The position numbers were made by a program, and so were the translations under genes. From a virus, in IMG/VR virus record IMGVR_UViG_3300027763_000027, positions 107,917-171,916 of that record: 64,000 nucleotides of DNA, one strand, 5' to 3'. The notes beneath the pieces were generated by a model. That model saw nothing but the letters and a program-made list of their open reading frames with translations, ran no database searches and was not told where the DNA came from. Shown in pieces: positions 1 to 64,000 of this stretch; positions within the stretch are counted from its first letter, which is position 1; the number at the start of each line of letters is the position of its first letter.

Positions 1-1
1 T

Positions 2-472
2 TATTGGAGATACAACCGCAAAGAATTGTTGAAGCGTCTTACTCGTTCTGGTGTTGGTTGTCAGAATGAACGCACAGATTATATTTGGGATTTTGCAAAA
101 GATTTCTGGCAGAATCCCAAAGACTTTGTTTGCTATAACAAGAAGCACTATATCAAGGTTCGTGATAGTCTTGTTGAGCGTATTCGTGGATTGAGCTATG
201 CTAAAGTTAGCTTTGCTCTTGAGATGATTAATCCCAATCACACCAAAGTTGTATGCGGTGATGTTCACCATCTTCGATTCTATGGTATGGAGAATTTAAA
301 ATATACAAAGTCAAAGGTTGGTGCGTTAAAATATAAAGCGATGGAAAAGCATTGGATTGATAATTGCGATAAATTAGGTGTGCCATCTTATATTGTTCGT
401 TGCCTTATGTGGGACGATATTCAAAAACAAGCCGATAGTGATTATTGGGGATATGTTCTCAAGCCATTTTAA
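2..472 (+). CDS. HhH-GPD / Ogg-like DNA glycosylase-like protein, 5'-truncated by window edge
   Basis: Frame open from position 2; RDSLVERIRGLSYAKVSFAL...VCGDVHHLR resembles the HhH hairpin and catalytic Asp region of Ogg2-type glycosylases. Confidence 0.55.
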   Translation, partial: YWRYNRKELLKRLTRSGVGCQNERTDYIWDFAKDFWQNPKDFVCYNKKHYIKVRDSLVERIRGLSYAKVSFALEMINPNHTKVVCGDVHHLRFYGMENLKYTKSKVGALKYKAMEKHWIDNCDKLGVPSYIVRCLMWDDIQKQADSDYWGYVLKPF

Positions 473-667
473 TATGAAAGCATCATCTTATTTTACTGAT
501 GGAGAGATTGAATTAGCTATGGGAATCCTTGGAGATTTATTATCTAATAAAGATTTTTTAGATGAAATTTCAATATCTCACGATGCTACCGATAAGTATT
601 ATAAATTAGTAGACAAGATAGATGTTTATTTTAATGATTTTAATTTACATAACGAAACTCCACAAGA

Positions 668-898
668 ATGAACCTAGAAGATTTAATTGATCGTAAAATT
701 CTTTACTTGAATTACCCTATCAATAAGTATTTAATTCAAGAGGGAAAAGTAACAGAAATTTCTCCCGCCAAAAAATGTATTAAAATAAATGCTGATTGGC
801 ATTTGAAGGATAACATTCGTATCATAGAATTATTTAGCGAAGATGAAAGGCCAAAGTTAGGATTTGGTTTGACAAAAAATGAAAAACAAGCAAAATAA
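668..898 (+). CDS. Hypothetical protein
   Basis: ORF in a tightly packed run, ATGA overlap with the upstream gene. Confidence 0.55.
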   Translation: MNLEDLIDRKILYLNYPINKYLIQEGKVTEISPAKKCIKINADWHLKDNIRIIELFSEDERPKLGFGLTKNEKQAK

Positions 899-1039
899 AG
901 ATATGGAAAAAGCAATTAAACTTTTAGAGGAGCTTGTTAATCAAGCTGACGAAGATTGTCCTCAAGATTGTAGAACAATGCACTTCACTAATGCTCTTGA
1001 GGAAGCTAGTGAATTTATAATGGAGTATAAAAACACAAA

Positions 1040-1433
1040 ATGAAAATGGGACGAGTTTGTTTGGATTTAAATTATATTGTAGATATGGACAATCAAGAAA
1101 TGGTTGAACGAGCTATTGAATGTCTTTATGAAGATTTGATGCAAGGCGTAAAATATGGTAACATCACTAACTGGATTGATGTTATCGAAGATAAAAACGC
1201 AAAAAAAAATATGATTCCAGAGTTCTTATTGGAGAAAGAGAATGACTAATCCAAGATCAAAGATTCTATCAGACCTTAAAAGAGCATATCTCAAAGAACA
1301 TTCTATAACTCTTGTGGATAGGATTCTTGGTTATTTAAATAATCTAACAGATTTTCAACTTTGTCAATTATATTCTGAAAAGTATGAAACTAACCCAAAA
1401 TATATAGCAGAGCAGTTTGAGTTTAAATTTTAA
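1040..1433 (+). CDS. Two overlapping small hypothetical proteins (1040-1249, 1242-1433)
   Basis: Translationally coupled ORFs with phage-like composition. Confidence 0.5.
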
Positions 1434-1451
1434 TATTTAATTAGAATTACT

Positions 1452-2192
1452 ATGATTTATATAGCGTATAGGGGAAGATTAGGCAATAGATTAATTCAAT
1501 ATTGTTTAGCGAGAATACTTTCCAAAAAATTCAACGAACAAATTTCGCATCCCGAAATAAAATTTTTCAAACCACGATATATAACAAATTATAAAATTCA
1601 TAAAAAAAATATTTTAGTTGATGATAATAATTTTTTAGAGATTTTACAATTAGAAAATTTAGAACCAGCAAATCTTGTTTTAAGTGGATATTTTCAAGAT
1701 AAGTTGTTTTTATCAGAATATCGTAAAGAAATATTACAATTAATTAAATTTACTTGGGAAGAAAAAGAGGGTATATTTATACATTATAGGCTAGGGGATT
1801 GTTTGACCAACAATAACGGAAGTATAAGGCTAATTCCAGCCCAAGAATATTATATGTATTGTTTAGATGAAATTTTAAAAACCTCAAATCAACAAGTTTA
1901 TATATCTAGCGATTCGCCAAACCACGATAGAGTTACAAGTTTAAGCAAAAAATATAAAGCAAATATAATTAATTTTGAAAACCCGATAATCGCTATGTTT
2001 TATGGTTCTCAATTTAAAAATAAAATTTTAAGTTTAGGAACTTTTAGTTGGTGGATTGGTTTCTTGGGTAATCAAAACAATATATATTATCCCGATGGTA
2101 AAGAATGTGGATATAACAGAAATATATTTAACCTAGAAGAATGGAAGTCTGTAAAAAGAAAAAAATATTTATTGAAAAAAGAACAAAATTAG
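1452..2192 (+). CDS. Alpha-1,2-fucosyltransferase-like glycosyltransferase (GT11)
   Basis: GRLGNxxxQY, GYFQ, IHYRLGD and GTFSWW motifs typical of GT11. Confidence 0.85.
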   Translation: MIYIAYRGRLGNRLIQYCLARILSKKFNEQISHPEIKFFKPRYITNYKIHKKNILVDDNNFLEILQLENLEPANLVLSGYFQDKLFLSEYRKEILQLIKFTWEEKEGIFIHYRLGDCLTNNNGSIRLIPAQEYYMYCLDEILKTSNQQVYISSDSPNHDRVTSLSKKYKANIINFENPIIAMFYGSQFKNKILSLGTFSWWIGFLGNQNNIYYPDGKECGYNRNIFNLEEWKSVKRKKYLLKKEQN

Positions 2193-2622
2193 AATATTAT
2201 ATATTATATGGAAGAAGAAGTTAAAGCGATTCGCACAATAAAAGAGTTTATCTCTTGGTATGAAGCAAAAGAAAATATTAATACTGAACAGAGTTTGCAG
2301 GGAGATTTAGAGCTTCACAAGTTTTATATTAAATTTAAATACATTCTTGAACAAGAAAAAGAAGAAAACAAAAGAATGGGTAATTTTTTAGGATAAATCC
2401 TTGAAAGATCAAACCACATTAGTTAGCAGAGTAAATAAAGAGCTTCAAGAGCTAGAGAATGATATTACAGCTTTAGTTGAATGGCACGATAACAACTATA
2501 AAGATATTTCTGGAATCAAATGGCAAGAATTAGACGAGGCTCAACTCCTTGTTCAAAAAATTAAAAAATATATAAAAAAATAATACTTGCTTCTGTATTA
2601 AAATACAAGTATAAGTTTATAT

Positions 2623-2919
2623 ATGGCAACCGCAAAAATTACTAAAACAAGGAAATCAATAAAATCATTTATTGAAATGAATTATAGTGATTATGCAGAC
2701 AAGATTCTTCTTGCAGATGGATTCGATAATTGTCTCATAGGTTTTACGCCTAATGATAAAGGGAATCCAGTAGCAGTTTATGATAAGTGGAAAATGATTA
2801 AACAATTATCTAAAGACTTGAAAAGTGATGATGGTGAAGCTCTTGAGTATTTTGAATTTAATATTGAAGGTGCTTATGTGGGAGAATTTACTCCTAAATA
2901 TTTGGATAAATATGAATAA
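2623..2919 (+). CDS. Conserved phage hypothetical protein
   Basis: ADGFDxxxIG...AVYD...EALEYFEFNIEGAYVGExTP pattern recalled from environmental phages. Confidence 0.65.
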   Translation: MATAKITKTRKSIKSFIEMNYSDYADKILLADGFDNCLIGFTPNDKGNPVAVYDKWKMIKQLSKDLKSDDGEALEYFEFNIEGAYVGEFTPKYLDKYE

Positions 2920-3241
2920 AAAAATTAATTGGGTTAATCTAGTTTCTTCTTACGCATTATTTTCTTTTGGTTATAGTGCGGTTATTTATATTATCTGGAA
3001 TTATCTTTTCGCACCAGTTTTTGATAATTTGACTTTATCTTATTTACAAATTATTGGTGCTTATACGATTTGTAGAATTTTATTTGGTAATACTAACACA
3101 AATTATATTAGTAATTTTTATAGTCCACCAACTCCAGACCTAGATAAGATTGATGGCTACTTAAAAGAAATACAAGCAGATTTAGACAAAGAAGCAGACG
3201 AAGTTGAAAGACAATACGAAGATTTAGATAAAAAAGATTAG
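2912..3241 (+). CDS. Membrane protein, hypothetical
   Basis: Two hydrophobic segments; probable start at MNKKINW overlapping the upstream stop. Confidence 0.55.
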   Translation: MNKKINWVNLVSSYALFSFGYSAVIYIIWNYLFAPVFDNLTLSYLQIIGAYTICRILFGNTNTNYISNFYSPPTPDLDKIDGYLKEIQADLDKEADEVERQYEDLDKKD

Positions 3242-3242
3242 T

Positions 3243-3656
3243 ATGAACTTCAATAAGATTATTGAGGTTACTTATGCCTTGATTAATAAGCATAATGCAG
3301 ATTTAAGATGCCGACATTTTTCTTTTATTCTTGACCGCAATCGTATTATTAGTATTGGAATGAACTCTACCAAGACTCATCCAATGAATTTAAAATACAA
3401 TTATGTAAATAAAAATAAAGAAAAGATTAGCAATATTGTTGGAACTCATAGCGAATTAAATGCAGTTATTAAACTTGGAGAGGAAGATTGTTCTAAATTA
3501 ACCCTAGTTAATACTAGAATCAATAGAAATAATGTCTTAGATAATTCTTCTCCTTGCTCTGGATGTGCTGATATGATTAATCAGTTAAATTTTAAAAATG
3601 TATATTTTAGTAATCTTAAAGGTGGATTTGATAAATTTAATTTGACAAATAGTTAA
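3243..3656 (+). CDS. Zn-dependent cytidine/dCMP deaminase-fold protein
   Basis: HSE (HxE) and PCxxC (SPCSGC) motifs. Confidence 0.75.
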   Translation: MNFNKIIEVTYALINKHNADLRCRHFSFILDRNRIISIGMNSTKTHPMNLKYNYVNKNKEKISNIVGTHSELNAVIKLGEEDCSKLTLVNTRINRNNVLDNSSPCSGCADMINQLNFKNVYFSNLKGGFDKFNLTNS

Positions 3657-4020
3657 AATATATATAATATTAATCATTATGGCAAACAGACCCAAAACAT
3701 ACTTTGTTAAAATGACAGACAACATTAATGGAACATTTACCATTAGTGAGGCAAAGGTTCTTGATAAGGTTAATCAACACACTCGTCATTGGCGTTCCTT
3801 TGATAAGCGTAAATTGACTAGCAAGCTCCGAGTTGCTGACATTCTTACAAAGTAATACTATTATAGGATACATTCATAGGGATTAAATGCCCCTATGGGT
3901 GTAATCTATATTATTATGAAGTCTATAAATCATAAGGAATTATTTAGTCGCTAGAAGAAGTTAATCTAGCTTGACATTTTAATCAATTTAAATTAATCTC
4001 AAATAAGTCGAGGACAAGTT

Positions 4021-4488
4021 ATGAAAATACTATGTAGAATATCCGTTTTGTTGTTAGCCTCTTGTATATTATTCAAGAGCGAAATAACATCATCTTCAAA
4101 GAAACCTATTATCTTTAATAAAGATCAAATGGTTGATAATTTTATTAAAACTAATACTCCCAAGAAAGAAATCAAGGTTCGCTTAACTGCTTATTGGGCA
4201 AGAGGTTCTGATACGGATTCTTGGAGTGCAAAGAGACAAAGCTCTACTGGTGCGACTCTTAAACCTAATAAGAGCGTTGCAGTAGACCCTAGAATTATAC
4301 CTTACTTCTCAAGACTTTATATTCCTAATCTTGGATTTAGATTTGCTCACGATACTGGCACAGATGTTATTAGAAAGAAAGCTAGTCACGGCAAGTATCC
4401 AGTTGTTGATATTTTCTTTATGACAGAAAAAGAAGCTATGAGGTTTGTTAATAATAATCCTAAAATAGTTAAAGTTGCTGTATATTAA
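4021..4488 (+). CDS. 3D-domain (MltA-like) cell-wall protein with N-terminal signal/anchor
   Basis: TAY...VAVDPRIIP...AHDTG...VDIF three-Asp pattern; hydrophobic N-terminus. Confidence 0.8.
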   Translation: MKILCRISVLLLASCILFKSEITSSSKKPIIFNKDQMVDNFIKTNTPKKEIKVRLTAYWARGSDTDSWSAKRQSSTGATLKPNKSVAVDPRIIPYFSRLYIPNLGFRFAHDTGTDVIRKKASHGKYPVVDIFFMTEKEAMRFVNNNPKIVKVAVY

Positions 4489-5559
4489 AATGATTATTGA
4501 TGATAGCGTAACTTTTTTTGGTGTTTATTTTTATAACTGCACATTAAACTTAAATACCATAAAAGCATTACAAAAGATAATGGATAATTACAAATACAAC
4601 AATTTAATTCTTTGTCAAAAAGATCAGTTTGGTGGGTATCTTTTGACTCATAATGTATTTAATGATAAGAAAATGAGAGATGTGCAAAGTCATTATTTTA
4701 AAACAAAAGATTCTTTAAAGCAATCATATAAAGATATGCTTAATAAATTTTCTAATATAGAAAAAACTTTTTATTTGATTTGTTCTGAATATAATGATAT
4801 AAATGAAACAGAAGGTTTATTATCAAAATGGAGAGAAGGAATCCAAGAAGCGTGTAATACATAATATGCCTTCTAAAGAGAAAAAAATGACACTTTTAAC
4901 AGATCATTTAGAAAGTTTAAATTATTGGAGAGATCAATTATTGGGTTTAGAGAAATCGTATTATAGTAAAGACCCCGAAAAAGAAAGAACTTGCCGTAAT
5001 ATGATTAATAAATATTTAGATGATGTTTTAGATCATAATAAAAAAATCAAGGAAAAGTCTAAAAACAAGGTGTAATAGTTGATAGAACAAATTTATGGAA
5101 ATCGCAATTTTATCAGCTTGTTTTATTTTAGGTGGAATTTTTGGAGTCCGTATATGAACTGGCTTACCGACCTTTATTGGAATATTCGTCTTAAAATTGA
5201 AGATAAAATTTATGAATGGCAATCTAATCGTGAATTAGCTAGACTTGAAAAAGAAGATGTTGCTTTTGCTGATGAAGATAATAACGAAATTATAGCTAGT
5301 TGGGAAGATGAAGAAGTAGAAGTTAAACCAAAGAAAAAGAAAGCCAAAAAGAAAAGTGTTAAGAAAGTTAAAAAAAGTAATTAATTTTATTTTAAACCTC
5401 AAATTAGAGTGTGGTTGTAGAGGTTGTAAGCCAAGGTATAAAGCACCAGTCAAGAAAAAATGCGATGGAAAATGTGTTTCTTGTAAATGTAAAAAAGATT
5501 AAAAGATTCATTTAAAATTTTCTTGCTTTTTTATTAAATTCTTTGTATAAAAGAGGACT

Positions 5560-5757
5560 ATGGCATTAACAAAACAAGACTTAAAAGAAATCAGAGCATT
5601 TCAAGCTAATCTAAAAAACTCTGGTATGAATCCTTGGGGTAATCTCAAGCGTGGTAAAGATATGAAAGTGACAAATATGGGCAGACCCAAGAGGGCTATC
5701 TACAATAAAGAAGATGTGAACGAACAGCCCAAAGAAGAAAAGTTTAAAAATAAATAA
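5560..5757 (+). CDS. Small basic hypothetical protein
   Basis: ORF directly behind a TTGCTT...TATAAA promoter-like sequence. Confidence 0.55.
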   Translation: MALTKQDLKEIRAFQANLKNSGMNPWGNLKRGKDMKVTNMGRPKRAIYNKEDVNEQPKEEKFKNK

Positions 5758-5799
5758 TATATATTGACATTATCTCAAATATATACTAATATTAACATT

Positions 5800-5961
5800 A
5801 TGAATACAACTCAAACTCAATATACTTGGCAAGTCAAAGCTACGACTGGTCAGCTTGTTGTTGCTCCCAAGAGTTACCCAACTCTCCGTGGTGCAAAGAT
5901 CGCTAGTAAGCGATTTGCCAACAAGACTGGTGGTGCGGTAGTTTCTGTCTCGGTCAAGTAA
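5800..5961 (+). CDS. Small hypothetical protein (start corrected to MNTTQTQ)
   Basis: The track start TTG at 5764 is the -35 box TTGACA; ATG at 5800. Confidence 0.55.
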   Translation: MNTTQTQYTWQVKATTGQLVVAPKSYPTLRGAKIASKRFANKTGGAVVSVSVK

Positions 5962-6560
5962 TGTAATGGTAGGATAGATGGTTCAATCCCACTATCCTAT
6001 CATATAATTTTATGTGGACTCCAGTAGAAATTTTTCTTTTAACATTACTTTTGAATCATTCGCCAACAAAAAGCGAAAGACTTTCAGTAAAAGAAGTTAT
6101 TCAAAATCGTGAAGCTCAATTAGTAATAGAAAGCGTATCGTTAAGAAATGACTTTCAGTATTAAAAGAATAATAGGTTTTGTATTATATTGTTTATTTTG
6201 GATACTTTTGGCATACTTGTTTATTGGTTGTGTAAATACATCCTATAAGACGATTCCTAGTGCGATGAGTGAAGATGCTCAAGATTATCCTACAAAATAT
6301 AATATGATGGATAGTCAAGATGGTCGCAGAAATCCTAATGCTCAAGTAAATATTTTTGGTGCGACCTATTGACGATTTTTAAATTTGCAGTATATTGAAT
6401 ATATGAGCAAAACTAAAACGAAGAAAACTAATATAGTAAGAATTGAAATCAACAGAGGTATGGCAGAAGTTGTGTCTAAACCAGCAGGGGTAGTTGTTGA
6501 GATTGCTGACTTTGACAATGAAGATCATATTGAAACATACGGAGTTAGGCAAGTTATCAA

Positions 6561-7103
6561 ATGAAAAAGAAATTCAAGAACGCATTAAAGTTTTACAATA
6601 GTCTTTCGGGAGATGAGAGAGAAGTTGTTACTCGTAATTATGTTGAGATGAGTAAAATGGATTTAATTGAGCTTGTCTTTCAAAATAGACCTTATTATGA
6701 TGATCTTGAGAAGATTGTAAATTCTCATAGAAAAGAGTTGGCTCATATTCAAAAAGAAATACTTGCAACCAAGAAAGATCAAAAGAAGAAGTTAGCAGAA
6801 TTTAAAAGTGGCGTAAGATATAAAGTAACAATCTATACTATCACAGATGATATTAGTAACAAACACGGCTCAAGCTCCCAGCATATTCTTGAATCTTATG
6901 CAGACGAAGCAGAGAATGATGCTCACGGATGCGTTACAAGAGAAGAAGATGAGGAATATCTGACAGATGCAGAATTAGACGATTGGGCTGAATTTAACGG
7001 AGCAAAAGAAGAATTAGCAGAGTGGAGAAAAGAAAGAGAGTTAGAACAATTTGATATGAAAGGTGAGGAAGTTGTCAAGAGAAAGTCTAGAAGGTGTTCC
7101 TAG
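6561..7103 (+). CDS. Hypothetical coiled-coil/acidic protein
   Basis: 180-aa ORF coupled to its neighbours. Confidence 0.6.
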   Translation: MKKKFKNALKFYNSLSGDEREVVTRNYVEMSKMDLIELVFQNRPYYDDLEKIVNSHRKELAHIQKEILATKKDQKKKLAEFKSGVRYKVTIYTITDDISNKHGSSSQHILESYADEAENDAHGCVTREEDEEYLTDAELDDWAEFNGAKEELAEWRKERELEQFDMKGEEVVKRKSRRCS

Positions 7104-7558
7104 AATGAAGAAAATTAAAAAAGATAAATACACCTTTCAGTATGAATATGCTGATGAAATTGGCAGAGAAACGAATCATAAGATTACTTTTAATGCAACA
7201 ACTATTGATGAAATTTGCTGTAAGTTAAGAGATTTTCTTAAAGGATGCGGATTTTCATTTGACGAAATAGGAGTAATAGATTATGACAAAGAAGATGAAG
7301 ATGAAAAAGTTTAAAAATATCAAAGAGTTTCTTGAGACTTGTTCCGAGGGTGAAAAAGAGTATGTCTATGATTTGTATAATAATGCTTCAGTAGCAGATT
7401 TAATTGATTTACTTTTTGAACATTTGCCAGCAGATGAGACTATAAAAGAAATTGAAGAATACAGAGAAGAACTAGAATGGGACGATAACGAAGCTAAAAA
7501 ATCAAATAAACTCAATAGAAAGTGCGATTGTGACTTTGTTGGATGCCAAGGTTGTTAA

Positions 7559-8031
7559 ATGAAAAAACAGATTCCACAGATTAAATATAGCAATCTTAAA
7601 TCTATTACATCTTATGTTGCAGATTTACAAGGAGACGAGAAAGCATTTAAAATACTAAAGAATGTTGGCAAGAAGGTTATCACAGAAGAAGAATATATTA
7701 TGATTGGTTTTAGGCATATATTCTCAAATTCAAAAAATAATAAATTTGAATTGACTTCTCTTAATAAAAAGTTAAAATCTAAAAAGAGATGAAAAATAAA
7801 ACAATATCTAAAAACGACCCTTACCATCTTAAAGTAGGTAAATTCAAGAAAAAGAATGTATTTGATACTCAAGTAGATATGGGAGATCGTATGAGAGATT
7901 TTTTCCTTGGCTTGGGCAGAAGGGTAATTACAGAAGATGAGTTTATTAATATTGGTTTTAACTATGCACTAATTAAAGGCTTGGGCGAAGCGAAAAAAAC
8001 TAATAAAAAATCAAAGAAAGGTCGAAATTAA
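7559..8031 (+). CDS. Two tandem paralogous small basic proteins (7559-7792, 7789-8031)
   Basis: Shared G(K/R)(K/R)VITE(E/D)E(Y/F)IxIGF motif. Confidence 0.6.
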
Positions 8032-8054
8032 AGGCGAAATGATTTTTTTATATT

Positions 8055-8477
8055 ATGGATAAAGAATTAGCTTTAATTTGGGAAAATTTAAAACAATTTG
8101 GCTATTTTTCTCCTTATATTTATCTAAAAAGTGCTGGACATAAAGGTTTAGGAGTTTTTGCGAAAACTGATATTCCGCAAGGTGTTATTATAGAATATTG
8201 TCATTCTTTTGTTTTAAATAATGCAATTAAAGATATGCAAGATAATAAATTAAATCAATATATTTATACTTTTCATTCGGGCAAAAGGGGAATTATACCA
8301 ATGGGATTTGGTATGATATATAATAGTGCTGATAGTCAAGAAGAAGCAAATGCAGAATATGTTGCTTTTGATCAAGAAAATCTTGTAATTTATAAAGCTA
8401 AAAAAAATATTGACAAAGATGCTGAAATTCTGTTATGGTGGGGAGAGGATTATTACAACTATTGGTGCAAAAAATAA
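8055..8477 (+). CDS. SET-domain protein (lysine methyltransferase-like)
   Basis: KGLGVFAKTDIPQGVIIEY, GMIYNS (NHS-like) and AKKNIDKDAEILLWWGEDY motifs. Confidence 0.8.
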   Translation: MDKELALIWENLKQFGYFSPYIYLKSAGHKGLGVFAKTDIPQGVIIEYCHSFVLNNAIKDMQDNKLNQYIYTFHSGKRGIIPMGFGMIYNSADSQEEANAEYVAFDQENLVIYKAKKNIDKDAEILLWWGEDYYNYWCKK

Positions 8478-8482
8478 ATAAA

Positions 8483-8818
8483 ATGACATTTAATAACTAT
8501 CAAGCCAATGCTGGTCGAACTGCTTTTTATCCAAGAGATTTAGCGGGTGATGGGTTATACTATACTACTTTAGGGCTTGTTGGTGAAGCTGGTGAGATTG
8601 CTAATAAAGTTAAGAAGGTAATGAGAGATAACAATGGAAACCTCTCAAAAGAAAATAAAGCTAGTATTGCTGATGAACTTGGTGATGTGCTTTGGTATTG
8701 TGCGAGTTTAGCAGATGAACTTGGTATGAATCTTGAAGATATTGCAGGAAATAATATAATTAAACTTGCAGATAGATTAAAAAGAGGTAAAATAAAAGGA
8801 AGTGGAGATAAAAGGTAA
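8483..8818 (+). CDS. mazG: MazG-like nucleotide pyrophosphohydrolase
   Basis: LGLVGEAGEIANKVKK...DELGDVLWY...GSGDKR. Confidence 0.9.
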   Translation: MTFNNYQANAGRTAFYPRDLAGDGLYYTTLGLVGEAGEIANKVKKVMRDNNGNLSKENKASIADELGDVLWYCASLADELGMNLEDIAGNNIIKLADRLKRGKIKGSGDKR

Positions 8819-8821
8819 CAA

Positions 8822-9001
8822 ATGATAATTTCTAATAAAGAATTGACTTGTGTTAATTGTGGCAGAGTTGTTACACCAGAGCAAATGAAAAAAGATGAAG
8901 TGCGTATGCACAGATATAAAGATGACTTTTATTGTGAGCTATGCTATGGAGACATAAGGGAGCAAATATATAAATCTATGAATGAGGGAGAAAATCTATG
9001 A
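8822..9001 (+). CDS. Small zinc-finger protein (59 aa, below ORF-track cut-off)
   Basis: Manual translation gives CVNC...CELC. Confidence 0.55.
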   Translation: MIISNKELTCVNCGRVVTPEQMKKDEVRMHRYKDDFYCELCYGDIREQIYKSMNEGENL

Positions 9002-9303
9002 CTCAATTTATTAACGCTAACCCATTAGATTATGACGCAAAGTATCCTCAAAGCGTTGATACTAGCGTAAATGAAGATGCTAAAATGTTTCTTATGGAAC
9101 GAAATGAAGGCAAAGAGGTAGCGTTTCAGATTGAAGATGGAACTCAATACTATGGTAAGATTAGCTATGTGCCAAATAGTGAGCATTATTGTGTTGTTGT
9201 CGATAAGAATGGAACTCCTTGGGAATGGTATGTTAGGGAAGAAGCTGTAAGATTTGTAGAAAATACTATCAAAGAAAGCCTTTGGCAAAATCCTTTAGTA
9301 TAA
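8998..9303 (+). CDS. Hypothetical protein
   Basis: ATGA-coupled ORF. Confidence 0.55.
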   Translation: MTQFINANPLDYDAKYPQSVDTSVNEDAKMFLMERNEGKEVAFQIEDGTQYYGKISYVPNSEHYCVVVDKNGTPWEWYVREEAVRFVENTIKESLWQNPLV

Positions 9304-9835
9304 TGAATTTGATAGTGCCATTATTAGCGGTATCGCTTGTGGGATGGTTTGTTTATCTATTAAATCAAAGATAATATGTTCCTTATAATTAATGATAATC
9401 TGACTTATACTGACCTAAACCTCACTATTAGCCTTGATCTTGCAATATTCTTATGCAGTTTCTTGGCACTATTCTTTTTGAACTGCTTTATTTTACTTGA
9501 AATAAAGGCTATTAGAAGGTATATTAAAAAGAGAGGTGAAAAGTAAGATTATGTCTTTATTAGGTATATATTTTGATATAGAAGGGTATGTATTCAAGCC
9601 CTTTTACCTACTACTAGGGGTATTATACTTTATTGTATTAATAACTTTATTAGGAACTTTGTATGTTGTGCTATACTTAAGAAATACTCTAGAGAATGTG
9701 TTAAATAACATAGAAAACAATAGAAAGAAGTATAATAAGTTAAAATAGTATTGGTTATCCCGAAAATATATATTTACAAGCAAGTCAAGCATAAAATTAT
9801 AAAAATATCTATTATTTATATAGTATATTACTTAA

Positions 9836-10258
9836 ATGAACCTAGATTTAGAGCAACAATTAAGTAAATATTATGAAACTATAAAGAATCCCTCTTATAG
9901 ACTAGATAACTGGATAATAGCTAATAATGAACTATATAATATACTATATAATAACTTAACTATAAGTAATATAATATCAGTTAGTCAAACTACAATTAAT
10001 GAATTAGTAATAGTATTTGATACTAAAAAAGAATACTATGTATTCAAATACAATAATAACTATATATGTTTGAAGATTAGTCCAACAGAATATGGATTAA
10101 TAACTCAAGATTATCAATTATTAGCAGTAGAACAAAATGCACTATATACTCTAATAAATAATAAAGAAACGGCAAGATTCAAAGAGCTATGCAAGTTATT
10201 GAAGTGGAAGATAAGCAAAAGAGCAAAGGATGATTTAAATTATTTTAAGAATATTTAA
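9836..10258 (+). CDS. Hypothetical protein
   Basis: 140-aa ORF. Confidence 0.5.
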   Translation: MNLDLEQQLSKYYETIKNPSYRLDNWIIANNELYNILYNNLTISNIISVSQTTINELVIVFDTKKEYYVFKYNNNYICLKISPTEYGLITQDYQLLAVEQNALYTLINNKETARFKELCKLLKWKISKRAKDDLNYFKNI

Positions 10259-10974
10259 ATTAATTTAAAAAATTTTATTGACTTTTGATTATATTTGTTT
10301 TATTATTAAATACTTGGAAGCCGTGACCCAAGGAAGCATAGGTTGGTGGTTATCCTAAGCTCATAAAAAACCACATTAACTAAAAGCAAATAACCAAATA
10401 CTAAATAATATGCCCGAAATAACACAAACAACACTACTCTTATTAAGCGGATTAGCAATCCTTCATTGGATGCAATTTGCCAAATAAATGATATCAAATA
10501 ATCAAATAAGAGCTTTGTCAGAGGACGAGCTAACTTATCTTTTTTATTGCTGTAAAACTGAATGGGATAGTCTAAATATGGGTTATGATTTTGATTGGTA
10601 TGTGCTTAAAGCATTTAGAAATAATATGATACATAATTTATTAAATAAACATAGTGCGAACTTGACAGATGAAAATAAAGGTATTATACTACAAATACTA
10701 AATAAATTGGAGGCAAATATATGAATCATTTAATAGCTTGGGCAATTCTTGTAACAGCTTTCAGTTCGGGGCTATATCCAATTTATAAATTTGTTAGATC
10801 TAAATATGTATCCTATGATACAAATCCGATTCGCTATTGGTCAAATAGAAAGCAAAGAGTAAAGAAAAGATATAAGACTCTTAGAAGGTATAAAGCTAAA
10901 AAGCGAAATAGCTATCTTGCAGTTATAAATAAATATAAATTGACATCTCGTAAATAAAGGTTATATATAGTTAT

Positions 10975-11526
10975 ATGATTAATTTTAATATCCCATCGGA
11001 AGATCCCATTGTTCATTGGCCTAATCTAAAAGTAAAAGATCAAAATGTTTTAGATCTTGGGTGTGGAAGGCATGGATCTGGTTGGGATTTAATTGATGAT
11101 AATGGGATGCCAGCTGGAGCTTCGGGTGCAACACCTTTTTATTTTTTAAATAATTGTCAAGCAAATAAAGTAGTAGGCGTGGATTTATCTAAAAGAGACA
11201 TAGATTTTTATAATAAAATAAATTCTTCACCAAATATAATTTTTATAGAGCAAGATCTAAGCGTTCCTAATGCAGATGAAATAATTAAAAATATAATCAA
11301 AGAACACCAAATAACATATATTAAATCTGATATAGAAGGATATGAATTATTCTTTTTAAATTTCAAAAAAGAAGATTATCAAACAATAAATGGTATTGCG
11401 ATTGAATATCATAACTTAGAGGGAAAGAGTTTATTACTATCACATTTTATTTCAATGGGATTTACTCTTGATGCCGAAGGAATTTATAATGATCAAGTTG
11501 GGGTTTTAGTCTTAAATAAGAATTGA
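10975..11526 (+). CDS. Class I SAM-dependent methyltransferase (FkbM-like)
   Basis: VLDLGCG motif I; IKSDIEGYE and IAIEYH FkbM-like motifs. Confidence 0.75.
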   Translation: MINFNIPSEDPIVHWPNLKVKDQNVLDLGCGRHGSGWDLIDDNGMPAGASGATPFYFLNNCQANKVVGVDLSKRDIDFYNKINSSPNIIFIEQDLSVPNADEIIKNIIKEHQITYIKSDIEGYELFFLNFKKEDYQTINGIAIEYHNLEGKSLLLSHFISMGFTLDAEGIYNDQVGVLVLNKN

Positions 11527-11559
11527 CTATACTTAAATAAAGGTTATATTAATTATATG
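11523..11559 (+). promoter_or_regulatory. Representative sigma70-like leaderless promoter TTGACN-N16-TATAWT-N6-ATG
   Basis: TTGACT atacttaaataaaggt TATATT aattat ATG; same geometry near 6369, 11815, 14396, 14908, 15204, 15945, 16992, 18034, 18934. Confidence 0.8.
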
Positions 11560-11848
11560 AGCCAATATACAGATGAAAATTTTAAAAGAGAAGATTGGGA
11601 ATTAATTCAAGATGCTATTGTAGATCAAATCTCGTACCTTAAGCATAAGCAATCTTGGGGGTACGAGGAGCAGGTTGAGCGTCTAGAAGCCTTGCTGGAA
11701 AAAGCTAGAATTAGTAGATTAGTTGCAAATAAGGGATAATCAAATAATGAATTACTATTATATTTTTGGTGTTATCCTAGTAGTATATATTTTAAATATT
11801 TTCTTAAACAGGGATTGACAAAGTTTAAGTTTAGATTATATTGGATGT

Positions 11849-12367
11849 ATGAGCAAAACATCTAAATCTAAAAAAATCAAAATGCCAAAGATGACAGACA
11901 TCATGGCACAAATTAAAGCAGAGCAAATCAAAAAAGGAGATAGAGTAAAGTATCATTCTAATCTATTATTTGATACTCTAGCACAAACAAAAGTATCTTC
12001 TATTGAAGTATCTTTTGAAGGTTGCGGAGACTCTGGACAAATCGAATCAGTAGATTATACAGATGCTAATGGCAAGGGCATAGACGAAGCATATCTTGAT
12101 AAGGTTATTGTTAAAGGTTCAGCTAAAACATCCTATCACAAATGGGACGAAAAGACAAAAAAGCTAGTCAAGACAGAAGCCACAGAAGGAAATGTCAGAG
12201 AGATTATCGAAGAGATATGTTATGATAAGTTAGGTGCAAGCCACGGAGGTTGGGAGATTAACGAAGGTAGCTATGGAACATTCTACTTTGATGTCTCTAC
12301 TCGCAAGGTGCGTCTCGAATACAACGAGAGGATAGAGGAGGTTCGGACTAGTGAGGAGAGTTTCTAA
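11849..12367 (+). CDS. DUF6878-like protein
   Basis: FEGCGDSGQIE...GWEINEGSYGTF; paired with a DUF6915-like gene. Confidence 0.7.
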   Translation: MSKTSKSKKIKMPKMTDIMAQIKAEQIKKGDRVKYHSNLLFDTLAQTKVSSIEVSFEGCGDSGQIESVDYTDANGKGIDEAYLDKVIVKGSAKTSYHKWDEKTKKLVKTEATEGNVREIIEEICYDKLGASHGGWEINEGSYGTFYFDVSTRKVRLEYNERIEEVRTSEESF

Positions 12368-12717
12368 TGGCTAATCCATACCATCATTCTGTCTCTTCGT
12401 CAAAGAAGTGGGGTGGAACTCCAGAAGATTATCAGAAGATTCACGACTGGTTCGATGAATCAAAGATGATGATGGCAGACTTTAGACATCGTGCTTTGCG
12501 ACATCACGCCGAGGGTATCTTTATGTGTGAGAGGATATTTGGTCACACCATTACTTTAAGTAATGGAAAAAAGATTCCTACTCGTTGGGTTGGCGAACAG
12601 CATGTAGCAGAGGACTTGGGATTTATTCCATCTATGCAAGATTGGCTTAAACATATTATGCCAGAACCTTGGATGGGTAAGACAAAGAAACTTGACATAG
12701 AAAAGCAATTAGTATAA
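12367..12717 (+). CDS. DUF6915-like protein
   Basis: MANPYHHSVSSxKKWGG...IHDWFDESK...RHRALRHHAEGIF...EQHVxEDLG. Confidence 0.8.
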   Translation: MANPYHHSVSSSKKWGGTPEDYQKIHDWFDESKMMMADFRHRALRHHAEGIFMCERIFGHTITLSNGKKIPTRWVGEQHVAEDLGFIPSMQDWLKHIMPEPWMGKTKKLDIEKQLV

Positions 12718-12727
12718 TATATTGTAT

Positions 12728-13384
12728 ATGAAAAAATTAAACTTAAGTTTATTTCTAATACTATTTGTTTCTAGTGTTTTTTCTCAAACACCTTACGATA
12801 GAGTTGCTATTGAGAAAACTATTAAACCTAACAAAGCAACAAAAAATATATATTTATTTGTTAATCCTCTTGTTCAAGATCCCCACCAGTGCCAAACCAC
12901 CTGTGTTTCAATGCTGTTAGGTTATGGTGGAATTAATATAACCCCAGCCAGTATCGAAATGGCATCTACTGGCAAGTTAGACGGAACTCCTACTATGTGG
13001 AAAATAGTAGAAACATTATTAAGGGAATGGAATATTCCATTAAAGGTTTCTAGATATGAGGCCAAGTATTCTAGCGTAGACCATATTGTTGAGTTCTTTA
13101 AGGAGTTGTTAGATCGTAATACGCCGTGCTATTTCTTGGCTAATTATCACGCAATCGTTGTTCAAGGTTACGACCAAGGTACGAGAAAAATATATTGCAT
13201 TGACCCTAGCCGTTCGAACTCTATTGTTCTCGTATTTACCTACCAAGAGTTTATGAATTATATTCGTAACTCAATAGAGTACAAAAAGAATAAAGGTATA
13301 TTAATCGCACACCAATCAACTAAATTAAACAATTTCTTTTATCTAGAAAATAATATCTTTATATTTAAAGGAGCTTTAAGATAA
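12728..13384 (+). CDS. Secreted papain-like (C39-like) peptidase
   Basis: Signal peptide; Q...C (QDPHQCQTTC), HAIVVQGYD and IDP catalytic pattern. Confidence 0.65.
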   Translation: MKKLNLSLFLILFVSSVFSQTPYDRVAIEKTIKPNKATKNIYLFVNPLVQDPHQCQTTCVSMLLGYGGINITPASIEMASTGKLDGTPTMWKIVETLLREWNIPLKVSRYEAKYSSVDHIVEFFKELLDRNTPCYFLANYHAIVVQGYDQGTRKIYCIDPSRSNSIVLVFTYQEFMNYIRNSIEYKKNKGILIAHQSTKLNNFFYLENNIFIFKGALR

Positions 13385-13960
13385 TTTGGTGAGGTGGTTT
13401 GGTCATCGGTAGTTGCTTCCGTTAATAGCAAATCGTTTGGGAATACCGAATAATTCTCGTGTAATAACTATTATGAATGATTTTAATATTTTAAACGAGA
13501 TAAATGAATGTTTGATAATAGCAAACCAATTTCAGTTTGGACATAATACTTTTTCTAGAAATGTTAGATCTTATCTTTTGTACAAAAAAATAAGTTCTTT
13601 ATATAGAAAAGTAGATAATTTTGAACTAGCAACTTATTATAGTTCACAAGCGGAAACTGCATTATCTCTAATAGAAGATGGTGAATACAAAAACAAGCTA
13701 GCTCAAGTTGTATCAGACGATTTTCCTCCTTCATTATTTTTAAAAGAAGTAACTAATTCTACTGAATAAATTTTTTTGTTCTACTATTTGTTGTATTTGT
13801 GTTATAATAGATAGTATGAGTAAAAAAGAAATGGAGAAAAATCTTAATTATGGTGATTGCAATAATATTTTCTGTTTTTTCAGTGATGTTCTTGAGAGCG
13901 CACTTCAGAGTGTAGAAAAAAGTATTGACCTAATCGTAAAAAAAGATTAAAATATAAACA

Positions 13961-14113
13961 GTAGAAGGCACACTCTCATTTGCGAGAGGGTGCAAAGAAA
14001 GAGAGCGAGGCGCCCTATATTTCTTTCGTTCCTTCTACGTTGATTTCCGCACAGAAATCAAGGATTGGCTGTTGAGGTGATTGCGGGATTAACCTCAACC
14101 ATATATCCCTTGA
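13961..14113 (+). ncRNA. Candidate structured ncRNA of unknown family
   Basis: TTGACC-N17-TAAAAT promoter (13925-13953); GTAGAAGG/CCTTCTAC closing helix with two internal hairpins, then further stems; GC-rich and non-coding. Confidence 0.55.
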
Positions 14114-15237
14114 GCGTTTTTTGGTGTCGCAGAAACCATTTATTTTCGTGTAATTTGAGATATGAAATACAAACAATTAAAAGAATACTTGAATACCCTA
14201 ACTGAAGAACAATTAAACCAAGATGTGGTGGTTGTAGAAAAAACAGATTATGCTCCTTTAGTTTCTTATATAGATTCAGCTTTTGTGGTAGAAGATGGAG
14301 ATACTTTATCTTACGAAAATCTTTTAAATAAAGTAGTATTGTACGTTCCTAGATTGAATTAATCATGTATATTATGAGTTATTTATAAATAATCATTGAC
14401 TAAATAATAATTTAAGTTATATTTGGTAGATGACCACATATAAATACATAGCAGACTATATAAATAAACCTACTATATTTTGTTATATTGTAGATTGTGT
14501 GATAAATAACAATCCTTATTTGTTTGGTGGCGAGTATAATAAAAAATTACTAAACAAGAAAGTATGGATGGCTAAACAAGTATTTCCTCATTGTGAACCA
14601 ACTCAATATACTTATTTCAAAACATTCAAAGAAGCAAAAGATACATTAAATAGATGGGGCGCAAAGTGGGAAAGGGTTTGACAAAATAATAATTCAATAT
14701 GAAAATACTTAATCAACAAGATAATATAGATTATTCTTCTTATACTATAGAAGATAATAATAACATATATAGTGTTGTTAAACCATGTAAAGGAACTTGG
14801 GTAGCTTTTGCAGGAGTAAAATTATCTGTAAGAGATTCAGAAGGAAATATTGTTCGAGATAAGAATATTATTGAAAATATTAACAATTTAATATTTTAAA
14901 AAAGAAATTGACTAAATAATAATTTAGATTATATTCTATTTATGACTAAAACATTCAAAATAGGTGAGTATGCAGTAGGAGGAAAGATCAAAGTATCTAT
15001 TCCTAAAACCTTAACTAATATAAAGATAGATGTTATTGATTCTAATTTTGGCACAGGTCAATTAGTTAATCAGTATATCTATTATAGCTTTGATAGGATT
15101 AGAATTGAAAGAGATTTGTTTCAAATAGTAAGTGGTTACTGGTCAGATCAAATACTAGCATGGATTAATAAAAGTTGGCAAAGTCAATTAGCCAAAATAT
15201 AATTTGACAATAAATATAAAAGGAGTATATTAAAACT

Positions 15238-15474
15238 ATGAACAACACCGAAAAACCCCTAAAGAAATTCACGATTCGTATGCAACGCAACCAAATCGCA
15301 GAAGTGGACATCGAGGTGGAGGCCACATCAGATGAGGAAGCGGTTGATAAGGCAACAGAGATGGCTGAAAATTGCACTGATGCTAATGGCTTTGCCCTTG
15401 AGTGGGATGAGGTTGATTATAACTTCGAAGCTATTGATGTCGAGGAAGAAGAGGAGGACGAAGATGAAGTCTAG
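15238..15474 (+). CDS. Small acidic protein
   Basis: Behind a TTGACA-N16-TATATT-N6-ATG promoter; very acidic C-terminus. Confidence 0.6.
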   Translation: MNNTEKPLKKFTIRMQRNQIAEVDIEVEATSDEEAVDKATEMAENCTDANGFALEWDEVDYNFEAIDVEEEEEDEDEV

Positions 15475-15978
15475 TGAACAAATTACTAAAGAAATCAGTG
15501 ATAGGATTGTAGAATACAAAGCTCTTATGATTGAGCATGATAATAATCAAAGTGCAGTAGATGAATTAGAAAGTGCAATTCATGAACTAGATCATCTATT
15601 AAGGTGGATTAATGAGTAATACTCCTTTATTTTTCGCTATTGTATTAAGCATTGTTTTTGCTATTTATATATATTTTAGCTACAATGAATAAGATAATTA
15701 ATTATATTATATGGATAGCTTTTGGCCTTATTATATTTGGCTTATTAAGATTATTTTTATGAGCTTTGCACGAGATATACTAACAAATAAACCTGTAATA
15801 TGCTTTGATGAATTGCTACTAGCTAAATATGAAATAGATAATAGTGTAATAAGAGATAGTGAAGATACTAAAGAGTCTAGTTAATATAGTTTTGTTTTTC
15901 TTATTATTTCCTCTGATATTATTAAGTGATATGATAAATGATGATTGACATAATTTTAATTTGGGTTATAGTTGGTTT

Positions 15979-16353
15979 ATGAAATTCGAAGTAAAAGATA
16001 CTACTCCAACTAATACAATTAAGCTTCATTATCCTCATATCTTATTAAAGATTATTTTTGGATTTCACGACTTTAATCTTGAAGCTAAAGCGTTTGTTAG
16101 ATTAAACTCTATTCAGCGTGATGAAGTTGGGAAACTTATCATATCTAAAGAAGATAAAAATGATATTATATCTAAAGTCAAGAAAAAAATGTCAAAAAAG
16201 TTTAATGGCACTTTTCCTAAAGCATTAAAGTATTGTTCTATATATTCTAATAAAATACAAGATTATAGCACCCCTAATGGCACTCGTTATTTAGAAAGCT
16301 GGATTATATCTAAAACATATAATGATAAGAATCAATTAGTAGAGTGTTTTTGA
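15979..16353 (+). CDS. Hypothetical protein (start corrected to MKFEVK)
   Basis: TTGACA-N16-TATAGT-N6-ATG geometry. Confidence 0.55.
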   Translation: MKFEVKDTTPTNTIKLHYPHILLKIIFGFHDFNLEAKAFVRLNSIQRDEVGKLIISKEDKNDIISKVKKKMSKKFNGTFPKALKYCSIYSNKIQDYSTPNGTRYLESWIISKTYNDKNQLVECF

Positions 16354-16388
16354 TTTGACATATATTTAATTTACTATATTATTAGCCT

Positions 16389-16841
16389 ATGAAGCTAATT
16401 AATACCACCTCATATTGTTCTGAAAAGTTAAAAGAAATTATCAAATGGTGTATGCCAGAAGGCGTATTCCTTAAAGACATTAGAAAGATAGATTTTGGTA
16501 ATACTAAATTAAATTGGCATGGCAGGGCTTGGGGAAGCATGAGAGTGCATATTGGTGTGCCACGATACGGCAAGTATATTCGTCCTTATAATACAGGAGG
16601 CAGAAGAGGCTATTTAAGTGTTGAAACATATAGCTGGGAAGAAGGTTTAATTGAATTAATTGCTCATGAATTAAGACATATATATCAATGGAAAAAAGGT
16701 AAGTATTATCATGGTATTAAAAAGATAAGAAAATATAACATGGGTACACGAGCTAAATTATGTGAAGTAGATGCTAGTTTATATGCTAAGAGAAAAGTAA
16801 GAGAGTATAGAAAAAGTAATTTTAAATTAAATTTGGTTTGA
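16389..16841 (+). CDS. HExxH zinc metallopeptidase-like protein
   Basis: LIAHELRH plus downstream CEVDA. Confidence 0.6.
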   Translation: MKLINTTSYCSEKLKEIIKWCMPEGVFLKDIRKIDFGNTKLNWHGRAWGSMRVHIGVPRYGKYIRPYNTGGRRGYLSVETYSWEEGLIELIAHELRHIYQWKKGKYYHGIKKIRKYNMGTRAKLCEVDASLYAKRKVREYRKSNFKLNLV

Positions 16842-16842
16842 C

Positions 16843-16917
16843 ATAAGTAGTTGATTATTATATAGTTACGTGGGCGGGCTCCCCGCGCGCGCAAGTCGTT
16901 GATAGGTAAGCATTTAC
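16843..16917. repeat. 75-bp bipartite palindromic element, copy 1 (extra solo arm at 16949-16975)
   Basis: ATAAGTAGTTGATTATTATATAGTTAC + 21 bp + GCAAGTCGTTGATAGGTAAGCATTTAC. Confidence 0.85.
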
Positions 16918-17025
16918 ACAACAACAGTAAAAAACTTTAACAGGATTGGCAAGTGTCTGATAATCAGAATCTTATGATACGAAAAAAGTTCTTGTCATAG
17001 TTTAAAAGTGTGGTATGATTAACAT

Positions 17026-17883
17026 ATGGCTAGAACAACAAAACCCGCTCAAAGTGTATACGATTTCGATGTACACCAAGAGCCACTCCTCACAACAGAC
17101 GGCAAGAGGACAGGATACTTCGGGATGGTACGCCGTGATACCCCCGAACCCATGACGCTCGGAGTTTGCACCGAGCAGTATGGTGTGGTGAAGAATGCAG
17201 ACCTCGTAACGATGGTCGAAGAGTCGCTAGCGCAGAACAGTATGCTCGCCAATCACAACTCCAAAAAGTTTGTGGTTCGTGATGGATCCCGTTTCTATGC
17301 TAGCTATGACTTCCCTGAGTTCAAAACTCAGTTGAAGCCAGTTGGCAAACGTGCGGTTGGTGATGTGCTTGGTTTGAGATTGACTGTTAACAACAGTTAT
17401 GATCGCTCCAGTCGCGTTTCCCTCTCGCTTGGCTTCCTCCGTTTGGTTTGTTTGAACGGAATGAAGTCGTTGACCAAAGAGTTCAGCATGACGAAGAGAC
17501 ACACTCTCGCCGTGAATCTGGATTTTATTGGTGATGCATTGGCAAACGCACTCTCCAGTGTTGATACCTCTGTAGCAATCTTCAACAGGTTGGCGCAGAA
17601 GGCAATCACTGATGAGCAGGGTTTGACATTGCTCACTAAGCTGGAAGAGAAGGCTGTCATCTCTGCTAAGGTGCGCGAAGGCATCGAAGCAGTTTGGCGG
17701 AATCCTTCTTACGAGGAGGATCATGATCGCAACCTGTACAACTTGTACAACGCCACTACGCAGTTTTTAACTCGTAATGTCGCTGACGAGCGGTACGAGT
17801 ATAGCGAGAGGGTCAGCACCGACTTGCTCAAAGTCTTCAGCGGAAAAACCCGCGACGAAGAGCTCCTGAAGCTGGTCGCCTAA
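17026..17883 (+). CDS. DUF932-family protein
   Basis: Y.VVKNxDL, DGSRF, NSYDRS and RLVCLNGM motifs; NLYNLYNAxTQFLT C-terminus. Confidence 0.85.
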   Translation: MARTTKPAQSVYDFDVHQEPLLTTDGKRTGYFGMVRRDTPEPMTLGVCTEQYGVVKNADLVTMVEESLAQNSMLANHNSKKFVVRDGSRFYASYDFPEFKTQLKPVGKRAVGDVLGLRLTVNNSYDRSSRVSLSLGFLRLVCLNGMKSLTKEFSMTKRHTLAVNLDFIGDALANALSSVDTSVAIFNRLAQKAITDEQGLTLLTKLEEKAVISAKVREGIEAVWRNPSYEEDHDRNLYNLYNATTQFLTRNVADERYEYSERVSTDLLKVFSGKTRDEELLKLVA

Positions 17884-17902
17884 ACTAAAACGAAACTTTA
17901 AC

Positions 17903-17935
17903 AGAGGCGGAGGGCAAAACCCTCCGCTTCTTTTT
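17903..17935 (+). terminator. Intrinsic terminator
   Basis: GCGGAGGG-caaaa-CCCTCCGC followed by a T-tract. Confidence 0.85.
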
Positions 17936-17953
17936 GCTTTTTTATTGACATGC

Positions 17954-18028
17954 ATAAGTCGTTATCTATCAAGTATTTACAGCGCGAGGGACCCTGCGTT
18001 TGTAACTCGTTATCTATCAGAGGCTTAC
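17954..18028. repeat. 75-bp element, copy 2
   Basis: 27+21+27 geometry; core AGCGCGAGGGACCCTGCGTTT. Confidence 0.9.
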
Positions 18029-18067
18029 AACACTTGACATTTATATTATTTATGTTATAGTTATGAG

Positions 18068-18409
18068 ATGAAAGCAAAGCATAAAGTATATTATAACTTA
18101 CATAAGAAGTGTCTTTCTATTATGCTTCGTGGAAAAGTATTAGAGCATAGCACAGAATTTTTTTTGCGTGATGTTGAGTTTAGAGTGAGTCAAGCAGGGC
18201 GCTCCAGGGTTCTAAAGGAACAAAGAAAGAATGTACACGCCTTTGTATGTGGGACTCCAGATGATGGTTGGCCTATTGACCAAAATGAAAGAAAGGTAAC
18301 CTATAATCCTTATAAGTATAACAGCTTTGTTTATTCTGATACCTTTGAACCAGTATATAAAGCAAAATGGGTTGGAGTTATTAATAGAGATATTTTTGTC
18401 TTGAATTAA
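18068..18409 (+). CDS. Conserved phage hypothetical protein
   Basis: VYYNLHK...FRVSQAGRxRVLKEQRKNVHAFV...YNPYK pattern. Confidence 0.7.
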   Translation: MKAKHKVYYNLHKKCLSIMLRGKVLEHSTEFFLRDVEFRVSQAGRSRVLKEQRKNVHAFVCGTPDDGWPIDQNERKVTYNPYKYNSFVYSDTFEPVYKAKWVGVINRDIFVLN

Positions 18410-18576
18410 TCTAAAAGTATAGTAAGATTATCTAATGGAAATCACTAAAGCCAAGAAACTAAAGGAGGGCGGTTACGCACTATACGCAACTGACCCTAAA
18501 ACTAAAACCGAAACCCAAGTTGGATATATTGGAGAAGGTCTGACTTTGGAAGCGTGGCTTCCTAAAGGAGTAAAAA

Positions 18577-18963
18577 TTGAAAACTCTTGAAGAAACATTT
18601 ACTAGCAGAGGCTTTAAGTTCACGATGGTTGGTCGTGATGGCGATGTTGCTATCTATAAAAAGCGACTCGATGAACCAGACAGCGAAGCTTTTAACTATG
18701 AAGTGATTGCTATTAAGCGTCACAATGGATATGAGATTGCAGGTGTCAAGATGCCTCCTGCTGAAATGTATCCGTCCGATAGTCAATGGGGCGATTGGGC
18801 TTATACTTGTATTGATCGTGAAGATGCAGACAAGCGATTCGTTCAACTAAAAGAAAAACTATCAGCTTATGTTGCAACATCAACTTTAGCTAATGGTGAG
18901 AAGCGTGGTCGTGGCCGTCCTCGCAAAATTGATTTGACAAAAACAGAACTTGTGGTATCATAA
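18577..18963 (+). CDS. Hypothetical protein with C-terminal AT-hook
   Basis: KRGRGRPRK motif. Confidence 0.65.
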   Translation: MKTLEETFTSRGFKFTMVGRDGDVAIYKKRLDEPDSEAFNYEVIAIKRHNGYEIAGVKMPPAEMYPSDSQWGDWAYTCIDREDADKRFVQLKEKLSAYVATSTLANGEKRGRGRPRKIDLTKTELVVS

Positions 18964-18967
18964 CAAA

Positions 18968-19204
18968 ATGACATATAAATGTGCAGTAAGCGGTGAAGCA
19001 CTTTCACCAGAGAGAGTTGAGGCTCTGCAAGTCCTCGGCGTTCCAGAGAGTCAATGGACAAAGAAAGAACATAGTCAAACAAAAAAACTACGAGCTGTAT
19101 ATGCTGGTGACGATGGCAGTAATGACATTGTTATTTGTGATGCAGTAGATGGTGGCTCGATGTTTGATAACGCAGTAGCGTTGGAGGTAGAAAATGAATC
19201 TTAA
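18968..19204 (+). CDS. DksA/TraR-like small protein (degenerate)
   Basis: CxxSGExLSPERVEAL resembles DksA CxxCGExIxxERLEA; leaderless promoter upstream. Confidence 0.45.
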   Translation: MTYKCAVSGEALSPERVEALQVLGVPESQWTKKEHSQTKKLRAVYAGDDGSNDIVICDAVDGGSMFDNAVALEVENES

Positions 19205-19391
19205 GTATATCGTTTTGCGAGACGGAATTCGTGTGAGTGAAGATATGCACACGAAGATTGAAGATGCTGAACACGAAGCGGAGTTTTGGCGTAAAGTCAT
19301 TCGCTCGTGGCCTGATGGAACGAAAGTTACCATCAAGAAAATCGGCGGATAACTTCGGAGGCTGACATTGAGCTACGGCTTAGTGTTGATT

Positions 19392-19482
19392 GCTAGGGTC
19401 GTCTAACTGGTTAAGACCCCACACTTATAATGTGGTCGCTCTAGATTTGGGCAAAATGTAGGTTCGAATCCTACCCCTAGTA
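19392..19482 (+). tRNA. tRNA with UAU anticodon (Ile, AUA-reading) and long variable arm
   Basis: Acceptor GCTAGGG/CCCTAGT, D-arm GTCT/AGAC, anticodon stem CCACA/TGTGG with loop CTTATAA, about 22-nt variable region, T-arm GTAGG-TTCGAAT-CCTAC. Confidence 0.8.
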
Positions 19483-19767
19483 TGTATTATATGTAAGTAC
19501 TTAATGTTCAACCAATTATTTTTATTGACTATTTTTCTGATTCTTGTATATTAAACCTATGACAAACAAAACAGCACCATTCTATGTGATGAATGTGTTC
19601 GGTCAAGACCGAGCCGTTATCCTAAACACCTCAATCCGTATGTGTACGCCTAAAGAGACTTGTTCTCTTAAAGAATTGGAGAACATCTCCAAGGCTTTTG
19701 GAGTAGAGTTCTTTCAAGTACCAAAACCTTCTAGCTTCCCAGCGAAAGTAGTAGCTTCGTGAAAGAT

Positions 19768-19843
19768 GGGCTTGTAGCTCAATGGTTAGAGCAGAGCACT
19801 CATAATGCTTTGGTTGGGGGTTCAAGTCCCTCCGAGCCCACCA
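19768..19843 (+). tRNA. tRNA-Ile2(CAU), lysidine type (Met less likely)
   Basis: Cloverleaf GGGCTTGTAGCTCA...CTCATAA...TTCAAGT...ACCA with encoded CCA; Ile-like acceptor. Confidence 0.85.
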
Positions 19844-19970
19844 CTTCTCCTTGTGCGGATTGGATGCTCAACTCTTATAGTAAGCATGCTGAGATAACTC
19901 AAGAAGATGTAGAATGGTATTTAAAAAACAAAAGCATTGACAACAAACAAAGATAGGATAAACTAAAACT

Positions 19971-20357
19971 ATGAAACTTATTAAACAAAACCTCGGTGCC
20001 CATTGGGTCATCGGAATCAAAGGCAACAAGGACGAGATTGAGCAGTTCCACAATCGAGTCTATAACTGGGGCGGAACAAACGGAGAGCTTCAATGGATGA
20101 GCAACGATTTTGCTTATTTTTGGATTACTCTAGAAAAGTTGGAACGAGTAATGTTTAAGTATGTTATGAATGGCATCACAGATAAACTTGGTAAGAAGTT
20201 TCGTGGTGCAAAAGGTGGATTAAAAGGAGTCGTATCTAATCGTGTCAAGAATACTATTGATAATATTCCAAACGAAACATTTGTTCGCACAGCACAAGTC
20301 GAGGATATATATTCTCTTGGAACAATCTCTGCGGAAAAATTAGATACTGATAGCTAA
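19971..20357 (+). CDS. Hypothetical protein, paralog of 27766-28221
   Basis: Shares YNWxGTNG and YSLGTISAEK. Confidence 0.7.
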   Translation: MKLIKQNLGAHWVIGIKGNKDEIEQFHNRVYNWGGTNGELQWMSNDFAYFWITLEKLERVMFKYVMNGITDKLGKKFRGAKGGLKGVVSNRVKNTIDNIPNETFVRTAQVEDIYSLGTISAEKLDTDS

Positions 20358-20363
20358 ACAATC

Positions 20364-20436
20364 CGCCTAGTAGCCCAATGGCAGAGGCAAACGACTTAAA
20401 ATCGTTCAAGTGTCAGTTCGAGTCTGACCTAGGCGA
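20364..20436 (+). tRNA. tRNA-Leu(UAA) with short variable loop
   Basis: CGCCTAG/CTAGGCG acceptor, AACGA-CTTAAAA-TCGTT anticodon arm, GTCAG-TTCGAGT-CTGAC T-arm. Confidence 0.85.
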
Positions 20437-20445
20437 AAATCTTTT

Positions 20446-20519
20446 GCTTTCATAGCTCAATTGGATAGAGCAACGGATTTCTAATCCGTAGGTTGCAGGT
20501 TCAATCCCTGCTGAAAGCG
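20446..20519 (+). tRNA. tRNA-Arg(UCU)
   Basis: GCTTTCA/TGAAAGC acceptor, ACGGA-TTTCTAA-TCCGT anticodon arm. Confidence 0.9.
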
Positions 20520-20533
20520 TGTAATAATATATT

Positions 20534-21172
20534 ATGATAAGAATACATCCAGTATATTCTTTACGTTTATTAAGGCGTTTAAATGTTCCTATTAATACAA
20601 TTATAGATGTTGGCGTACAATATTCTACTCCATGTCTTAAAAATACTTTTCCAGATAAATTACATATTCTATTTGAGCCTGCTGCTAATTATTGGAATAA
20701 AATAGAAGAATCTTATAAAGATATAAAATATATTCTATATAAAATAGCTTTATTTAAAGAAGATAAAAAAGTTAATTTGAAAAAAAATGGAGAGCTTTAT
20801 AGAATCACAGATAATAATGAAATCGGGTTAATAGAAGTGCAAGCTAATAAACTAGACACAATACTTAAGGATACAAACTTCGAAAAGCCTTATCTTCTTA
20901 AACTAGATGTAGACGGAGCAGAACTTGAAATATTAGAAGGCGCACAAGAAACATTAAAAGATTGCTCTACAATATTCATAGAAGCTCACCCAAGAGATTA
21001 TTTAGAAAGATGTAATGCAATAGAAAAATATGGTTTTAAATTATTTGATATCGTAGACTTTCGTTATCATGATAATAGACTAGCTCAATTTGATTTGATA
21101 TTTATAAAAAAAGATCTTCTACCACATAAAAAACAAAAATTTGATATAACTAAATGGAAAGCGCTAAGATAG
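20534..21172 (+). CDS. FkbM-family methyltransferase
   Basis: IIDVG, FEP, LKLDVDGAELEILEGA and QFDLIF motifs. Confidence 0.85.
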   Translation: MIRIHPVYSLRLLRRLNVPINTIIDVGVQYSTPCLKNTFPDKLHILFEPAANYWNKIEESYKDIKYILYKIALFKEDKKVNLKKNGELYRITDNNEIGLIEVQANKLDTILKDTNFEKPYLLKLDVDGAELEILEGAQETLKDCSTIFIEAHPRDYLERCNAIEKYGFKLFDIVDFRYHDNRLAQFDLIFIKKDLLPHKKQKFDITKWKALR

Positions 21173-21463
21173 CGCACAATAGAAGGATTCATCAAAATAG
21201 TAATTACACATCTAAAATAACTTTTACCAAATATCTAACAGGATAATATAAATACTTGAAATATTTCCTAAATGCCTGTAATATAAGTTGATATGAAACA
21301 TCAAAATAGATTAAGTAAAATACTTGAAAAAAGAATCTTACAAGACGAAGATCCCAAAATGATAGATCAAATAGATAAATTCTTAAATAATCTAGAAGTT
21401 GTTTTTGTTAAATGGGCTAAAGCTCATCCCAATTGGAAAGAATCAGAAGAATAATTAATTACT

Positions 21464-21538
21464 GTAACTGGTTTAGCATAAAGTAGTTACAAAAGATCCC
21501 TCCCTGCCGTCGTAAGTCGTTGACCATCAACGAGATTT
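21464..21538. repeat. 75-bp element, copy 3
   Basis: 27+21+27; core AAAAGATCCCTCCCTGCCGTC. Confidence 0.85.
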
Positions 21539-21587
21539 AACTAAAGATTTTTCTTGTGAAAAAACAAAGCTGTGGTATATTTAAGTA

Positions 21588-21853
21588 TGAACAAAATCAA
21601 ATTAGCAATCATATACGCAACCTCATATCTGAAACACTTCGTCCTTTTCCTTTTTGGGCAAAGGTATTTAATCGAATACAAACCCTACGGCAAGAATGAT
21701 GTCTATACTTACATCATCGGCAAGCCTTCTTCTCATACCATCAGCAAGGCAGGGAACAAGCTATTCACTAGCTTCTGCTTTTCTGGTCGTATGGATTCTG
21801 GCGTGAAGCAATTTCGCTACGATAGAATTACTGGCGGTCTCTCACCAGTCTAA
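21588..21853 (+). CDS. Hypothetical protein (start MNKIKL)
   Basis: Behind TTGTGA...TATATT promoter; ends KQFRYDRI (WYL-like C-terminus, weak). Confidence 0.55.
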
Positions 21854-21909
21854 CAACAGAGAGATTAGAGGGTTTATTATTCTGTTCCCTCTATCCTTCA
21901 TATAGAAAG

Positions 21910-21937
21910 GGCGAGGCCTAAAAACCTCGCCTTTTTT
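21910..21937 (+). terminator. Intrinsic terminator
   Basis: GGCGAGG-loop-CCTCGCC followed by TTTTTT. Confidence 0.85.
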
Positions 21938-21970
21938 ATTGCACATAAACAAAGTTATGTTAAGATAGTT

Positions 21971-22188
21971 TTAGTTCTTCGATATCAGAGAAGGTTGACC
22001 GCAAGGTTGCAGTTCTGGAAAGTTTCTAATGGAAACATTAGTTATATATAACGGAATGCCAATACTTCTCGAGCGAGTCTGACTAACTCCATAAGAGGAT
22101 GAACCTGCCAACGCCCAGAGTCTGAGGCAAATTAAAAGAGCAGGGTATTTCCTTTACGAATCATGAGCGTAAAGGGTCGAAGAACTAA
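21971..22188 (+). ncRNA. Candidate ~218-nt multi-helix structured ncRNA
   Basis: Perfect 12-bp terminal helix TTAGTTCTTCGA/TCGAAGAACTAA, GCAA and GAAA tetraloop hairpins, own promoter TTGCAC-N16-TAAGAT, 3' T-tract. Confidence 0.75.
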
Positions 22189-22364
22189 TTTTTATTACGC
22201 CATTTTTCTCTATGATGGCAAACCCAATTTAACAGAGCTTTTTCAAAACCAATATCGTGTCCTGCTTTTTCGCTTTCGATCCATTTGTGTTTTAATATCT
22301 CTTCGCGTTCTTCCATAAACTTTTTATACAACGCAGAAGATTCAAGTAAACCAGATACCCTCAT
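22185..22364 (-). CDS. DUF4032-like small protein (59 aa, missed by ORF track)
   Basis: Manual translation ...EEREEILKHKWIESEKAGHDIGFEKALLNW...; GTGTAAT motif upstream on the minus strand. Confidence 0.7.
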   Translation of the reverse strand: MRVSGLLESSALYKKFMEEREEILKHKWIESEKAGHDIGFEKALLNWVCHHREKWRNKN

Positions 22365-22402
22365 AACTTATATTACACTATATTGATTTAAAATCAAATA
22401 TT

Positions 22403-22477
22403 TTATCTCTTTGATAGTTAAGCACTTACAACGCAAGAGTCCCTGTCTTTATAAGTTGTTGATAATGAGAGAGTTAT
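22403..22477. repeat. 75-bp element, copy 4
   Basis: 27+21+27; core AACGCAAGAGTCCCTGTCTTT. Confidence 0.85.
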
Positions 22478-22665
22478 TACTCTCCCATATCACGAGCATG
22501 GTCAGCATCAAGCTCTGCCTGAGTTTCTAAGGCTCGTTCCATAGCTTGATCGTCCCACATTTCTTTTGCCCAGATTTTTAGTGTTTTTTCGTCATCGAAT
22601 ATGTTCATCATATTTACCTCCTTTCTTTCTATAGATTATCATATTTTTGTTTTATGTCAACATTT

Positions 22666-22740
22666 TTATTCTGTTGATTATCAATGACTTGTGAAGGCAA
22701 CCTCCCTCGTGCTATAAGTTGTTGATGGTGAATGAGATTT
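22666..22740. repeat. 75-bp element, copy 5 (between divergent promoters)
   Basis: 27+21+27; core GAAGGCAACCTCCCTCGTGCT. Confidence 0.85.
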
Positions 22741-22779
22741 ATTAGTAGACAAAAAAACAATTTCTGATATATTTAAGCT

Positions 22780-23619
22780 ATGAAAGTAAATGAAATCATC
22801 ACCGAAAAATTCATCGAAGCCCTCAACAAAGGTGTCATCCCTTGGCAGAAACCTTGGAAAGTTTTTGATCTCTGCAATGGAGTTTCAAAAAAGAATTATA
22901 GGGGGATTAATCAATTTTTGCTACGGATGCTCGCTTCTGATGATTTCTTTTTTACATTCAATCAGATTAAGGAGCTAGGTGGGAGAATCAAAAAGGGTGC
23001 AAAGTCTCACATGGTAGTTTATTACAAATTGCTCAAAACTGAAAGCAACAATGAAACCAAAACTTTTCCAATGATGAGATTCTATAAAGTTTTTGGGTTG
23101 AGTGATATTGAGGGCATGAAGTGGAAACAGCCCGAAGTTAAGAAGTTGGATTTTTCACCAGTAGAAGAAGCAGAAAAGTTGATCAACAAGTGCATCATTC
23201 AGATTAAACATGGTGGCAGTCGTGCCTGTTATTATCCGCAGGAGCATAAAATTGATCTTCCTCCAAAAGAAAACTTCACCAGCGTTGAGGAGTATTATTC
23301 CACAGCGTTCCATGAGATTGGTCACGCTATGCACAAGGCTACAAGCGATGAAGTGAAGAATGGATTTGGTTCACAGAATTATAGCAAAGAAGAATTGACA
23401 GCAGAAATTTTTGCGAGTCTCTGCCTTAACTTCTGCGGAATTGATTCAGAAAAATGTTTCAACAATTCTGCGAGCTATCTTTCGAGCTGGCTTCAAGTAT
23501 TAAAGAAAGACATGAACTTTATTATTTCAGCTTCTAGCAAAGCACAAAAAAGATTTGACGCTTTTATTGGTAGAAAAGAAAGCGAAGAGATTCCACAAGA
23601 AGAAGCTGTAACTGCTTAA
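22780..23619 (+). CDS. ardC: ArdC-like antirestriction/ssDNA-binding protein (DUF1738 + zincin-like domain)
   Basis: IPWQKPW, YRGIN, TFNQIKELGGRIKKG, YYSTAFHEIGH, YSKEELTAE, SASYLSSWL motifs. Confidence 0.9.
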   Translation: MKVNEIITEKFIEALNKGVIPWQKPWKVFDLCNGVSKKNYRGINQFLLRMLASDDFFFTFNQIKELGGRIKKGAKSHMVVYYKLLKTESNNETKTFPMMRFYKVFGLSDIEGMKWKQPEVKKLDFSPVEEAEKLINKCIIQIKHGGSRACYYPQEHKIDLPPKENFTSVEEYYSTAFHEIGHAMHKATSDEVKNGFGSQNYSKEELTAEIFASLCLNFCGIDSEKCFNNSASYLSSWLQVLKKDMNFIISASSKAQKRFDAFIGRKESEEIPQEEAVTA

Positions 23620-23682
23620 GTATTAACTACTTACGCAAGCGGGGTCCCTGCCTTCGTAAGTCATTGATAGTCAATGAGATTT
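23608..23682. repeat. 75-bp element, copy 6 (left arm contains the ardC stop codon)
   Basis: 27+21+27; core GCAAGCGGGGTCCCTGCCTTC. Confidence 0.9.
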
Positions 23683-23731
23683 AACTGTAAAAAAAACTTG
23701 TCACAAGAAAAAAAAGTGTTAATCTAATTCT

Positions 23732-24367
23732 ATGTTCAAAAACAAAAAACAAGCCGAAGAGATTGTAGGTACACTCTCAAAACCCTCGAAGATGCCTGGA
23801 TATGCTTATTCAACGCCCGCAAAGCGTTGTCTTATCGGGCAGAAAATGCGGAATGTTGTAGGAAGCATTTGTGCTTTTTGCTATGCTCTTAAAGGGCGTT
23901 ATGTTTTTCCTAATGTTCAGAAAGCCATGGAAAAGCGTTTCGCTTCTCTTACTAACGATTTGTGGGTAGATGCTATGACATACTTAATCGGCAAAGTTAA
24001 GAATCCACATTTCAGGTGGCACGATTCAGGAGACTTGCAAGGTGTGTGGCATATTGAAAAGATCGTGAAGATTGCAAAGAATCTTCCTCACATTTCTTTT
24101 TGGCTTCCAACTCGTGAATATGCTTTCGTTTCAACTTATATCGAACAAGGTGGAGAAGTGCCTAGTAATCTTACCATCCGTTTGTCTGCTCTTATGATGG
24201 ATGGCCCCGCACCCGTAGGAATTGCACAACGCCTTGGCTTGTGTGTTAGTGGTGCAAGCAAGTTAGGAAACTTTAACTGCCCATCTTCCAAACAAGGCAA
24301 CAAGTGCGGTGATTGTCGCAAGTGTTGGGATAAAAATGAGTTTGCAATCGACTATAAAAAGCATTAA
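23732..24367 (+). CDS. Gp88-like Cys-rich phage protein
   Basis: LSKPSKMPG, C..CYALKGRY, FRWHDSGD, WLPTRE, CGDCRKCW. Confidence 0.75.
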   Translation: MFKNKKQAEEIVGTLSKPSKMPGYAYSTPAKRCLIGQKMRNVVGSICAFCYALKGRYVFPNVQKAMEKRFASLTNDLWVDAMTYLIGKVKNPHFRWHDSGDLQGVWHIEKIVKIAKNLPHISFWLPTREYAFVSTYIEQGGEVPSNLTIRLSALMMDGPAPVGIAQRLGLCVSGASKLGNFNCPSSKQGNKCGDCRKCWDKNEFAIDYKKH

Positions 24368-24600
24368 GATGTCTAGATGACATTATTTTTAATCTTATTT
24401 ACCTTATTTACCATCGTACTTATTAAAAAATCATATGAATAAAATCGAAAAATTACTAAACGAAAACCTAGAATCTTTTTATCCTTGGAACGATTCTGAT
24501 AATCCTCCACTCGACACAAACAAAAGCTTTGTGCAAAAGCAGAGAGAGATTGACGAAGTGTTTGAAGGTTGGCGAGCGAGTATGTAAAAAACTTGCTGGT

Positions 24601-24675
24601 GTAAGTCTTTGATTATCAAGGATTTACATCGGCAGAGACCCTGCGGTTGCAAGTCGTTGACTATCAATAACTTAG
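24601..24675. repeat. 75-bp element, copy 7 (at the strand convergence point)
   Basis: 27+21+27; core ATCGGCAGAGACCCTGCGGTT. Confidence 0.9.
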
Positions 24676-24769
24676 CGACGCTCTATAATTGATCTTATTA
24701 AAGCATAAATTAATTGCAAAAAAACCAATCCAAAGTATGCATAAACACAGATTAAAAAAGTTTGCATAA

Positions 24770-25033
24770 TTATTCTCCACAAAGATTTTCGTCACCAGCC
24801 CAACCGAAATCTTCCATCTGGAAGCACCCGCCATTGTAATCCTCGTCAGTGCCGTGGCCAGCAGAAGCCATAGCAGAGTCGAAGTCGCCATCCATAGAAT
24901 CGTCTGGCTCGTTAGAGGTTTCGGATTTGATAGCGCGATCATCCTCGCGCATTTCGTTAAGGATGTCGCGCACATCCTGCGAGCCCAACATATGTTGAGC
25001 CATCCATTCCTTGAGAGACGCTTTGTAGTCCAT
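24770..25033 (-). CDS. Small acidic hypothetical protein
   Basis: DDSMDGDFDSAMASAGHGTDEDY; GGAGG upstream. Confidence 0.65.
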   Translation of the reverse strand: MDYKASLKEWMAQHMLGSQDVRDILNEMREDDRAIKSETSNEPDDSMDGDFDSAMASAGHGTDEDYNGGCFQMEDFGWAGDENLCGE

Positions 25034-25328
25034 ATTATTTTACCTCCACAATAGTTTCGACCGAATCGTAAACCCCACTCAACGCATCGAGCATCGAGTT
25101 AACCACATCATTGGAATTGATGTAGTCAAAGAACGCATTTGCGTCCGCATAAACTTCCTCGCAGGTTTCCGTCGCTAGGGATGTGATTTGATTTGTCATA
25201 GATTAAATGTATCACAGATTTGATTTAGCGCAAGATTTATTTTGTGAAAAAGGAAATAGAAGAATATCTAATAGCAAATAGCCTCGATCTTTTGGCTTCA
25301 TTCAGTTTTTGTCGCAAGATCAGCATTC

Positions 25329-25403
25329 GTAAGTTGTTGATAGTCAAAGGTTTACGCGCGCCCCCTCCCTGCGCTCGTAAGTCGTTGATGCTTAGAGGCT
25401 TAC
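25329..25403. repeat. 75-bp element, copy 8
   Basis: 27+21+27; core GCGCGCCCCCTCCCTGCGCTC. Confidence 0.9.
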
Positions 25404-25537
25404 AAGAGGTCTCTGAGATTCAAACAACTCGCAGAAAGATAGTAGAAAAATCTTTCACGCAGAAAGTTTTTTGCATAACCATTTTTCACGGCAAGTCTAT
25501 AAGTTTTTTTATTTAGTTTGAAAAGGATTTTTTTCAT

Positions 25538-25801
25538 TTAGTCTCCTTTATATTTCGAGGATTCGTTGAAACTTCCTATGAAGTTCATCGTTCCATTTTT
25601 GCGTTCTTCGCATTGTTTGAGAAGTTCGGGAGTCATTTCGACTTCGGTCACTTCATCATAAAAAGCTAGGACACTTCCAACACCAGAGATTCTGGAAAGG
25701 CATTTTTTGTTAGAGGTTGAATTGAGCATTTCGCAGATTGCGATATGGTTTTCGATTTGGTAGTATTTTCCTACTACGAGGTTTTCTATTATGTTTTTCA
25801 T
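25538..25801 (-). CDS. Hypothetical protein (start MKNIIEN)
   Basis: Minus-strand TTGACA promoter ending just before ATG. Confidence 0.6.
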   Translation of the reverse strand: MKNIIENLVVGKYYQIENHIAICEMLNSTSNKKCLSRISGVGSVLAFYDEVTEVEMTPELLKQCEERKNGTMNFIGSFNESSKYKGD

Positions 25802-25865
25802 ATACTTATAATCTATCACACTTTCCTATTTTGTCAAACTTTTTTTCTCTTTGATTATTAACGAT

Positions 25866-26084
25866 TTAGCGATACCAGACAAGAGAATCTGTATCGACAT
25901 TATACAATCCGCTACGAAGATAAATGGTTGTCCATTTACCTTTGTCCTCACCTTCGAGGATTTCAGCAGTTGCAGTCATAGTTTTCCAACCGATTGTAGA
26001 AGGGAAAACCTTTACGAGTAGTCTTTCGTGACCATATCGAAAAGTATTTTCATCTGTAGTTAGTTCTTTATTTATTGTTATCAT
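25866..26084 (-). CDS. Hypothetical protein, paralog of 26638-26913
   Basis: LVKV...TA...LEGxDKxK..TI shared; near-identical leader. Confidence 0.6.
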   Translation of the reverse strand: MITINKELTTDENTFRYGHERLLVKVFPSTIGWKTMTATAEILEGEDKGKWTTIYLRSGLYNVDTDSLVWYR

Positions 26085-26171
26085 TTTATTTTTTCTTTCT
26101 TTGTTATTTCTTATCTTGTTATAAGTATAGTTTAGCATATTTCAGAGAAAACGCAACAAAAATCTTCATTT

Positions 26172-26246
26172 AAATTTCATTGATCATCAACGAGTTACAA
26201 CGCAAGGGCCCCTGCGTCTGTAAGTCATTGTCTTCTAACAACTTAC
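26172..26246. repeat. 75-bp element, copy 9
   Basis: 27+21+27; core AACGCAAGGGCCCCTGCGTCT. Confidence 0.9.
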
Positions 26247-26260
26247 ATCAGCTAATTTTG

Positions 26261-26458
26261 TCAAACACCAAACTTGTTACGATATTGATTATATAGGTTT
26301 TGATATTCTTCGCCCCATTCTGATTCACCAGCTTGGGCGATAGCTTCTTCTATCTCTTCGAGTTGTTTTTGACCCCTACGATAGTAGTATGAGTCTTCAC
26401 TCATTTGGTAAGTCCAATCGTGATTCTTTAAGAGTTCTTCGAATTGTTGAATGTTCAT
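26261..26458 (-). CDS. Small conserved phage hypothetical protein
   Basis: LLKNHDWTYQMSED..YYRRG pattern. Confidence 0.6.
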   Translation of the reverse strand: MNIQQFEELLKNHDWTYQMSEDSYYYRRGQKQLEEIEEAIAQAGESEWGEEYQNLYNQYRNKFGV

Positions 26459-26637
26459 TTATTTATTTTCCATTAAGTTTTGCCTTTAGTAAGGCGTGAG
26501 CTTTAGCCTTTTCAGGATTATTCTTTTTCCATTCAGACCATCGCTTTTTGCGATTAGCCCAAAGAGCTTGATTTTTTTCTTTACGTTGAATTTCCCATTC
26601 TTGGGAAGTTAGTTCTTTTTTATTATCTTTATTCATT

Positions 26638-26913
26638 TTATTTACTTTCTTTCTGTACTAGTGAAGCATTGTTAAGGTTGATAGTTCCAACCTTATCTTT
26701 ATCTTTACCTTCTAGGAAGGTTACAACTGCAGTATTTGCAGAAGTTTTGTAAGAAACTTTTACTAGAGTTCCTTCGTAAAGGTATATTTCACCAAAGTAA
26801 GTTGGTGTATTGTTAGAGTTAGTTATGATGGATTCATTACTATCCATATTTTTTCGCATATTTTCACGCATTTGTTTTCGTTGAAAATTCCAATTTATCA
26901 TTCTATGTGTCAT
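26638..26913 (-). CDS. Hypothetical protein, paralog of 25866-26084
   Basis: LVKVSYKTSANTAVVTFLEGKDKDKVGTINL. Confidence 0.6.
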   Translation of the reverse strand: MTHRMINWNFQRKQMRENMRKNMDSNESIITNSNNTPTYFGEIYLYEGTLVKVSYKTSANTAVVTFLEGKDKDKVGTINLNNASLVQKESK

Positions 26914-27312
26914 TTTATTTTTTTCTTTCTTTGTTATTTGTTATCTTTTATCTTATGTATATAGTTTACCAGAAAATCCTCAAAAGTCAAATTATTTTTT
27001 TCATTTATTTTTCGTTGATTATTAAGCACTTAGGATTGAGTAAAAGATTCCTGCCATAAAAATTGCCCAAATTAGGATTGCTGTTGCGAAGATTCCTTCT
27101 TTGTTCATTTTTGTGTTTCCTCGTGAGCTACTTCGACTTTGTGTTCGTATTTTGCGAAACTTTCATCGAGTCTTTTTTGGGATTCTTCAACGGCTTTTTT
27201 GAGGTCAGCCGAGGCTTTGTCTAAATTTCCGAGGAGGATTTCTAATTTTGTTTTTCTTTTCATACCTATAATTTATCACATTTTAGAAATTTTGCAAGAT
27301 ATTTTTTCATTT

Positions 27313-27387
27313 AAATTTCATTGTCCATCAACGAGTTACAACGCAAGGGAGCGCCCCGTCCTAAGTCGTTGTTACTCAGCTACTTAC
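27313..27387. repeat. 75-bp element, copy 10 (right arm contains the SleB-like gene stop)
   Basis: 27+21+27; core AACGCAAGGGAGCGCCCCGTC. Confidence 0.9.
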
Positions 27388-27761
27388 AACTTATAGAACT
27401 TGTGGTTGCGTATTGTAGCCACTAGCCTTGCGTCCCTAGCCCACCTAGGAGCGACGCTGATAGCGTGGTAATGGTTTGCACCCTTTACAATGTCTGGCAT
27501 CTGTTTATGGATGACTAGGTCAGCAAGGTATAGAGCGTTCTTACCTTGTGCCGTTGCTAGTAGTTTCTTCTTTGTTGCCTCACTTACTCCACCATTCCAG
27601 AAGCTGAATTGTTTGGGTGATAAGCATACTTGTTTAGCTGATTGCTTACGCTCTACCATTCGTGTTTGTATGACGCTAGCAACGCCCGCCATTCCTTCGA
27701 ATGTCTCGCCCCTAGCTTCGCCTAGGAGCGTAAGTGCTACGATGAATAGTTCTGCTGTCAT
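27384..27761 (-). CDS. SleB/Hydrolase_2 cell-wall hydrolase
   Basis: LTLLGEARGE...VASVIxxR...KQFSFWN...GANHYHA...PRWA...HKFY. Confidence 0.9.
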   Translation of the reverse strand: MTAELFIVALTLLGEARGETFEGMAGVASVIQTRMVERKQSAKQVCLSPKQFSFWNGGVSEATKKKLLATAQGKNALYLADLVIHKQMPDIVKGANHYHAISVAPRWARDARLVATIRNHKFYKL

Positions 27762-27765
27762 AGGA

Positions 27766-28221
27766 TTAATCCCTTCCGTTACTTACTGCACCGCAGTAAT
27801 CGCTAGGTTTCTCTGCACTGATAGTGCCGAGGCTATACCCCTCGGAGCTACTCGCACCCCAAAGGAAGCAGGTCTGCACCATATCATCTATAATGCTCTG
27901 TGCCTTGTCTGTTGCGAGATCAAGGAGTCCACCTTTTCGACCCTTTGCGTTAATCTTGTTCACGAATGCGTGAAGGGCAACCTTAACAAGAGCCTTCTTC
28001 ACATCATCTGGATGAGCGTAGAAGTAAAACGCTTTGCCGTTGCCCATATCGTGCAACTTGCCGTTAGTTCCTTCCCAATTATAGATGCTATTGAAGAAGT
28101 GATTGATTTGTTTGATACTTCCTTCGAGAAGGTAAGCATTGTTTTCGCCGAAGGTTTGGTAACTGATTTTGAGGTTTTGTTTCATAGGTTCTATATTGCC
28201 TTTCTGGATTGGTTTCGTCAA
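27766..28221 (-). CDS. Hypothetical protein, paralog of 19971-20357
   Basis: YNWEGTNG and YSLGTISAEK shared. Confidence 0.7.
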   Translation of the reverse strand: MTKPIQKGNIEPMKQNLKISYQTFGENNAYLLEGSIKQINHFFNSIYNWEGTNGKLHDMGNGKAFYFYAHPDDVKKALVKVALHAFVNKINAKGRKGGLLDLATDKAQSIIDDMVQTCFLWGASSSEGYSLGTISAEKPSDYCGAVSNGRD

Positions 28222-28449
28222 GTAATTTATTCGATGATATGAGAGATATTCGTTACAGCGAGAAACGCTTGTTTCTCCTTCTGTAACTTCTCGTATTCGC
28301 TGGCTACTTTGCCAAGTTGGATTACTGCTTGGTTATGGTTGCTCATAGCTTTATCTAGGTTAGCTAGGAGTCTTTCGAACTTATTCATTTTTTTCTTCAT
28401 ACCTTTAATCTATCACAGAATAGGAATATCACAAGATATTTCTTCAGTT

Positions 28450-28476
28450 AAATTTCATTGAATATCAACGACTTAC
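28450..28476. repeat. Solo 27-bp arm closing the island (other solo arms near 19493, 25843, 27007)
   Basis: AAATTTCATTGAATATCAACGACTTAC. Confidence 0.75.
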
Positions 28477-28987
28477 ATATGGCGTACCCCCATTAATTAA
28501 ATCAGACACAAGAAAGACACCCCCATTTTTGAAAAATTATAAGCGAGAGCGTTTGGAATAGCGTCGTGGGGGTATAAAAATCATTCTCCCCATACTAATA
28601 AAAGTATTCTTCTATATAGGTATACCCTACCCTTTTTTTAAAATCTATTTAAATTCAAGCTTAGAGTATATCTTTACAAGGCAAAAAAATCATCGGGGCT
28701 ATTTATTCTTATAACTCTTTTTGTATATATAAAAATCCTATACTATAGTGTAATAACAATTACTATGAAAATTAATTTAAAAACAATATTATTAACAGTT
28801 ATGCTAGGTAGTTTATACTACTTCTTATCTCACAATAAAAACAATAAAACAGAAATCAAAATCAAACAAAAAGAACAAATAACAATTATTGATAAAAAAC
28901 CTTCAAAATTACCCGCGCCCAAGGTTTATATTTCTTGTGCGCCCCAGAATAGACTAGGGGTAACAAATAACTGGAGGAGCAGATAAT

Positions 28988-29461
28988 ATGATAGCTTCAA
29001 TTCAAGAAATAACCAAACCATTTCAAGAGGCGAATATTAGACCAAGAAATTTTGTAATAGCAGACAAAGAATACTTTTGCCCAACAAGAGAAACAGTAAC
29101 TAATCTAATATATCCAGCTTATGTTTGGTGGTTAAAATCTTTAAAATTAACTAAATGGACTCATAAATGGGATTGTGATAACTTTGCAGACGCTTTTAAG
29201 TTGTTTGGTTGTGGATACCACTATCAAAACATCCAAGATGATGCAGAAGGAATAGCTATTGGAGTTATTAATTATATGGCAAATAGCCGCGCAGAGAATG
29301 GCACAGCAGGAGGCCATGCCATAAATCTTATATATACCGACGATGGCAAGAAAGATGATGGCTCCAATAATATAGGAATGATATTCCTAGAACCTCAAAA
29401 TGGTAAACTTTATAACCTAAAAGCAGAAGAATTTAATAGCATTTGGACAGTTTATATTTGA
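28988..29461 (+). CDS. Papain/transglutaminase-like cysteine protease-fold protein
   Basis: WDCDNFA, GHAIN and FLEPQ Cys-His-Glu pattern. Confidence 0.6.
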   Translation: MIASIQEITKPFQEANIRPRNFVIADKEYFCPTRETVTNLIYPAYVWWLKSLKLTKWTHKWDCDNFADAFKLFGCGYHYQNIQDDAEGIAIGVINYMANSRAENGTAGGHAINLIYTDDGKKDDGSNNIGMIFLEPQNGKLYNLKAEEFNSIWTVYI

Positions 29462-29952
29462 CAAATACAAATATTTAATATAATATAAATGCATGAAACT
29501 TTTATTATCTTATTTATTTTATTATTTAGGGGATATTATAAGCAGAACAACTATGGTTTGGGGCAAAGGCTTTGGTTACCATACTTATAGTAAACTAATG
29601 AATTTAAGTCTTACTCTAGATAAAGAAGGCAAAATCTGGAAATACGTTAAACCAAAAACTAAAAAAAGAAAAAAGAAATGAATTGGATTAAAATATTAAA
29701 TTTTATTGACGGAGTTTTTGAAGAAGAAGAAGAACAACCAGTGCTAGGAACTCTTTATAAAATCAAAGGAGAAGATTTGGCATTTAGATATATTAGATAC
29801 TCCCAAGAACCATTCTCAACAAAACCAATTTATCACTTTAAACATCATCAACTAAAAGAGCATAAATTTAATAATCTTTCCAAAATAGAAAGAAAAGCTA
29901 ACAGTGAAGAGATTAGAATATATAACTTAATCAAATCTCACGTAAATAACAT

Positions 29953-30642
29953 ATGTTAATTTCTCATAGATATAAATTTCTATTTGTTTCTATTCCCAAA
30001 ACTGGAACAGTAGCTATGCAAAAGGCTTTGCATCCATATGGAGACGTTTTTCATACTACAAACGCTCCTTCACCTTTATATGTTCATGGTAAAGCTAAGG
30101 ATTTAAAAAAATATTTTATTGAAAATGGATGGAATTGGGATGAATATTTTAAATTTGGTTTTGTCAGAAACCCTTGGGATTCACTTGTTTCTCAATATTT
30201 TTATAAAATTAATTTTGCTGAGAGAGAAAAAACTAATGTACCACATAATAAATTGTTTATGTTATATTGTAAAAGATTTAAATATTTATGCAAAGATTTT
30301 AATTCAGCGGTAATATCTAATATGCTTACGACTACTAATCAAAAAAACTGGGCATTTGATGACGAAAACAAAAATTTATTAAATTTTATTGGAAGATTTG
30401 AAAATATAGATCAAGACTTTAAAATAGCTTGTGAAAAAATAAATTTACCCCAAATTGAACTTAAGCGTTTTAATCGAACAACCCATGAAAATTATAAAAA
30501 ATACTATACAGAAGAAACAATAAAAATTATTGAAAAAAAGTTCAAAGAAGATATTCGAATATTTAATTATAAATTTGATGGTTTTACAGAAATTATGTCT
30601 AGCGAAGATTATAATAAAAGGATTTCCAGCATTAATCAATGA
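29953..30642 (+). CDS. Sulfotransferase family 2 protein
   Basis: FVSIPKTGT (5'-PSB), FVRNPWDSLVSQY (3'-PB), IGRFENI...FNYKF. Confidence 0.85.
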   Translation: MLISHRYKFLFVSIPKTGTVAMQKALHPYGDVFHTTNAPSPLYVHGKAKDLKKYFIENGWNWDEYFKFGFVRNPWDSLVSQYFYKINFAEREKTNVPHNKLFMLYCKRFKYLCKDFNSAVISNMLTTTNQKNWAFDDENKNLLNFIGRFENIDQDFKIACEKINLPQIELKRFNRTTHENYKKYYTEETIKIIEKKFKEDIRIFNYKFDGFTEIMSSEDYNKRISSINQ

Positions 30643-30888
30643 TCTCATTTATTACATATATAGTATTAACATATTATTCAATTAATTTTGTATTATGGTT
30701 GTATAATGTTAATAAACCAGAATATCAAATAAACGATTATTCTCTTATTAAAATAGCCCCTATTAATAATATTAAAAAAAAAGAAATTATATCAGAAGAT
30801 ATTCAAGAATCCAAGATAGCAGACAATACAAAATTTACTAATAAAATTTATAAAAAACATCTGAGTGTTCGTGTAAACTATACACAAC

Positions 30889-31863
30889 ATGATCTGGTTT
30901 AATACATTACTAGGACTAAGTGCTCTTTTTGTAGCTGGTTGCGGAGCATTTTTCTCTGTCAAAGGAATAGGATTACTATTCTCTGGTAGTTTTTGGGCAA
31001 CAGTCTTAATGGCAAGCAGTCTAGAATTTGGGAAAATCATGGCGACCAGTTTCTTGTATAGATATTGGAATAGAATAAATAAATTAATTAAAATATATTT
31101 AACTTCAGCAGTTGTTATCTTAATGGGTATTACTAGTTTAGGAGTATTTGGCTTTTTGAGCCAAGCCTTTTATTCAACTAAAAGTAATAATGACGCTATA
31201 GAGTCTCAAATAAATCTTCTAGAAAATAAAAAACAATCACTTAATACTCAAATCAACTCTAATAACGAAAGGATCAAAACCCTAACAGATACAAGAAAAA
31301 ATCAAGAAGTTAATTTAACAAAAGCGCTAGATCAATCGACCACAACAACAATAACTAAATCTGGAGGTTTATTTAATAAAGATACTCAAGAAAAGGTAAT
31401 AGATAAAAAATCTGTAGAGCTAAAAACTCAATCATTAAACTCTATGCAATCTAGCATATCTTCTTTAGAAAATAATATAGAAAAAATTAATATTAATAAT
31501 AATACTTTAATAAACGATATTAATATTATAGACAATTCTCTCATCGACCTGCAAAAACAATCAAGTAAATCAGACATAGGGACATACAAGTTCATAGCAG
31601 AAGCTTTTAATGTAAAAATAGAAACAGTAGTAAAGTGGTTTATATTGTTTATAGTTTCAGTTTTTGACCCATTAGCTGTATGTTTAATTTTAGCTTACAA
31701 CATAGCTTCAAATAAGAGATATGGAATCGAAATAGAAGAAAAAATTATAGAGAAAATAATAGAAAAACCAGTAGAAATAGTAAAAGATATATACCATCAG
31801 TACAAAAGGGGTACAAAAAAACCCCACAACTCAGACCTAGCAGACCCAAGTATTAAATATTAA
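30889..31863 (+). CDS. Membrane protein with long coiled coil
   Basis: Three N-terminal TM segments, coiled coil, C-terminal TM (VFDPLAV). Confidence 0.7.
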   Translation: MIWFNTLLGLSALFVAGCGAFFSVKGIGLLFSGSFWATVLMASSLEFGKIMATSFLYRYWNRINKLIKIYLTSAVVILMGITSLGVFGFLSQAFYSTKSNNDAIESQINLLENKKQSLNTQINSNNERIKTLTDTRKNQEVNLTKALDQSTTTTITKSGGLFNKDTQEKVIDKKSVELKTQSLNSMQSSISSLENNIEKININNNTLINDINIIDNSLIDLQKQSSKSDIGTYKFIAEAFNVKIETVVKWFILFIVSVFDPLAVCLILAYNIASNKRYGIEIEEKIIEKIIEKPVEIVKDIYHQYKRGTKKPHNSDLADPSIKY

Positions 31864-32141
31864 ACTAAAGCGTAACCTTTTTTAAAATTTAATTTTAAAG
31901 AAAAAGAATTAACGGCTTGCCCGTGGTCAAATCTTTTAATAAAATCTGCACCGACTTTTGGCATCAAAGCAATATATTCTTGATTCTTCATTTTAACAAC
32001 TACATGAGAAGGAAGAACGGAAACACTGTTTATTTTTCCTTTCATTTCTTTTTTAATAGCTCTAGCTATGGCGCAATTTTGAGGATTAGCTTTTTCACCC
32101 TCAAATATATTTCTTTCTGTTATATTTATATTTTTATTCAT
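31860..32141 (-). CDS. Hypothetical protein
   Basis: NCAIARA motif; coupled to the upstream minus-strand gene. Confidence 0.6.
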   Translation of the reverse strand: MNKNINITERNIFEGEKANPQNCAIARAIKKEMKGKINSVSVLPSHVVVKMKNQEYIALMPKVGADFIKRFDHGQAVNSFSLKLNFKKGYALV

Positions 32142-32776
32142 TTATTTTCCTTTATTTTATAATCATAATTATCACTATCTTCAGTAACCCATTTGGGGCT
32201 ATTTTCAGCAGTATAAATATGAGAATTTATTTTTCTTTGCAACAATAATTCATTTGGTTTTGTTGCGAAGCTTGGATCGAACACCCTAATCCTATTATTA
32301 GGTTGTATTGCAAAATTACCATTATCGAGTTTTATAACATGACCAGCTTTATGTTGATCTGCTCTTTGACTAAATCCAAAATTTAATTCATTATAATCGC
32401 TATGAGCCCAGTCGAGAGTAAATAAATAACGGCCCATATATTCTTTACCACTTCTACCAGTATATTTAATTATTTTATTTTCTAGCAAATAAAAATTTGT
32501 TACAGATATATGATAACTAAAGCTATCCCAAAGCTCTAATTCAGCAAGCTCCATATCTGGAGCATCTTCTATAGAACAAAAAGCACTTATAGGCGCATGC
32601 CACCAAATACCACCATCTTCCATAAGAAAATTAAAAAGTGGGACTTGGCTAGGTAAACTTGTAACTCCAAAAATTAAACATTTATATTTTTTATCGAAAC
32701 TATCTTCTTGATTTCTTAAATAATTTCCTCTTACAAAGGCTTCAATTGGAGGAATATTTGCGTTTAGATATGCCAC
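32138..32776 (-). CDS. Conserved phage hypothetical protein
   Basis: MAYLNANIPP...LELWDSFSY...YLFTLDW...GNFAIQPNNR family recalled from aquatic phages. Confidence 0.75.
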   Translation of the reverse strand: MAYLNANIPPIEAFVRGNYLRNQEDSFDKKYKCLIFGVTSLPSQVPLFNFLMEDGGIWWHAPISAFCSIEDAPDMELAELELWDSFSYHISVTNFYLLENKIIKYTGRSGKEYMGRYLFTLDWAHSDYNELNFGFSQRADQHKAGHVIKLDNGNFAIQPNNRIRVFDPSFATKPNELLLQRKINSHIYTAENSPKWVTEDSDNYDYKIKENK

Positions 32777-32832
32777 AGCTAATTTATTTACACATAATAT
32801 TAAATTATAGTGTAAATATGAATGTAAGCTAC

Positions 32833-33552
32833 ATGTCTAAAAAGCATAAACAAAAAGAAGATAAGTCCGCTCCCGTTCCTCAAAGAGATAAAATTGAAGG
32901 TTTCTTAAATATTCGAGAATTACAATGGACAGATAATCAGAAAACATTCATACAACTTCTTCAAGATAAGAGCACTAAAATAGTCCTTTGCAAAGGTCCA
33001 GCTGGTACAGCTAAAAGTTTACTGAGCGTTTATGCTGCTTTAAATGCTATTAATAGTAAGAAAATAGGCGAAATATTCTATGTTCGTAATCCCGTAGAGA
33101 GCTCTTCTCATAATCTCGGATTTCTTAAAGGTGACCTTCATAGTAAACTTGATCCTTATTTGCAACCCCTTATGGATAAACTTCACGAACTACTACCTAA
33201 AGGACAAGTAGACATGCTTTTGAAACAAGAAAGAGTAAAAGGATTACCAGTCGGATTCTTAAGAGGATTAAGTATCAACGCAAGTTATATAATATGCGAC
33301 GAAGCCCAAAACTTAAGCGTAAATGATCTTTTACTTATTAAAACTAGAATGGGTAAATTTAGTAAGCTTATATTAATAGGAGATATACGTCAATCTGATA
33401 TTAAGAATAGTGGTTTTGAAAAAATTTACAACCTTTTTGATGATAAAATAAGTCGAGAAAAAGGCATACATACATTTAAATTTCGAACAGAGGATATCAT
33501 GAGAAATGATATTCTAGCTTATATTATAGAAAAATTCGAAGAACTTAAATAA
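32833..33552 (+). CDS. phoH: PhoH-family ATPase
   Basis: GPAGTAKS Walker A, LGFLKG, FLRG, DEAQN, TRMG, GDxxQSD. Confidence 0.92.
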   Translation: MSKKHKQKEDKSAPVPQRDKIEGFLNIRELQWTDNQKTFIQLLQDKSTKIVLCKGPAGTAKSLLSVYAALNAINSKKIGEIFYVRNPVESSSHNLGFLKGDLHSKLDPYLQPLMDKLHELLPKGQVDMLLKQERVKGLPVGFLRGLSINASYIICDEAQNLSVNDLLLIKTRMGKFSKLILIGDIRQSDIKNSGFEKIYNLFDDKISREKGIHTFKFRTEDIMRNDILAYIIEKFEELK

Positions 33553-33587
33553 TTGAAATTTTAATTAATTTAAAGTATAATTATATT

Positions 33588-34037
33588 ATGCTTAAAGTAT
33601 ATTGTTCTCAATGTGGTTCGCCTACATCTTATTCCGCTGTTAAACCTAAATTTTGTAGTGGATGTGGGCGCTCTTTCGATGGTACGGTAGTTAATAAAAT
33701 ACAAAATCAACAACCAGTTATAATAAAACAAGAACCTATTAAAAAAAATATACCAAAAATTCAACCAAGAGCACAAATTGAAAATTATGATGATGGGGAT
33801 GATTATGAAGGCCAAGAAGTCAATTATGTTCCAGAAATTTCAAGGTTGGATTGCGAAATAACCGAATCAAAACCAAAGGGAACTAAAATTAAAGATTTAG
33901 CTGGAACATTAAAAGATTCAGAAAGATCAATAGAACCTAATTCTATTATTAAAAGTAAAAAAATGTCAAAATCTGAAAAAAAGAAAGCGGCATTAAGTAT
34001 CTTGAAAGAGGGAGCATCTATTCGCGTCAAGAAATAA
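33588..34037 (+). CDS. Zinc-ribbon protein
   Basis: CSQCG...KPKFCSGCG. Confidence 0.7.
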   Translation: MLKVYCSQCGSPTSYSAVKPKFCSGCGRSFDGTVVNKIQNQQPVIIKQEPIKKNIPKIQPRAQIENYDDGDDYEGQEVNYVPEISRLDCEITESKPKGTKIKDLAGTLKDSERSIEPNSIIKSKKMSKSEKKKAALSILKEGASIRVKK

Positions 34038-34051
34038 TTGAGACATAAATA

Positions 34052-34735
34052 ATGGCGAATAAAAAATTAATTTTTGAGAATCATATTAATCAAATTGACA
34101 ATGAGATCTTAAAAAGAAAAAATAAATGGAATCTACAGAGCATTTCATGGATGGACTTTAGCGATGTTTCTCAAATATTAAGAATACATATATATAAAAA
34201 ATGGCATTTATATAATTCATCTAAACCATTAGCTCCATGGATAAATAGAATTATAAGTAATCAAATTAAAAACTTAATAAGAAATACTTATACAAATTAC
34301 GCTCGCCCTTGCCTTAGATGTGCTGCTTCAGATGGCGACGAAGGTTGCAGTATATATGTTAAACAATGTGTTAATTGCCCACTTTATGCGAATTGGATAA
34401 AATCGAAAAAGAATGCTCATGATACTAAATTACCAGTATCTATAGAAAATCATTTAAATGAAGTACATGAAATCAAAAATGAAATTTTAGATTTAGAAAA
34501 AACAGCAACAAATATTCATGAAAAAATGAAAAAAATACTTAAGCCAATCGAATGGAAAGTATACAATTATTTATATATAGAACATAAAAACGAAGAGCAA
34601 ACAGCGAAATTAATGGGCTACAGAACAAGCGAAAAGAATAGAGTAGCTGGATACAAGCAGATTAAAAATATAAAAAAGAATATTATATCTAAAGTTAAAG
34701 TTCATTTATATTCTGGAGACATAGACATAACATGA
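34052..34735 (+). CDS. Sigma70-like phage transcription factor with Cys insertion
   Basis: Region-2-like DVSQILRIHIYKKWHLY...PWINRIISNQIKN; C-terminal HTH EEQTAKLMGY; CLRC and CVNC pairs. Confidence 0.6.
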   Translation: MANKKLIFENHINQIDNEILKRKNKWNLQSISWMDFSDVSQILRIHIYKKWHLYNSSKPLAPWINRIISNQIKNLIRNTYTNYARPCLRCAASDGDEGCSIYVKQCVNCPLYANWIKSKKNAHDTKLPVSIENHLNEVHEIKNEILDLEKTATNIHEKMKKILKPIEWKVYNYLYIEHKNEEQTAKLMGYRTSEKNRVAGYKQIKNIKKNIISKVKVHLYSGDIDIT

Positions 34736-35826
34736 GCGAAGACGTACTAATCCTAACAGAAGAACAGCAATTAAAATTATTAAATGAATGGAATAATCGC
34801 ACGGATAATCCACCATCATTAGTAGAATTAGTTCAATTAGCTTTTGGTAGAGACGACCTAGATGGCAGAAGTAAAGAAGGAAAAGCTGTTAAAAACTTTC
34901 TAGCTAGTAGACAAATCAAACCTAAAAAAAGTCACGAATATCAAGCTAAAGGGCTCCTAGAATTACCACAAGAACAAAAAGAATATATAAGTAACAATTG
35001 CAATACAATGACAGGATTAGAAATGGCAAAAATTTTATTCAAGAATGATAATCTTACTAATTTGTCTCAAGAGACAAGAAGCATTCTAGAATACATGAAA
35101 AATATACCTAGCAATATAAAATTCAATAATACAGAAAATGAAAACGCAGCAACAGAAGGTTATAAACCACCCCGCAGCGAAGAAAGAATGATAGCAAAAG
35201 TTAATAAATATGTTCTAGATGGAATTGACAAAAATAAACTTACTCATAAACATAAAAAAGAAATTAATTCTCTAATTGGTTATATGAATACTCACAGATT
35301 CATTCATCAAACAAATATTTATGATAACGAAGGAGATAGAGAGCTTTTCGAAAGTAGTTTCGTCAGATATACTTACGATAAAGGCGATCTTTCTCAAGAA
35401 GAGGTAGATCAATATATAGTGCTTTGCACAGAAGTTGTTATATCGTCAAATATTCAACAGACAATTAATGTTTTGCAAAATCAAATAGAATTATCAATGC
35501 AAGAAGATGGAAAAATACCCATGGCACTTGTAGAAGCGAGTAGTACTGCTCGTAAAGAATATAATGATTGTGTTAATCGTCAACAAAAATTAAATAATGA
35601 TCTCAAAGTTAAGCGCAGTGATAAGTTAAGCAAGCAAGTAAAAGAAACTGCATCAGTTATCAACCTTGTCCAAATGTGGAAAGAGGAAGAGAGTAGAGCA
35701 AAACTACTTAAAATGGCTGACATGAGAAAACAAACCATAGAAAAAGAAATAGACCGTTTATCTACAATGGATGAAGTAAAATGTAAAATACTAGGGATCT
35801 CAAAAGATGAGATTTTAAATGGATGA
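34732..35826 (+). CDS. Hypothetical helical protein (possible small terminase/packaging factor)
   Basis: Position in the coupled operon before the terminase; coiled-coil C-terminus; function inferred from position only. Confidence 0.4.
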   Translation: MSEDVLILTEEQQLKLLNEWNNRTDNPPSLVELVQLAFGRDDLDGRSKEGKAVKNFLASRQIKPKKSHEYQAKGLLELPQEQKEYISNNCNTMTGLEMAKILFKNDNLTNLSQETRSILEYMKNIPSNIKFNNTENENAATEGYKPPRSEERMIAKVNKYVLDGIDKNKLTHKHKKEINSLIGYMNTHRFIHQTNIYDNEGDRELFESSFVRYTYDKGDLSQEEVDQYIVLCTEVVISSNIQQTINVLQNQIELSMQEDGKIPMALVEASSTARKEYNDCVNRQQKLNNDLKVKRSDKLSKQVKETASVINLVQMWKEEESRAKLLKMADMRKQTIEKEIDRLSTMDEVKCKILGISKDEILNG

Positions 35827-36758
35827 GCGTAATATGCAAAGTAGATGGTAAGGAATTTAAAGACGAAAAGAGTCTTCATCTTTCGTTAAAAAGCTATGGT
35901 TTAAATAAAGTAAAATATTATCAAAAATATTTTGAGCGTAGAGATCTGCTTACTAAAGAGCTTATTAATTTTAAAACAAAAGAGCAATATTTTAATAGCG
36001 ATTTTAATGACAAAAATAATATGAAAAAATGGTTGAAAGAACAGTCAATAGAGAAAGCCCAAGAGTATTGTAAGTCTTTACTAATAAAAAGAAAAGAAGA
36101 TAAGAAGCTCACCTACTCTCCATCGCAAGTAGAACTAAGAACTATAATGGCGCCTTCTATTATTTTTTACAATAAAATATTTAATGATTATTATGACGTC
36201 TGTTCTTCGATAGGTTTAGAAAATAAATACATACATCCAAAAAATATTATACATCAATTTAAAAATAAATTGATTTCAAGAGATACAATATACGTAGACA
36301 CAAGAGAACAAAGTTGGTTAAAATTTGATATTCCATTTGAAATAAAAACCTTGCCATTTGGCGATTATTCTTGTAGTAACGATAATTGCAATTGCTTTAT
36401 AGAAAGAAAAAGCTTAAGTGATTTTATAAGCACTTTAAGTGTTAAAAATTTTGATAGATTTAAAAATGAAATTAAAAAAGCTAAAGAAAATAATTCTTAT
36501 ATTATAGTAATGATAGAGGAAACGCTAACAAATGCTTTAAGTTTTCCTTATTTGCCTCATATAAGTAAAAATATTAAAGCAACACCAGAATATATATTTC
36601 ATAATGTTAGACAATTAATTCAAGAACATGATAATTTGCAATTTTTATTTGTTGACGGCAGAAAAGAAATGACAAAAATTATAGAAATAATATTCGCTAG
36701 TAAATGTTTTTACAAAAAAATAGATTTACAATTAGCATATGATATGAAACTACTATGA
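35823..36758 (+). CDS. ERCC4/XPF-family nuclease
   Basis: VDTREQ...LPFGDY...IERKSLSD motif set. Confidence 0.8.
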   Translation: MSVICKVDGKEFKDEKSLHLSLKSYGLNKVKYYQKYFERRDLLTKELINFKTKEQYFNSDFNDKNNMKKWLKEQSIEKAQEYCKSLLIKRKEDKKLTYSPSQVELRTIMAPSIIFYNKIFNDYYDVCSSIGLENKYIHPKNIIHQFKNKLISRDTIYVDTREQSWLKFDIPFEIKTLPFGDYSCSNDNCNCFIERKSLSDFISTLSVKNFDRFKNEIKKAKENNSYIIVMIEETLTNALSFPYLPHISKNIKATPEYIFHNVRQLIQEHDNLQFLFVDGRKEMTKIIEIIFASKCFYKKIDLQLAYDMKLL

Positions 36759-38599
36759 TATATTGTCCAGATAAATATATAAGAGAAGTTAAAGATGTTA
36801 ATGCCGAATTAGCGGAACTAAAGGGTTATCTTAATGATAAAGAAGCGAAAATTAGTTTAGCTAAATTTCTTAGAGCTAATATCGGATTTTCTACTGAACT
36901 TATTAGCGGAGTCAAACTCGCTCCTTATCAAGAAATTCATTTAAAGGCTTTATTAAATAGAAATTTTAATATGTGCGTTTTTGGTCGAGGTTGTGGCAAA
37001 TCATTTATAGCTGCAGTATTTTGCTTTCTTCAATGTATATTCGAACCAAATACAAAAATTCTTATAGCTGGACCAACATTTAGAACTGCAAGGTTTATAT
37101 TTAATAATTTAGAAAAAATTGTAGAAAGTAAAGGGGCGGAATTATTATCTCAATGTTTTGGAGCAAAAGCTAAACGAAACGATCAATTTGAATGGCAAAT
37201 TAACGGAGGAAGCATTGTGGCAATCCCGCTTAATGGTGAAAAAATTCGAGGCTTTCGAGCCAACATTCTTGTTTTGGATGAGTTTCTTTTGCTACCAGAA
37301 GAAATTATTAAAAACGTTCTTATGCCATTTTTAGTTGCCCCACAAAATATGAAAGAGCGAATGCAAATTAGAGAACTTGAAGATAAACTTATATCAGATG
37401 GATTAATGAAAGAGGAAGATAGAATGGTATTTCAAAATACTAGCAAAATGATAGCTTTGTCTTCTGCAAGTTATACTTTTGAAAATCTTTATAAAACATA
37501 CATGGAATGGTCGGAAAAAATAAATAGCAAAGAAAGAGGAGAGGCAACCTACTTCGTAAGTCAATTGAGTTACGAAGCTCTTCCAGAAGAAATGATTGAT
37601 AAAACAATTATTGAAGAAGCTCAAGCTGGTGGTTCTAGCCATAGTGGATTTTTGCGAGAATACTGCGCACAGTTTACAGATGGAAGTGATAGTTATTTTA
37701 ATGCAAAAAAAATGGAAGAATGTACTTTAAAAAAAGGAGAATCTCCCCACACGTTAATGAAAGGCGATCCAAAGAAAAAATACATATTAGGAATTGATCC
37801 TAATATGAGTGATAGTCCTAATGCTGATTATTTTGCTATGGCAGTTATGGAGCTAGATGAAGAAAAAAATCATGGAGTTTTAGTTCACACTTATGCTGGA
37901 CTAGGCACTTTAAAAAATCATGTTAATTATCTTTATTATATAATTAAAAATTTTAATATTGTATTTATGATTCTTGATAATGCAGGATCAGACACATTCT
38001 TGGCTGCATGTAACGAGTCAGAATTTTTCAAAAAAGATAAAATTAATATTAAATTATTAGATATGGATTCTGAATTAGAAGGAGATGAATATAATTTAAT
38101 GTTAAGAAATTGCAAAAATCAATACAATTTAGATAATAGAAGAATAGCATTTAATCAAGTATTTACTAGTAATTTTATTAGAAAAGCAAATGAATACCTG
38201 CAAGCTTGTATAGATTATAAAAAAGTATGGTTTGCTAGTAGAACTTCTTCTGATGAAAGTTTTTTTAATCACGCAATATCTTTAAACATACCCATTGATT
38301 TAATGAAAACAGAAGATAAAAAAGATTGGACTTTATTAGATTTTATTGAAAATCAAGATGATTTTATTTATCAAACAAAAAAACAATGCGTATTAATTGA
38401 ACACTCTGCTACTAGTAGGGGTAATCAAAATTTTGATTTACCCCAACATTTAAAAAGAAGTTCTTCTGCAAATAAAGCTAGAAAAGATAATTATTCTGCA
38501 TTTATGTTAGCAAATTGGGCCGTTAAATGCTATAATGATATGATGGCAACACCTAAAATAGAAGAAGTATCTACTTTTTTGCCTAGAATGATAAGTTAA
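36755..38599 (+). CDS. terL: Terminase large subunit
   Basis: GRGCGKS Walker A, IRGFRANILVLDE Walker B, EYCAQF, YILGIDP nuclease domain, KDxYSA. Confidence 0.9.
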   Translation: MIYCPDKYIREVKDVNAELAELKGYLNDKEAKISLAKFLRANIGFSTELISGVKLAPYQEIHLKALLNRNFNMCVFGRGCGKSFIAAVFCFLQCIFEPNTKILIAGPTFRTARFIFNNLEKIVESKGAELLSQCFGAKAKRNDQFEWQINGGSIVAIPLNGEKIRGFRANILVLDEFLLLPEEIIKNVLMPFLVAPQNMKERMQIRELEDKLISDGLMKEEDRMVFQNTSKMIALSSASYTFENLYKTYMEWSEKINSKERGEATYFVSQLSYEALPEEMIDKTIIEEAQAGGSSHSGFLREYCAQFTDGSDSYFNAKKMEECTLKKGESPHTLMKGDPKKKYILGIDPNMSDSPNADYFAMAVMELDEEKNHGVLVHTYAGLGTLKNHVNYLYYIIKNFNIVFMILDNAGSDTFLAACNESEFFKKDKINIKLLDMDSELEGDEYNLMLRNCKNQYNLDNRRIAFNQVFTSNFIRKANEYLQACIDYKKVWFASRTSSDESFFNHAISLNIPIDLMKTEDKKDWTLLDFIENQDDFIYQTKKQCVLIEHSATSRGNQNFDLPQHLKRSSSANKARKDNYSAFMLANWAVKCYNDMMATPKIEEVSTFLPRMIS

Positions 38600-38600
38600 C

Positions 38601-38607
38601 GTGTAAT
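38601..38607 (+). promoter_or_regulatory. Representative GTGTAAT putative late promoter motif
   Basis: Recurs shortly before ATG at 3899, 4852, 5070, 13459, 14148, 20519, 28748, 38601, 45442, 53150, 57779 and on the minus strand at 22372. Confidence 0.65.
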
Positions 38608-38620
38608 AGAATTAAGTAAA

Positions 38621-40528
38621 ATGGCTAAAAAATCTCAAAATAAATCAAAAAGTAAGAAAAACGAGGAAATCCAACCATTAATGGTTTCTAACGCTTCGTA
38701 TCAAGAGGTCGTGGCTTCTTCACAAGATACGAGGTCGAGAAGAAATTTAGCAGCTAATATTACTAGGACAGATAGATACAAAAATATTGACGATGGGTTA
38801 ATACCTTTCAGATATTCAACTGGAGTTAAAGCTAACTCTAATATGAATGTAAGAGATGCTGTTATTTTATGTCAAAAGGCTTATTATAATTTTGCTATAT
38901 TTAGAAATACTGTTGATTTAATGACCGAGTTTTCTTGTAGTAATATTTATTTTAAAAATGGTAGTCAAAAAAGTAGGGATTTTTTTAGTGCGTTATTTTC
39001 TAAAATTAACATCTCAGAAATGCAAGATAAATTTTTTAGAGAGTATTATCGTAGCGGTAATGTTTTTATATATCGTTTTGATACAAAAGTGCAAGATGAA
39101 GATATTGTTAAAATTACCCAAACATTTGGTTTAAACTCAAAAGCTAGCGTTTTACTTCCTTCAAAATATATTATTTTAAATCCAGCCGATATTCAAATCG
39201 GAGGAAGTATTAATTTTTCCGTAGGAAGATATTATAAACTACTTAGTGATTATGAATTAGAAAGATTAAAAAGCCCAAAGACAGATGAAGATCGAGAAGT
39301 ATTAAATAGTTTACCACCAGAAACCCAAAAATTAATAAATCAAAAAACAGTTGGAGTATTAACTTTACCATTAGATAGAGAAAGATTAGCGGCAGTTTTT
39401 TATAAAAAACAAGATTACGAGCCATTTGCTGTTCCCATGGGTTTTCCAGTATTAGATGATATTAATTGGAAAGCAGAAATGAAAAAAATGGATATGGCAT
39501 TAACACGCACAATGCAACAAGCAATACTTTTAATTACAATGGGTGATACTCCAAGCAACGGAGGAATCAATCAAAAGAATCTAGAGGCGATGCAAAAACT
39601 TTTTGAAAATCAAAGTGTTGGTAGAGTTTTAATTGCGGATTATACAACAAAAGCACAATTTGTTATTCCTGATATTGGAAATCTTATTGGACCACAAAAA
39701 TACGAAGTTGTGGATAGGGATATTCAGATGGGTTTAAATAATATTCTTATTGGTAGCGAAAAATTTGCTAATCAAACGATTAAAGTACAAGTATTTATTC
39801 AAAGATTAAAACAAGCAAGAGAAACTTTTATTAATGAATTTCTAGTTCCAGAAATTCGCAGGATGAGTAAAGATCTTGGTTTTAAAAATTATCCAACTCC
39901 TCACTTTGAAGATATTGATATTAAAGATGATATTCAGTATTCTAGAATTTATACAAGGCTAGTAGAACTTGGGATATTAACTCCAGAAGAAGGAATTCAA
40001 GCCATAGATACTGGAGTACTTCCATCTGCTGAAGATTCAGCTTTATCTCAACAAAAATTTAGAGAATTAAAAGACCAAGGACTTTATCAACCTTTAATTG
40101 GTGGAAGCGCTCAAGCTGGTTCAGCAGGAAGACCAGCTGGAAGTACTGGAATTCCTCAACAAACTAAAAATATAAAGCCAATTGGAGAAGGTAAACAATC
40201 AAAAGCAACATTTTTTGATTTAGATAAAATTAAAAATAATTTTTTACTGGCTTCTAAATTACAAGAAAAAATAGAAGCAAGTCTTAAAGAAAAACATTCT
40301 TTACGTAAACTTTCCAAACAACAAAAAGAAGTAGCATTTGAAATTTCTAAAATTATTGTATCAAATGAAAATCCAGAAACTTGGCAAAATGTAATTGAAG
40401 AATACATTAAAAATCCAAAAGATAAAAATATAGAAAAAATTCATGAAATACAAAGCATAGCGGTAGATCATTCTGTAGATAGTTATATTGCTAGTATTCT
40501 TTATCATAGCAAAAATATAAAGGGATAA
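38621..40528 (+). CDS. Portal protein (putative)
   Basis: Directly after terL; size and helical content; FFREYYRSGNVF portal-like segment. Confidence 0.7.
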   Translation: MAKKSQNKSKSKKNEEIQPLMVSNASYQEVVASSQDTRSRRNLAANITRTDRYKNIDDGLIPFRYSTGVKANSNMNVRDAVILCQKAYYNFAIFRNTVDLMTEFSCSNIYFKNGSQKSRDFFSALFSKINISEMQDKFFREYYRSGNVFIYRFDTKVQDEDIVKITQTFGLNSKASVLLPSKYIILNPADIQIGGSINFSVGRYYKLLSDYELERLKSPKTDEDREVLNSLPPETQKLINQKTVGVLTLPLDRERLAAVFYKKQDYEPFAVPMGFPVLDDINWKAEMKKMDMALTRTMQQAILLITMGDTPSNGGINQKNLEAMQKLFENQSVGRVLIADYTTKAQFVIPDIGNLIGPQKYEVVDRDIQMGLNNILIGSEKFANQTIKVQVFIQRLKQARETFINEFLVPEIRRMSKDLGFKNYPTPHFEDIDIKDDIQYSRIYTRLVELGILTPEEGIQAIDTGVLPSAEDSALSQQKFRELKDQGLYQPLIGGSAQAGSAGRPAGSTGIPQQTKNIKPIGEGKQSKATFFDLDKIKNNFLLASKLQEKIEASLKEKHSLRKLSKQQKEVAFEISKIIVSNENPETWQNVIEEYIKNPKDKNIEKIHEIQSIAVDHSVDSYIASILYHSKNIKG

Positions 40529-40532
40529 CTTT

Positions 40533-41207
40533 ATGGCTCAAAATTTAATAAGATTAAAGCAATTAAATACAACTGAATTAAGTGGATTTTTTGCGTCAAC
40601 GATAACAAACACAGGTGCTTTTGTAGATTCATTGGGTTTATTACCGTATCAGTTTCCAAGTTCAACAGGAATAAGAAGACATGTGCCCTTAGATTTATTT
40701 AGCACAACCAGCGTAATACCAGTCTCTGGAACAATAAATTATTTTCCTTTCCTAATCAAGAAAAAAACTACTGATCCCGTAGCTTGCGTTGAGATGACTG
40801 TATATTCGACATTTAATCCAAAAGTAACTATAGGTATTTACGATGGACGCAATGGTTTTGAAAATGCAAATTTAATTGCTTCTGGATCTATAACTGGAAA
40901 TATTTCTAATACTGGAATTTATAGAACCACACTAAACGGAACTTTCAATCAAGGTCCATACATAATTGCTTCTATCTTAGAAAGCGGAGCAGGGTCTACT
41001 TTTAGAGGGCCTTCCTCTCATGGATTTAGAGAGCATTTTGGTATAAATACTGGATCTAGCACATTATTTGGAGGAACAGCTAACACGGTTCTTACTAATT
41101 CATTAGGCCAAACTGGAGCTTCTATTTTACCACAAAATATAGGATCTGGGGTTTGGTATGCAACAGCAGCTAACGTATTAAGTCCATTAGTATTTTTAGA
41201 ATATTAA
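40533..41207 (+). CDS. Putative virion protein
   Basis: Beta-rich G/T/S composition within the head module. Confidence 0.5.
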   Translation: MAQNLIRLKQLNTTELSGFFASTITNTGAFVDSLGLLPYQFPSSTGIRRHVPLDLFSTTSVIPVSGTINYFPFLIKKKTTDPVACVEMTVYSTFNPKVTIGIYDGRNGFENANLIASGSITGNISNTGIYRTTLNGTFNQGPYIIASILESGAGSTFRGPSSHGFREHFGINTGSSTLFGGTANTVLTNSLGQTGASILPQNIGSGVWYATAANVLSPLVFLEY

Positions 41208-41266
41208 TTATCAGATATTAAAATTAATTTAAAATCTCATTTCTATACGTGTATTATATATATAGA

Positions 41267-41764
41267 ATGAATTATAATTCTGAACAATATGGCTTTGAGC
41301 AAATCAAAGTCAGAAAAACGTATAAACCAAAAGTCCGTAAAAATAAAGGTTCAGAAAAATCATTAGTGTTTTCTAAAAAAATTATATCAGCCTTGGAGGA
41401 TAAAATCAATCTTCATAATAAAAACAATAATAAACAACTTAAATTAGTTGATTTAAAAAAAGCCTATAAAAGCGGATTCAATGGAAATAAAAATTTAAAC
41501 AAAGAAACTTTAGCTCATGTTAATATGACATTAAGAATTTCAAGGGGTGAAATTAGTGATATTATTAATAATTTTAAATCTAGCTCTTTTGAAATAATTG
41601 GCTCACAATTTATTGTTAAAGGCGATTTAATTCCTAATGAAAATGACTACAAACAAGCAGAAGAAGATATTAAAACTTATAATTTAGAAGACTTTGATTT
41701 TCAAAGTCATGAAGAATTATATCTCGAAGACGAGGAAGATCGTGTAACATATGGATTAATATAA
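41267..41764 (+). CDS. Hypothetical protein
   Basis: ATG after a GTGTATT variant motif. Confidence 0.5.
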   Translation: MNYNSEQYGFEQIKVRKTYKPKVRKNKGSEKSLVFSKKIISALEDKINLHNKNNNKQLKLVDLKKAYKSGFNGNKNLNKETLAHVNMTLRISRGEISDIINNFKSSSFEIIGSQFIVKGDLIPNENDYKQAEEDIKTYNLEDFDFQSHEELYLEDEEDRVTYGLI

Positions 41765-41766
41765 TT

Positions 41767-43311
41767 ATGAAGAATAAAACTAAATTTTCAACCATTTTTT
41801 CTAATTTAAAAATTAGACCAGTAGTAAGCGAAGAAAAAGATAAATATTTATCTATAGCTTCTTTAGATAAATTAAGGAAATTCTTACCAGATATTAATAC
41901 AGAAGATAATATCGATCTTCTTCCTATTGCATTTGACGCGTGCGTAGTAAATCGTGTTAATAAAAACGGCGATGTTATGGATGGAATAACCGCCGCTAAA
42001 GTTACTAAAAATTTCGTTAATAAACCAATTAATGTTGAGCATAATAGAAATCAAGTTATTGGATGCATACTTACTGCTAGTTTTAGTAAATTTGGATCTA
42101 ATGAGAGTTTAGATACAGAAGAAGTAAAAGATATAAAAGCTCCATTTAATATTACTTTAGGTGGAGTTATATGGAAAGTAGTAAATAAAGATTTAGCAGA
42201 ACAAATAGAAGAGAGCAATGATCCTACTAGTGAAAATTATATGAGTATAAGTGCTAGTTGGGAATTAGGATTTAATGATTATAATTTAATTGTATTAGAA
42301 AATGGCGAAAAGAATATTGAAAATGGACAAATTATATCTGACGCTAAACAAATTGAAAAATATCAAAATTCATTAAGAGGATTTGGTGGATCTGGAAAAA
42401 TTGATGAGAATAAAATGGTATATAGACAAGTTTTGGGTAAAGTTGTTCCCCTTGGAGTTGGATTAACTCTTAATCCAGCTGCAGACGTACAAGGAATAGC
42501 TATCCAATCAGAAGATAATAATATTATCGAAAAAGACGAAGAAGTAGAAGCTGGCATAATCACTCAAGAACCAGGCTCTACAGAAAATAATATTTCCCAA
42601 GAGGAAAATTTAAATGTAAAAAAAGAGAGGATATTTATGAAAATAACAAAAATCGAAGATATTACAGACGCTCTTCTTAAAGAGGTAACGGCTAGTTCTG
42701 TTACTGAATTTATTGCTGAAGAGATTAAAAAAGCTAATGATGCATTCGTAGCTGAAAAAAGCGAAAAAGAAAATGAGCTTAAAGCTGCTAATGAGAAAAT
42801 TGCTAATGTAACTGCAGAACACGAAGTAGTTAAAAAGCAAGTAGAGGAAGTGAGTCAAAAGCTAGCTTCTCTCGAAGCCGAAAAAGAAGCAAAAGCTAAA
42901 GAAGAAATATTCACAATGCGTATGGCTACCCTAGACGAAGAATATGATCTATCAGATGAAGATCGTCAAGTCCTAGCCGCAGACATTAAAGATTTAAGCG
43001 AAGAAGCTTTTTCTGCATATAAAAATAAAATGGCAATTCTTATGAAAGAAAAAAACAAGAAGTCTAAAGAAGAAAAAATGCAAAAAGAAAAAGAAATGAA
43101 AGCTTCACTACCAGTAGAAGAAGTTAAAGCTTCTGAAGAAGTAGTAGCACCACAAATTTCTACAACCCAGGAGGTTGTCGAACAAGCTGTTGATAATGGA
43201 TCAAAAGCTTCCACAGAAATTCCAAATTCAGTTCCAGCCAGTCAACCAAGCGTAAAAGAAAAATACGCTTCGGCTTTCGGTTTGGACGGATTTGAATTAA
43301 CAAAAAAATAA
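41767..43311 (+). CDS. Prohead protease-scaffold fusion (putative)
   Basis: NKNGD, PINVEH and SASWE protease-like motifs, then a long acidic coiled coil; upstream of capsid genes. Confidence 0.7.
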   Translation: MKNKTKFSTIFSNLKIRPVVSEEKDKYLSIASLDKLRKFLPDINTEDNIDLLPIAFDACVVNRVNKNGDVMDGITAAKVTKNFVNKPINVEHNRNQVIGCILTASFSKFGSNESLDTEEVKDIKAPFNITLGGVIWKVVNKDLAEQIEESNDPTSENYMSISASWELGFNDYNLIVLENGEKNIENGQIISDAKQIEKYQNSLRGFGGSGKIDENKMVYRQVLGKVVPLGVGLTLNPAADVQGIAIQSEDNNIIEKDEEVEAGIITQEPGSTENNISQEENLNVKKERIFMKITKIEDITDALLKEVTASSVTEFIAEEIKKANDAFVAEKSEKENELKAANEKIANVTAEHEVVKKQVEEVSQKLASLEAEKEAKAKEEIFTMRMATLDEEYDLSDEDRQVLAADIKDLSEEAFSAYKNKMAILMKEKNKKSKEEKMQKEKEMKASLPVEEVKASEEVVAPQISTTQEVVEQAVDNGSKASTEIPNSVPASQPSVKEKYASAFGLDGFELTKK

Positions 43312-43327
43312 ATAAGGAGAAAAAAAT

Positions 43328-43879
43328 ATGGCACACGATCTAAGACCATTCAGAGATTATGACGAACACGATGTCATTAATCTTTTCGCTTACAGCGGAG
43401 ACAGTACACAAGTTGTAAAAGGTCTCGTTGTTAAGCTAGAAGCAGGATTTAATCCTGGCACAGCAGTAAATAGCACTCCAAACACCGCCCTAGGCAGTGT
43501 TGGAGCCTCTTATGCTAATACCGTTTCTGAAAGATACGGTATCTCAAGCAGAGTATCTACTGCAACATCAGGCAGCAACGTTCTAGGATTAACTCTTATG
43601 GACGTTCGTGAATTTGATGAAAACGGTGAAAAACTAGTTTTCAATCCTCGTAAAGCAGCAGAAATCGGCGCAGTAGTAAGTGGACAAGCTGTACCAGTTC
43701 TTACAAAAGGACTTGTTATGTACAGTGGCACCAACGCTACCGCTGGTCACCTAGCTTACGTAGGTGCAACCGCTGGAGAATTAGCCTCTGCAGCAACTCT
43801 ACCTGGTTCCACAGTTAAAGTTGGCAGATGGTTGAGCACAGCCGTCAACAATGTTGCTCTACTCAAAATTGAGCTCTAA
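43328..43879 (+). CDS. Capsid decoration/cement protein (putative)
   Basis: Between scaffold and MCP; A/G/V-rich; AGGAG Shine-Dalgarno. Confidence 0.6.
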   Translation: MAHDLRPFRDYDEHDVINLFAYSGDSTQVVKGLVVKLEAGFNPGTAVNSTPNTALGSVGASYANTVSERYGISSRVSTATSGSNVLGLTLMDVREFDENGEKLVFNPRKAAEIGAVVSGQAVPVLTKGLVMYSGTNATAGHLAYVGATAGELASAATLPGSTVKVGRWLSTAVNNVALLKIEL

Positions 43880-43902
43880 TCTTATAAAGGAGAAAATTTA
43901 AA

Positions 43903-44964
43903 ATGAAATTAAGATTAAAAAATACCCCAGAACAAGTTGAACTTGTAAAAGCAATGGGCAGCAGAGAAGGTTCTGTAGCTAAAGAAGCTACCGAAGCTTT
44001 TGCAGCTTTCATTGGACCAGTAGTAAACAAAGTTCTAATGCAAGCAGCCACTGCTTCTGCAGTTTATACTGATCTTCCATATGATGAAGATGACTCTCCC
44101 TCTATCCCACTAGATCTATATGCTGGTGAGGGCGAAGGATATGTTACCACTTTCAGCCAAAGCGTCGCTGGTGGTCTTCCTACTTCAACAGTAGAAGGAT
44201 TCAGCGAAATGAAAGTTTCTACCTATCGTTTAGATAGCGCAGTAAGCTTTTTGAAACGCTATGCTCGTCGTGGCCGTCTTGATGTTGTTAGCAAAGCCGT
44301 AGAACGCATGAGCAATGAAGTTCTTGTAAAACAAGAGCGCAATGCTTGGGCAGTAGTTCTAAAAGCTCTTGCCGCTGCTACTGCAAACATTGAAGCAGTA
44401 ACTGGTCTAGGAGCAACTCCTGGAGCAGCCTTCCAACTTAGCCATCTAAATAAACTCGTAACAAGAGTTAAAAGAATTAATAGTTCTTATGCTGGCGGTT
44501 CTACAACCGATTCCTACGGATTAACCGATATCTTTGTCAGCCCAGAAGTCAAAGAAGCAATCCGTGGTTTTGCCTACCAACCAATGACAACTGGTAATAC
44601 CAATCTTGCTGATGGTGTCCGTGAAGAAATTTATCGCGGCGCTGGAACCCAAGAGATTTATGGTATCACAATCCATGAGTTAGTTGAACTTGGTTTAGGT
44701 AAAAAATACGGAGTTCTATTTGATGAATTCGCAGGCAGCACCTTTGATAGTTCAACTGATGACGTTGTTATCGGTTTAGATCTTACAAAAGATGCCTTCG
44801 TTCGTCCTGTAGCTCGTCAAGCAGAATCAGGTGGAACATTCACCGCTCTTCCAGATGACCAATTCCTATCTCGCTCAGAAAAGATTGGATTCTATGGCTT
44901 CCTAGAAGAGGGCCGTGTTTGTATCGATTCACGCGCTATTGCTGGTCTAACTCTCAAAGCCTAA
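43903..44964 (+). CDS. Major capsid protein (putative)
   Basis: 353 aa, strong SD, biased codon use, position after protease/decoration, followed by a terminator. Confidence 0.8.
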   Translation: MKLRLKNTPEQVELVKAMGSREGSVAKEATEAFAAFIGPVVNKVLMQAATASAVYTDLPYDEDDSPSIPLDLYAGEGEGYVTTFSQSVAGGLPTSTVEGFSEMKVSTYRLDSAVSFLKRYARRGRLDVVSKAVERMSNEVLVKQERNAWAVVLKALAAATANIEAVTGLGATPGAAFQLSHLNKLVTRVKRINSSYAGGSTTDSYGLTDIFVSPEVKEAIRGFAYQPMTTGNTNLADGVREEIYRGAGTQEIYGITIHELVELGLGKKYGVLFDEFAGSTFDSSTDDVVIGLDLTKDAFVRPVARQAESGGTFTALPDDQFLSRSEKIGFYGFLEEGRVCIDSRAIAGLTLKA

Positions 44965-44983
44965 AGCTTAGAGTAGTTCAATT

Positions 44984-45023
44984 GAAAAGCCCAAGGGTTC
45001 ATCCCCTTGGGTTTTTCTTTTTT
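44984..45023 (+). terminator. Intrinsic terminator after MCP
   Basis: GAAAAGCCCAAGGG-loop-CCCTTGGGTTTTTC plus T-tract. Confidence 0.85.
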
Positions 45024-45068
45024 TAGATATATTCATGTTTTTTCAATATAATAGATTAGGAGATAATC

Positions 45069-45407
45069 ATGCCTAAAAAATCAAAATTAGATACATTAAG
45101 TCAAGTTCATGGTAAAGTCGAAAAACCAATTACCCTAGACCAAGTATGGGGAGATACTGGTAGAAATAAATATGGGACACTTGATCCGAAGGAATACGAC
45201 CAAAAGTTAAACGAATATAATAAGAGCGATTTACAAGCTCATGCAGTTAAAGTTGGATTAGTGCCAATAGATAATAGAGAAACTTTAATTAAAAGACTAA
45301 AACAAGAATTCGCTAGACACATCTCTCAGTTTAAAGCTAGACCAGACGTTAATAATTTAAAAGGTAATTCAAAAAAAGCAAAAGATATTTTGTCAGAAGG
45401 TCGTTGA
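45069..45407 (+). CDS. Hypothetical protein
   Basis: GGAG SD; 112 aa. Confidence 0.6.
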   Translation: MPKKSKLDTLSQVHGKVEKPITLDQVWGDTGRNKYGTLDPKEYDQKLNEYNKSDLQAHAVKVGLVPIDNRETLIKRLKQEFARHISQFKARPDVNNLKGNSKKAKDILSEGR

Positions 45408-45455
45408 TTTTTTAAAAATATTTCTTAAATATTATGCTTACGTGTAATATTTTAG

Positions 45456-46841
45456 ATGGCTACGATTTATAATATCAATTATACAAAAGGCGACACTCTA
45501 AATATCCCTTTAATAGCTAAATATAACTCTGGCGATATTATTGATTTATCTTCATATTCCTTAAGAGGATCTGTTAAGTATAGATATTCTTCTACTAGTT
45601 CTATATTAGATTTTAATATTATCATAACAAATGCAGAGCAAGGATTTTTTACTTTATATGGAGCAGCACAAGATTCTTCAAATTTTCCAATAGTAGAAGC
45701 TTTATATGACATAGAACTTTTTAATGAAAATGATATTTTTGTAACTAAAATATATCAAGGTAAATTTAATATATTTCCAGAGGTAACATCTAGTACACTT
45801 ACTCCAATTGAAGGAGGAGGTAGTGGAAGCGGAACGCTTGCACCAACAGTTGCACCAACAGTAGCTCCAACAGTAGCTCCAACAGCACCGCCAACAACTG
45901 CTCCAACAGTAGCTCCAACAGCACCGCCAACAACTGCTCCAACAGTAGCTCCAACAGCACCGCCAACAACTGCTCCAACAGTAGCTCCAACAGCACCGCC
46001 AACAACTGCACCAACAGTTGGACCAACAACTGCTCCAACAACTGCTCCAACAGTTGGACCAACAACTGCTCCAACAACTGCTCCAACAGTTGGACCAACA
46101 ACTGCTCCAACAACTGCTCCAACAGTTGGACCAACAACTGCTCCAACAACTGCTCCAACAGTTGGACCAACAACTGCTCCAACAACTGCTCCAACAGTTG
46201 GACCAACAACTGCTCCAACAACTGCTCCAACAGTTGGACCAACAACTGCTCCAACAACTGCTCCAACAGTTGGACCAACAACTGCTCCAACAGTAGCTCC
46301 AACAGCACCGCCAACAACTGCACCAACAGTTGCACCAACAACTGCTCCAACAGTAGCTCCAACAGCACCGCCAACAACTGCTCCAACAGTAGCTCCAACA
46401 GCACCGCCAACAACTGCTCCAACAACTGCTCCAACAATTGCACCAACAACTGCTCCAACAGTATCTACTTATAAAATATTTTATGGTACAGTATCTGGTC
46501 CATCAACTAACGTACCACTTTTAAATGATTCTCAAATTAATTCTTTACAAAACTCTGTAATATCTCCTGATTTAATAGGAAATTATCAAGGAATTTATAA
46601 CTGCCCAGCATTAGCAAATGGTTATAAATACATCTGCTATCCAGAAATTTTACCAACAATTTCTACAAGTATAGATTACGACAGTACTTCTCCATCTCCA
46701 TTTGATGCAGTTGTATTTAATGATTTTAATGGCTTGAATTATTATATTGTAAGTGTAACCGTAAATAGTATTCTAGTCAATTATAGGGTATATAGAACCG
46801 CTAGTAGATCAAATAATTTGCTCAGAATACAAGTAACATAA
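45456..46841 (+). CDS. Virion protein: BppU-like N-domain + mucin-like Pro/Thr/Ala stalk + C-domain
   Basis: N-term KGDT..IDLSSY...YDIEL...QGKFxIxPEVT; about 200 aa of PT(T/V)A repeats. Confidence 0.65.
   Translation: MATIYNINYTKGDTLNIPLIAKYNSGDIIDLSSYSLRGSVKYRYSSTSSILDFNIIITNAEQGFFTLYGAAQDSSNFPIVEALYDIELFNENDIFVTKIYQGKFNIFPEVTSSTLTPIEGGGSGSGTLAPTVAPTVAPTVAPTAPPTTAPTVAPTAPPTTAPTVAPTAPPTTAPTVAPTAPPTTAPTVGPTTAPTTAPTVGPTTAPTTAPTVGPTTAPTTAPTVGPTTAPTTAPTVGPTTAPTTAPTVGPTTAPTTAPTVGPTTAPTTAPTVGPTTAPTVAPTAPPTTAPTVAPTTAPTVAPTAPPTTAPTVAPTAPPTTAPTTAPTIAPTTAPTVSTYKIFYGTVSGPSTNVPLLNDSQINSLQNSVISPDLIGNYQGIYNCPALANGYKYICYPEILPTISTSIDYDSTSPSPFDAVVFNDFNGLNYYIVSVTVNSILVNYRVYRTASRSNNLLRIQVT
45838..46460 (+). 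repeat. Coding tandem repeat, 12-bp subunits in 36-bp units
   Basis: CCAACA-N6 units encoding PTTA/PTVG/PTVA/PTAP. Confidence 0.95.
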
Positions 46842-46845
46842 TAAA

Positions 46846-49800
46846 ATGAGCAAAATACCTAATAGCATTAATGTAGGTCAGCAAATTGCTCCAAATTATA
46901 CAGATGATACATTTGCTTTATTTGATCCAATTTATGGAATCGGAGGATTAAGAGAAGTAGCAAGTTTAACAGAAAGAAACAACATATCTGCAGAAAGACT
47001 TAGAATTGGAATGTTAGTTTATGTTACTAGTGAAAATAAATTTTATCGTTTAGTTAGTTTTTCAGAAAATCAAAATCCACCTTATGATATTATAACTAAT
47101 TGGGAAAATGTAATATTTTTAAATAATAGTGAACAAACTATTAGTGGAACCAAGACTTTCGCTTCTCGTCCAAATGTAAATGGAACAGGGTTTGTTTTAA
47201 GTGGCGAGACTTTAACTTTACCAACTACAGTTGCTTATACAACTGGAGATCAAACTTTAAGTGGAACCAAGACTTTTGCTTCTCGTCCAAATGTAAATGG
47301 AACAGGATTTTTGTTAAGTGGCGAAGTTTTAACTTTACCAACTACAATTGTTTATACAACTGGAGCTCAAACTTTAAGTGGAACCAAGACTTTTGCTTCT
47401 CGTCCAAATGTAAATGGAACAGGGTTTGTTTTAAGTGGCGAGACTTTAACTTTACCAACTACAGTTGCTTATACAACTGGAGATCAAACTTTAAGTGGAA
47501 CCAAGACTTTTGCTTCTCGTCCAAATGTAAATGGAACAGGATTTTTGTTAAATGGAGAAGTTATTGGATTAATAAATGGAATTCAAACTTTTAGTGGAGC
47601 AAAAACGTTTAATGTTCGTCCAAATGTAAATGGAACAGGATTTTTGTTAAGTGGCGAAGTTTTAACTTTACCAACTACAATTGTTTATACAACTGGAGCT
47701 CAAACTTTAAGTGGAAATAAAACTTTTTCAAATCAAATAGTTTTTGGAAATGAAAATGGCAGAGGTGGTTTTATTTCTGGAAGTACGAACGGTGGAGATT
47801 CTAGTTTAGTCATAAACGCAGATGGTCCTGAAGCAAAATATATATATTTAAATGCTAGTCCAGCATCAATGAGACTTGGAGAAGATGGAATACATTTCAA
47901 TGCAGGTAATGAAGATTTAAGCATTAATGGGGCTGATTCAGTTTTAATATATGGAAATGGTGATGTATATGCTCCTAATATGTCAGCATATTTTAAAAAT
48001 GCAAATATTAATAATTTATTAAATATTACTGATACTGGAAATTACCAAGTTGGTTATATTTCTGGATATACTCAAGAAAATGGTGAGGTAACTCGTTTAT
48101 ATATTACAGCAAATGGCGGATTAGAAAAAAATTTAATTTTAAGCGCAGAAGGTCAATCATTAACAATTGGAAGAGATGGAGGTTTAAATTATGGAAATAA
48201 TACTTTCGTTATTAATGGTAATGGTGAAGATTTAACAATTCAAAACGCAGATGTATACGTACAGAGAAACGCTTATGCTAGTAATTTAGTTTACAATGTT
48301 GGTGATCAAATTATAAGCGGAAATAAAACATTTCTTGATAATATATTAATCAATAATCTTACAGTAACAGGAACAAGAACAATAGCAAATACTGAAGAAA
48401 ATAATATAGATAGTAATTATTTATTATTAAATATAACAGGCGGAATAACAAACGGAGGAATATATTTTGTAACTGGAGCAGGATTCTCTGGAGTAAATAG
48501 CTCTGGACCAATAATTGCTTATGATGCTAATATTAATAAATTCAGAATCGGAACAGGAATTAGATCAACAAATATTAATTCATTAAAAACAATAGCAGCC
48601 GTAGAAGATGTTGTAACTCTTGCTGGTAATCAAACTATTTCTGGAGTTAAAAGTTTCAGTGATCAAATAAAATTTTTAAGAGAAGGAGCAGCATACCCAT
48701 TTAATCCAACAATTTCTGGAGGAGCTAGTATTGATAACGAACCAACTTTAGATATTGATGCTTTTAAATTAAATTTACGCGCTGGTTATAACAAATCAGA
48801 ATATATTGAATTGGGTGGTGAAGAAGGTAGATTAAATATCAATACAGTAGCAGACACTAGTACTTTTAATCTTGGAACCGTACACAACGCTTCATCAAAT
48901 CTATCTTACAACATAAGTTCTCCATCTATTAATTTATATGGTCAAGTTAATGGTCAAACTGGAACTTTCCAAAAACTTTATGCAGACAATCTAGTATACA
49001 ATACTGGTAATCAAACTGTTAGTGGATTTAAAAATTTTCCAGATGGCATTACAAGTATTACTGAGGATGGATACCCTGCTTCGACAACTTTAGGCTATGG
49101 TGGAATAACTATATTTAATGGAGACGGTAATAATACTGTATTAGATAACGGTAGTTTAAGATGTCAAACTGAAGCTTTTACAATAAAAACTGAAGATTAT
49201 GATCCTTTATATTTAGGAACAAATAACCAAAACAGATTAACGATAACTCCAGATGGAAATATTGGTATAGGCACAGATGATCCATCTGAAAAATTAGAAG
49301 TAGTTGGGAATATAAAAGCAGACAATTTAGTTTACAATGTTGGTGATCAAATTATTAGCGGAAATAAAAACTTTACTAATGGTTTAAATATTAACAATAA
49401 CCCTTTATTCTATTCACAACCAAGTGGATTTTTTAGTGGAGTCGCAGTAACTGGAAGTGGTGATGGAGGATATTTTATTGGTAAAACTAAAATTTCACAA
49501 AATACTTTAATCTTAAAAGACGAAAGTTTTGGAAAAAATCATGTAACAAAACAATCAATAAGAAATTGGCAATCAGTTGCAATATCTGCAGATGGAAAAT
49601 ATCAAACAGCAGTTACAAATATTGCTGGTTCCATTTATATTTCCAATGATTACGGAGATACTTGGCAAGAAAAGGGACCAGTTCTAAGTTGGTTTAGGAT
49701 TGCAATGAGTAGCTGTGGTAAATACCAAACAGCATCTACTTATAATTCGCCTTTTGGAGATCTTTATATTTCTGATAATTATGGACATACATGGACACAA

Positions 49801-52458
49801 ATTTTAACAAATGTAACATCTATTCAAAAAATTGCAATGTCTAGTGATGGTAAAATTCAAATTTTTGTAAGATATACTACAAGCGAATATAGCATATCTA
49901 GAGATTATGGAAAAACTTGGACAAACGGAACAGTAAATAGCACAAGTGGAGTAAAAGGAGTTGCAATAAGTAGCGATGGAAAATATATAACTATAGTTGG
50001 TGCGGGTAGCATGGATAGAATTTATACTTCTAGTAATTACGGATTAAATTGGACGACAATAGGATCAATCGGAACATGGAATTCAGTTACTATGAGTGCG
50101 GATGGAAAATTTCAAGCTGCTGTGGCAGGTGGAACAGGATACGTTTATATTTCAAACGATTACGGAAATACTTGGACTAGAAAAAATAACGCAGGATCTA
50201 GGCCTTGGTTGTCAATTTCTATGTCTAGTGATGGCAAATATATAGCTGCAACAACTAATGGTACTTACAATTATGTTTCTTATGATTATGGTGAAAATTG
50301 GATAGTTAGTTATATAAATAATCGAATAGGAGGATCTTATTATACTTGTAATGACATTGCGGTTAGCAGTAACGGTAAGTATATACTTACAGCTGCTCAA
50401 GGTCAATATATTTATGTTTCTAAAACTGAAGAAAAAGTAGATGGAAATCTTTATACAGATAATGTTTATGGTAATAATTTAGTTTATAGAAGCAGCAATC
50501 AAACTATTAGTGGAGTTAAGACTTTTGCTGATCGTCCAACAGTAAATGGAACGGGAATACTTTTAAGTGGCGAAATGATATTACCAAGCAATATTGTCTA
50601 TACTACTGGCTATCAAATTATAAGTGGCATGAAATCATTTAATGATCAATTAAATGCCATAAATGGATTCACTTCACAATCAGTATCTTATTTTAACAAT
50701 ACTGTTATATTAGGAGAACAAGATACTTTTAATAATATTGATGTGATATTATATGATGCTAACAATAATGAATATTATCAAAAAATTAATGCAGTTGAGC
50801 ATTTGTTTAATTTACAATCATTTAATGGTCAAACTGGATTCGCAATTGATATAACTGGCGGCGAAATATTTCATTATAATAGTGGATATCAAAACAAAAT
50901 ATCAAATATTTACTTTAAATCTGGAGCAATTGATTTAAATAATAATAATTTAATAAATGCTCGTAATTTAGTTTATAATACTGGAAATCAAACTATAAGC
51001 GGCGAAAAAACTTTCAAAACTCGCCCAACCGTAAATGGAAGTGGAGTGTTTTTAATAGGTGATAGTTTAGCGAATTTGCCTTCATCGTCAGATACAATAA
51101 ATGTTAAAACTGGAAATTTTTATCAACTTAATACTGATAATCTTGTCGTAAGTGGAACAGCTACTTTTAATAATATTAATTTATCAGAAATCGATAGCGT
51201 TTATGTTTCTGGAGCAGATGTAGTCATAGACTATTCTGGTAATGACTTTTTCAAAATTACCCCAACTGGCATTTTATCAAATTTACCAATTGTTTTTGGA
51301 AATAATAATGTTAATAGTGGAGCCAGTAGTAATTCTATTTTTGGAGGTTATTTTAATACGATAGGAAGAACAAACAGAGATAGTTTCATTATACATGCGG
51401 GTGCAAATAGTATAACTTCAAATTCTGGATCGTGGAATACTATTAATGGAGGAAAAAACAACGACATAACTTCTGGAAGTAATAATTATATTTTTGGGGG
51501 CCTTGCTAATGAAATAAAAGGAGAAAATTCATATATAATGGGTGGAGAGTTTAATTTTATTTCTGGATCATTTCAAAAATTATTTACATATGGAGGAACT
51601 GCTATTGGAGATTATTCATCTTTAATTGGTGGAACTTTCAATACGATCCATGGAGGACAACAAAATTTAATTTTAGGTGGAAATTATAATGATATATTTA
51701 CAAGTGCAACAACAGGAATTAATACTATAATAAATAGTTGGAGATCAGCTATCCAGGAGTCATCTAAAACAAATCTAATTATAAATGGAGCATATAATAA
51801 CGCTTCTGGAGATTATAATTCAATTATAAACGGATTTTATAATAAAAATTATGGAAGGTATAATAATGTTCTTAATGGCTATGATAATACAATAAGCGGC
51901 GCATATTCTACAATAATTAATGGAAAAAACAACATTCTTAATGGTAGCAGTTCGACTGTATTGTGCGGTTCAGATAATACTATATCCAAAGATGGTTCCG
52001 CAGTGATAGGAAATAAAAATTATATTGATCATAGTGGAGCTGTTCTCATTTCAGATTCTACTTCTAGAGGAAAATATTCAAAAGACACTAATTCATTATC
52101 TATAGATTTTGCTAACGGGGTTTATTTAGAAAATCAAGTTTCTATTTATGATTTAAGGCTTAGAAATAAAAAATATACAGATTATAGTTATCGAAGTAGT
52201 GATTTTGTATTTTCTACTTATATGAATATCGTGAACAGTACTTCGCCCGTTAATGCTATATTAACATTTGTAGAAGATACTAAAAACTTTTTTGTTAAAA
52301 ATATAAATTCTGGGGTACTAAATATAACTTCTAATTATTTAATTGATGGCCAACCCTCAATTACTTTATATAAAAATGAAAGTGCAGAATTTATGGGGAT
52401 TATGCGAAACGATTATACTGGTTGGGTAATAATTGGTGGAAATCAAGGAATAAATTAA
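46846..52458 (+). CDS. Large fibre/receptor-binding-like protein with BNR beta-propeller
   Basis: 1870 aa; QTISGxKTF repeats, SxDYGxTW (BNR) repeats, GGxxNxI beta-solenoid-like region. Confidence 0.75.
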   Translation: MSKIPNSINVGQQIAPNYTDDTFALFDPIYGIGGLREVASLTERNNISAERLRIGMLVYVTSENKFYRLVSFSENQNPPYDIITNWENVIFLNNSEQTISGTKTFASRPNVNGTGFVLSGETLTLPTTVAYTTGDQTLSGTKTFASRPNVNGTGFLLSGEVLTLPTTIVYTTGAQTLSGTKTFASRPNVNGTGFVLSGETLTLPTTVAYTTGDQTLSGTKTFASRPNVNGTGFLLNGEVIGLINGIQTFSGAKTFNVRPNVNGTGFLLSGEVLTLPTTIVYTTGAQTLSGNKTFSNQIVFGNENGRGGFISGSTNGGDSSLVINADGPEAKYIYLNASPASMRLGEDGIHFNAGNEDLSINGADSVLIYGNGDVYAPNMSAYFKNANINNLLNITDTGNYQVGYISGYTQENGEVTRLYITANGGLEKNLILSAEGQSLTIGRDGGLNYGNNTFVINGNGEDLTIQNADVYVQRNAYASNLVYNVGDQIISGNKTFLDNILINNLTVTGTRTIANTEENNIDSNYLLLNITGGITNGGIYFVTGAGFSGVNSSGPIIAYDANINKFRIGTGIRSTNINSLKTIAAVEDVVTLAGNQTISGVKSFSDQIKFLREGAAYPFNPTISGGASIDNEPTLDIDAFKLNLRAGYNKSEYIELGGEEGRLNINTVADTSTFNLGTVHNASSNLSYNISSPSINLYGQVNGQTGTFQKLYADNLVYNTGNQTVSGFKNFPDGITSITEDGYPASTTLGYGGITIFNGDGNNTVLDNGSLRCQTEAFTIKTEDYDPLYLGTNNQNRLTITPDGNIGIGTDDPSEKLEVVGNIKADNLVYNVGDQIISGNKNFTNGLNINNNPLFYSQPSGFFSGVAVTGSGDGGYFIGKTKISQNTLILKDESFGKNHVTKQSIRNWQSVAISADGKYQTAVTNIAGSIYISNDYGDTWQEKGPVLSWFRIAMSSCGKYQTASTYNSPFGDLYISDNYGHTWTQILTNVTSIQKIAMSSDGKIQIFVRYTTSEYSISRDYGKTWTNGTVNSTSGVKGVAISSDGKYITIVGAGSMDRIYTSSNYGLNWTTIGSIGTWNSVTMSADGKFQAAVAGGTGYVYISNDYGNTWTRKNNAGSRPWLSISMSSDGKYIAATTNGTYNYVSYDYGENWIVSYINNRIGGSYYTCNDIAVSSNGKYILTAAQGQYIYVSKTEEKVDGNLYTDNVYGNNLVYRSSNQTISGVKTFADRPTVNGTGILLSGEMILPSNIVYTTGYQIISGMKSFNDQLNAINGFTSQSVSYFNNTVILGEQDTFNNIDVILYDANNNEYYQKINAVEHLFNLQSFNGQTGFAIDITGGEIFHYNSGYQNKISNIYFKSGAIDLNNNNLINARNLVYNTGNQTISGEKTFKTRPTVNGSGVFLIGDSLANLPSSSDTINVKTGNFYQLNTDNLVVSGTATFNNINLSEIDSVYVSGADVVIDYSGNDFFKITPTGILSNLPIVFGNNNVNSGASSNSIFGGYFNTIGRTNRDSFIIHAGANSITSNSGSWNTINGGKNNDITSGSNNYIFGGLANEIKGENSYIMGGEFNFISGSFQKLFTYGGTAIGDYSSLIGGTFNTIHGGQQNLILGGNYNDIFTSATTGINTIINSWRSAIQESSKTNLIINGAYNNASGDYNSIINGFYNKNYGRYNNVLNGYDNTISGAYSTIINGKNNILNGSSSTVLCGSDNTISKDGSAVIGNKNYIDHSGAVLISDSTSRGKYSKDTNSLSIDFANGVYLENQVSIYDLRLRNKKYTDYSYRSSDFVFSTYMNIVNSTSPVNAILTFVEDTKNFFVKNINSGVLNITSNYLIDGQPSITLYKNESAEFMGIMRNDYTGWVIIGGNQGIN
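47133..47730 (+). repeat. 117-bp (39-aa) coding tandem repeat
   Basis: QTLSGTKTFASRPNVNGTGFxLSGExLTLPTTxxYTTG, about 5 copies. Confidence 0.9.
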
Positions 52459-52459
52459 T

Positions 52460-53137
52460 ATGGCTTATTTAAATAACAAATTAAATTCTGCAAATTATGT
52501 TACAGTAAAAGTAACGGACGATGCAATTATTAATGGGGATAATTTACTTTTAACTTATTCTTACGCTAAAATTTCAACACCAAACAACAGTGCATTATCT
52601 TCTTCTAATAGACTAGCTATTATTCTGCCCCCAGCGATTTATGATCTGAACAATAGCTTATTTCCATTTTTATATTTAGATACTCAATATGTAGATATTA
52701 TAGGTAGCACAAATGATAAATCTAAGCATCATATTAAAAGTAACTTTGCGGAACCTTATTATGGTACTTTAATACAAGAAGCAAATGACGTTAAATTAAT
52801 TAATCTAACTGTAGAAAATACAAATACGACGTATCAATTAGTTGGTGATACAGCAGATATATCGAGCTATTCTCCTAACGATAATTTGAATCTAACATAT
52901 ATAGAAAATGTAGAATTTAAATCAGATATAAATCATTGTTACCCCATGAGAACTTTTGGTTATTATGATGGCACATATATAAATGTCACAGCAGGAGATT
53001 TTTCATTTGGGTACAAAGGTGGAGCAAATGGAGTTTTTGAAAATTGTAAAGGTGGAAGTTTTTCATTTGGCACGCTTGGCGAAGCAAATGGAGTTTTTAA
53101 AAATTGTCATGGAGGGGATAGATCTTTTAATTTATAA
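52460..53137 (+). CDS. Putative virion/fibre-associated protein
   Basis: C-terminal GxFxNCxGGxxSF repeats. Confidence 0.55.
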   Translation: MAYLNNKLNSANYVTVKVTDDAIINGDNLLLTYSYAKISTPNNSALSSSNRLAIILPPAIYDLNNSLFPFLYLDTQYVDIIGSTNDKSKHHIKSNFAEPYYGTLIQEANDVKLINLTVENTNTTYQLVGDTADISSYSPNDNLNLTYIENVEFKSDINHCYPMRTFGYYDGTYINVTAGDFSFGYKGGANGVFENCKGGSFSFGTLGEANGVFKNCHGGDRSFNL

Positions 53138-53169
53138 TAATAAATTATAGTGTAATATATAAAAATACA

Positions 53170-56100
53170 ATGAGCAATCAAATATTTTATATCTCAGGAA
53201 ACAAAAAATTTTATATAAATGAAAATTCTGGAGTTTTAGTTTTAAATAATTTAAATTTAGATTCTCCAATAGTTTTTAATAATAATCTTTTTCACTCATC
53301 TCAAGCAAGTGGATATCTTACTGGAGTAGGGTATACTGGAAATTATGATGGCGGGTATTTCTTAGGTAAAAGAAAAATATCTCAAAATACAATTAGATTA
53401 ATAGATAGTAGTTTTGGTAGCACTTGGGTCTCCAAAGAGAGTAGTAGGCAATGGACTAGTATATCAATCAGTAGCGATGGCAAATATCAAAGCGCAGTTG
53501 TTTTTCCTGGACAAATTTACGTTTCCTCAGACCATGGAAATACTTGGGTCGCTAAAGAGAGCAGTAGGCAATGGATTAGTATTTCAATCAGTAGCGATGG
53601 CAAATATCAAAGCGCGGTTAGTCTTTCTGAACAAATTTACGTTTCATCAGACTATGGAAACACTTGGGTCGCTAAAGAGAGTAGTAGGCAATGGAGTAGT
53701 ATTTCAATCAGTAGCGATGGCAAATATCAAAGCGCAGTTGTTGGTAATGGACAAATTTACGTTTCATCAGACTATGGAAACACTTGGGTCGCTAAAGATA
53801 GCGCCAGAGGTTGGCGCAATATTTCAATCAGTAGCGATGGCAAATATCAAAGCGCGGTTAGTTTTTCTGAACAAATTTACGTTTCATCAGACTATGGAAA
53901 CACTTGGGTCGCTAAAGAGAGCAGTAGGCAATGGAGTAGTATTTCAATCAGTAGCGATGGCAAATATCAAACTGCTGTAGCAAACAACGAGTTCGTTTAC
54001 ATTTCCTCAGACTATGGAAACACTTGGGTTGCTAAAGGGAGTAGTAGAAGATGGAGTAGTATTTCAATCAGTAGCGATGGCAAATATCAGAGCGCTGTTG
54101 TTGGTAATGGACAAATTTACGTTTCATCAGACTATGGAAACACTTGGGTTGCTAAAGGGAGTAGTAGGCAATGGAGTAGTATTTCAATCAGTAGCGATGG
54201 CAAATATCAAAGCGCAGTTAGTTTTCCTGGACAAATTGACGTTTCTAAAACAGATGAATTAATAGATGGAAATCTTTATGCTAACAACTTAGTTTATAAT
54301 ACTGGCAATCAATTTATTAGTGGAACTAAAATTTTTACTAATCCCATATATTTTACTAGTGGAGATAATTATCCATACCCAGAAGATATTTACAATGGAG
54401 ATGGTCTTGGAAAAGCTGGTGGAAGCATAGATCTTCGTGGAGGTGATGGAGGAGGAGATGGATGGGCAGGATTTGGTGGATCGATTTCTTTAAGAGGATC
54501 AGATGGAAACGATGGCCAAGGAGGAAATGGAGGATCAATTTCTATGAATGGAGCCCAGCACGATGGTTATGCTGGAAGTATAAATACAGATGGTGGATAT
54601 GACCGTCCTGGAGGATCTATAAATACTTCAAATGGTGGTGGATCTATAGATTTAAGAGGTGGAGCTAGGTTAGATTCTATAGGAGGAGATGGGGGGAGTA
54701 TATCCTTAAGAGGAGCTGATGGAAATGATTTTAATGGAGCTGGTCATGGTGGATCTATTACGGCTGATGGAACTGCTGGTGGCGGAGGAGGTAATGGACC
54801 AGCAAACGGTGGTTCATTAAATATGTCTGCTGGAGATTATATTGGAGCACATGGTGGCTCTATTAATACTTCTATTATAGGTGGGTCAATTATTACAAAA
54901 GGTTTTATCAACCATGATACTCCAAATTATACTTTATATTCTGGTGGTTCAATTAATACATCAGCATCAAATAGTTTTTCTGGTGGCTCAATTGATCTTT
55001 CAAGTAATGGTGGAGCAAATTTTTCAATAAAATCAGCAAATCTTCCAAATGAAGCGGATGGTTCAATTTATAACAAAATAAATGATAGATTTTATATTCG
55101 CAAAAGTGGAGTTTGGGAAGAAGTAATAACAAATAATGGCAATCAAACTATAAGTGGAGTTAAAACTTTTGCTTCTCGCCCAACTGTAAATGGTACTGGA
55201 GTTTTATTAAGTGGAGATATTCCGTATGTTCAAACCAATTCATATTTCTATGTTGATGCCACTAGAACAGATTCATATATTGAAAATGGAAATATTTTAT
55301 ATCCATATAAAACTTTAAGTAGCGCTTACAATGCAGCAAAAAATATTGCATCTTTTAATAACCCAACTTATATAACGCTTCTTAGTCCAATAGCTGAAAA
55401 TTTAACTATAGATAAAGGATATATTAATTTAGTAGGAAATAATACAAATAAAAATGATCCAATTAGAATAACTGGCTCATTAGTTTTTGCAGCTACTGGT
55501 ATTGGTTCAACTATAACAGATAATAATTTTTCAATAGCTGGGTTAGGAGTAACGGCCACTTCAAATAATAAATGTATATTATTTTCTGGAAATCACCCTC
55601 AAAGATTGTTTATTCAAGATTGTTGGTTGATAGCAAAAGATAATGGAACTTGTTTATATTCAAATAATACAAATACAACTTCAAGATTGCAAGGAGATAT
55701 ATTAAAACTTAGTCCAGAAGGAGTAAATACAACAGCAATTGATATAGTAAGTGGAACATCTTCGATTTCTTTTGCTGAGACTAGTAGTTCTGCAAGTGTT
55801 TTAGCTTACGTTAGAAATAATAGTACTTTAAATATAAGTAACTCTCAAATAGAAACAGCTGGAGTAAAAGCTTTTCAAGTTGAAAACGCTGCTAGATTAA
55901 CTTTATTAAATAGCGTGCTAACAAATACAGCGAATACTTCGACTGGAATATTTTTAACAAATGCAGGTTCTACAGCAGTAGTAGTTGGTTCAGCAATTTC
56001 TGTTCCAGCAAACGCTAATAGTTATGCTATAAATGGAGTAGCTAATTCTTATCTTTTTTATAAAAATCTTTATTTTAGTATAAATGCTGTTGGCCAAAGC

Positions 56101-57564
56101 ACAGAATCAAAAATTGGAAATAATATTAATAAAAATTTAATTAATTCATATGATCCAGTAGTTTATAGTATAGGTAATCAAACTATTAGTGGGATTAAAT
56201 CTTTTATATCAGGAAATTTTGATGATTTAACTTTAAATAATACATTAGGTGAGGCTAAAATAAAATTTGGAAGAGATGATTGGTATTTAGCATGTAATGG
56301 TGGAGATCCTATTTATTATCTTAATGGACCTAGTCTAATTACATTAGATGCATATAATGGAGGCATTGGCTTAAACGGTCTATTTCTTTCTTTTAACCAA
56401 TATAATCTTGCTACATATTTCGGTGATAAGGGCGAATATGTAGACTTCGGATTGAAAGATAAATCCATAAAATTTTGGGATTATAATTCTAGTCTAGATC
56501 AAGTAGAACCTAATACACAATACAATTTTAAATCTGGAGTTAGTGGCTCTATTCCAGTTGACAGTGAAGTTGTTCATAAAACTGGAGATGAAACTATTTC
56601 TGGAATTAAAACTTTTGCTTCTCCAATATATTTTATTAGTGGAGAGGTTGGTGGTGGCTCAATTACGATGTTTGGAAATCTAGGAGAATACGGATTGTAT
56701 CCTTCTATTGCTGGTTCAATCGATTTAAGTGCAGGAGTAGGTGGCGATGGTGGAAGCATTAACTTGCGAGGTTCACAAGACGCCGATGAAGGTAATAAGT
56801 CATCTGGAGGAAGTATAGACTTAAGCGCAGGAGCTGCAGATGGAAGTCCTGGTGGCTCAATAATATCTATAGGTGGTGCAGGAGGTAGTCCAGGTGGAAC
56901 TTTAAATATGTCAGGGGGCGAGATCGGCGGGGGCGGTTCAATAACTACTTCTAATGAGGGGGGCTCAATAACTACTTCTAATGAGGGGGGCTCAATCAAT
57001 ACCTCAAATGGTGGTGGCAGTATCAATACGGAAGCTGGTGGCGCAATCAACACCTCAAATGGTGGCGCAATCAACACCTCAAGTGCTGGTGGCAGTATCA
57101 GCACCGCAAATGGTGGTGGCAGTATCAATACGGAAGGCCGCGGTTTTATTGAGCTTGGGTCAGGCGATACAAGAACTACTCTGAATGGTAGAGCACTTTA
57201 TACTTCCAACTTTCCACCAGATCATATCGACGGAATAGTGCAGGGGCCGCAGACGATCAATCTTCCCGATACCAGTGGGACTTTGCCCATTGCTTTGATT
57301 AGTGCATCTACGGCACTTAATTTTGGAAGTATTAACGGTAACGGTGCTTTTGCTGATTTAACCATAACACTTGCTGGGGCGGTCACTACTGATGTAGTTT
57401 TTGTTACTTGTTTGAATGGACGAGGAGCTACGGATGGACAACTTATCTTTGAAGCGTTTGTATCCGCTACGGACACGGTTACTGTTAGAGCGCATAATCC
57501 GCATAATAATGCAATCAACCCAGCATCCTATAATTTTAGAGTGGGGATTATCAGAATCTCATGA
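53170..57564 (+). CDS. Large fibre/receptor-binding-like protein: BNR propeller, Gly-rich GGSI repeats, beta-helix-like region
   Basis: 1464 aa; seven 40-aa BNR repeats; GGSI(N/D) repeats; NGNILYPYKTLSSA beta-helix start motif. Confidence 0.75.
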   Translation: MSNQIFYISGNKKFYINENSGVLVLNNLNLDSPIVFNNNLFHSSQASGYLTGVGYTGNYDGGYFLGKRKISQNTIRLIDSSFGSTWVSKESSRQWTSISISSDGKYQSAVVFPGQIYVSSDHGNTWVAKESSRQWISISISSDGKYQSAVSLSEQIYVSSDYGNTWVAKESSRQWSSISISSDGKYQSAVVGNGQIYVSSDYGNTWVAKDSARGWRNISISSDGKYQSAVSFSEQIYVSSDYGNTWVAKESSRQWSSISISSDGKYQTAVANNEFVYISSDYGNTWVAKGSSRRWSSISISSDGKYQSAVVGNGQIYVSSDYGNTWVAKGSSRQWSSISISSDGKYQSAVSFPGQIDVSKTDELIDGNLYANNLVYNTGNQFISGTKIFTNPIYFTSGDNYPYPEDIYNGDGLGKAGGSIDLRGGDGGGDGWAGFGGSISLRGSDGNDGQGGNGGSISMNGAQHDGYAGSINTDGGYDRPGGSINTSNGGGSIDLRGGARLDSIGGDGGSISLRGADGNDFNGAGHGGSITADGTAGGGGGNGPANGGSLNMSAGDYIGAHGGSINTSIIGGSIITKGFINHDTPNYTLYSGGSINTSASNSFSGGSIDLSSNGGANFSIKSANLPNEADGSIYNKINDRFYIRKSGVWEEVITNNGNQTISGVKTFASRPTVNGTGVLLSGDIPYVQTNSYFYVDATRTDSYIENGNILYPYKTLSSAYNAAKNIASFNNPTYITLLSPIAENLTIDKGYINLVGNNTNKNDPIRITGSLVFAATGIGSTITDNNFSIAGLGVTATSNNKCILFSGNHPQRLFIQDCWLIAKDNGTCLYSNNTNTTSRLQGDILKLSPEGVNTTAIDIVSGTSSISFAETSSSASVLAYVRNNSTLNISNSQIETAGVKAFQVENAARLTLLNSVLTNTANTSTGIFLTNAGSTAVVVGSAISVPANANSYAINGVANSYLFYKNLYFSINAVGQSTESKIGNNINKNLINSYDPVVYSIGNQTISGIKSFISGNFDDLTLNNTLGEAKIKFGRDDWYLACNGGDPIYYLNGPSLITLDAYNGGIGLNGLFLSFNQYNLATYFGDKGEYVDFGLKDKSIKFWDYNSSLDQVEPNTQYNFKSGVSGSIPVDSEVVHKTGDETISGIKTFASPIYFISGEVGGGSITMFGNLGEYGLYPSIAGSIDLSAGVGGDGGSINLRGSQDADEGNKSSGGSIDLSAGAADGSPGGSIISIGGAGGSPGGTLNMSGGEIGGGGSITTSNEGGSITTSNEGGSINTSNGGGSINTEAGGAINTSNGGAINTSSAGGSISTANGGGSINTEGRGFIELGSGDTRTTLNGRALYTSNFPPDHIDGIVQGPQTINLPDTSGTLPIALISASTALNFGSINGNGAFADLTITLAGAVTTDVVFVTCLNGRGATDGQLIFEAFVSATDTVTVRAHNPHNNAINPASYNFRVGIIRIS
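53421..54250 (+). repeat. Seven 120-bp tandem repeats (BNR blades)
   Basis: ACTTGGGT recurs at 120-bp spacing from 53422 to 54142. Confidence 0.95.
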
Positions 57565-57798
57565 GCTACAACCGAGGCACCAACGACTGGCGCGATAAAT
57601 CCTCCAATTGATATTAATTTTGGAGATCAAGTTCAATTGGCTCTTAAAGTACCAAGTTATGCGACTGGCATGAGTGGGGTTATAAATTCAGTAGATGTTA
57701 CTTTCTTTTATTAATAGATTAGTATTAAAAATTATATTATAAATAATATTATATATTGAATGTTTTTCACATTATAATGTGTAATCTATTATGAAATT

Positions 57799-58080
57799 AT
57801 GCTATCTCATATATTTGGCCCCAATTGGAGATCCAGTATATCTGGAATATTAACTGTTGTAGCTGTATCTACTGCTATGTCGATACACATGGATCCATCA
57901 CTAGTATCTTTTTTACCAAATCACATAGAAAATTATATTGTAGCAATTTCAAGAATTGTAGCTGTTGTTAGCGGAATAATTTTTTCGCTCACAGTAAAAG
58001 ATGCAAAAGTCACAGGAGGCACAGTAGCTTCCACGACTGAAGCAGAAGAAAGAATACATCCACATGGAGATAATATATGA
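57799..58080 (+). CDS. Holin-like membrane protein
   Basis: Two TM segments; NWRSS..G and KDAKVTGG pattern. Confidence 0.55.
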   Translation: MLSHIFGPNWRSSISGILTVVAVSTAMSIHMDPSLVSFLPNHIENYIVAISRIVAVVSGIIFSLTVKDAKVTGGTVASTTEAEERIHPHGDNI

Positions 58081-58526
58081 ATAAATTACAATTAGCCGCA
58101 GTTGCTCTCTTGAGCGTATTTCTTGGTGCTTGTGCCACAACCCAAACTGGTCAAGTTGATCCAGCGACAAGTGTTTCAAATGCGCTACCATATGTTAAGC
58201 CAGCAGTTATATTAGCTTGTACCGTTGTTCTAGATCAAGCTGTTTCTGGGAATGACAGAATTGAAAAAGCTAAAATGATTAATCATGTTGCCGTTATCGT
58301 AGAAGGATTAACAGTTGGAACTGCGCCAACTCCAGAACAATTACAAAAAGCTTTAACAGATTATCTTCCAGAAGAAAAAACTCATTGGGTAAACTATGTT
58401 AGTATTATAAAAGATATTTATGCTCAACAATTTGCAAGATTAGATGGCAACACTACACTTGCTATTAAGGTACTTAACGCTATTGCATCTGGATGTAAAG
58501 ATGCGACAGCAAGTTACGTAGAGTAA
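58077..58526 (+). CDS. Lipoprotein
   Basis: Signal peptide with lipobox LGAC. Confidence 0.65.
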   Translation: MNKLQLAAVALLSVFLGACATTQTGQVDPATSVSNALPYVKPAVILACTVVLDQAVSGNDRIEKAKMINHVAVIVEGLTVGTAPTPEQLQKALTDYLPEEKTHWVNYVSIIKDIYAQQFARLDGNTTLAIKVLNAIASGCKDATASYVE

Positions 58527-58528
58527 TC

Positions 58529-58729
58529 ATGCCAACTGGAATAATCCAAGCTTTACTCTCCGCAGTATCTGGAATATTCGCAGCAATTAATAACGTATTC
58601 GGCGCGAAGAATACAAAAGAAATGAAAGAGCGTCAAGAAGCTCAAAAAGAAGTTGACCATCAAAGTGAAATAGAAAAAGAAATTAAGGAGAAAGACCTTG
58701 AAAAAGTTCGCAAGCGTATTAGTTCTTAA
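58529..58729 (+). CDS. Small membrane-anchored coiled-coil protein (i-spanin-like)
   Basis: N-terminal hydrophobic helix, charged coil, overlaps a downstream lipoprotein. Confidence 0.45.
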   Translation: MPTGIIQALLSAVSGIFAAINNVFGAKNTKEMKERQEAQKEVDHQSEIEKEIKEKDLEKVRKRISS

Positions 58730-59111
58730 TTTTTTTTTAATTGGTTGTGCTACAGTAACTCCAAATAAAATAGAAGATGACAAATCTTCTTATGATGCAA
58801 CTACTCCAAAACAATATGATAAAGATAATGGTGGATTAATATCTTTTACTTCAGATGGTGCATTAATCACTAGTCAAGCTCATGATCGTTATAATAATTT
58901 AATATCAATGTATAAAATTAAATTTAAAAAAGAAAAAGCAATAGAATTAAAAATAGACTCTGGCATTAAACCTTATAAAGATACTTTTAATAATGATCTT
59001 TATCTTATTGATAGCGAGCATCTTGTTTATTTTGGAGTTTTGAATAGTTGGTTAAAAGAAAAAGTCCCCCAAGATAATATCATAGATAAAGTAATAGATA
59101 AAGTAAATTAA
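58698..59111 (+). CDS. Lipoprotein (o-spanin-like position)
   Basis: Lipobox LIGC; overlaps the 3' end of the upstream gene. Confidence 0.5.
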   Translation: MKKFASVLVLNFFLIGCATVTPNKIEDDKSSYDATTPKQYDKDNGGLISFTSDGALITSQAHDRYNNLISMYKIKFKKEKAIELKIDSGIKPYKDTFNNDLYLIDSEHLVYFGVLNSWLKEKVPQDNIIDKVIDKVN

Positions 59112-59125
59112 TTTTAATTTAGTAT

Positions 59126-62100
59126 ATGGCAAATAAAATTAAAAACCCTTGGGATATAGATTTTGATAATACTTATAGTAAACAAATTGACCCTTGGAAT
59201 ACAGATTTTGATGATTTTATAATTGGGGGAGGCTATTCAACTGAACCTCAACCTCCAATTGGACCAAGTCAACCTCCAGGAGATCCTCCAATTGGACCAA
59301 GTCAACCTCCAGCAGATCCTCCAATTGGACCAAGTCAACCTCCAGCAGATCCTCCAATTGGACCAAGTCAACCTCCAGGAGATCCTCCAATTGGACCAAG
59401 TCAACCTCCAGCAGATCCTCCAGTTGCTACGAGTGCTCCAGTTGCTACGAGTGCTCCAGTTGCTACGAGTGCTCCAGTTGCTACGAGTGCTCCAGTTGCT
59501 ACATCTGCCCCAACAACAGGAAGTGGATCAGGAACAGGTGCTCCAGTTGCGACTCCATATGTCGGTACGAGAGCTCCATATGCTACAGAAGCTCCATATG
59601 TTCCAAGTCCAAGTCCAGGTCCAAGTCCAGGGCCAAGTCCAGGGCCAAGTCCAGGGCCAAGTCCAGGGCCAAGTCCAGGGCCAAGTCCAGGGCCAAGTCC
59701 AGGTCCAGCTCCATCACCTCCAGTTGAACCTCCAGTTCAACCTCCAGTTGAACCTCCAGTTCAACCTCCAACACCAACTCCAGGAACAAGTGCTCCAGGA
59801 ACAAGTGCTCCAGGAACAAGTGCTCCATCAACAAAAGCTCCAGGAACAAGTGCTCCATCAACAAAAGCTCCATCAACAGCTCCTCCAACATCTCCGCCAA
59901 CAGCTGCCCCAACAAAAGCACCGACAGCACCGCCAACATTCGCACCAACACCATGTATGTGTGAATGGCCATCCAATACATGCACTAACTCAAGAGTAGC
60001 AACCGCATCAATTGTTGGCGATAAGGTATATATTAATAATATATGTTTTAATGATTATTTTGTTAATTGGAGTATTCGTATTAACAATTTAACGCCTAGT
60101 TTAATGGGATTAAGTAGTTCACCTTTAAATTCTGGACAATGTGCAGATCCCCGATGTTTATCATACGCTTTTGAAGGTCTTTATAGTCAAGCTAAAAATT
60201 ATTTAATAGAAGGTGGAAATACAGTAACTGTTGAATTTTCAGTTCGTTGCGGTTGCAATAATAGAATATATACTTTTGTTGATAGCGCAATTTTTTATTT
60301 TTCTCACCCGACAACAGCTGCACCAACAAAAGCACCGACAGCACCGCCAACAGTTGCTCCAACAGTAGCACCAACAGCACCGCCAACAAGTGCTCCAACA
60401 GCTGCTCCAACAAAAGCACCGACAGCACCGCCAACAGTTGCTCCAACAGCTGCTCCAACAAAAGCACCGACAGCACCGCCAACAGTAGCTCCAACAGTAG
60501 CTCCAACAGTTGCACCAACAGTAGCACCGACAGCACCGCCAACAAGTGCTCCAACAGTTGGACCAACAGTAGCACCGACAGGACCGCCAACAAGTGCTCC
60601 AACAGTTGGACCAACAGTAGCACCAACAGTAGCACCGACAGCACCGCCAACAAGTGCTCCAACAGCTGCTCCAACAAAAGCACCGACAGCACCGCCAACA
60701 GTTGCTCCAACAGCTGCTCCAACAAAAGCACCGACAGCACCGCCAACAGCTGCACCACAGAATATTATAACTTTTATTAAAAAAGGAATAATAAAAATTA
60801 ATCACTCTGAAACTAATTTGTTTTCAAGATTTTCTCTTAAAAATTTAATTTCTGGTATTGGTAAGATAGTATTAAATAGAAATATTACAACTACTGCTCC
60901 AACAGCTGCTCCAACAAAAGCACCGACAGCACCGCCAACAAGTGCACCAACAGTAGCACCAACAGTAGCACCAACAGCACCGCCAACAAGTGCACCAACA
61001 GTAGCACCAACAGCACCGCCAACAAGTGCACCAACAGTAGCACCAACAGCACCGCCAACAAGTGCTCCAACAGTTGCACCAACAGTAGCACCAACGGTAG
61101 CTCCAACATCAGCACCAGTAATGATGACATGGGCGCCAGTAGCAATAGTCTCACAAGATTATACTATGGTAACAAAAACAGGAGACACTAGTCTTTATGC
61201 TCTTGTTAAACAAAATGGCATCGAAACTCAATATAATATAAACTCTGGATCTTACGCAAGTACAACTATGCTAGTCAAGTATGATCCATCTGATGAAAGT
61301 CCATCTTTTGTATACTCTGCGCCAAGTGGAAGTAGTTATGTATTAAATTATTTAAAATTAAATAACGGAAATTGGGAAGGAAAAACGGTTGGAAGCATGG
61401 GCTCTAGCGTAGAGAAAGACTCCATAGATCTTCAGTATGATCCAGCAGATAATTTGCCAGCTTGTATCTTATTTGATTCAGATGTGAATGATTTAAATTA
61501 TTATAAATATAATGGTTCTTCTTTCGTTAAAACAACAATACTCGATGGATTAGTAAATAGTAACAATGTAACACAAAATAAAGATACAGTAAAATATGCT
61601 AATTTGAATTTTGATCCAAGTGATAACTATCCAGTTGTATCATATTTACAACAACAATATAGACCAATCGTTGAAACTAATCCAAGTAGATTAGTAGGAT
61701 ATACTTATAGTATATTTAAATATGCAAAATACAATGGATCATCTTGGACAACAGAAACAATAAATACATTTGGTCAAAAACCATTATATACTCTTGATAC
61801 TTCAACTGATAAAAAACATATAAGCACAAAATTTATGAATTCAAAAAATCAACCAGCAGTTTTCTTTGGAGGAAATACTACTGGAATTTTTGCTAATACG
61901 AGAAGAAATAATATTTGGAGATCTGGAGCGCACTATGATTTGGGTGGAAGTATTATATACGAAAAACCACAAATTGAACCTTATCAAAATGCTAATGATG
62001 CTTTTTATTTAAGTTATACAAGAAGAAATAATTCTATGGACAGTGGTTTATACATTGAAGGTGTTCAATATCTTGATTTTGTATTATTTGATAATAGTAG

Positions 62101-64000
62101 CACCAATATACAACAATATAGTTATCCAAAATATACTCTAATAACTGGATCAGGAATAGATATTAATAAAAACACTATATTAAAAGTAGATTCTGATCTT
62201 AATCCTATTGTTTTCTATAAAAAAGATAATATTATTAAATATTCAAAATATACAGGATATAATTTTGATGACCTTACTTATTGGTCTAATAATTATTATA
62301 ATCCAGGTTTTTCTAGCGAAAACACTTTGAAAAATTTAAACAATTCGAGTTCTTACGAATTTGGATTTGACTTTTTAACAAAAAATTTTAAAGCATATGC
62401 AATTAATGATAATGTATTTAGCGAATATAAATATCCATATTCTACAACTACAAGTCAAACAATTAATGCTTTTTTCCCTGTATATTCTTCTAAAATTAAA
62501 ATAAATCCAGTTACAAAACAACCCAATTTAATGTTTGTTGGGGCAAATGTAATGCAATATTCTTACCCAATTAATAATCAAAGAACATCTTGGACAGGAT
62601 TAAAGTTTCCTTCTGGAGATCTCTATTTTAGTGGTAAAAATTTTCCTTGTCTTTTAACTGCAGCTTATAATGGAACATTTGATTTTGATAAAGATACAAA
62701 TCAAGTCCTTATGCATGCTCAGGGTTATGGTAGTGGTGCTAATAGTTCTTATTATGGTTCTTTTATATTTAAAAAAGATTTAATTGGCTCAGGATATACA
62801 TATTATAATACTCCGTATACTGGTTCTTATAATGCGGCAAGTAATTTCAAAGTTAATCCAATCACAAAGCAATATTGTTTAATATTTTCAAATTATGACA
62901 CTACCGCTGATAAAGGTTTAACATATTGCGAGATGAATCCAAATACAAATATTTGGACAAAAACAAATATTGAACCAACCGCAAGACAAACAGCTAGAAT
63001 TAATTTAGACTTTAAAAGCAATGGTTATCCAATAACTGCTTACACAACAATAAGTGGCTCAACTGGATTTCTAAAAATAGCAGAATATGATGGTTCAAAT
63101 TGGACAAAAACGGTAATTCATTCTGGAGCATATAACTTTAGTAATGTATTTTATGAATTTGATTTTAAATATAACTCTGGAGAAAATTACTATGGAGCTA
63201 CATTTATCGATAGCGTCACCTATTCTCCAGATAGAAGTGGATTTTATATAACAAATAAAGGCGGAATAATTAAAAAATACAACTGGAATCAAAGTGGTAT
63301 TAATTCATCAACCAATAGATTGTTTTTTAAAGGATACAAAGGGGAGACGATGCCTTTTATTCTCACACAGAAAAGCTCTTCCCCTTATGCAGATTTTATA
63401 TATCTAAAAAATGAAAATTTTGTAACAGGAGTATTTGTAAGTAATTTGAATATGTTTTCTTCAAACAAGGAAGCGATATTAGTGGATGATACTCAAATAG
63501 CAACAGCTCCTGCACCTGCGCCAACAGCTCCACCCACTGTTGCACCAACAGTAGCACCAACAAGTGCTCCAACAGTTGCACCAACAGTAGCACCAACAGC
63601 ACCGCCAACAAGTGCTCCAACAGTTGCACCAACAGTAGCACCAACAGCACCGCCAACAACTGCACCAACAGTTGCACCAACAAGTGCTCCAACAGTTGCT
63701 CCAACAAAAGCACCGACAGCACCGCCAACAACTGCACCAACAGTTGCACCAACAAGTGCTCCAACAGTTGCTCCAACAAAAGCACCGACAGCACCGCCAA
63801 CAACTGCACCAACAGTTGCACCAACAAGTGCTCCAACAGTTGCTCCAACAAAAGCACCGACAGCACCGCCAACAAGTGCTCCAACAGTTGCACCAACAGT
63901 AGCACCAACGGTAGCTCCAACATCAGCACCAGTAATGATGACATGGGCGCCAGTAGCAATAGTCTCACAAGATTATACTATGGTAACAAAAACAGGAGAC
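59126..64000 (+). CDS. Very large Pro/Thr/Ala-rich mucin-like surface/virion protein, 3'-truncated (>1600 aa; absent from ORF track)
   Basis: ATG at 59126 (MANKIKNPWDIDF); open in the segments read near both ends, and the track lists no ORF here; PIGPSQPPAD, SPGP and PT(A/V/K)A repeats alternate with globular beta-rich domains. Confidence 0.8.
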   Translation, partial: MANKIKNPWDIDFDNTYSKQIDPWNTDFDDFIIGGGYSTEPQPPIGPSQPPGDPPIGPSQPPADPPIGPSQPPADPPIGPSQPPGDPPIGPSQPPADPPVATSAPVATSAPVATSAPVATSAPVATSAPTTGSGSGTGAPVATPYVGTRAPYATEAPYVPSPSPGPSPGPSPGPSPGPSPGPSPGPSPGPSPGPAPSPPVEPPVQPPVEPPVQPPTPTPGTSAPGTSAPGTSAPSTKAPGTSAPSTKAPSTAPPTSPPTAAPTKAPTAPPTFAPTPCMCEWPSNTCTNSRVATASIVGDKVYINNICFNDYFVNWSIRINNLTPSLMGLSSSPLNSGQCADPRCLSYAFEGLYSQAKNYLIEGGNTVTVEFSVRCGCNNRIYTFVDSAIFYFSHPTTAAPTKAPTAPPTVAPTVAPTAPPTSAPTAAPTKAPTAPPTVAPTAAPTKAPTAPPTVAPTVAPTVAPTVAPTAPPTSAPTVGPTVAPTGPPTSAPTVGPTVAPTVAPTAPPTSAPTAAPTKAPTAPPTVAPTAAPTKAPTAPPTAAPQNIITFIKKGIIKINHSETNLFSRFSLKNLISGIGKIVLNRNITTTAPTAAPTKAPTAPPTSAPTVAPTVAPTAPPTSAPTVAPTAPPTSAPTVAPTAPPTSAPTVAPTVAPTVAPTSAPVMMTWAPVAIVSQDYTMVTKTGDTSLYALVKQNGIETQYNINSGSYASTTMLVKYDPSDESPSFVYSAPSGSSYVLNYLKLNNGNWEGKTVGSMGSSVEKDSIDLQYDPADNLPACILFDSDVNDLNYYKYNGSSFVKTTILDGLVNSNNVTQNKDTVKYANLNFDPSDNYPVVSYLQQQYRPIVETNPSRLVGYTYSIFKYAKYNGSSWTTETINTFGQKPLYTLDTSTDKKHISTKFMNSKNQPAVFFGGNTTGIFANTRRNNIWRSGAHYDLGGSIIYEKPQIEPYQNANDAFYLSYTRRNNSMDSGLYIEGVQYLDFVLFDNSSTNIQQYSYPKYTLITGSGIDINKNTILKVDSDLNPIVFYKKDNIIKYSKYTGYNFDDLTYWSNNYYNPGFSSENTLKNLNNSSSYEFGFDFLTKNFKAYAINDNVFSEYKYPYSTTTSQTINAFFPVYSSKIKINPVTKQPNLMFVGANVMQYSYPINNQRTSWTGLKFPSGDLYFSGKNFPCLLTAAYNGTFDFDKDTNQVLMHAQGYGSGANSSYYGSFIFKKDLIGSGYTYYNTPYTGSYNAASNFKVNPITKQYCLIFSNYDTTADKGLTYCEMNPNTNIWTKTNIEPTARQTARINLDFKSNGYPITAYTTISGSTGFLKIAEYDGSNWTKTVIHSGAYNFSNVFYEFDFKYNSGENYYGATFIDSVTYSPDRSGFYITNKGGIIKKYNWNQSGINSSTNRLFFKGYKGETMPFILTQKSSSPYADFIYLKNENFVTGVFVSNLNMFSSNKEAILVDDTQIATAPAPAPTAPPTVAPTVAPTSAPTVAPTVAPTAPPTSAPTVAPTVAPTAPPTTAPTVAPTSAPTVAPTKAPTAPPTTAPTVAPTSAPTVAPTKAPTAPPTTAPTVAPTSAPTVAPTKAPTAPPTSAPTVAPTVAPTVAPTSAPVMMTWAPVAIVSQDYTMVTKTGD

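Follow-up and report, generated by a model that had tools for sequence, protein, structure and literature searches.

The uncultured 172-kb phage considered here carries, in its 43-kb early region, an accessory/anti-defence island whose genes code for SprT-like, DUF932, L5 gp82-like, ArdC and GP88-family proteins, an FkbM methyltransferase, a SleB-like hydrolase and four tRNAs, alongside many small ORFs without assigned function. In the window, i.e. the whole 64,000-nucleotide stretch of DNA that was analysed, this island harbours ten units of 75 bp, each composed of a palindromic arm, a GC-rich core and a second palindromic arm (27/21/27 bp), as well as five solo arms (Table 1). All ten units and five solo arms described in the first-pass annotation were recovered exactly where it had placed them, and arms indeed abut or overlap the stop codons at 16841, 23619, 25866 and 27384, as it had noted. 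The elements are confined to this one island, and arm-less consensus promoters drive the remainder of the early region.

Table 1. Twin-palindrome units, solo arms and associated features of the island (window coordinates;., no strand assigned)
Feature	Position	Strand	Context
Accessory/anti-defence island	16389..28400	.	37-40% GC inside a 28-30% GC genome
Unit E1	16843..16917	.	27/21/27, symmetric arms (19.4 and 22.8 bits); starts 2 nt past the stop of the SprT/DUF3920-like gene
Solo arm	16949..16975	+	Promoter-proximal; -35 TTGTCA at 16992, 16 nt downstream; drives the DUF932 gene, ATG 17026, 6 nt beyond -10
Intrinsic terminator	17903-17931		Canonical; precedes E2
Unit E2	17954..18028	+	Right arm 5 nt ahead of -35 TTGACA (18034) of the gp82-like operon
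Solo arm	19493..19519	+	10 nt past tRNA-Ile; 5 nt ahead of -35 TTGACT (19525); ATG 19559
Unit E3	21464..21538	+	Oriented; right arm terminates GAGATTT; -35 TTGTGA 15 nt downstream; ATG 21587
Unit E4	22403..22477	-	Left arm proximal to leftward promoter (-35 22397-22392) of a 59-aa gene starting 22364; right arm abuts 3' end of a 44-aa gene, 22477-22611
Unit E5	22666..22740	.	Flanked by divergent promoters; left arm: leftward promoter, -35 22660-22655; right arm: ArdC promoter, -35 TAGACA 22746, ATG 22780
Unit E6	23608..23682	+	Left arm overlaps ArdC stop codon; right arm 15 nt ahead of -35 TTGTCA (23698) of the GP88-family gene, ATG 23732
Unit E7	24601..24675	.	No promoter; between convergent genes 24435-24587 (+) and 24770-25033 (-)
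Unit E8	25329..25403	.	No promoter inside 100 nt; between two leftward transcription units
Solo arm	25843..25869	-	Overlaps stop of gene 25866-26138; 5 nt to leftward -35 TTGACA (25837-25832)
Unit E9	26172..26246	-	Oriented leftward; arm begins AAATTTC; -35 TTGCGT 26156-26151, offset 15
Solo arm	27007..27033	-	16 nt to leftward -35 TTGACT (26990-26985)
Unit E10	27313..27387	-	Oriented leftward; -35 TTGCAA 27297-27292, offset 15; ATG 27263, 6 nt beyond -10; right arm overlaps stop of the SleB-like hydrolase gene
Solo arm	28450..28476	-	Closes the island; -35 TTGTGA 28434-28429, offset 15; ATG 28400, 6 nt beyond -10

The entire 171,916-bp genome was scanned with a position weight matrix (PWM) of the arm that had been made symmetric. 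Scores are 16.6-30.9 bits for the 20 arms used in training and 13.0-21.3 bits for the five solo arms, with maxima of 10.6-16.7 bits on composition-preserving shuffles. Strong matches concentrate between 16843 and 28476, and the only others above 13 bits are found at window position 7854 (16.8 bits) and at genome position 94358, outside the window (17.8 bits). The statement that none lies elsewhere in the window is thus essentially right, the match at 7854 being the one exception. It had also been proposed that sequence drifts between copies while the geometry does not, which holds within this genome but not across its relatives, where the arm-to-arm spacing is 47, 48, 49, 50 or 51 bp and near-uniform inside each genome. 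Core motif and core length are likewise common inside a lineage and different between lineages. Spacing and core motif are therefore lineage-specific features, and the arm sequence itself is nearly identical across a clade of 30-49% GC.

Every arm is near-palindromic and several units lie at the 3' ends of genes, as might be expected of elements that act as folded single strands, be they Frpo/ssi-like ssDNA promoters or origins, attC-like sites, REP/REPIN hairpins, or RNA hairpins for termination or processing. The earlier suggestion that the 75-mer folds as a ssDNA hairpin applies to E7, which alone forms a hairpin over its full 75 nt; the eight units that were folded gave eight different folds, with z-scores from +0.19 to -4.2 and no common structure. 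Covariation was found neither between half-sites (complementarity of 0.618 observed vs 0.638 permuted) nor between arms (0.616 vs 0.643), nor when G-U pairs were allowed (0.737 vs 0.742). Mirrored arm positions show no excess mutual information, and 212 units contain no compensatory change, whether or not G-U pairs are counted. The arms are AT-rich, and it is their sequence consensus that is conserved, not their pairing. T-runs follow some chromosomal copies of the palindrome in Bacteroidota, and those copies could be terminators there, but no T-run or U-tract follows the phage copies, and E2 is located directly behind a canonical terminator. An Rfam search returned tRNAs only, with no match for the units, and the Y1 transposase is absent from this genome. 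As there is neither covariation nor a common fold, the units are double-stranded protein sites rather than hairpins, and a role as folded strands, already disfavoured, is very improbable.

The arms keep a tight register with promoters. In the window, all 13 promoter-proximal arms stop 5 or 15-16 nt ahead of the -35 hexamer, two offsets that are about one helical turn apart, which sharpens the first-pass estimate of about 5-20 bp. Measured from the inferred transcription start, the arm sites lie ~55-65 bp upstream, with the helical register kept. Arm-linked promoters combine a weak -35 with a 16-nt spacer; their -10 is usually extended, and the start codon mostly lies 6 nt past it (leaderless). 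Among the promoters listed (8 arm-linked and about 21 arm-less), 7/8 arm-linked vs 1/21 arm-less have an extended -10 (Fisher p = 4e-5), and 1/8 vs 13/21 the exact TTGACA. In relatives, a sigma70-like promoter accompanies 83 of the 106 oriented units, its -35 beginning 15 nt (61 units) or 5 nt (21 units) after the arm; other arm-to-promoter offsets are 55, 64-66 and 70-74 nt. As for symmetric units, 58 of the 101 found in relatives have no promoter inside 100 nt, and for these a purely promoter-related role therefore fails.

Which protein might bind the arms? The arm consensus, GTAAGTCGTTGAT-N-ATCAACGACTTAC, reads WATCAA-N4-TTR on both strands, i.e. it amounts to two mirrored IHF-type consensus sites that share one TTG-N5-CAA centre. 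The proposed fit to the IHF consensus is thus borne out for the arm consensus on both strands, but strictly, and in register, for only 14 of 50 individual half-sites (WATCARNNNNTTR). The density of IHF-type consensus matches is 1.28 per kb in the island vs 0.34 per kb genome-wide. The two kinks that IHF introduces into DNA are 9 bp apart, WATCAR lying between them and TTR beyond them (10.1101/382655); in the arm, 9 bp likewise separate the invariant TT step from the invariant AA step. The palindrome is not restricted to phages: 26 bacterial stretches contain the strict form of the arm pattern vs ~2 estimated by chance, the carriers being Fibrobacter, Bacteroidota, Verrucomicrobiota and Lentisphaerota, except for three contigs with paired arms that look like misbinned phage DNA. 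The chromosomal copies are solitary and intergenic, some immediately 3' of tRNA genes and next to integrase genes, and relaxed matches number 3-6 in each of five such genomes vs 0 for a reversed control. The first-pass annotation recommended a search for an IHF or HU homologue in the phage; neither this genome nor any of three other complete ones from the clade encodes such a protein. The arm binder is likely to be a conserved host factor, given that the arm is near-constant across a clade of such varied GC content and present in chromosomes of four phyla, and an IHF/HU-type bender is the top candidate because the consensus consists of two mirrored IHF-type half-sites. It is from this consensus match that we infer both the identity of the protein and the bending of the DNA.

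Alternatively, the arms might be operators of a phage-encoded dimeric regulator, either an activator of a delayed-early island or a repressor involved in shut-off, with the core recognised by that protein itself or by another, co-evolving phage protein. The restriction of the elements to one island of the early region, the distinct class formed by arm-linked promoters, and the lineage-specific spacing and core motifs, suggestive of a co-evolving partner, would all agree with this. Most early ORFs have no match to known families, and such a regulator could hide among them. However, no helix-turn-helix or ribbon-helix-helix family is found among the 25 listed of the 34 Pfam families matched by the 105 early ORFs, and PHROGs gave no match for ten conserved small island proteins. 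The constancy of the arm and its chromosomal copies point instead to a host protein, and we regard a phage operator as rather unlikely.

Relatives of the phage differ by cassettes, a gene being gained or lost together with one unit. Each arm keeps the flank on its own side, left with left and right with right, and the switch in homology falls inside the core, at about unit positions 41-50. The core motif is fixed in place, with CCCT at positions 39-42 in 90 of 172 units and its mirror at 34-37 in 54, and the units of the 48-bp lineage share (C)TCCCTG(C), always in the same place. It is tempting to see in the units att-type sites, at which a recombinase would cut the GC-rich core while the flanking palindromes serve as accessory bending sites, in an integron-like exchange of anti-defence cassettes. 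Matching crossover regions would produce a core motif and length shared inside a lineage, and the bacterial palindromes next to tRNA and integrase genes fit such a scheme as well. Nevertheless, this complete genome lacks tyrosine (PF00589) and serine (PF00239) recombinases, the Y1 (HUH) transposase (PF01797) and the DDE (rve) domain, and three further complete clade genomes lack an integrase (PF00589); the enzyme would then be host-encoded or of an unrecognised family. The CCCTGC/GCAGGG 6-mer is present in only six of the ten cores of the window, solo arms partner promoters without any core, and a tight helical register with promoters is unexpected for recombination sites. Furthermore, blastn breakpoints fall at elements no more than in other intergenic DNA (31% vs 30.5%). 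The idea of PeSL-like (promoter-early stem-loop) cassette recombination put forward earlier is thus upheld as regards cassettes that move with one unit and switch homology in the core, but not as regards a recombinase or an enrichment of breakpoints, and recombinase-cut att-type sites appear improbable to us.

The clustering of the units in one early, anti-restriction-rich region might also call to mind signals for packaging or for a pause in DNA entry, comparable to the first-step-transfer boundary of phage T5, which is rich in repeats. One clade genome is recorded with direct terminal repeats, and there the arms that match a relaxed pattern are all located between 19 and 32 kb of a total of 166.5 kb. 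Repeats at the termini of an assembled contig, however, do not establish physical DNA ends, and another complete clade genome has two separate arm clusters. A single stop or pac signal would need neither a register with each promoter nor a cassette-wise distribution, and this option of the first-pass annotation, which finds no support here, is the one to which we attach the least credence.

We favour, with roughly even chances of being right, a reading in which the units are host-factor architectural modules at cassette boundaries that double as recombination joints, in a PeSL-like manner. Each 27-bp arm would be a duplex site for a dimeric host DNA-binding protein, most probably an IHF/HU-type bender, and a single arm 5 or 15-16 nt upstream of a -35 would represent the basic promoter accessory. 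Where cassettes abut, two arms would come to face each other at one genome-specific distance, separated by a GC-rich core with its lineage-specific motif, and the pair might form a rigid two-bend boundary module. Such a module may boost or insulate transcription of the early accessory/anti-defence genes and, being repeated in register, could be the site where cassettes join, get lost or are exchanged through recombination between copies. Among the options first proposed, an IHF/HU-type module at the first-expressed genes is the best supported, by the mirrored consensus, the lack of covariation, the chromosomal copies and the promoter register.

Several observations sit less easily with these host-factor modules. 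The range of 47-51 bp in spacing corresponds to ~0.4 helical turn between lineages, such that no single bending geometry is kept, and a host factor alone leaves the lineage-specific core motif and length unexplained. The IHF reading is a consensus match with a strict fit in a minority of half-sites here, breakpoints are not enriched at the units, and more than half of the symmetric units in relatives have no promoter inside 100 nt.

Among known systems, REP/BIME elements are extragenic mosaic repeats of palindromic units with a central segment, of which the RIP/RIB class binds IHF, and REPs pair with RAYT (Y1) proteins. The phage units are also extragenic and combine palindromic units with a central segment, but in the reverse arrangement, since BIMEs have GC-rich hairpin palindromes with the IHF site in the middle; here the arms are AT-rich and non-covarying, and PF01797 is absent. 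Unlike Frpo/ssi elements, in which a long hairpin recreates the -35 and -10, the units have ordinary duplex promoters outside them and no common fold. The pdif modules of Acinetobacter plasmids contain 28-bp dif-like sites for XerC/XerD, and integron attC sites are folded single-stranded sites for IntI. As in those systems, many short palindromic sites split the region into small mobile gene modules, but neither a recombinase nor a folded-strand signature was found here: the genome and three complete relatives have no PF00589 protein that could be an IntI beside the array, dif/lox/res-type elements would bring a cognate recombinase gene (PF00589 and PF00239 are absent), and consensus is conserved rather than pairing, the reverse of attC.

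PeSL cassettes of T4-type phages consist of a promoter and an RNA stem-loop terminator (PMC2839356; PMC4122927), and cassettes are shuffled, with mini-circles as products, when their copies recombine. Both they and the phage units are short repeated intergenic modules with strong sigma70-like early promoters, 13 of which are arm-linked in the window, both occupy the gaps between small non-essential genes where the genomes of large lytic phages are hyperplastic, and in both cases relatives differ by insertion, deletion or replacement of repeat-bounded cassettes. The phage units differ in that, instead of a terminating stem-loop, they have two 27-bp protein-site palindromes that flank a GC-rich core at a rigid spacing (covariation, common fold and U-tract are all absent), in that more than half of the symmetric copies in relatives are promoter-less, and in the occurrence of the palindrome in bacterial chromosomes.

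In the leading region of the IncN plasmid pKM101, the CUP repeats are directly repeated sequences a few hundred bp long, with a promoter and operators of plasmid repressors inside them. By that description they are set apart from 75-bp twin palindromes, yet in both cases every anti-restriction or early gene of an island resembling a leading region is preceded by a repeated regulatory element, and the phage island also has ArdC and DUF932. Lastly, IHF sites are found upstream of promoters, as at lambda pL, and flank recombination cores, as H2 and H' do around the attP core. In a natural IHF site the two sides differ, one bearing the consensus and the other an A-tract, whereas the phage arms are mirrored, as a homodimer would lead one to expect. 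In addition, the carriers of the palindrome belong to the FCB and PVC phyla (Fibrobacterota-Chlorobiota-Bacteroidota and Planctomycetota-Verrucomicrobiota-Chlamydiota groups), and the consensus compared may not be that of their own IHF/HU. The likeness resides in the WATCAR-N4-TTR consensus, in invariant steps 9 bp apart like the IHF kinks, in the upstream placement in helical register, and in two sites that flank a ~21-bp core, as in lambda H2/H'.

The window forms the final 64 kb of one virus record, which is 171,916 bp long and complete by CheckV, and has a GC content of about 30%. No close cultured relative was found: Megablast matches were limited to tRNAs, the element described here had no match, and the terminase shares about 24% identity with its Bacillus phage counterparts. 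Inside the early region lies a 12-kb accessory and anti-defence island at 37-40% GC. It codes for SprT/DUF3920-like, DUF932 and mycobacteriophage L5 gp82-like proteins, four tRNAs, an FkbM methyltransferase, ArdC, a GP88-family protein, a SleB-like hydrolase and numerous small ORFs without a known family. DUF932 gave no clue to the host, as it has no close bacterial relative. DUF6878 and DUF6915 were matched among the early ORFs and, together with ArdC and DUF932, lend the region a plasmid-leading-region flavour. Two island genes are paralogues from a family without a known domain. Most relatives carry one to three copies of it in their islands, in either orientation (38 members, 21 loci). Another conserved island protein has no Pfam or PHROGs family; its C-terminal KRGRGRPRK is an AT-hook-like minor-groove DNA-binding motif, making it a possible DNA-binding protein.

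In this island, the first-pass annotation had described ten units of two 27-bp imperfect palindromes (arms) flanking a 21-bp GC-rich core. The 27 + 21 + 27 bp layout proved exact in all ten, and the reported overlaps of arms with stop codons were confirmed. When a symmetrised arm PWM was scanned across the whole genome, paired arms scored 16.6-30.9 bits versus a maximum of 10.6-16.7 bits in shuffled sequence. Strong arms were confined to the island, as had been claimed, with two exceptions (Table).

Table. Locations of the features discussed. Positions are those of the window unless the genome or another locus (L-numbers: phage relatives or bacterial chromosomal stretches) is named.
Feature	Position	Strand	Remark
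Early region	genome 94-137 kb (window about -13500 to 29500)		~43 kb; promoters dense on + strand
Strong arms, two outliers	7854; genome 94358
DUF6878, DUF6915	11849-12717		placement is a guess
Early promoters, examples	15945-15972; 16355-16382
Strong arms, main range	16843-28476
Solo arms	near 16949, 19493, 25843, 27007, 28450
Units E2, E7, E8	17954; 24601; 25329
Protein with AT-hook-like motif	18577-18963	+
Paralogue 1	19971-20357	+
Paralogue 2	27766-28221	-
44-aa gene	22477-22611
PhoH	32746-33552
Sigma70 region-2 match	34052-34735	+	227 aa
Sigma70 region-2 match	genome 79146-79334	-	~202 aa
Large terminase	36755-38599
Tandem units	L087:12485-12718; L104:13454-13688		and similar
tRNA-arm junctions, phage	L096:8629-8660; L097; L113; L142:820-845 and 4027-4052; L162:11673-11698
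tRNA-arm junctions, bacterial	L237; L246; L248; L249; L251
Second motif, Akkermansia	L243:3067-3130; L244; L250
Second motif, Fibrobacter	L238; L245
Second motif, phage	L189:8140-8180

The element family is not restricted to this phage. Every IMG/VR locus retrieved via PhoH and ArdC bears it, and a pattern scan of IMG/VR returned at least 117 stretches. GC content in the carriers examined spans 30 to 49%, and among the matches listed in the scan many have 40-49% GC and combine units of 50 or 51 bp with near-perfect arms (GTAACTCGTTGATACTCAACGAGTTAC) and cores of very high GC. The genes most commonly shared on carrier contigs form a PhoH / zinc-ribbon / sigma-like / ERCC4-domain block, located in the window immediately upstream of the large terminase gene; the carriers therefore represent one broad clade. 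The 227-aa protein with a Sigma70 region-2 match belongs to this block, and a second such match is found elsewhere in the genome. Nothing similar to the element was found in cultured phages, Rfam or the literature searched, tRNAs being the sole matches to known RNA families in Rfam.

Our set of relatives comprises 212 distinct paired units. The fixed geometry claimed at the outset holds for this genome but not across the clade, since most genomes have an arm-to-arm spacing of 48 bp and others one of 47, 49, 50 or 51 bp, depending on lineage. Spacing is nearly uniform per genome, with about 90% or more of the units at one value in 30 of the 36 loci that have at least four. In the 48-bp lineage, 90 of 172 units have CCCT at unit positions 39-42 and 54 have the mirror motif AGGG at 34-37; both are present in 21 units, giving GCAGGG-N-CCCTGC-like dyads. 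Where the spacing is 50 or 51 bp, cores are instead of the GCGGGG type, and CTCCCTG occurs in none of them. Thus, core motif and core length differ by lineage and orthologous arms are retained, which calls for a co-evolving partner or homogenisation among copies. If the former reading holds, this would offer a clean and testable example of co-evolution between a DNA site and its partner. CTAACAG is repeated, often doubled, just upstream of units in some lineages of the clade (L184, L189, L123; the 50-bp lineage) and is absent from the window.

The first-pass annotation had noted that a whole unit might fold as a single-stranded hairpin. This reading is disfavoured. Complementarity between the halves of one arm is 0.618, versus 0.638 with halves of other arms, and between the arms of one unit 0.616, versus 0.643 in random pairs. 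Admitting G-U pairs revealed no excess either, and mutual information at mirrored positions was not in excess. Eight units gave eight different folds, with z-scores from +0.19 to -4.2 and a full-length hairpin in E7 only. Hairpins and cruciforms were rejected on these grounds. As it is the consensus sequence that is conserved, not the pairing, the arms have the signature of protein-binding sites. An intrinsic terminator function of the phage copies was also dismissed, given that they have no T-run and that a separate terminator precedes E2.

Which protein might bind the arms? Read on either strand, the arm consensus is WATCAA-N4-TTR. IHF introduces two kinks 9 bp apart that enclose WATCAR and leave TTR outside (10.1101/382655). 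The invariant steps of the arm, TT at positions 9-10 and AA at 18-19, have the same 9-bp separation, with TAA/TTA four bases further out, so that the arm looks like a symmetric IHF-type site fit for a homodimer. The exact kink position assumed inside WATCAA is that of the IHF-H' crystal structure. The IHF likeness proposed earlier thus stands for the consensus, on both strands, but most individual half-sites deviate: arms are degenerate in this genome, with a strict fit to the consensus in only 14 of 50 half-sites. Sites of FNR, Fur, CIRCE and dif type were also considered but dropped because half-site spacing or sequence did not fit, as was a T7-type promoter likeness (ACGACTTAC), a single-subunit RNA polymerase gene not being among the genes identified.

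A search of 185,579 species genomes with the strict arm pattern yielded 26 stretches, versus about two estimated by chance. Three contigs with paired arms resemble misbinned phage DNA. The bacterial stretches belong to Fibrobacter, Bacteroidota, Akkermansia or Verrucomicrobiales, and Lentisphaerota. Their chromosomal palindromes are solitary and intergenic, and several are found directly 3' of a tRNA gene or adjoining an integrase gene. Three Akkermansia genomes have one conserved upstream of argS, and four Fibrobacter genomes have another close to an M23 peptidase gene. Relaxed matches number 3-6 in each of five such genomes, versus none for the reversed control. No HU/IHF gene was found in this phage or in three further complete genomes of the clade. 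Given the presence of the palindrome in those chromosomes and the lack of a phage HU/IHF, the most economical binder would be a conserved host factor of these phyla. Binding by a phage-encoded regulator appears unlikely, with no DNA-binding family among the Pfam matches listed for 105 early ORFs and no DNA-binding candidate from PHROGs among ten conserved small island proteins. If a host factor is indeed involved, the 27-bp site defines the target of a sequence-specific protein common to Fibrobacterota, Bacteroidota, Verrucomicrobiota and Lentisphaerota. The distribution of the palindrome also suggests which hosts the clade, of which no phage is cultured, may infect. A further motif, TGGAACAT, or its palindrome ATGTTCCACATGGAACAT, directly adjoins the 27-bp palindrome in chromosomes of two bacterial phyla and on one phage contig of the clade; the GGAAC in this motif resembles an ECF-sigma -35 box.

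TTGACA-16/17-TATAnT-N6-ATG promoters are dense on the + strand along the early region. In dozens of them the ATG is exactly 6-7 nt past the -10 box, implying that most early mRNAs are leaderless; a Shine-Dalgarno-like 4-mer was found for only 28% of all genes, versus 10% in a control interval. Among the relatives, 83 of 106 oriented units, whose outer arm ends in GAGATTT or GAAATTT, have a promoter, whose -35 box begins 15 nt past the arm in 61 cases and 5 nt past it in 21. The start codon is exactly 6 nt past the -10 box in 58 of these 83, so leaderless mRNAs are implied there as well. In the window, all 13 promoter-proximal arms, including five solo arms, keep a -35 offset of 5 or 15-16 nt; their promoters share a spacer of 16 nt, and 11 of the 13 have TG in front of the -10 box. 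From the genome promoter listing we compared 8 arm-linked with about 21 arm-less promoters: an extended -10 is present in 7/8 versus 1/21 (Fisher p = 4e-5), and an exact TTGACA in 1/8 versus 13/21. The two offsets are one helical turn apart and put the arm centre near -54 or -64 from the inferred start, which fits an upstream architectural activator. Nevertheless, promoter help cannot be the whole story: of 101 symmetric units in relatives, 58 lack a promoter within 100 nt, and in the window E7 is flanked by convergent genes and E8 is promoter-less.

In gene-order maps of 21 loci, the + strand half is conserved and the - strand half varies greatly. The 44-aa gene and similar cassettes are gained or missing jointly with one unit. 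Upstream of ArdC, the right arm stays with ArdC and the left arm varies with the left neighbour, be it the promoter of a 59-aa gene, a tRNA 3' end or the promoter of the 44-aa gene. Identity correlations computed for single segments proved too noisy to use, and the homology switch was mapped instead with a flank-conditioned profile, from unit pairs sharing one flank only. Left-flank homology extends through the left arm to unit position ~40 and right-flank homology is detectable from ~61 on, placing the switch in the right part of the core or where the right arm begins. In some relatives, tandem complete units 84-85 bp apart, with oppositely oriented cores, look like emptied cassette sites. 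In phage islands and bacterial chromosomes alike, tRNA genes end immediately or at most about 10 nt before an arm; either these genes act as cassettes, or the palindrome is a marker of tRNA-linked integration sites.

That the units form an att-like site-specific system is improbable. The suggestion that breakpoints concentrate at the elements was not borne out by blastn (31% versus 30.5% in other intergenic DNA), which counts against a special role in recombination. The phage genome yielded no recombinase or transposase domain, and no integrase was found in three further complete clade genomes. More doubtful still is a new type of cassette exchange in large lytic phages, with the units as its att-like sites, with a host bender on the palindromes and an unrecognised lineage-specific recombinase or nuclease on the GC-rich core, by which promoter-equipped anti-defence cassettes and tRNA genes would be swapped between co-infecting phages. 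If true, it would be a functional counterpart of integrons beyond the known recombinase families. Entry or packaging signals, also envisaged initially, are disfavoured.

We lean, with roughly even confidence, towards a double site for a host factor. Bound to both arms, this factor would create a rigid boundary module that supports or insulates transcription of the early accessory genes and, because it is repeated in register, doubles as a joint for cassette exchange. Such a module would provide a sequence handle on how anti-defence islands are organised and renewed in large uncultured phages. It would be akin in role to the promoter-early stem-loop (PeSL) cassettes of T4-type phages (PMC2839356, PMC4122927), but unlike them in construction.

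What the first reader, a model, noticed from the sequence alone, without database searches (positions are those of the whole stretch)
21939..22195. Independently transcribed ~218-nt highly structured RNA of unrecognised family
Seen: after a terminator, TTGCAC-N16-TAAGAT places +1 at about 21971-21973, where a perfect 12-bp helix TTAGTTCTTCGA/TCGAAGAACTAA begins, and a T-tract follows the 3' strand. Internal stems: GAGAAG/CTTCTC, ACC-GCAA-GGT, GTTCTG/CGGAAT, CTAATG-GAAA-CATTAG, GAGT/ACTC, CCTGC/GCAGG enclosing GCC/GGC, and CCTTTACG/CGTAAAGG. GAGTCTGA occurs twice and could pair with the 5' TCAGA (possible pseudoknot). Two GNRA tetraloops fix the + strand. I do not recognise it as tRNA, tmRNA, RNase P or SRP; there is only a loose CCUGC...GCAGG resemblance to raiA-motif RNA. 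Inference: a phage ncRNA or ribozyme-like RNA expressed early.
Basis: partly seen in the sequence, partly recalled or inferred. Interest (0 to 1): 0.75.

Follow-up and report, generated by a model that had tools for sequence, protein, structure and literature searches.

The report
Self-pairing small RNA of lake phages
This is a real, separately transcribed 218-base folded RNA gene of an uncultured freshwater phage, a member of an apparently undescribed RNA family that sits among phage tRNA genes and carries a loop that always stays complementary to itself, so the RNA probably pairs with copies of itself.

Summary
Window 21971-22188 (+) encodes a 218-nt structured RNA. It has its own sigma-70-type extended -10 promoter (21939-21966). 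It ends in a 12-bp closing helix followed by a T-tract.

It is the long form of a family. I collected about 170 copies (92 distinct) from lake and river viral contigs and metagenomes. I found none in 185,579 bacterial or archaeal species genomes, and none in GenBank phages.

The shared 130-nt core is a four-way junction (P1, P2, P3, P5). Covariation supports it strongly: 93.5% of cells are paired against 45-54% in slid controls, and 24 of 36 pairs show compensatory changes. The window's form adds an 83-nt three-way domain with two loops that stay GNRA.

No Rfam 15 family matches, even at E up to 10. Phage T4 rnaC and rnaD do not match either.

In all 91 RNAs analysed, the P5 apical loop holds a hexamer complementary to itself (UCUAGA, UCAUGA, UCCGGA, GUCGAC, GUGCAC, UCUAGG). 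The hexamer changes by paired substitutions between otherwise identical RNAs. This points to loop-loop homodimerisation.

The gene lies in tRNA islands, on the same strand as the tRNAs. Metatranscriptome contigs from three studies cover it. Its function is unknown, and a ribozyme role is untested.

This scan found the same family earlier on other DNA (e1-5338812).

The parts
21910..21937 (+). Intrinsic terminator of the upstream gene (GGCGAGG-loop-CCTCGCC, then T6). It precedes the RNA promoter in many related loci.
   Evidence: Sequence. The hairpin was flagged. The module occurs once in the window. The same hairpin plus promoter is seen upstream in many homologous loci.
21939..21966 (+). Sigma-70-type promoter: -35 TTGCAC (21939-21944), 16-nt spacer with extended -10 TG (21958-21959), -10 TAAGAT (21961-21966). 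The predicted start is about 21972-21974.
   Evidence: Sequence. A TTGNNN-N16/17-TANNAT or CATAAT promoter sits in the same register, 4-5 nt before the RNA, in 76 of 86 distinct upstream contexts.
21971..22188 (+). The RNA gene, long form, 218 nt. It occurs once in the 171.9-kb phage record.
   Evidence: Folds. Covariance model built from short forms only: 62.9 bits, E 3e-13. Single copy in the phage's own genome.
21971..21982 (+). P1 5' arm. It pairs with 22177-22188 in a 12-bp closing helix.
   Evidence: Across the family, P1 covaries (TTCGA/TCGAA against TTCCGC/GCGGAA; GC to AU and GC to CG changes, helices 1-2).
21983..21986 (+). P2 5' strand UAUC. It pairs with GAUG at 22098-22101, and the first pair is G-U. 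It is placed by homology with the short-form P2.
   Evidence: Short-form P2 covaries strongly (CAAGG/CCUUG, CAAUG/CAUUG, CAGUAC/GUACUG, CAAGCG/CGCUUG): 99.2% paired. In long forms it is invariant, so the assignment rests on position alone.
21988..22070 (+). Domain specific to the long form: a three-way junction (GAGAAGGUUG/CAAUACUUCUC) bearing ACC-GCAA-GGU and a long arm that ends in CUAAUG-GAAA-CAUUAG.
   Evidence: Consensus fold of 17 long forms. The apical hairpin covaries (CG to UA, UA to CG, GC to AU). Both tetraloops remain GNRA in all variants.
22075..22089 (+). P2a hairpin GAGU-CUGACUA-ACUC. GACU in its loop (22081-22084) is invariant across the family.
   Evidence: The stem covaries (GAGGA/UCCUC, GGAG/CUCC, GAGAU/AUCUC, AAGG/CCUU, GUGGU/ACCAC). 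GACU is invariant in A1.
22104..22144 (+). P3 (CCUGC 22104-22108 / GCAGG 22140-22144), enclosing P4 (GCC 22113-22115 / GGC 22126-22128) with the conserved loop CAGAGUCUGA (22116-22125). In that loop only the eighth base varies across the family (U, A or C).
   Evidence: The core GCCCAGAGUCNGAGGC is present in every member. It was also present when the search pattern did not require it. The pair that closes P4 covaries UA/CG.
22151..22175 (+). P5 hairpin CCUUUACG-AAUCAUGAG-CGUAAAGG. The self-complementary hexamer UCAUGA is at 22161-22166 in the apical loop.
   Evidence: The P5 stem covaries at all 8 pairs. A self-complementary hexamer is present in 91 of 91 distinct RNAs. Its predicted probability of being unpaired is 0.98 here.
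22177..22195 (+). P1 3' arm (22177-22188) and T-tract (22189-22195). Together they are the likely terminator or 3' end.
   Evidence: Sequence. A run of at least four T lies within 14 nt downstream in 61 of 95 contexts. In other loci a tRNA gene starts 5-10 nt after P1.

Best explanation
Window 21971-22188 (+) is the gene for a stable, non-coding, highly folded phage RNA.

Shown:
- It belongs to a conserved family of 130-218 nt found in uncultured freshwater phages.
- The core is a four-way junction (P1 closing helix, P2 with hairpin P2a, P3 with hairpin P4, and P5) supported by compensatory base changes.
- The window's copy is the long form. It carries an extra three-way domain with two GNRA loops, inserted inside P2.
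- The gene has its own host-type promoter in a fixed register.
- It lies in the phage tRNA island, on the tRNA strand.

Inferred:
- Host RNA polymerase transcribes it, probably early.
- The 3' end is set by P1 plus the U-tract. Where a tRNA follows within 5-10 nt, tRNA processing would set it instead.
- The 12-bp P1 helix protects both ends.
- The exposed self-complementary hexamer in the P5 apical loop (UCAUGA here) pairs with the same loop of a second molecule, giving a symmetric kissing-loop homodimer.
- The invariant GACU (P2a loop) and AGUC (P4 loop) are complementary. They could form a further contact within one molecule or between molecules, which would allow larger assemblies.

The biological role is unknown. 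By analogy with ROOL, GOLLD and manA, I expect an RNA-only assembly that serves the phage during infection, perhaps as a scaffold or a decoy linked to tRNA biology or defence.
For: - Fold stability: z = -3.98, and 0 of 200 shuffles fold as well.
- Family size: about 170 copies, 92 distinct, from pattern scans and neighbour-gene searches.
- Covariation on the structure-blind MAFFT alignment A1: 91.3% of cells paired against 45-52% when partners are slid, 20 pairs changed on both sides, and 0 of 500 shuffles reach the score.
- Covariation on the model-fitted alignment A2: 93.5% paired against 45-54%, with 24 of 36 pairs changed on both sides.
- A model built from short forms only finds the window copy at 62.9 bits. 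It finds one copy per genome or locus.
- GNRA loops are preserved as GNRA.
- Self-complementary P5 hexamer in 91 of 91 RNAs: UCUAGA 69, UCAUGA 10, GUCGAC 7, UCCGGA 2, GUGCAC 2, UCUAGG 1, the last self-pairing only with G-U. Its mean predicted unpaired probability is 0.87.
- Otherwise identical RNAs differ only by the central AU/UA swap: window against L151, and L185 against L167. No half-changed intermediate was seen.
- The promoter sits in a fixed register in 76 of 86 contexts.
- A tRNA lies within 1 kb in 67 of 125 contexts, and nearly always on the same strand.
- RNA-library contigs from three studies cover the RNA. X3 has a 214-nt contig at 21989-22202, the UCUAGA variant. X1 covers 21946-22227 and X2 covers 22045-22351.
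- ROOL and GOLLD are phage RNAs near tRNA islands that assemble through kissing loops, some of them symmetric (PMC12286853). manA RNAs under 200 nt form cages (bioRxiv 10.64898/2026.07.01.735769).
Against: - Dimerisation is inferred from sequence alone. No tool here models RNA-RNA complexes.
- A loop palindrome could instead be a binding site for a dimeric protein.
- Shuffled loops of the same composition hold a Watson-Crick palindrome of 6 nt or more 15% of the time. The argument therefore rests on the paired changes, and these come from related sequences with few independent events (at least three kinds of swap).
- GACU and AGUC never vary, so their pairing cannot be tested.
- The contigs laid are assemblies of RNA libraries that may contain DNA. 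They show neither strand nor ends. One of them (X1) begins upstream of the predicted start.
- All copies were gathered with patterns from the conserved core, so the family's real diversity is under-sampled.
- G-U cells (176) outnumber A-C cells (87) only about twofold. The strand call therefore leans on the GNRA loops, the promoter, the T-tract and the tRNA orientation.
Confidence: 0.6

Rival explanations
1. The RNA is a folded decoy, sponge or partner for a protein. It would bind a host or phage factor, for example a tRNA-directed defence nuclease, a tRNA-processing or modifying enzyme, or a dimeric RNA-binding protein. The palindromic loop and the invariant loops would then be protein-recognition sites, not RNA-RNA contacts.
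For: It lies in tRNA islands on the tRNA strand. Here it also sits in an early island with an ArdC-like anti-restriction gene, a DUF932 gene and a methyltransferase gene. The loops and junctions are invariant, as would be expected for a recognition surface.
Against: No protein gene accompanies the RNA across the two main phage lineages. The hexamer changes sequence while keeping self-complementarity, and one variant keeps it only through G-U. That pattern fits base pairing better than sequence-specific protein recognition. This reading does not exclude dimerisation.
Confidence: 0.2
2. The RNA is a self-cleaving or otherwise catalytic RNA of a new class, with the invariant junction and loop nucleotides forming an active site.
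For: It has a compact four-way junction with highly conserved unpaired nucleotides. An A-GUC sequence in the P4 loop and a GUAUAU junction recall the hairpin ribozyme. That resemblance is from my own memory only.
Against: No ribozyme family in Rfam matches, even at E up to 10. The RNA is a stand-alone promoter-to-terminator gene, not a repeat or a retroelement part. RNA-library contigs span it uninterrupted, though contigs cannot exclude cleavage.
Confidence: 0.06
3. It is a DNA-level element, not an RNA. It could be a miniature inverted-repeat mobile element (P1 as terminal inverted repeats), a recombination site or a replication site. The loop palindrome would be a restriction-type or protein-binding site.
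For: A perfect 12-bp inverted repeat bounds the element. It occurs at several different positions within tRNA islands. The reverse strand also folds well, z = -4.85.
Against: There is one copy per genome. The promoter sits in a fixed register upstream and a T-tract lies downstream. Many G-U pairs occur on the + strand, and GNRA loops exist only on the + strand. One palindrome variant is complementary only as RNA (UCUAGG). Internal helices covary, which a mobile element would have no need to keep. RNA libraries contain it.
Confidence: 0.04
4. It is a cis-acting leader, riboswitch or complex terminator that controls a neighbouring gene.
For: It sits between genes and ends in a helix plus U-tract that should terminate transcription.
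Against: The downstream neighbour differs between loci. It is a convergent minus-strand ORF here, a tRNA elsewhere, or a new promoter and unrelated genes. The RNA carries its own promoter immediately after a terminator.
Confidence: 0.03

Closest known systems
ROOL and GOLLD RNAs (large ornate RNAs of phages and prophages)
   Same: They are encoded by phages, often in or beside tRNA islands. Their function is unknown and no partner protein is known. They assemble with copies of themselves through kissing loops, including symmetric ones in which the same loop of two chains pairs (PMC12286853).
   Different: They are far larger (roughly 500-800 nt or more, against 130-218 nt). No sequence or structure match was found (no Rfam hit at E up to 10). 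Self-assembly of the present RNA is inferred, not shown.
manA RNA motif
   Same: It is a small RNA (under 200 nt) found in phages and aquatic bacteria. A 2026 cryo-EM preprint reports that it forms discrete RNA-only oligomers and cages (bioRxiv 10.64898/2026.07.01.735769).
   Different: The preprint describes manA as a putative cis-regulatory 5'-UTR element. The present RNA is a stand-alone gene. There is no Rfam match to manA, and the secondary structure differs.
Phage T4 stable RNAs rnaC (species 1) and rnaD (species 2)
   Same: They are small stable RNAs of unknown function encoded in a phage tRNA cluster on the tRNA strand (annotation of NC_000866). They are of similar size (139 and 119 nt).
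   Different: They are not homologous. The family model gives no hit on either RNA with filters off; its best score anywhere in the 5.5-kb locus is 10 bits, and that lies elsewhere. T4 rnaC carries a tRNA-like T-arm sequence, which the present RNA lacks. No palindromic loop is known for them.
HIV-1 dimerisation initiation site and phi29 packaging RNA (mechanistic analogues, from my own knowledge)
   Same: In both, RNA molecules join through loop-loop base pairing. The HIV-1 site is a six-base self-complementary apical loop that exists in alternative palindromic versions (GCGCGC, GUGCAC), the same kind of variation seen here.
   Different: The molecules and their biology are unrelated. phi29 pRNA uses two different complementary loops and belongs to the packaging motor, and it did not match (Rfam).

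Membership tests
Any Rfam 15 family (including raiA, manA, ROOL, GOLLD, phage pRNA, HEARO, and the hammerhead, hairpin, twister, twister-sister, pistol, hatchet and HDV-like ribozymes) | A covariance-model match at or near the family's gathering score | tested here: not met
   Gathering thresholds on the whole window gave only 4 tRNAs. With E up to 10 and permissive filters on 21965-22200 there were 0 matches. On 21800-22400 nothing fell on the RNA body. A short-form member gave only chance microRNA and snoRNA hits.
   No raiA hit at E up to 10.
tRNA, tmRNA | A cloverleaf or tmRNA architecture recognised by ARAGORN or the Rfam models | tested here: not met
   ARAGORN finds only the 4 tRNAs at 19391-20520. 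Rfam gives the same result.
Phage T4 rnaC / rnaD | Sequence and structure homology to the T4 species 1 or species 2 RNA | tested here: not met
   Model R1 with filters off on the T4 tRNA region gave a best score of 10 bits, and not on rnaC or rnaD.
Phage T4 rnaC / rnaD | A stable small RNA encoded in the phage tRNA cluster on the tRNA strand | tested here: met
   In the window the tRNAs lie 1.45-2.6 kb upstream on the same strand. Across the family a tRNA lies within 1 kb in 67 of 125 contexts. This is a resemblance of setting only.
Self-assembling phage RNAs (ROOL / GOLLD / manA kind) | Intermolecular contacts conserved in evolution (covarying or self-complementary loops) | tested here: met
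   A self-complementary P5 hexamer is present in 91 of 91 RNAs, in six versions that interchange by paired changes.
Self-assembling phage RNAs (ROOL / GOLLD / manA kind) | Formation of a defined RNA-only oligomer | not testable with these tools
   This needs native gels, SEC-MALS or cryo-EM of the transcript.
Self-cleaving ribozyme | Site-specific self-cleavage | not testable with these tools
   Only the absence of matches to known ribozyme models could be shown.

The most novel reading that the evidence does not exclude
The family is a compact (130-nt core) natural RNA that builds RNA-only dimers or larger closed assemblies. It would use two kinds of loop-loop contact: the symmetric P5 palindrome, and the GACU/AGUC pair. 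The interchangeable palindromes (UCUAGA, UCAUGA, UCCGGA, GUCGAC, GUGCAC) would act as an address, so that RNAs of one phage strain pair only with their own kind during mixed infection. The assembly would serve the phage's tRNA island, for example by protecting or mimicking tRNAs against host defence.
Probability: 0.2. Interest if true: 0.85.

Novelty: new variant of a known kind. Interest (0 to 1): 0.62.

Why it matters
Phage tRNA islands keep yielding folded RNAs of unknown purpose: T4 rnaC and rnaD, ROOL, GOLLD and manA. Recent cryo-EM work shows that several of these build RNA-only cages.

This family adds a small and sharply defined example:
- The core is only 130 nt.
- It has a clean four-way junction.
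- It has its own promoter and many natural variants.
- It has a loop whose self-complementarity is kept through paired mutations.

Its size and its natural set of alternative palindromes make loop-driven RNA self-assembly easy to test by mutation and structure determination. The long and short forms also offer a natural experiment on what the added domain does.

It may help to explain why phages pair such RNAs with their tRNA genes. The family may exist as an unnamed entry in a 2023 catalogue of about 8,500 candidate phage RNAs (PMC10690425), which I could not inspect.

Tried and rejected
- **GenBank phages.** blastn in distant mode with the window RNA, a short form and the 139-nt form gave no match. 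No cultured phage in that collection carries it.
- **Bacterial and archaeal genomes.** The 20-nt core pattern hit 15 records. All lie in G+C-rich coding sequence, 14 of them in one gene of Gemmatimonadota. These are chance matches, not the RNA.
- **Core-independent pattern** (TGAAGCCCCAAYGCC) in viral contigs. About 80 new loci came back and none is a family member. No variant of the AGUC loop was found, so the GACU/AGUC pairing could not be tested.
- **5' TCAGA pseudoknot.** Rejected; see the observation check.
- **Possible extension of P4** (CAG/CUG with an AGU triloop, proposed by RNAalifold). The variable base N breaks its A-U pair in the variants, so I left it out.
- **Kink-turn or tetraloop-receptor readings** of the P3/P4 internal loop and of CAUAAG...GUAUAU. 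I considered these by eye only and found no clear match.
- **Conserved protein partner.** Clustering ORFs within 3 kb in 35 contexts found none shared by both main lineages. The widest cluster is an artefact of frames read across tRNA genes.
- **Coding potential.** Only short ORFs overlap the RNA (46 aa on the minus strand, 51 aa on the plus strand). Homologs differ by 1-2-nt indels (table 4). Rejected.
- **Read laying.** Stretches of the 2.7-kb region without contig cover in some runs say nothing. Contigs give no strand, no ends and no expression level.
- **Supplements of PMC10690425.** They are not held, so I could not check whether the motif is in that catalogue.
- **Complex prediction.** Not used, because it is meant for proteins.
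- **PHROG searches of the structural genes.** These gave almost nothing beyond the large terminase. I could not place the phage type or its host.

Full report
**Setting.** The window is the last 64 kb of a 171.9-kb IMG/VR virus record that CheckV rates as complete. Its G+C content is about 30%. It holds a large terminase, very large virion proteins and an early-type island. That island carries four tRNA genes (19391-20520, + strand), an FkbM-type methyltransferase, a DUF932 protein, an ArdC-like anti-restriction protein and a GP88-like protein. Most structural genes match no PHROG, so I could place neither the phage lineage nor the host.

**The observation.**
- The predicted start is near 21972-21974.
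- The + strand folds to -65.4 kcal/mol, z = -3.98, and 0 of 200 shuffles fold as well.
- The reverse strand folds equally well, so energy alone does not fix the strand.

**Not a known family.**
- Rfam 15 at gathering thresholds finds only the tRNAs.
- With E up to 10 and permissive filters, nothing falls on the RNA. A short-form relative gives only chance hits.
- ARAGORN finds no tRNA or tmRNA there.

**Homologs.**
- The neighbouring ArdC-like gene brought in 27 related viral loci. About 20 of them carried a relative of the RNA, in a long version (about 218 nt) and a short version (about 130 nt).
- All share the core GCCCAGAGTCNGAGGC.
Of these, 92 are distinct after trimming to the closing helix.
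- By the records I saw, sources are lake, river and other freshwater samples. One record is from the Global Ocean Sampling set.
- In the genomes of 185,579 prokaryote species, the 20-nt core pattern hit only a G+C-rich coding gene, by chance.
- GenBank phages hold no relative.
- A search that did not constrain the P4 loop found no further members and no loop variants.

**Architecture.**
- The short form is a four-way junction.
  - P1 (11-13 bp, often with one bulged U) closes the molecule.
  - P2 (5-6 bp) encloses hairpin P2a, whose loop always contains GACU.
  - P3 encloses a conserved internal loop and hairpin P4. The P4 loop is CAGAGUCNGA.
  - P5 is an 8-9-bp hairpin.
- A 139-nt form has a longer P5. 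A 153-nt form has one more hairpin inside P2.
- The window's 218-nt form has an 83-nt three-way domain inserted inside P2.
- For the window RNA, the fold derived by homology scores -55 to -59 kcal/mol, against an MFE of -64.9.

**Covariation.**
- On the MAFFT alignment of 75 short-class RNAs (A1), my structure gives 91.3% paired cells, against 45-52% when the 3' partners are slid by 1-3 columns. It has 20 pairs with changes on both sides, and 0 of 500 shuffles reach the covariation score.
- On the model-fitted alignment of all 92 RNAs (A2), the figures are 93.5% against 45-54%, with 24 of 36 pairs changed on both sides. That alignment leans towards the structure by construction.
- P2 is the clearest helix: CAAGG/CCUUG, CAAUG/CAUUG, CAGUAC/GUACUG and CAAGCG/CGCUUG, with 99.2% of cells paired.
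- In the long-form domain the apical hairpin covaries. Both tetraloops vary yet remain GNRA: GCAA/GUAA/GAAA and GAAA/GCAA/GAGA.
- G-U cells outnumber A-C cells 176 to 87.
- The strand call rests on these points together with the promoter, the T-tract and the tRNA orientation.

**A stand-alone gene.**
- A covariance model built from short forms only (R1) finds the window copy at 62.9 bits.
- It finds exactly one copy in the whole phage genome and one per related locus.
- A sigma-70-type promoter sits in the same register in 76 of 86 distinct upstream contexts. It has TTGNNN, a 16-17-nt spacer, often an extended -10 TG, and a -10 element of the form TANNAT or CATAAT that ends 4-5 nt before the RNA. 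Most of the other contexts have a TTGACA promoter a few bases further away.
- Downstream neighbours differ between loci. Here it is a convergent ORF. Elsewhere it is a tRNA gene beginning 5-10 nt after P1, or a fresh promoter with unrelated genes.
- No protein gene travels with the RNA across the two main lineages.

**tRNA islands.**
- A tRNA gene lies within 1 kb of the RNA in 67 of 125 distinct contexts, and within 3 kb in 82. Many of the remaining contigs are short.
- With one distant exception, all tRNAs are on the RNA's strand.
- In the window the nearest tRNA ends 1.45 kb upstream.
- The setting recalls phage T4, whose rnaC and rnaD follow tRNA-Arg. R1 does not match them, and T4 rnaC has a tRNA-like T-arm that this RNA lacks.

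**The self-complementary loop.** I checked it on my own data.
- All 91 RNAs analysed carry a self-complementary hexamer in the P5 apical loop: UCUAGA (69), UCAUGA (10, including the window), GUCGAC (7), UCCGGA (2), GUGCAC (2) and UCUAGG (1, self-pairing only with G-U). Its mean predicted probability of being unpaired is 0.87, and 0.98 in the window RNA.
- The hexamer lies off the hairpin's own axis, so it cannot simply extend the stem.
- Window and L151 are identical over 218 nt except for the central AU to UA swap. L185 and L167 show the same swap on a second sequence background.
- GUCGAC and GUGCAC differ by the central CG to GC swap. UCCGGA differs from UCUAGA by UA to CG.
- No half-changed intermediate occurs.
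- Shuffled loops of the same composition hold a 6-nt palindrome 15% of the time. The weight of the argument therefore lies in the repeated paired changes.
- This is the signature of pairing between the same loop of two molecules, as in the symmetric kissing loops of OLE and GOLLD (PMC12286853).
- GACU (P2a loop) and AGUC (P4 loop) are complementary and invariant. They may form another contact, but no variation exists to test it.

**Expression.**
- Twelve freshwater, lake and river metatranscriptome runs from twelve studies hold small shares of the 2.7-kb stretch.
- I laid four of them. X3 has a 214-nt contig at 21989-22202 that differs only by the AU to UA palindrome swap. X1 has a 279-nt contig at 21946-22227, of the variant with A at the variable loop base. 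X2 has an identical 307-nt contig at 22045-22351.
- These are assemblies of RNA libraries that may contain DNA, and they give no strand or ends. They are consistent with expression but do not prove it.

**Interpretation.**
- The finding is a real phage non-coding RNA gene. It belongs to a family absent from Rfam 15, and I found no description of it in the literature I could search.
- A 2023 catalogue of about 8,500 unnamed candidate phage RNAs (PMC10690425) could include it. Its supplements were not available.
- The most likely mechanism is loop-loop homodimerisation, possibly extended to larger assemblies. This places the RNA beside ROOL, GOLLD and manA as a small new example of a self-associating phage RNA from a tRNA island.
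- Its biological role remains unknown.
- Protein-decoy, ribozyme, mobile-element and cis-regulatory readings are weighed under the rival explanations.
- This scan had already met the family on another genome (e1-5338812) and comparable RNAs elsewhere.

Noticed in passing
window 19391-19483: The tRNA-Ile(UAU) gene is 91-93 nt long and has an insertion of about 20 nt in the variable-arm region (cmscan alignment; ARAGORN). That is unusual for an isoleucine tRNA.
   Followed up: no
window 16800-28500: The RNA lies in an early-type island of small genes that includes DUF932 (17026-17883), an FkbM methyltransferase (20534-21172), an ArdC-like anti-restriction protein with a metallopeptidase domain (22780-23619) and a GP88-like protein (23732-24367). 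Another first-stage note (e1-5660596) reports ten spaced 75-bp double palindromes that partition this island, two of them at 22403 and 22666, just downstream of the RNA.
   Followed up: no
window 22185-22364 (-) and 21572-21853 (+): The two small ORFs that flank the RNA (59 aa, convergent; 93 aa, upstream) are conserved next to it in the window's own phage lineage but have no family assignment. The 59-aa product has a sub-threshold DUF4032 hit only.
   Followed up: partly
L006, L007, L025, L028, L154, L175, L190, L191 (RNA 3' end): In these relatives a tRNA gene (Lys, Pro or Tyr) begins only 5-10 nt after the RNA's closing helix. The RNA and the tRNA are probably made as one precursor and separated by tRNA processing.
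   Followed up: partly
L232-L246 (Gemmatimonadota genomes): A 20-nt string identical to the RNA core occurs in one highly conserved G+C-rich coding gene of 14 Gemmatimonadota/Longimicrobiales genomes. This is coincidence, not homology.
   Followed up: yes
window 46846-64000: Three very large genes lie here (1870 aa, 1464 aa, and more than 1625 aa running off the window). They have only faint matches to virion structural proteins. The portal-sized and capsid-sized genes upstream match no PHROG. The phage lineage looks poorly described.
   Followed up: no
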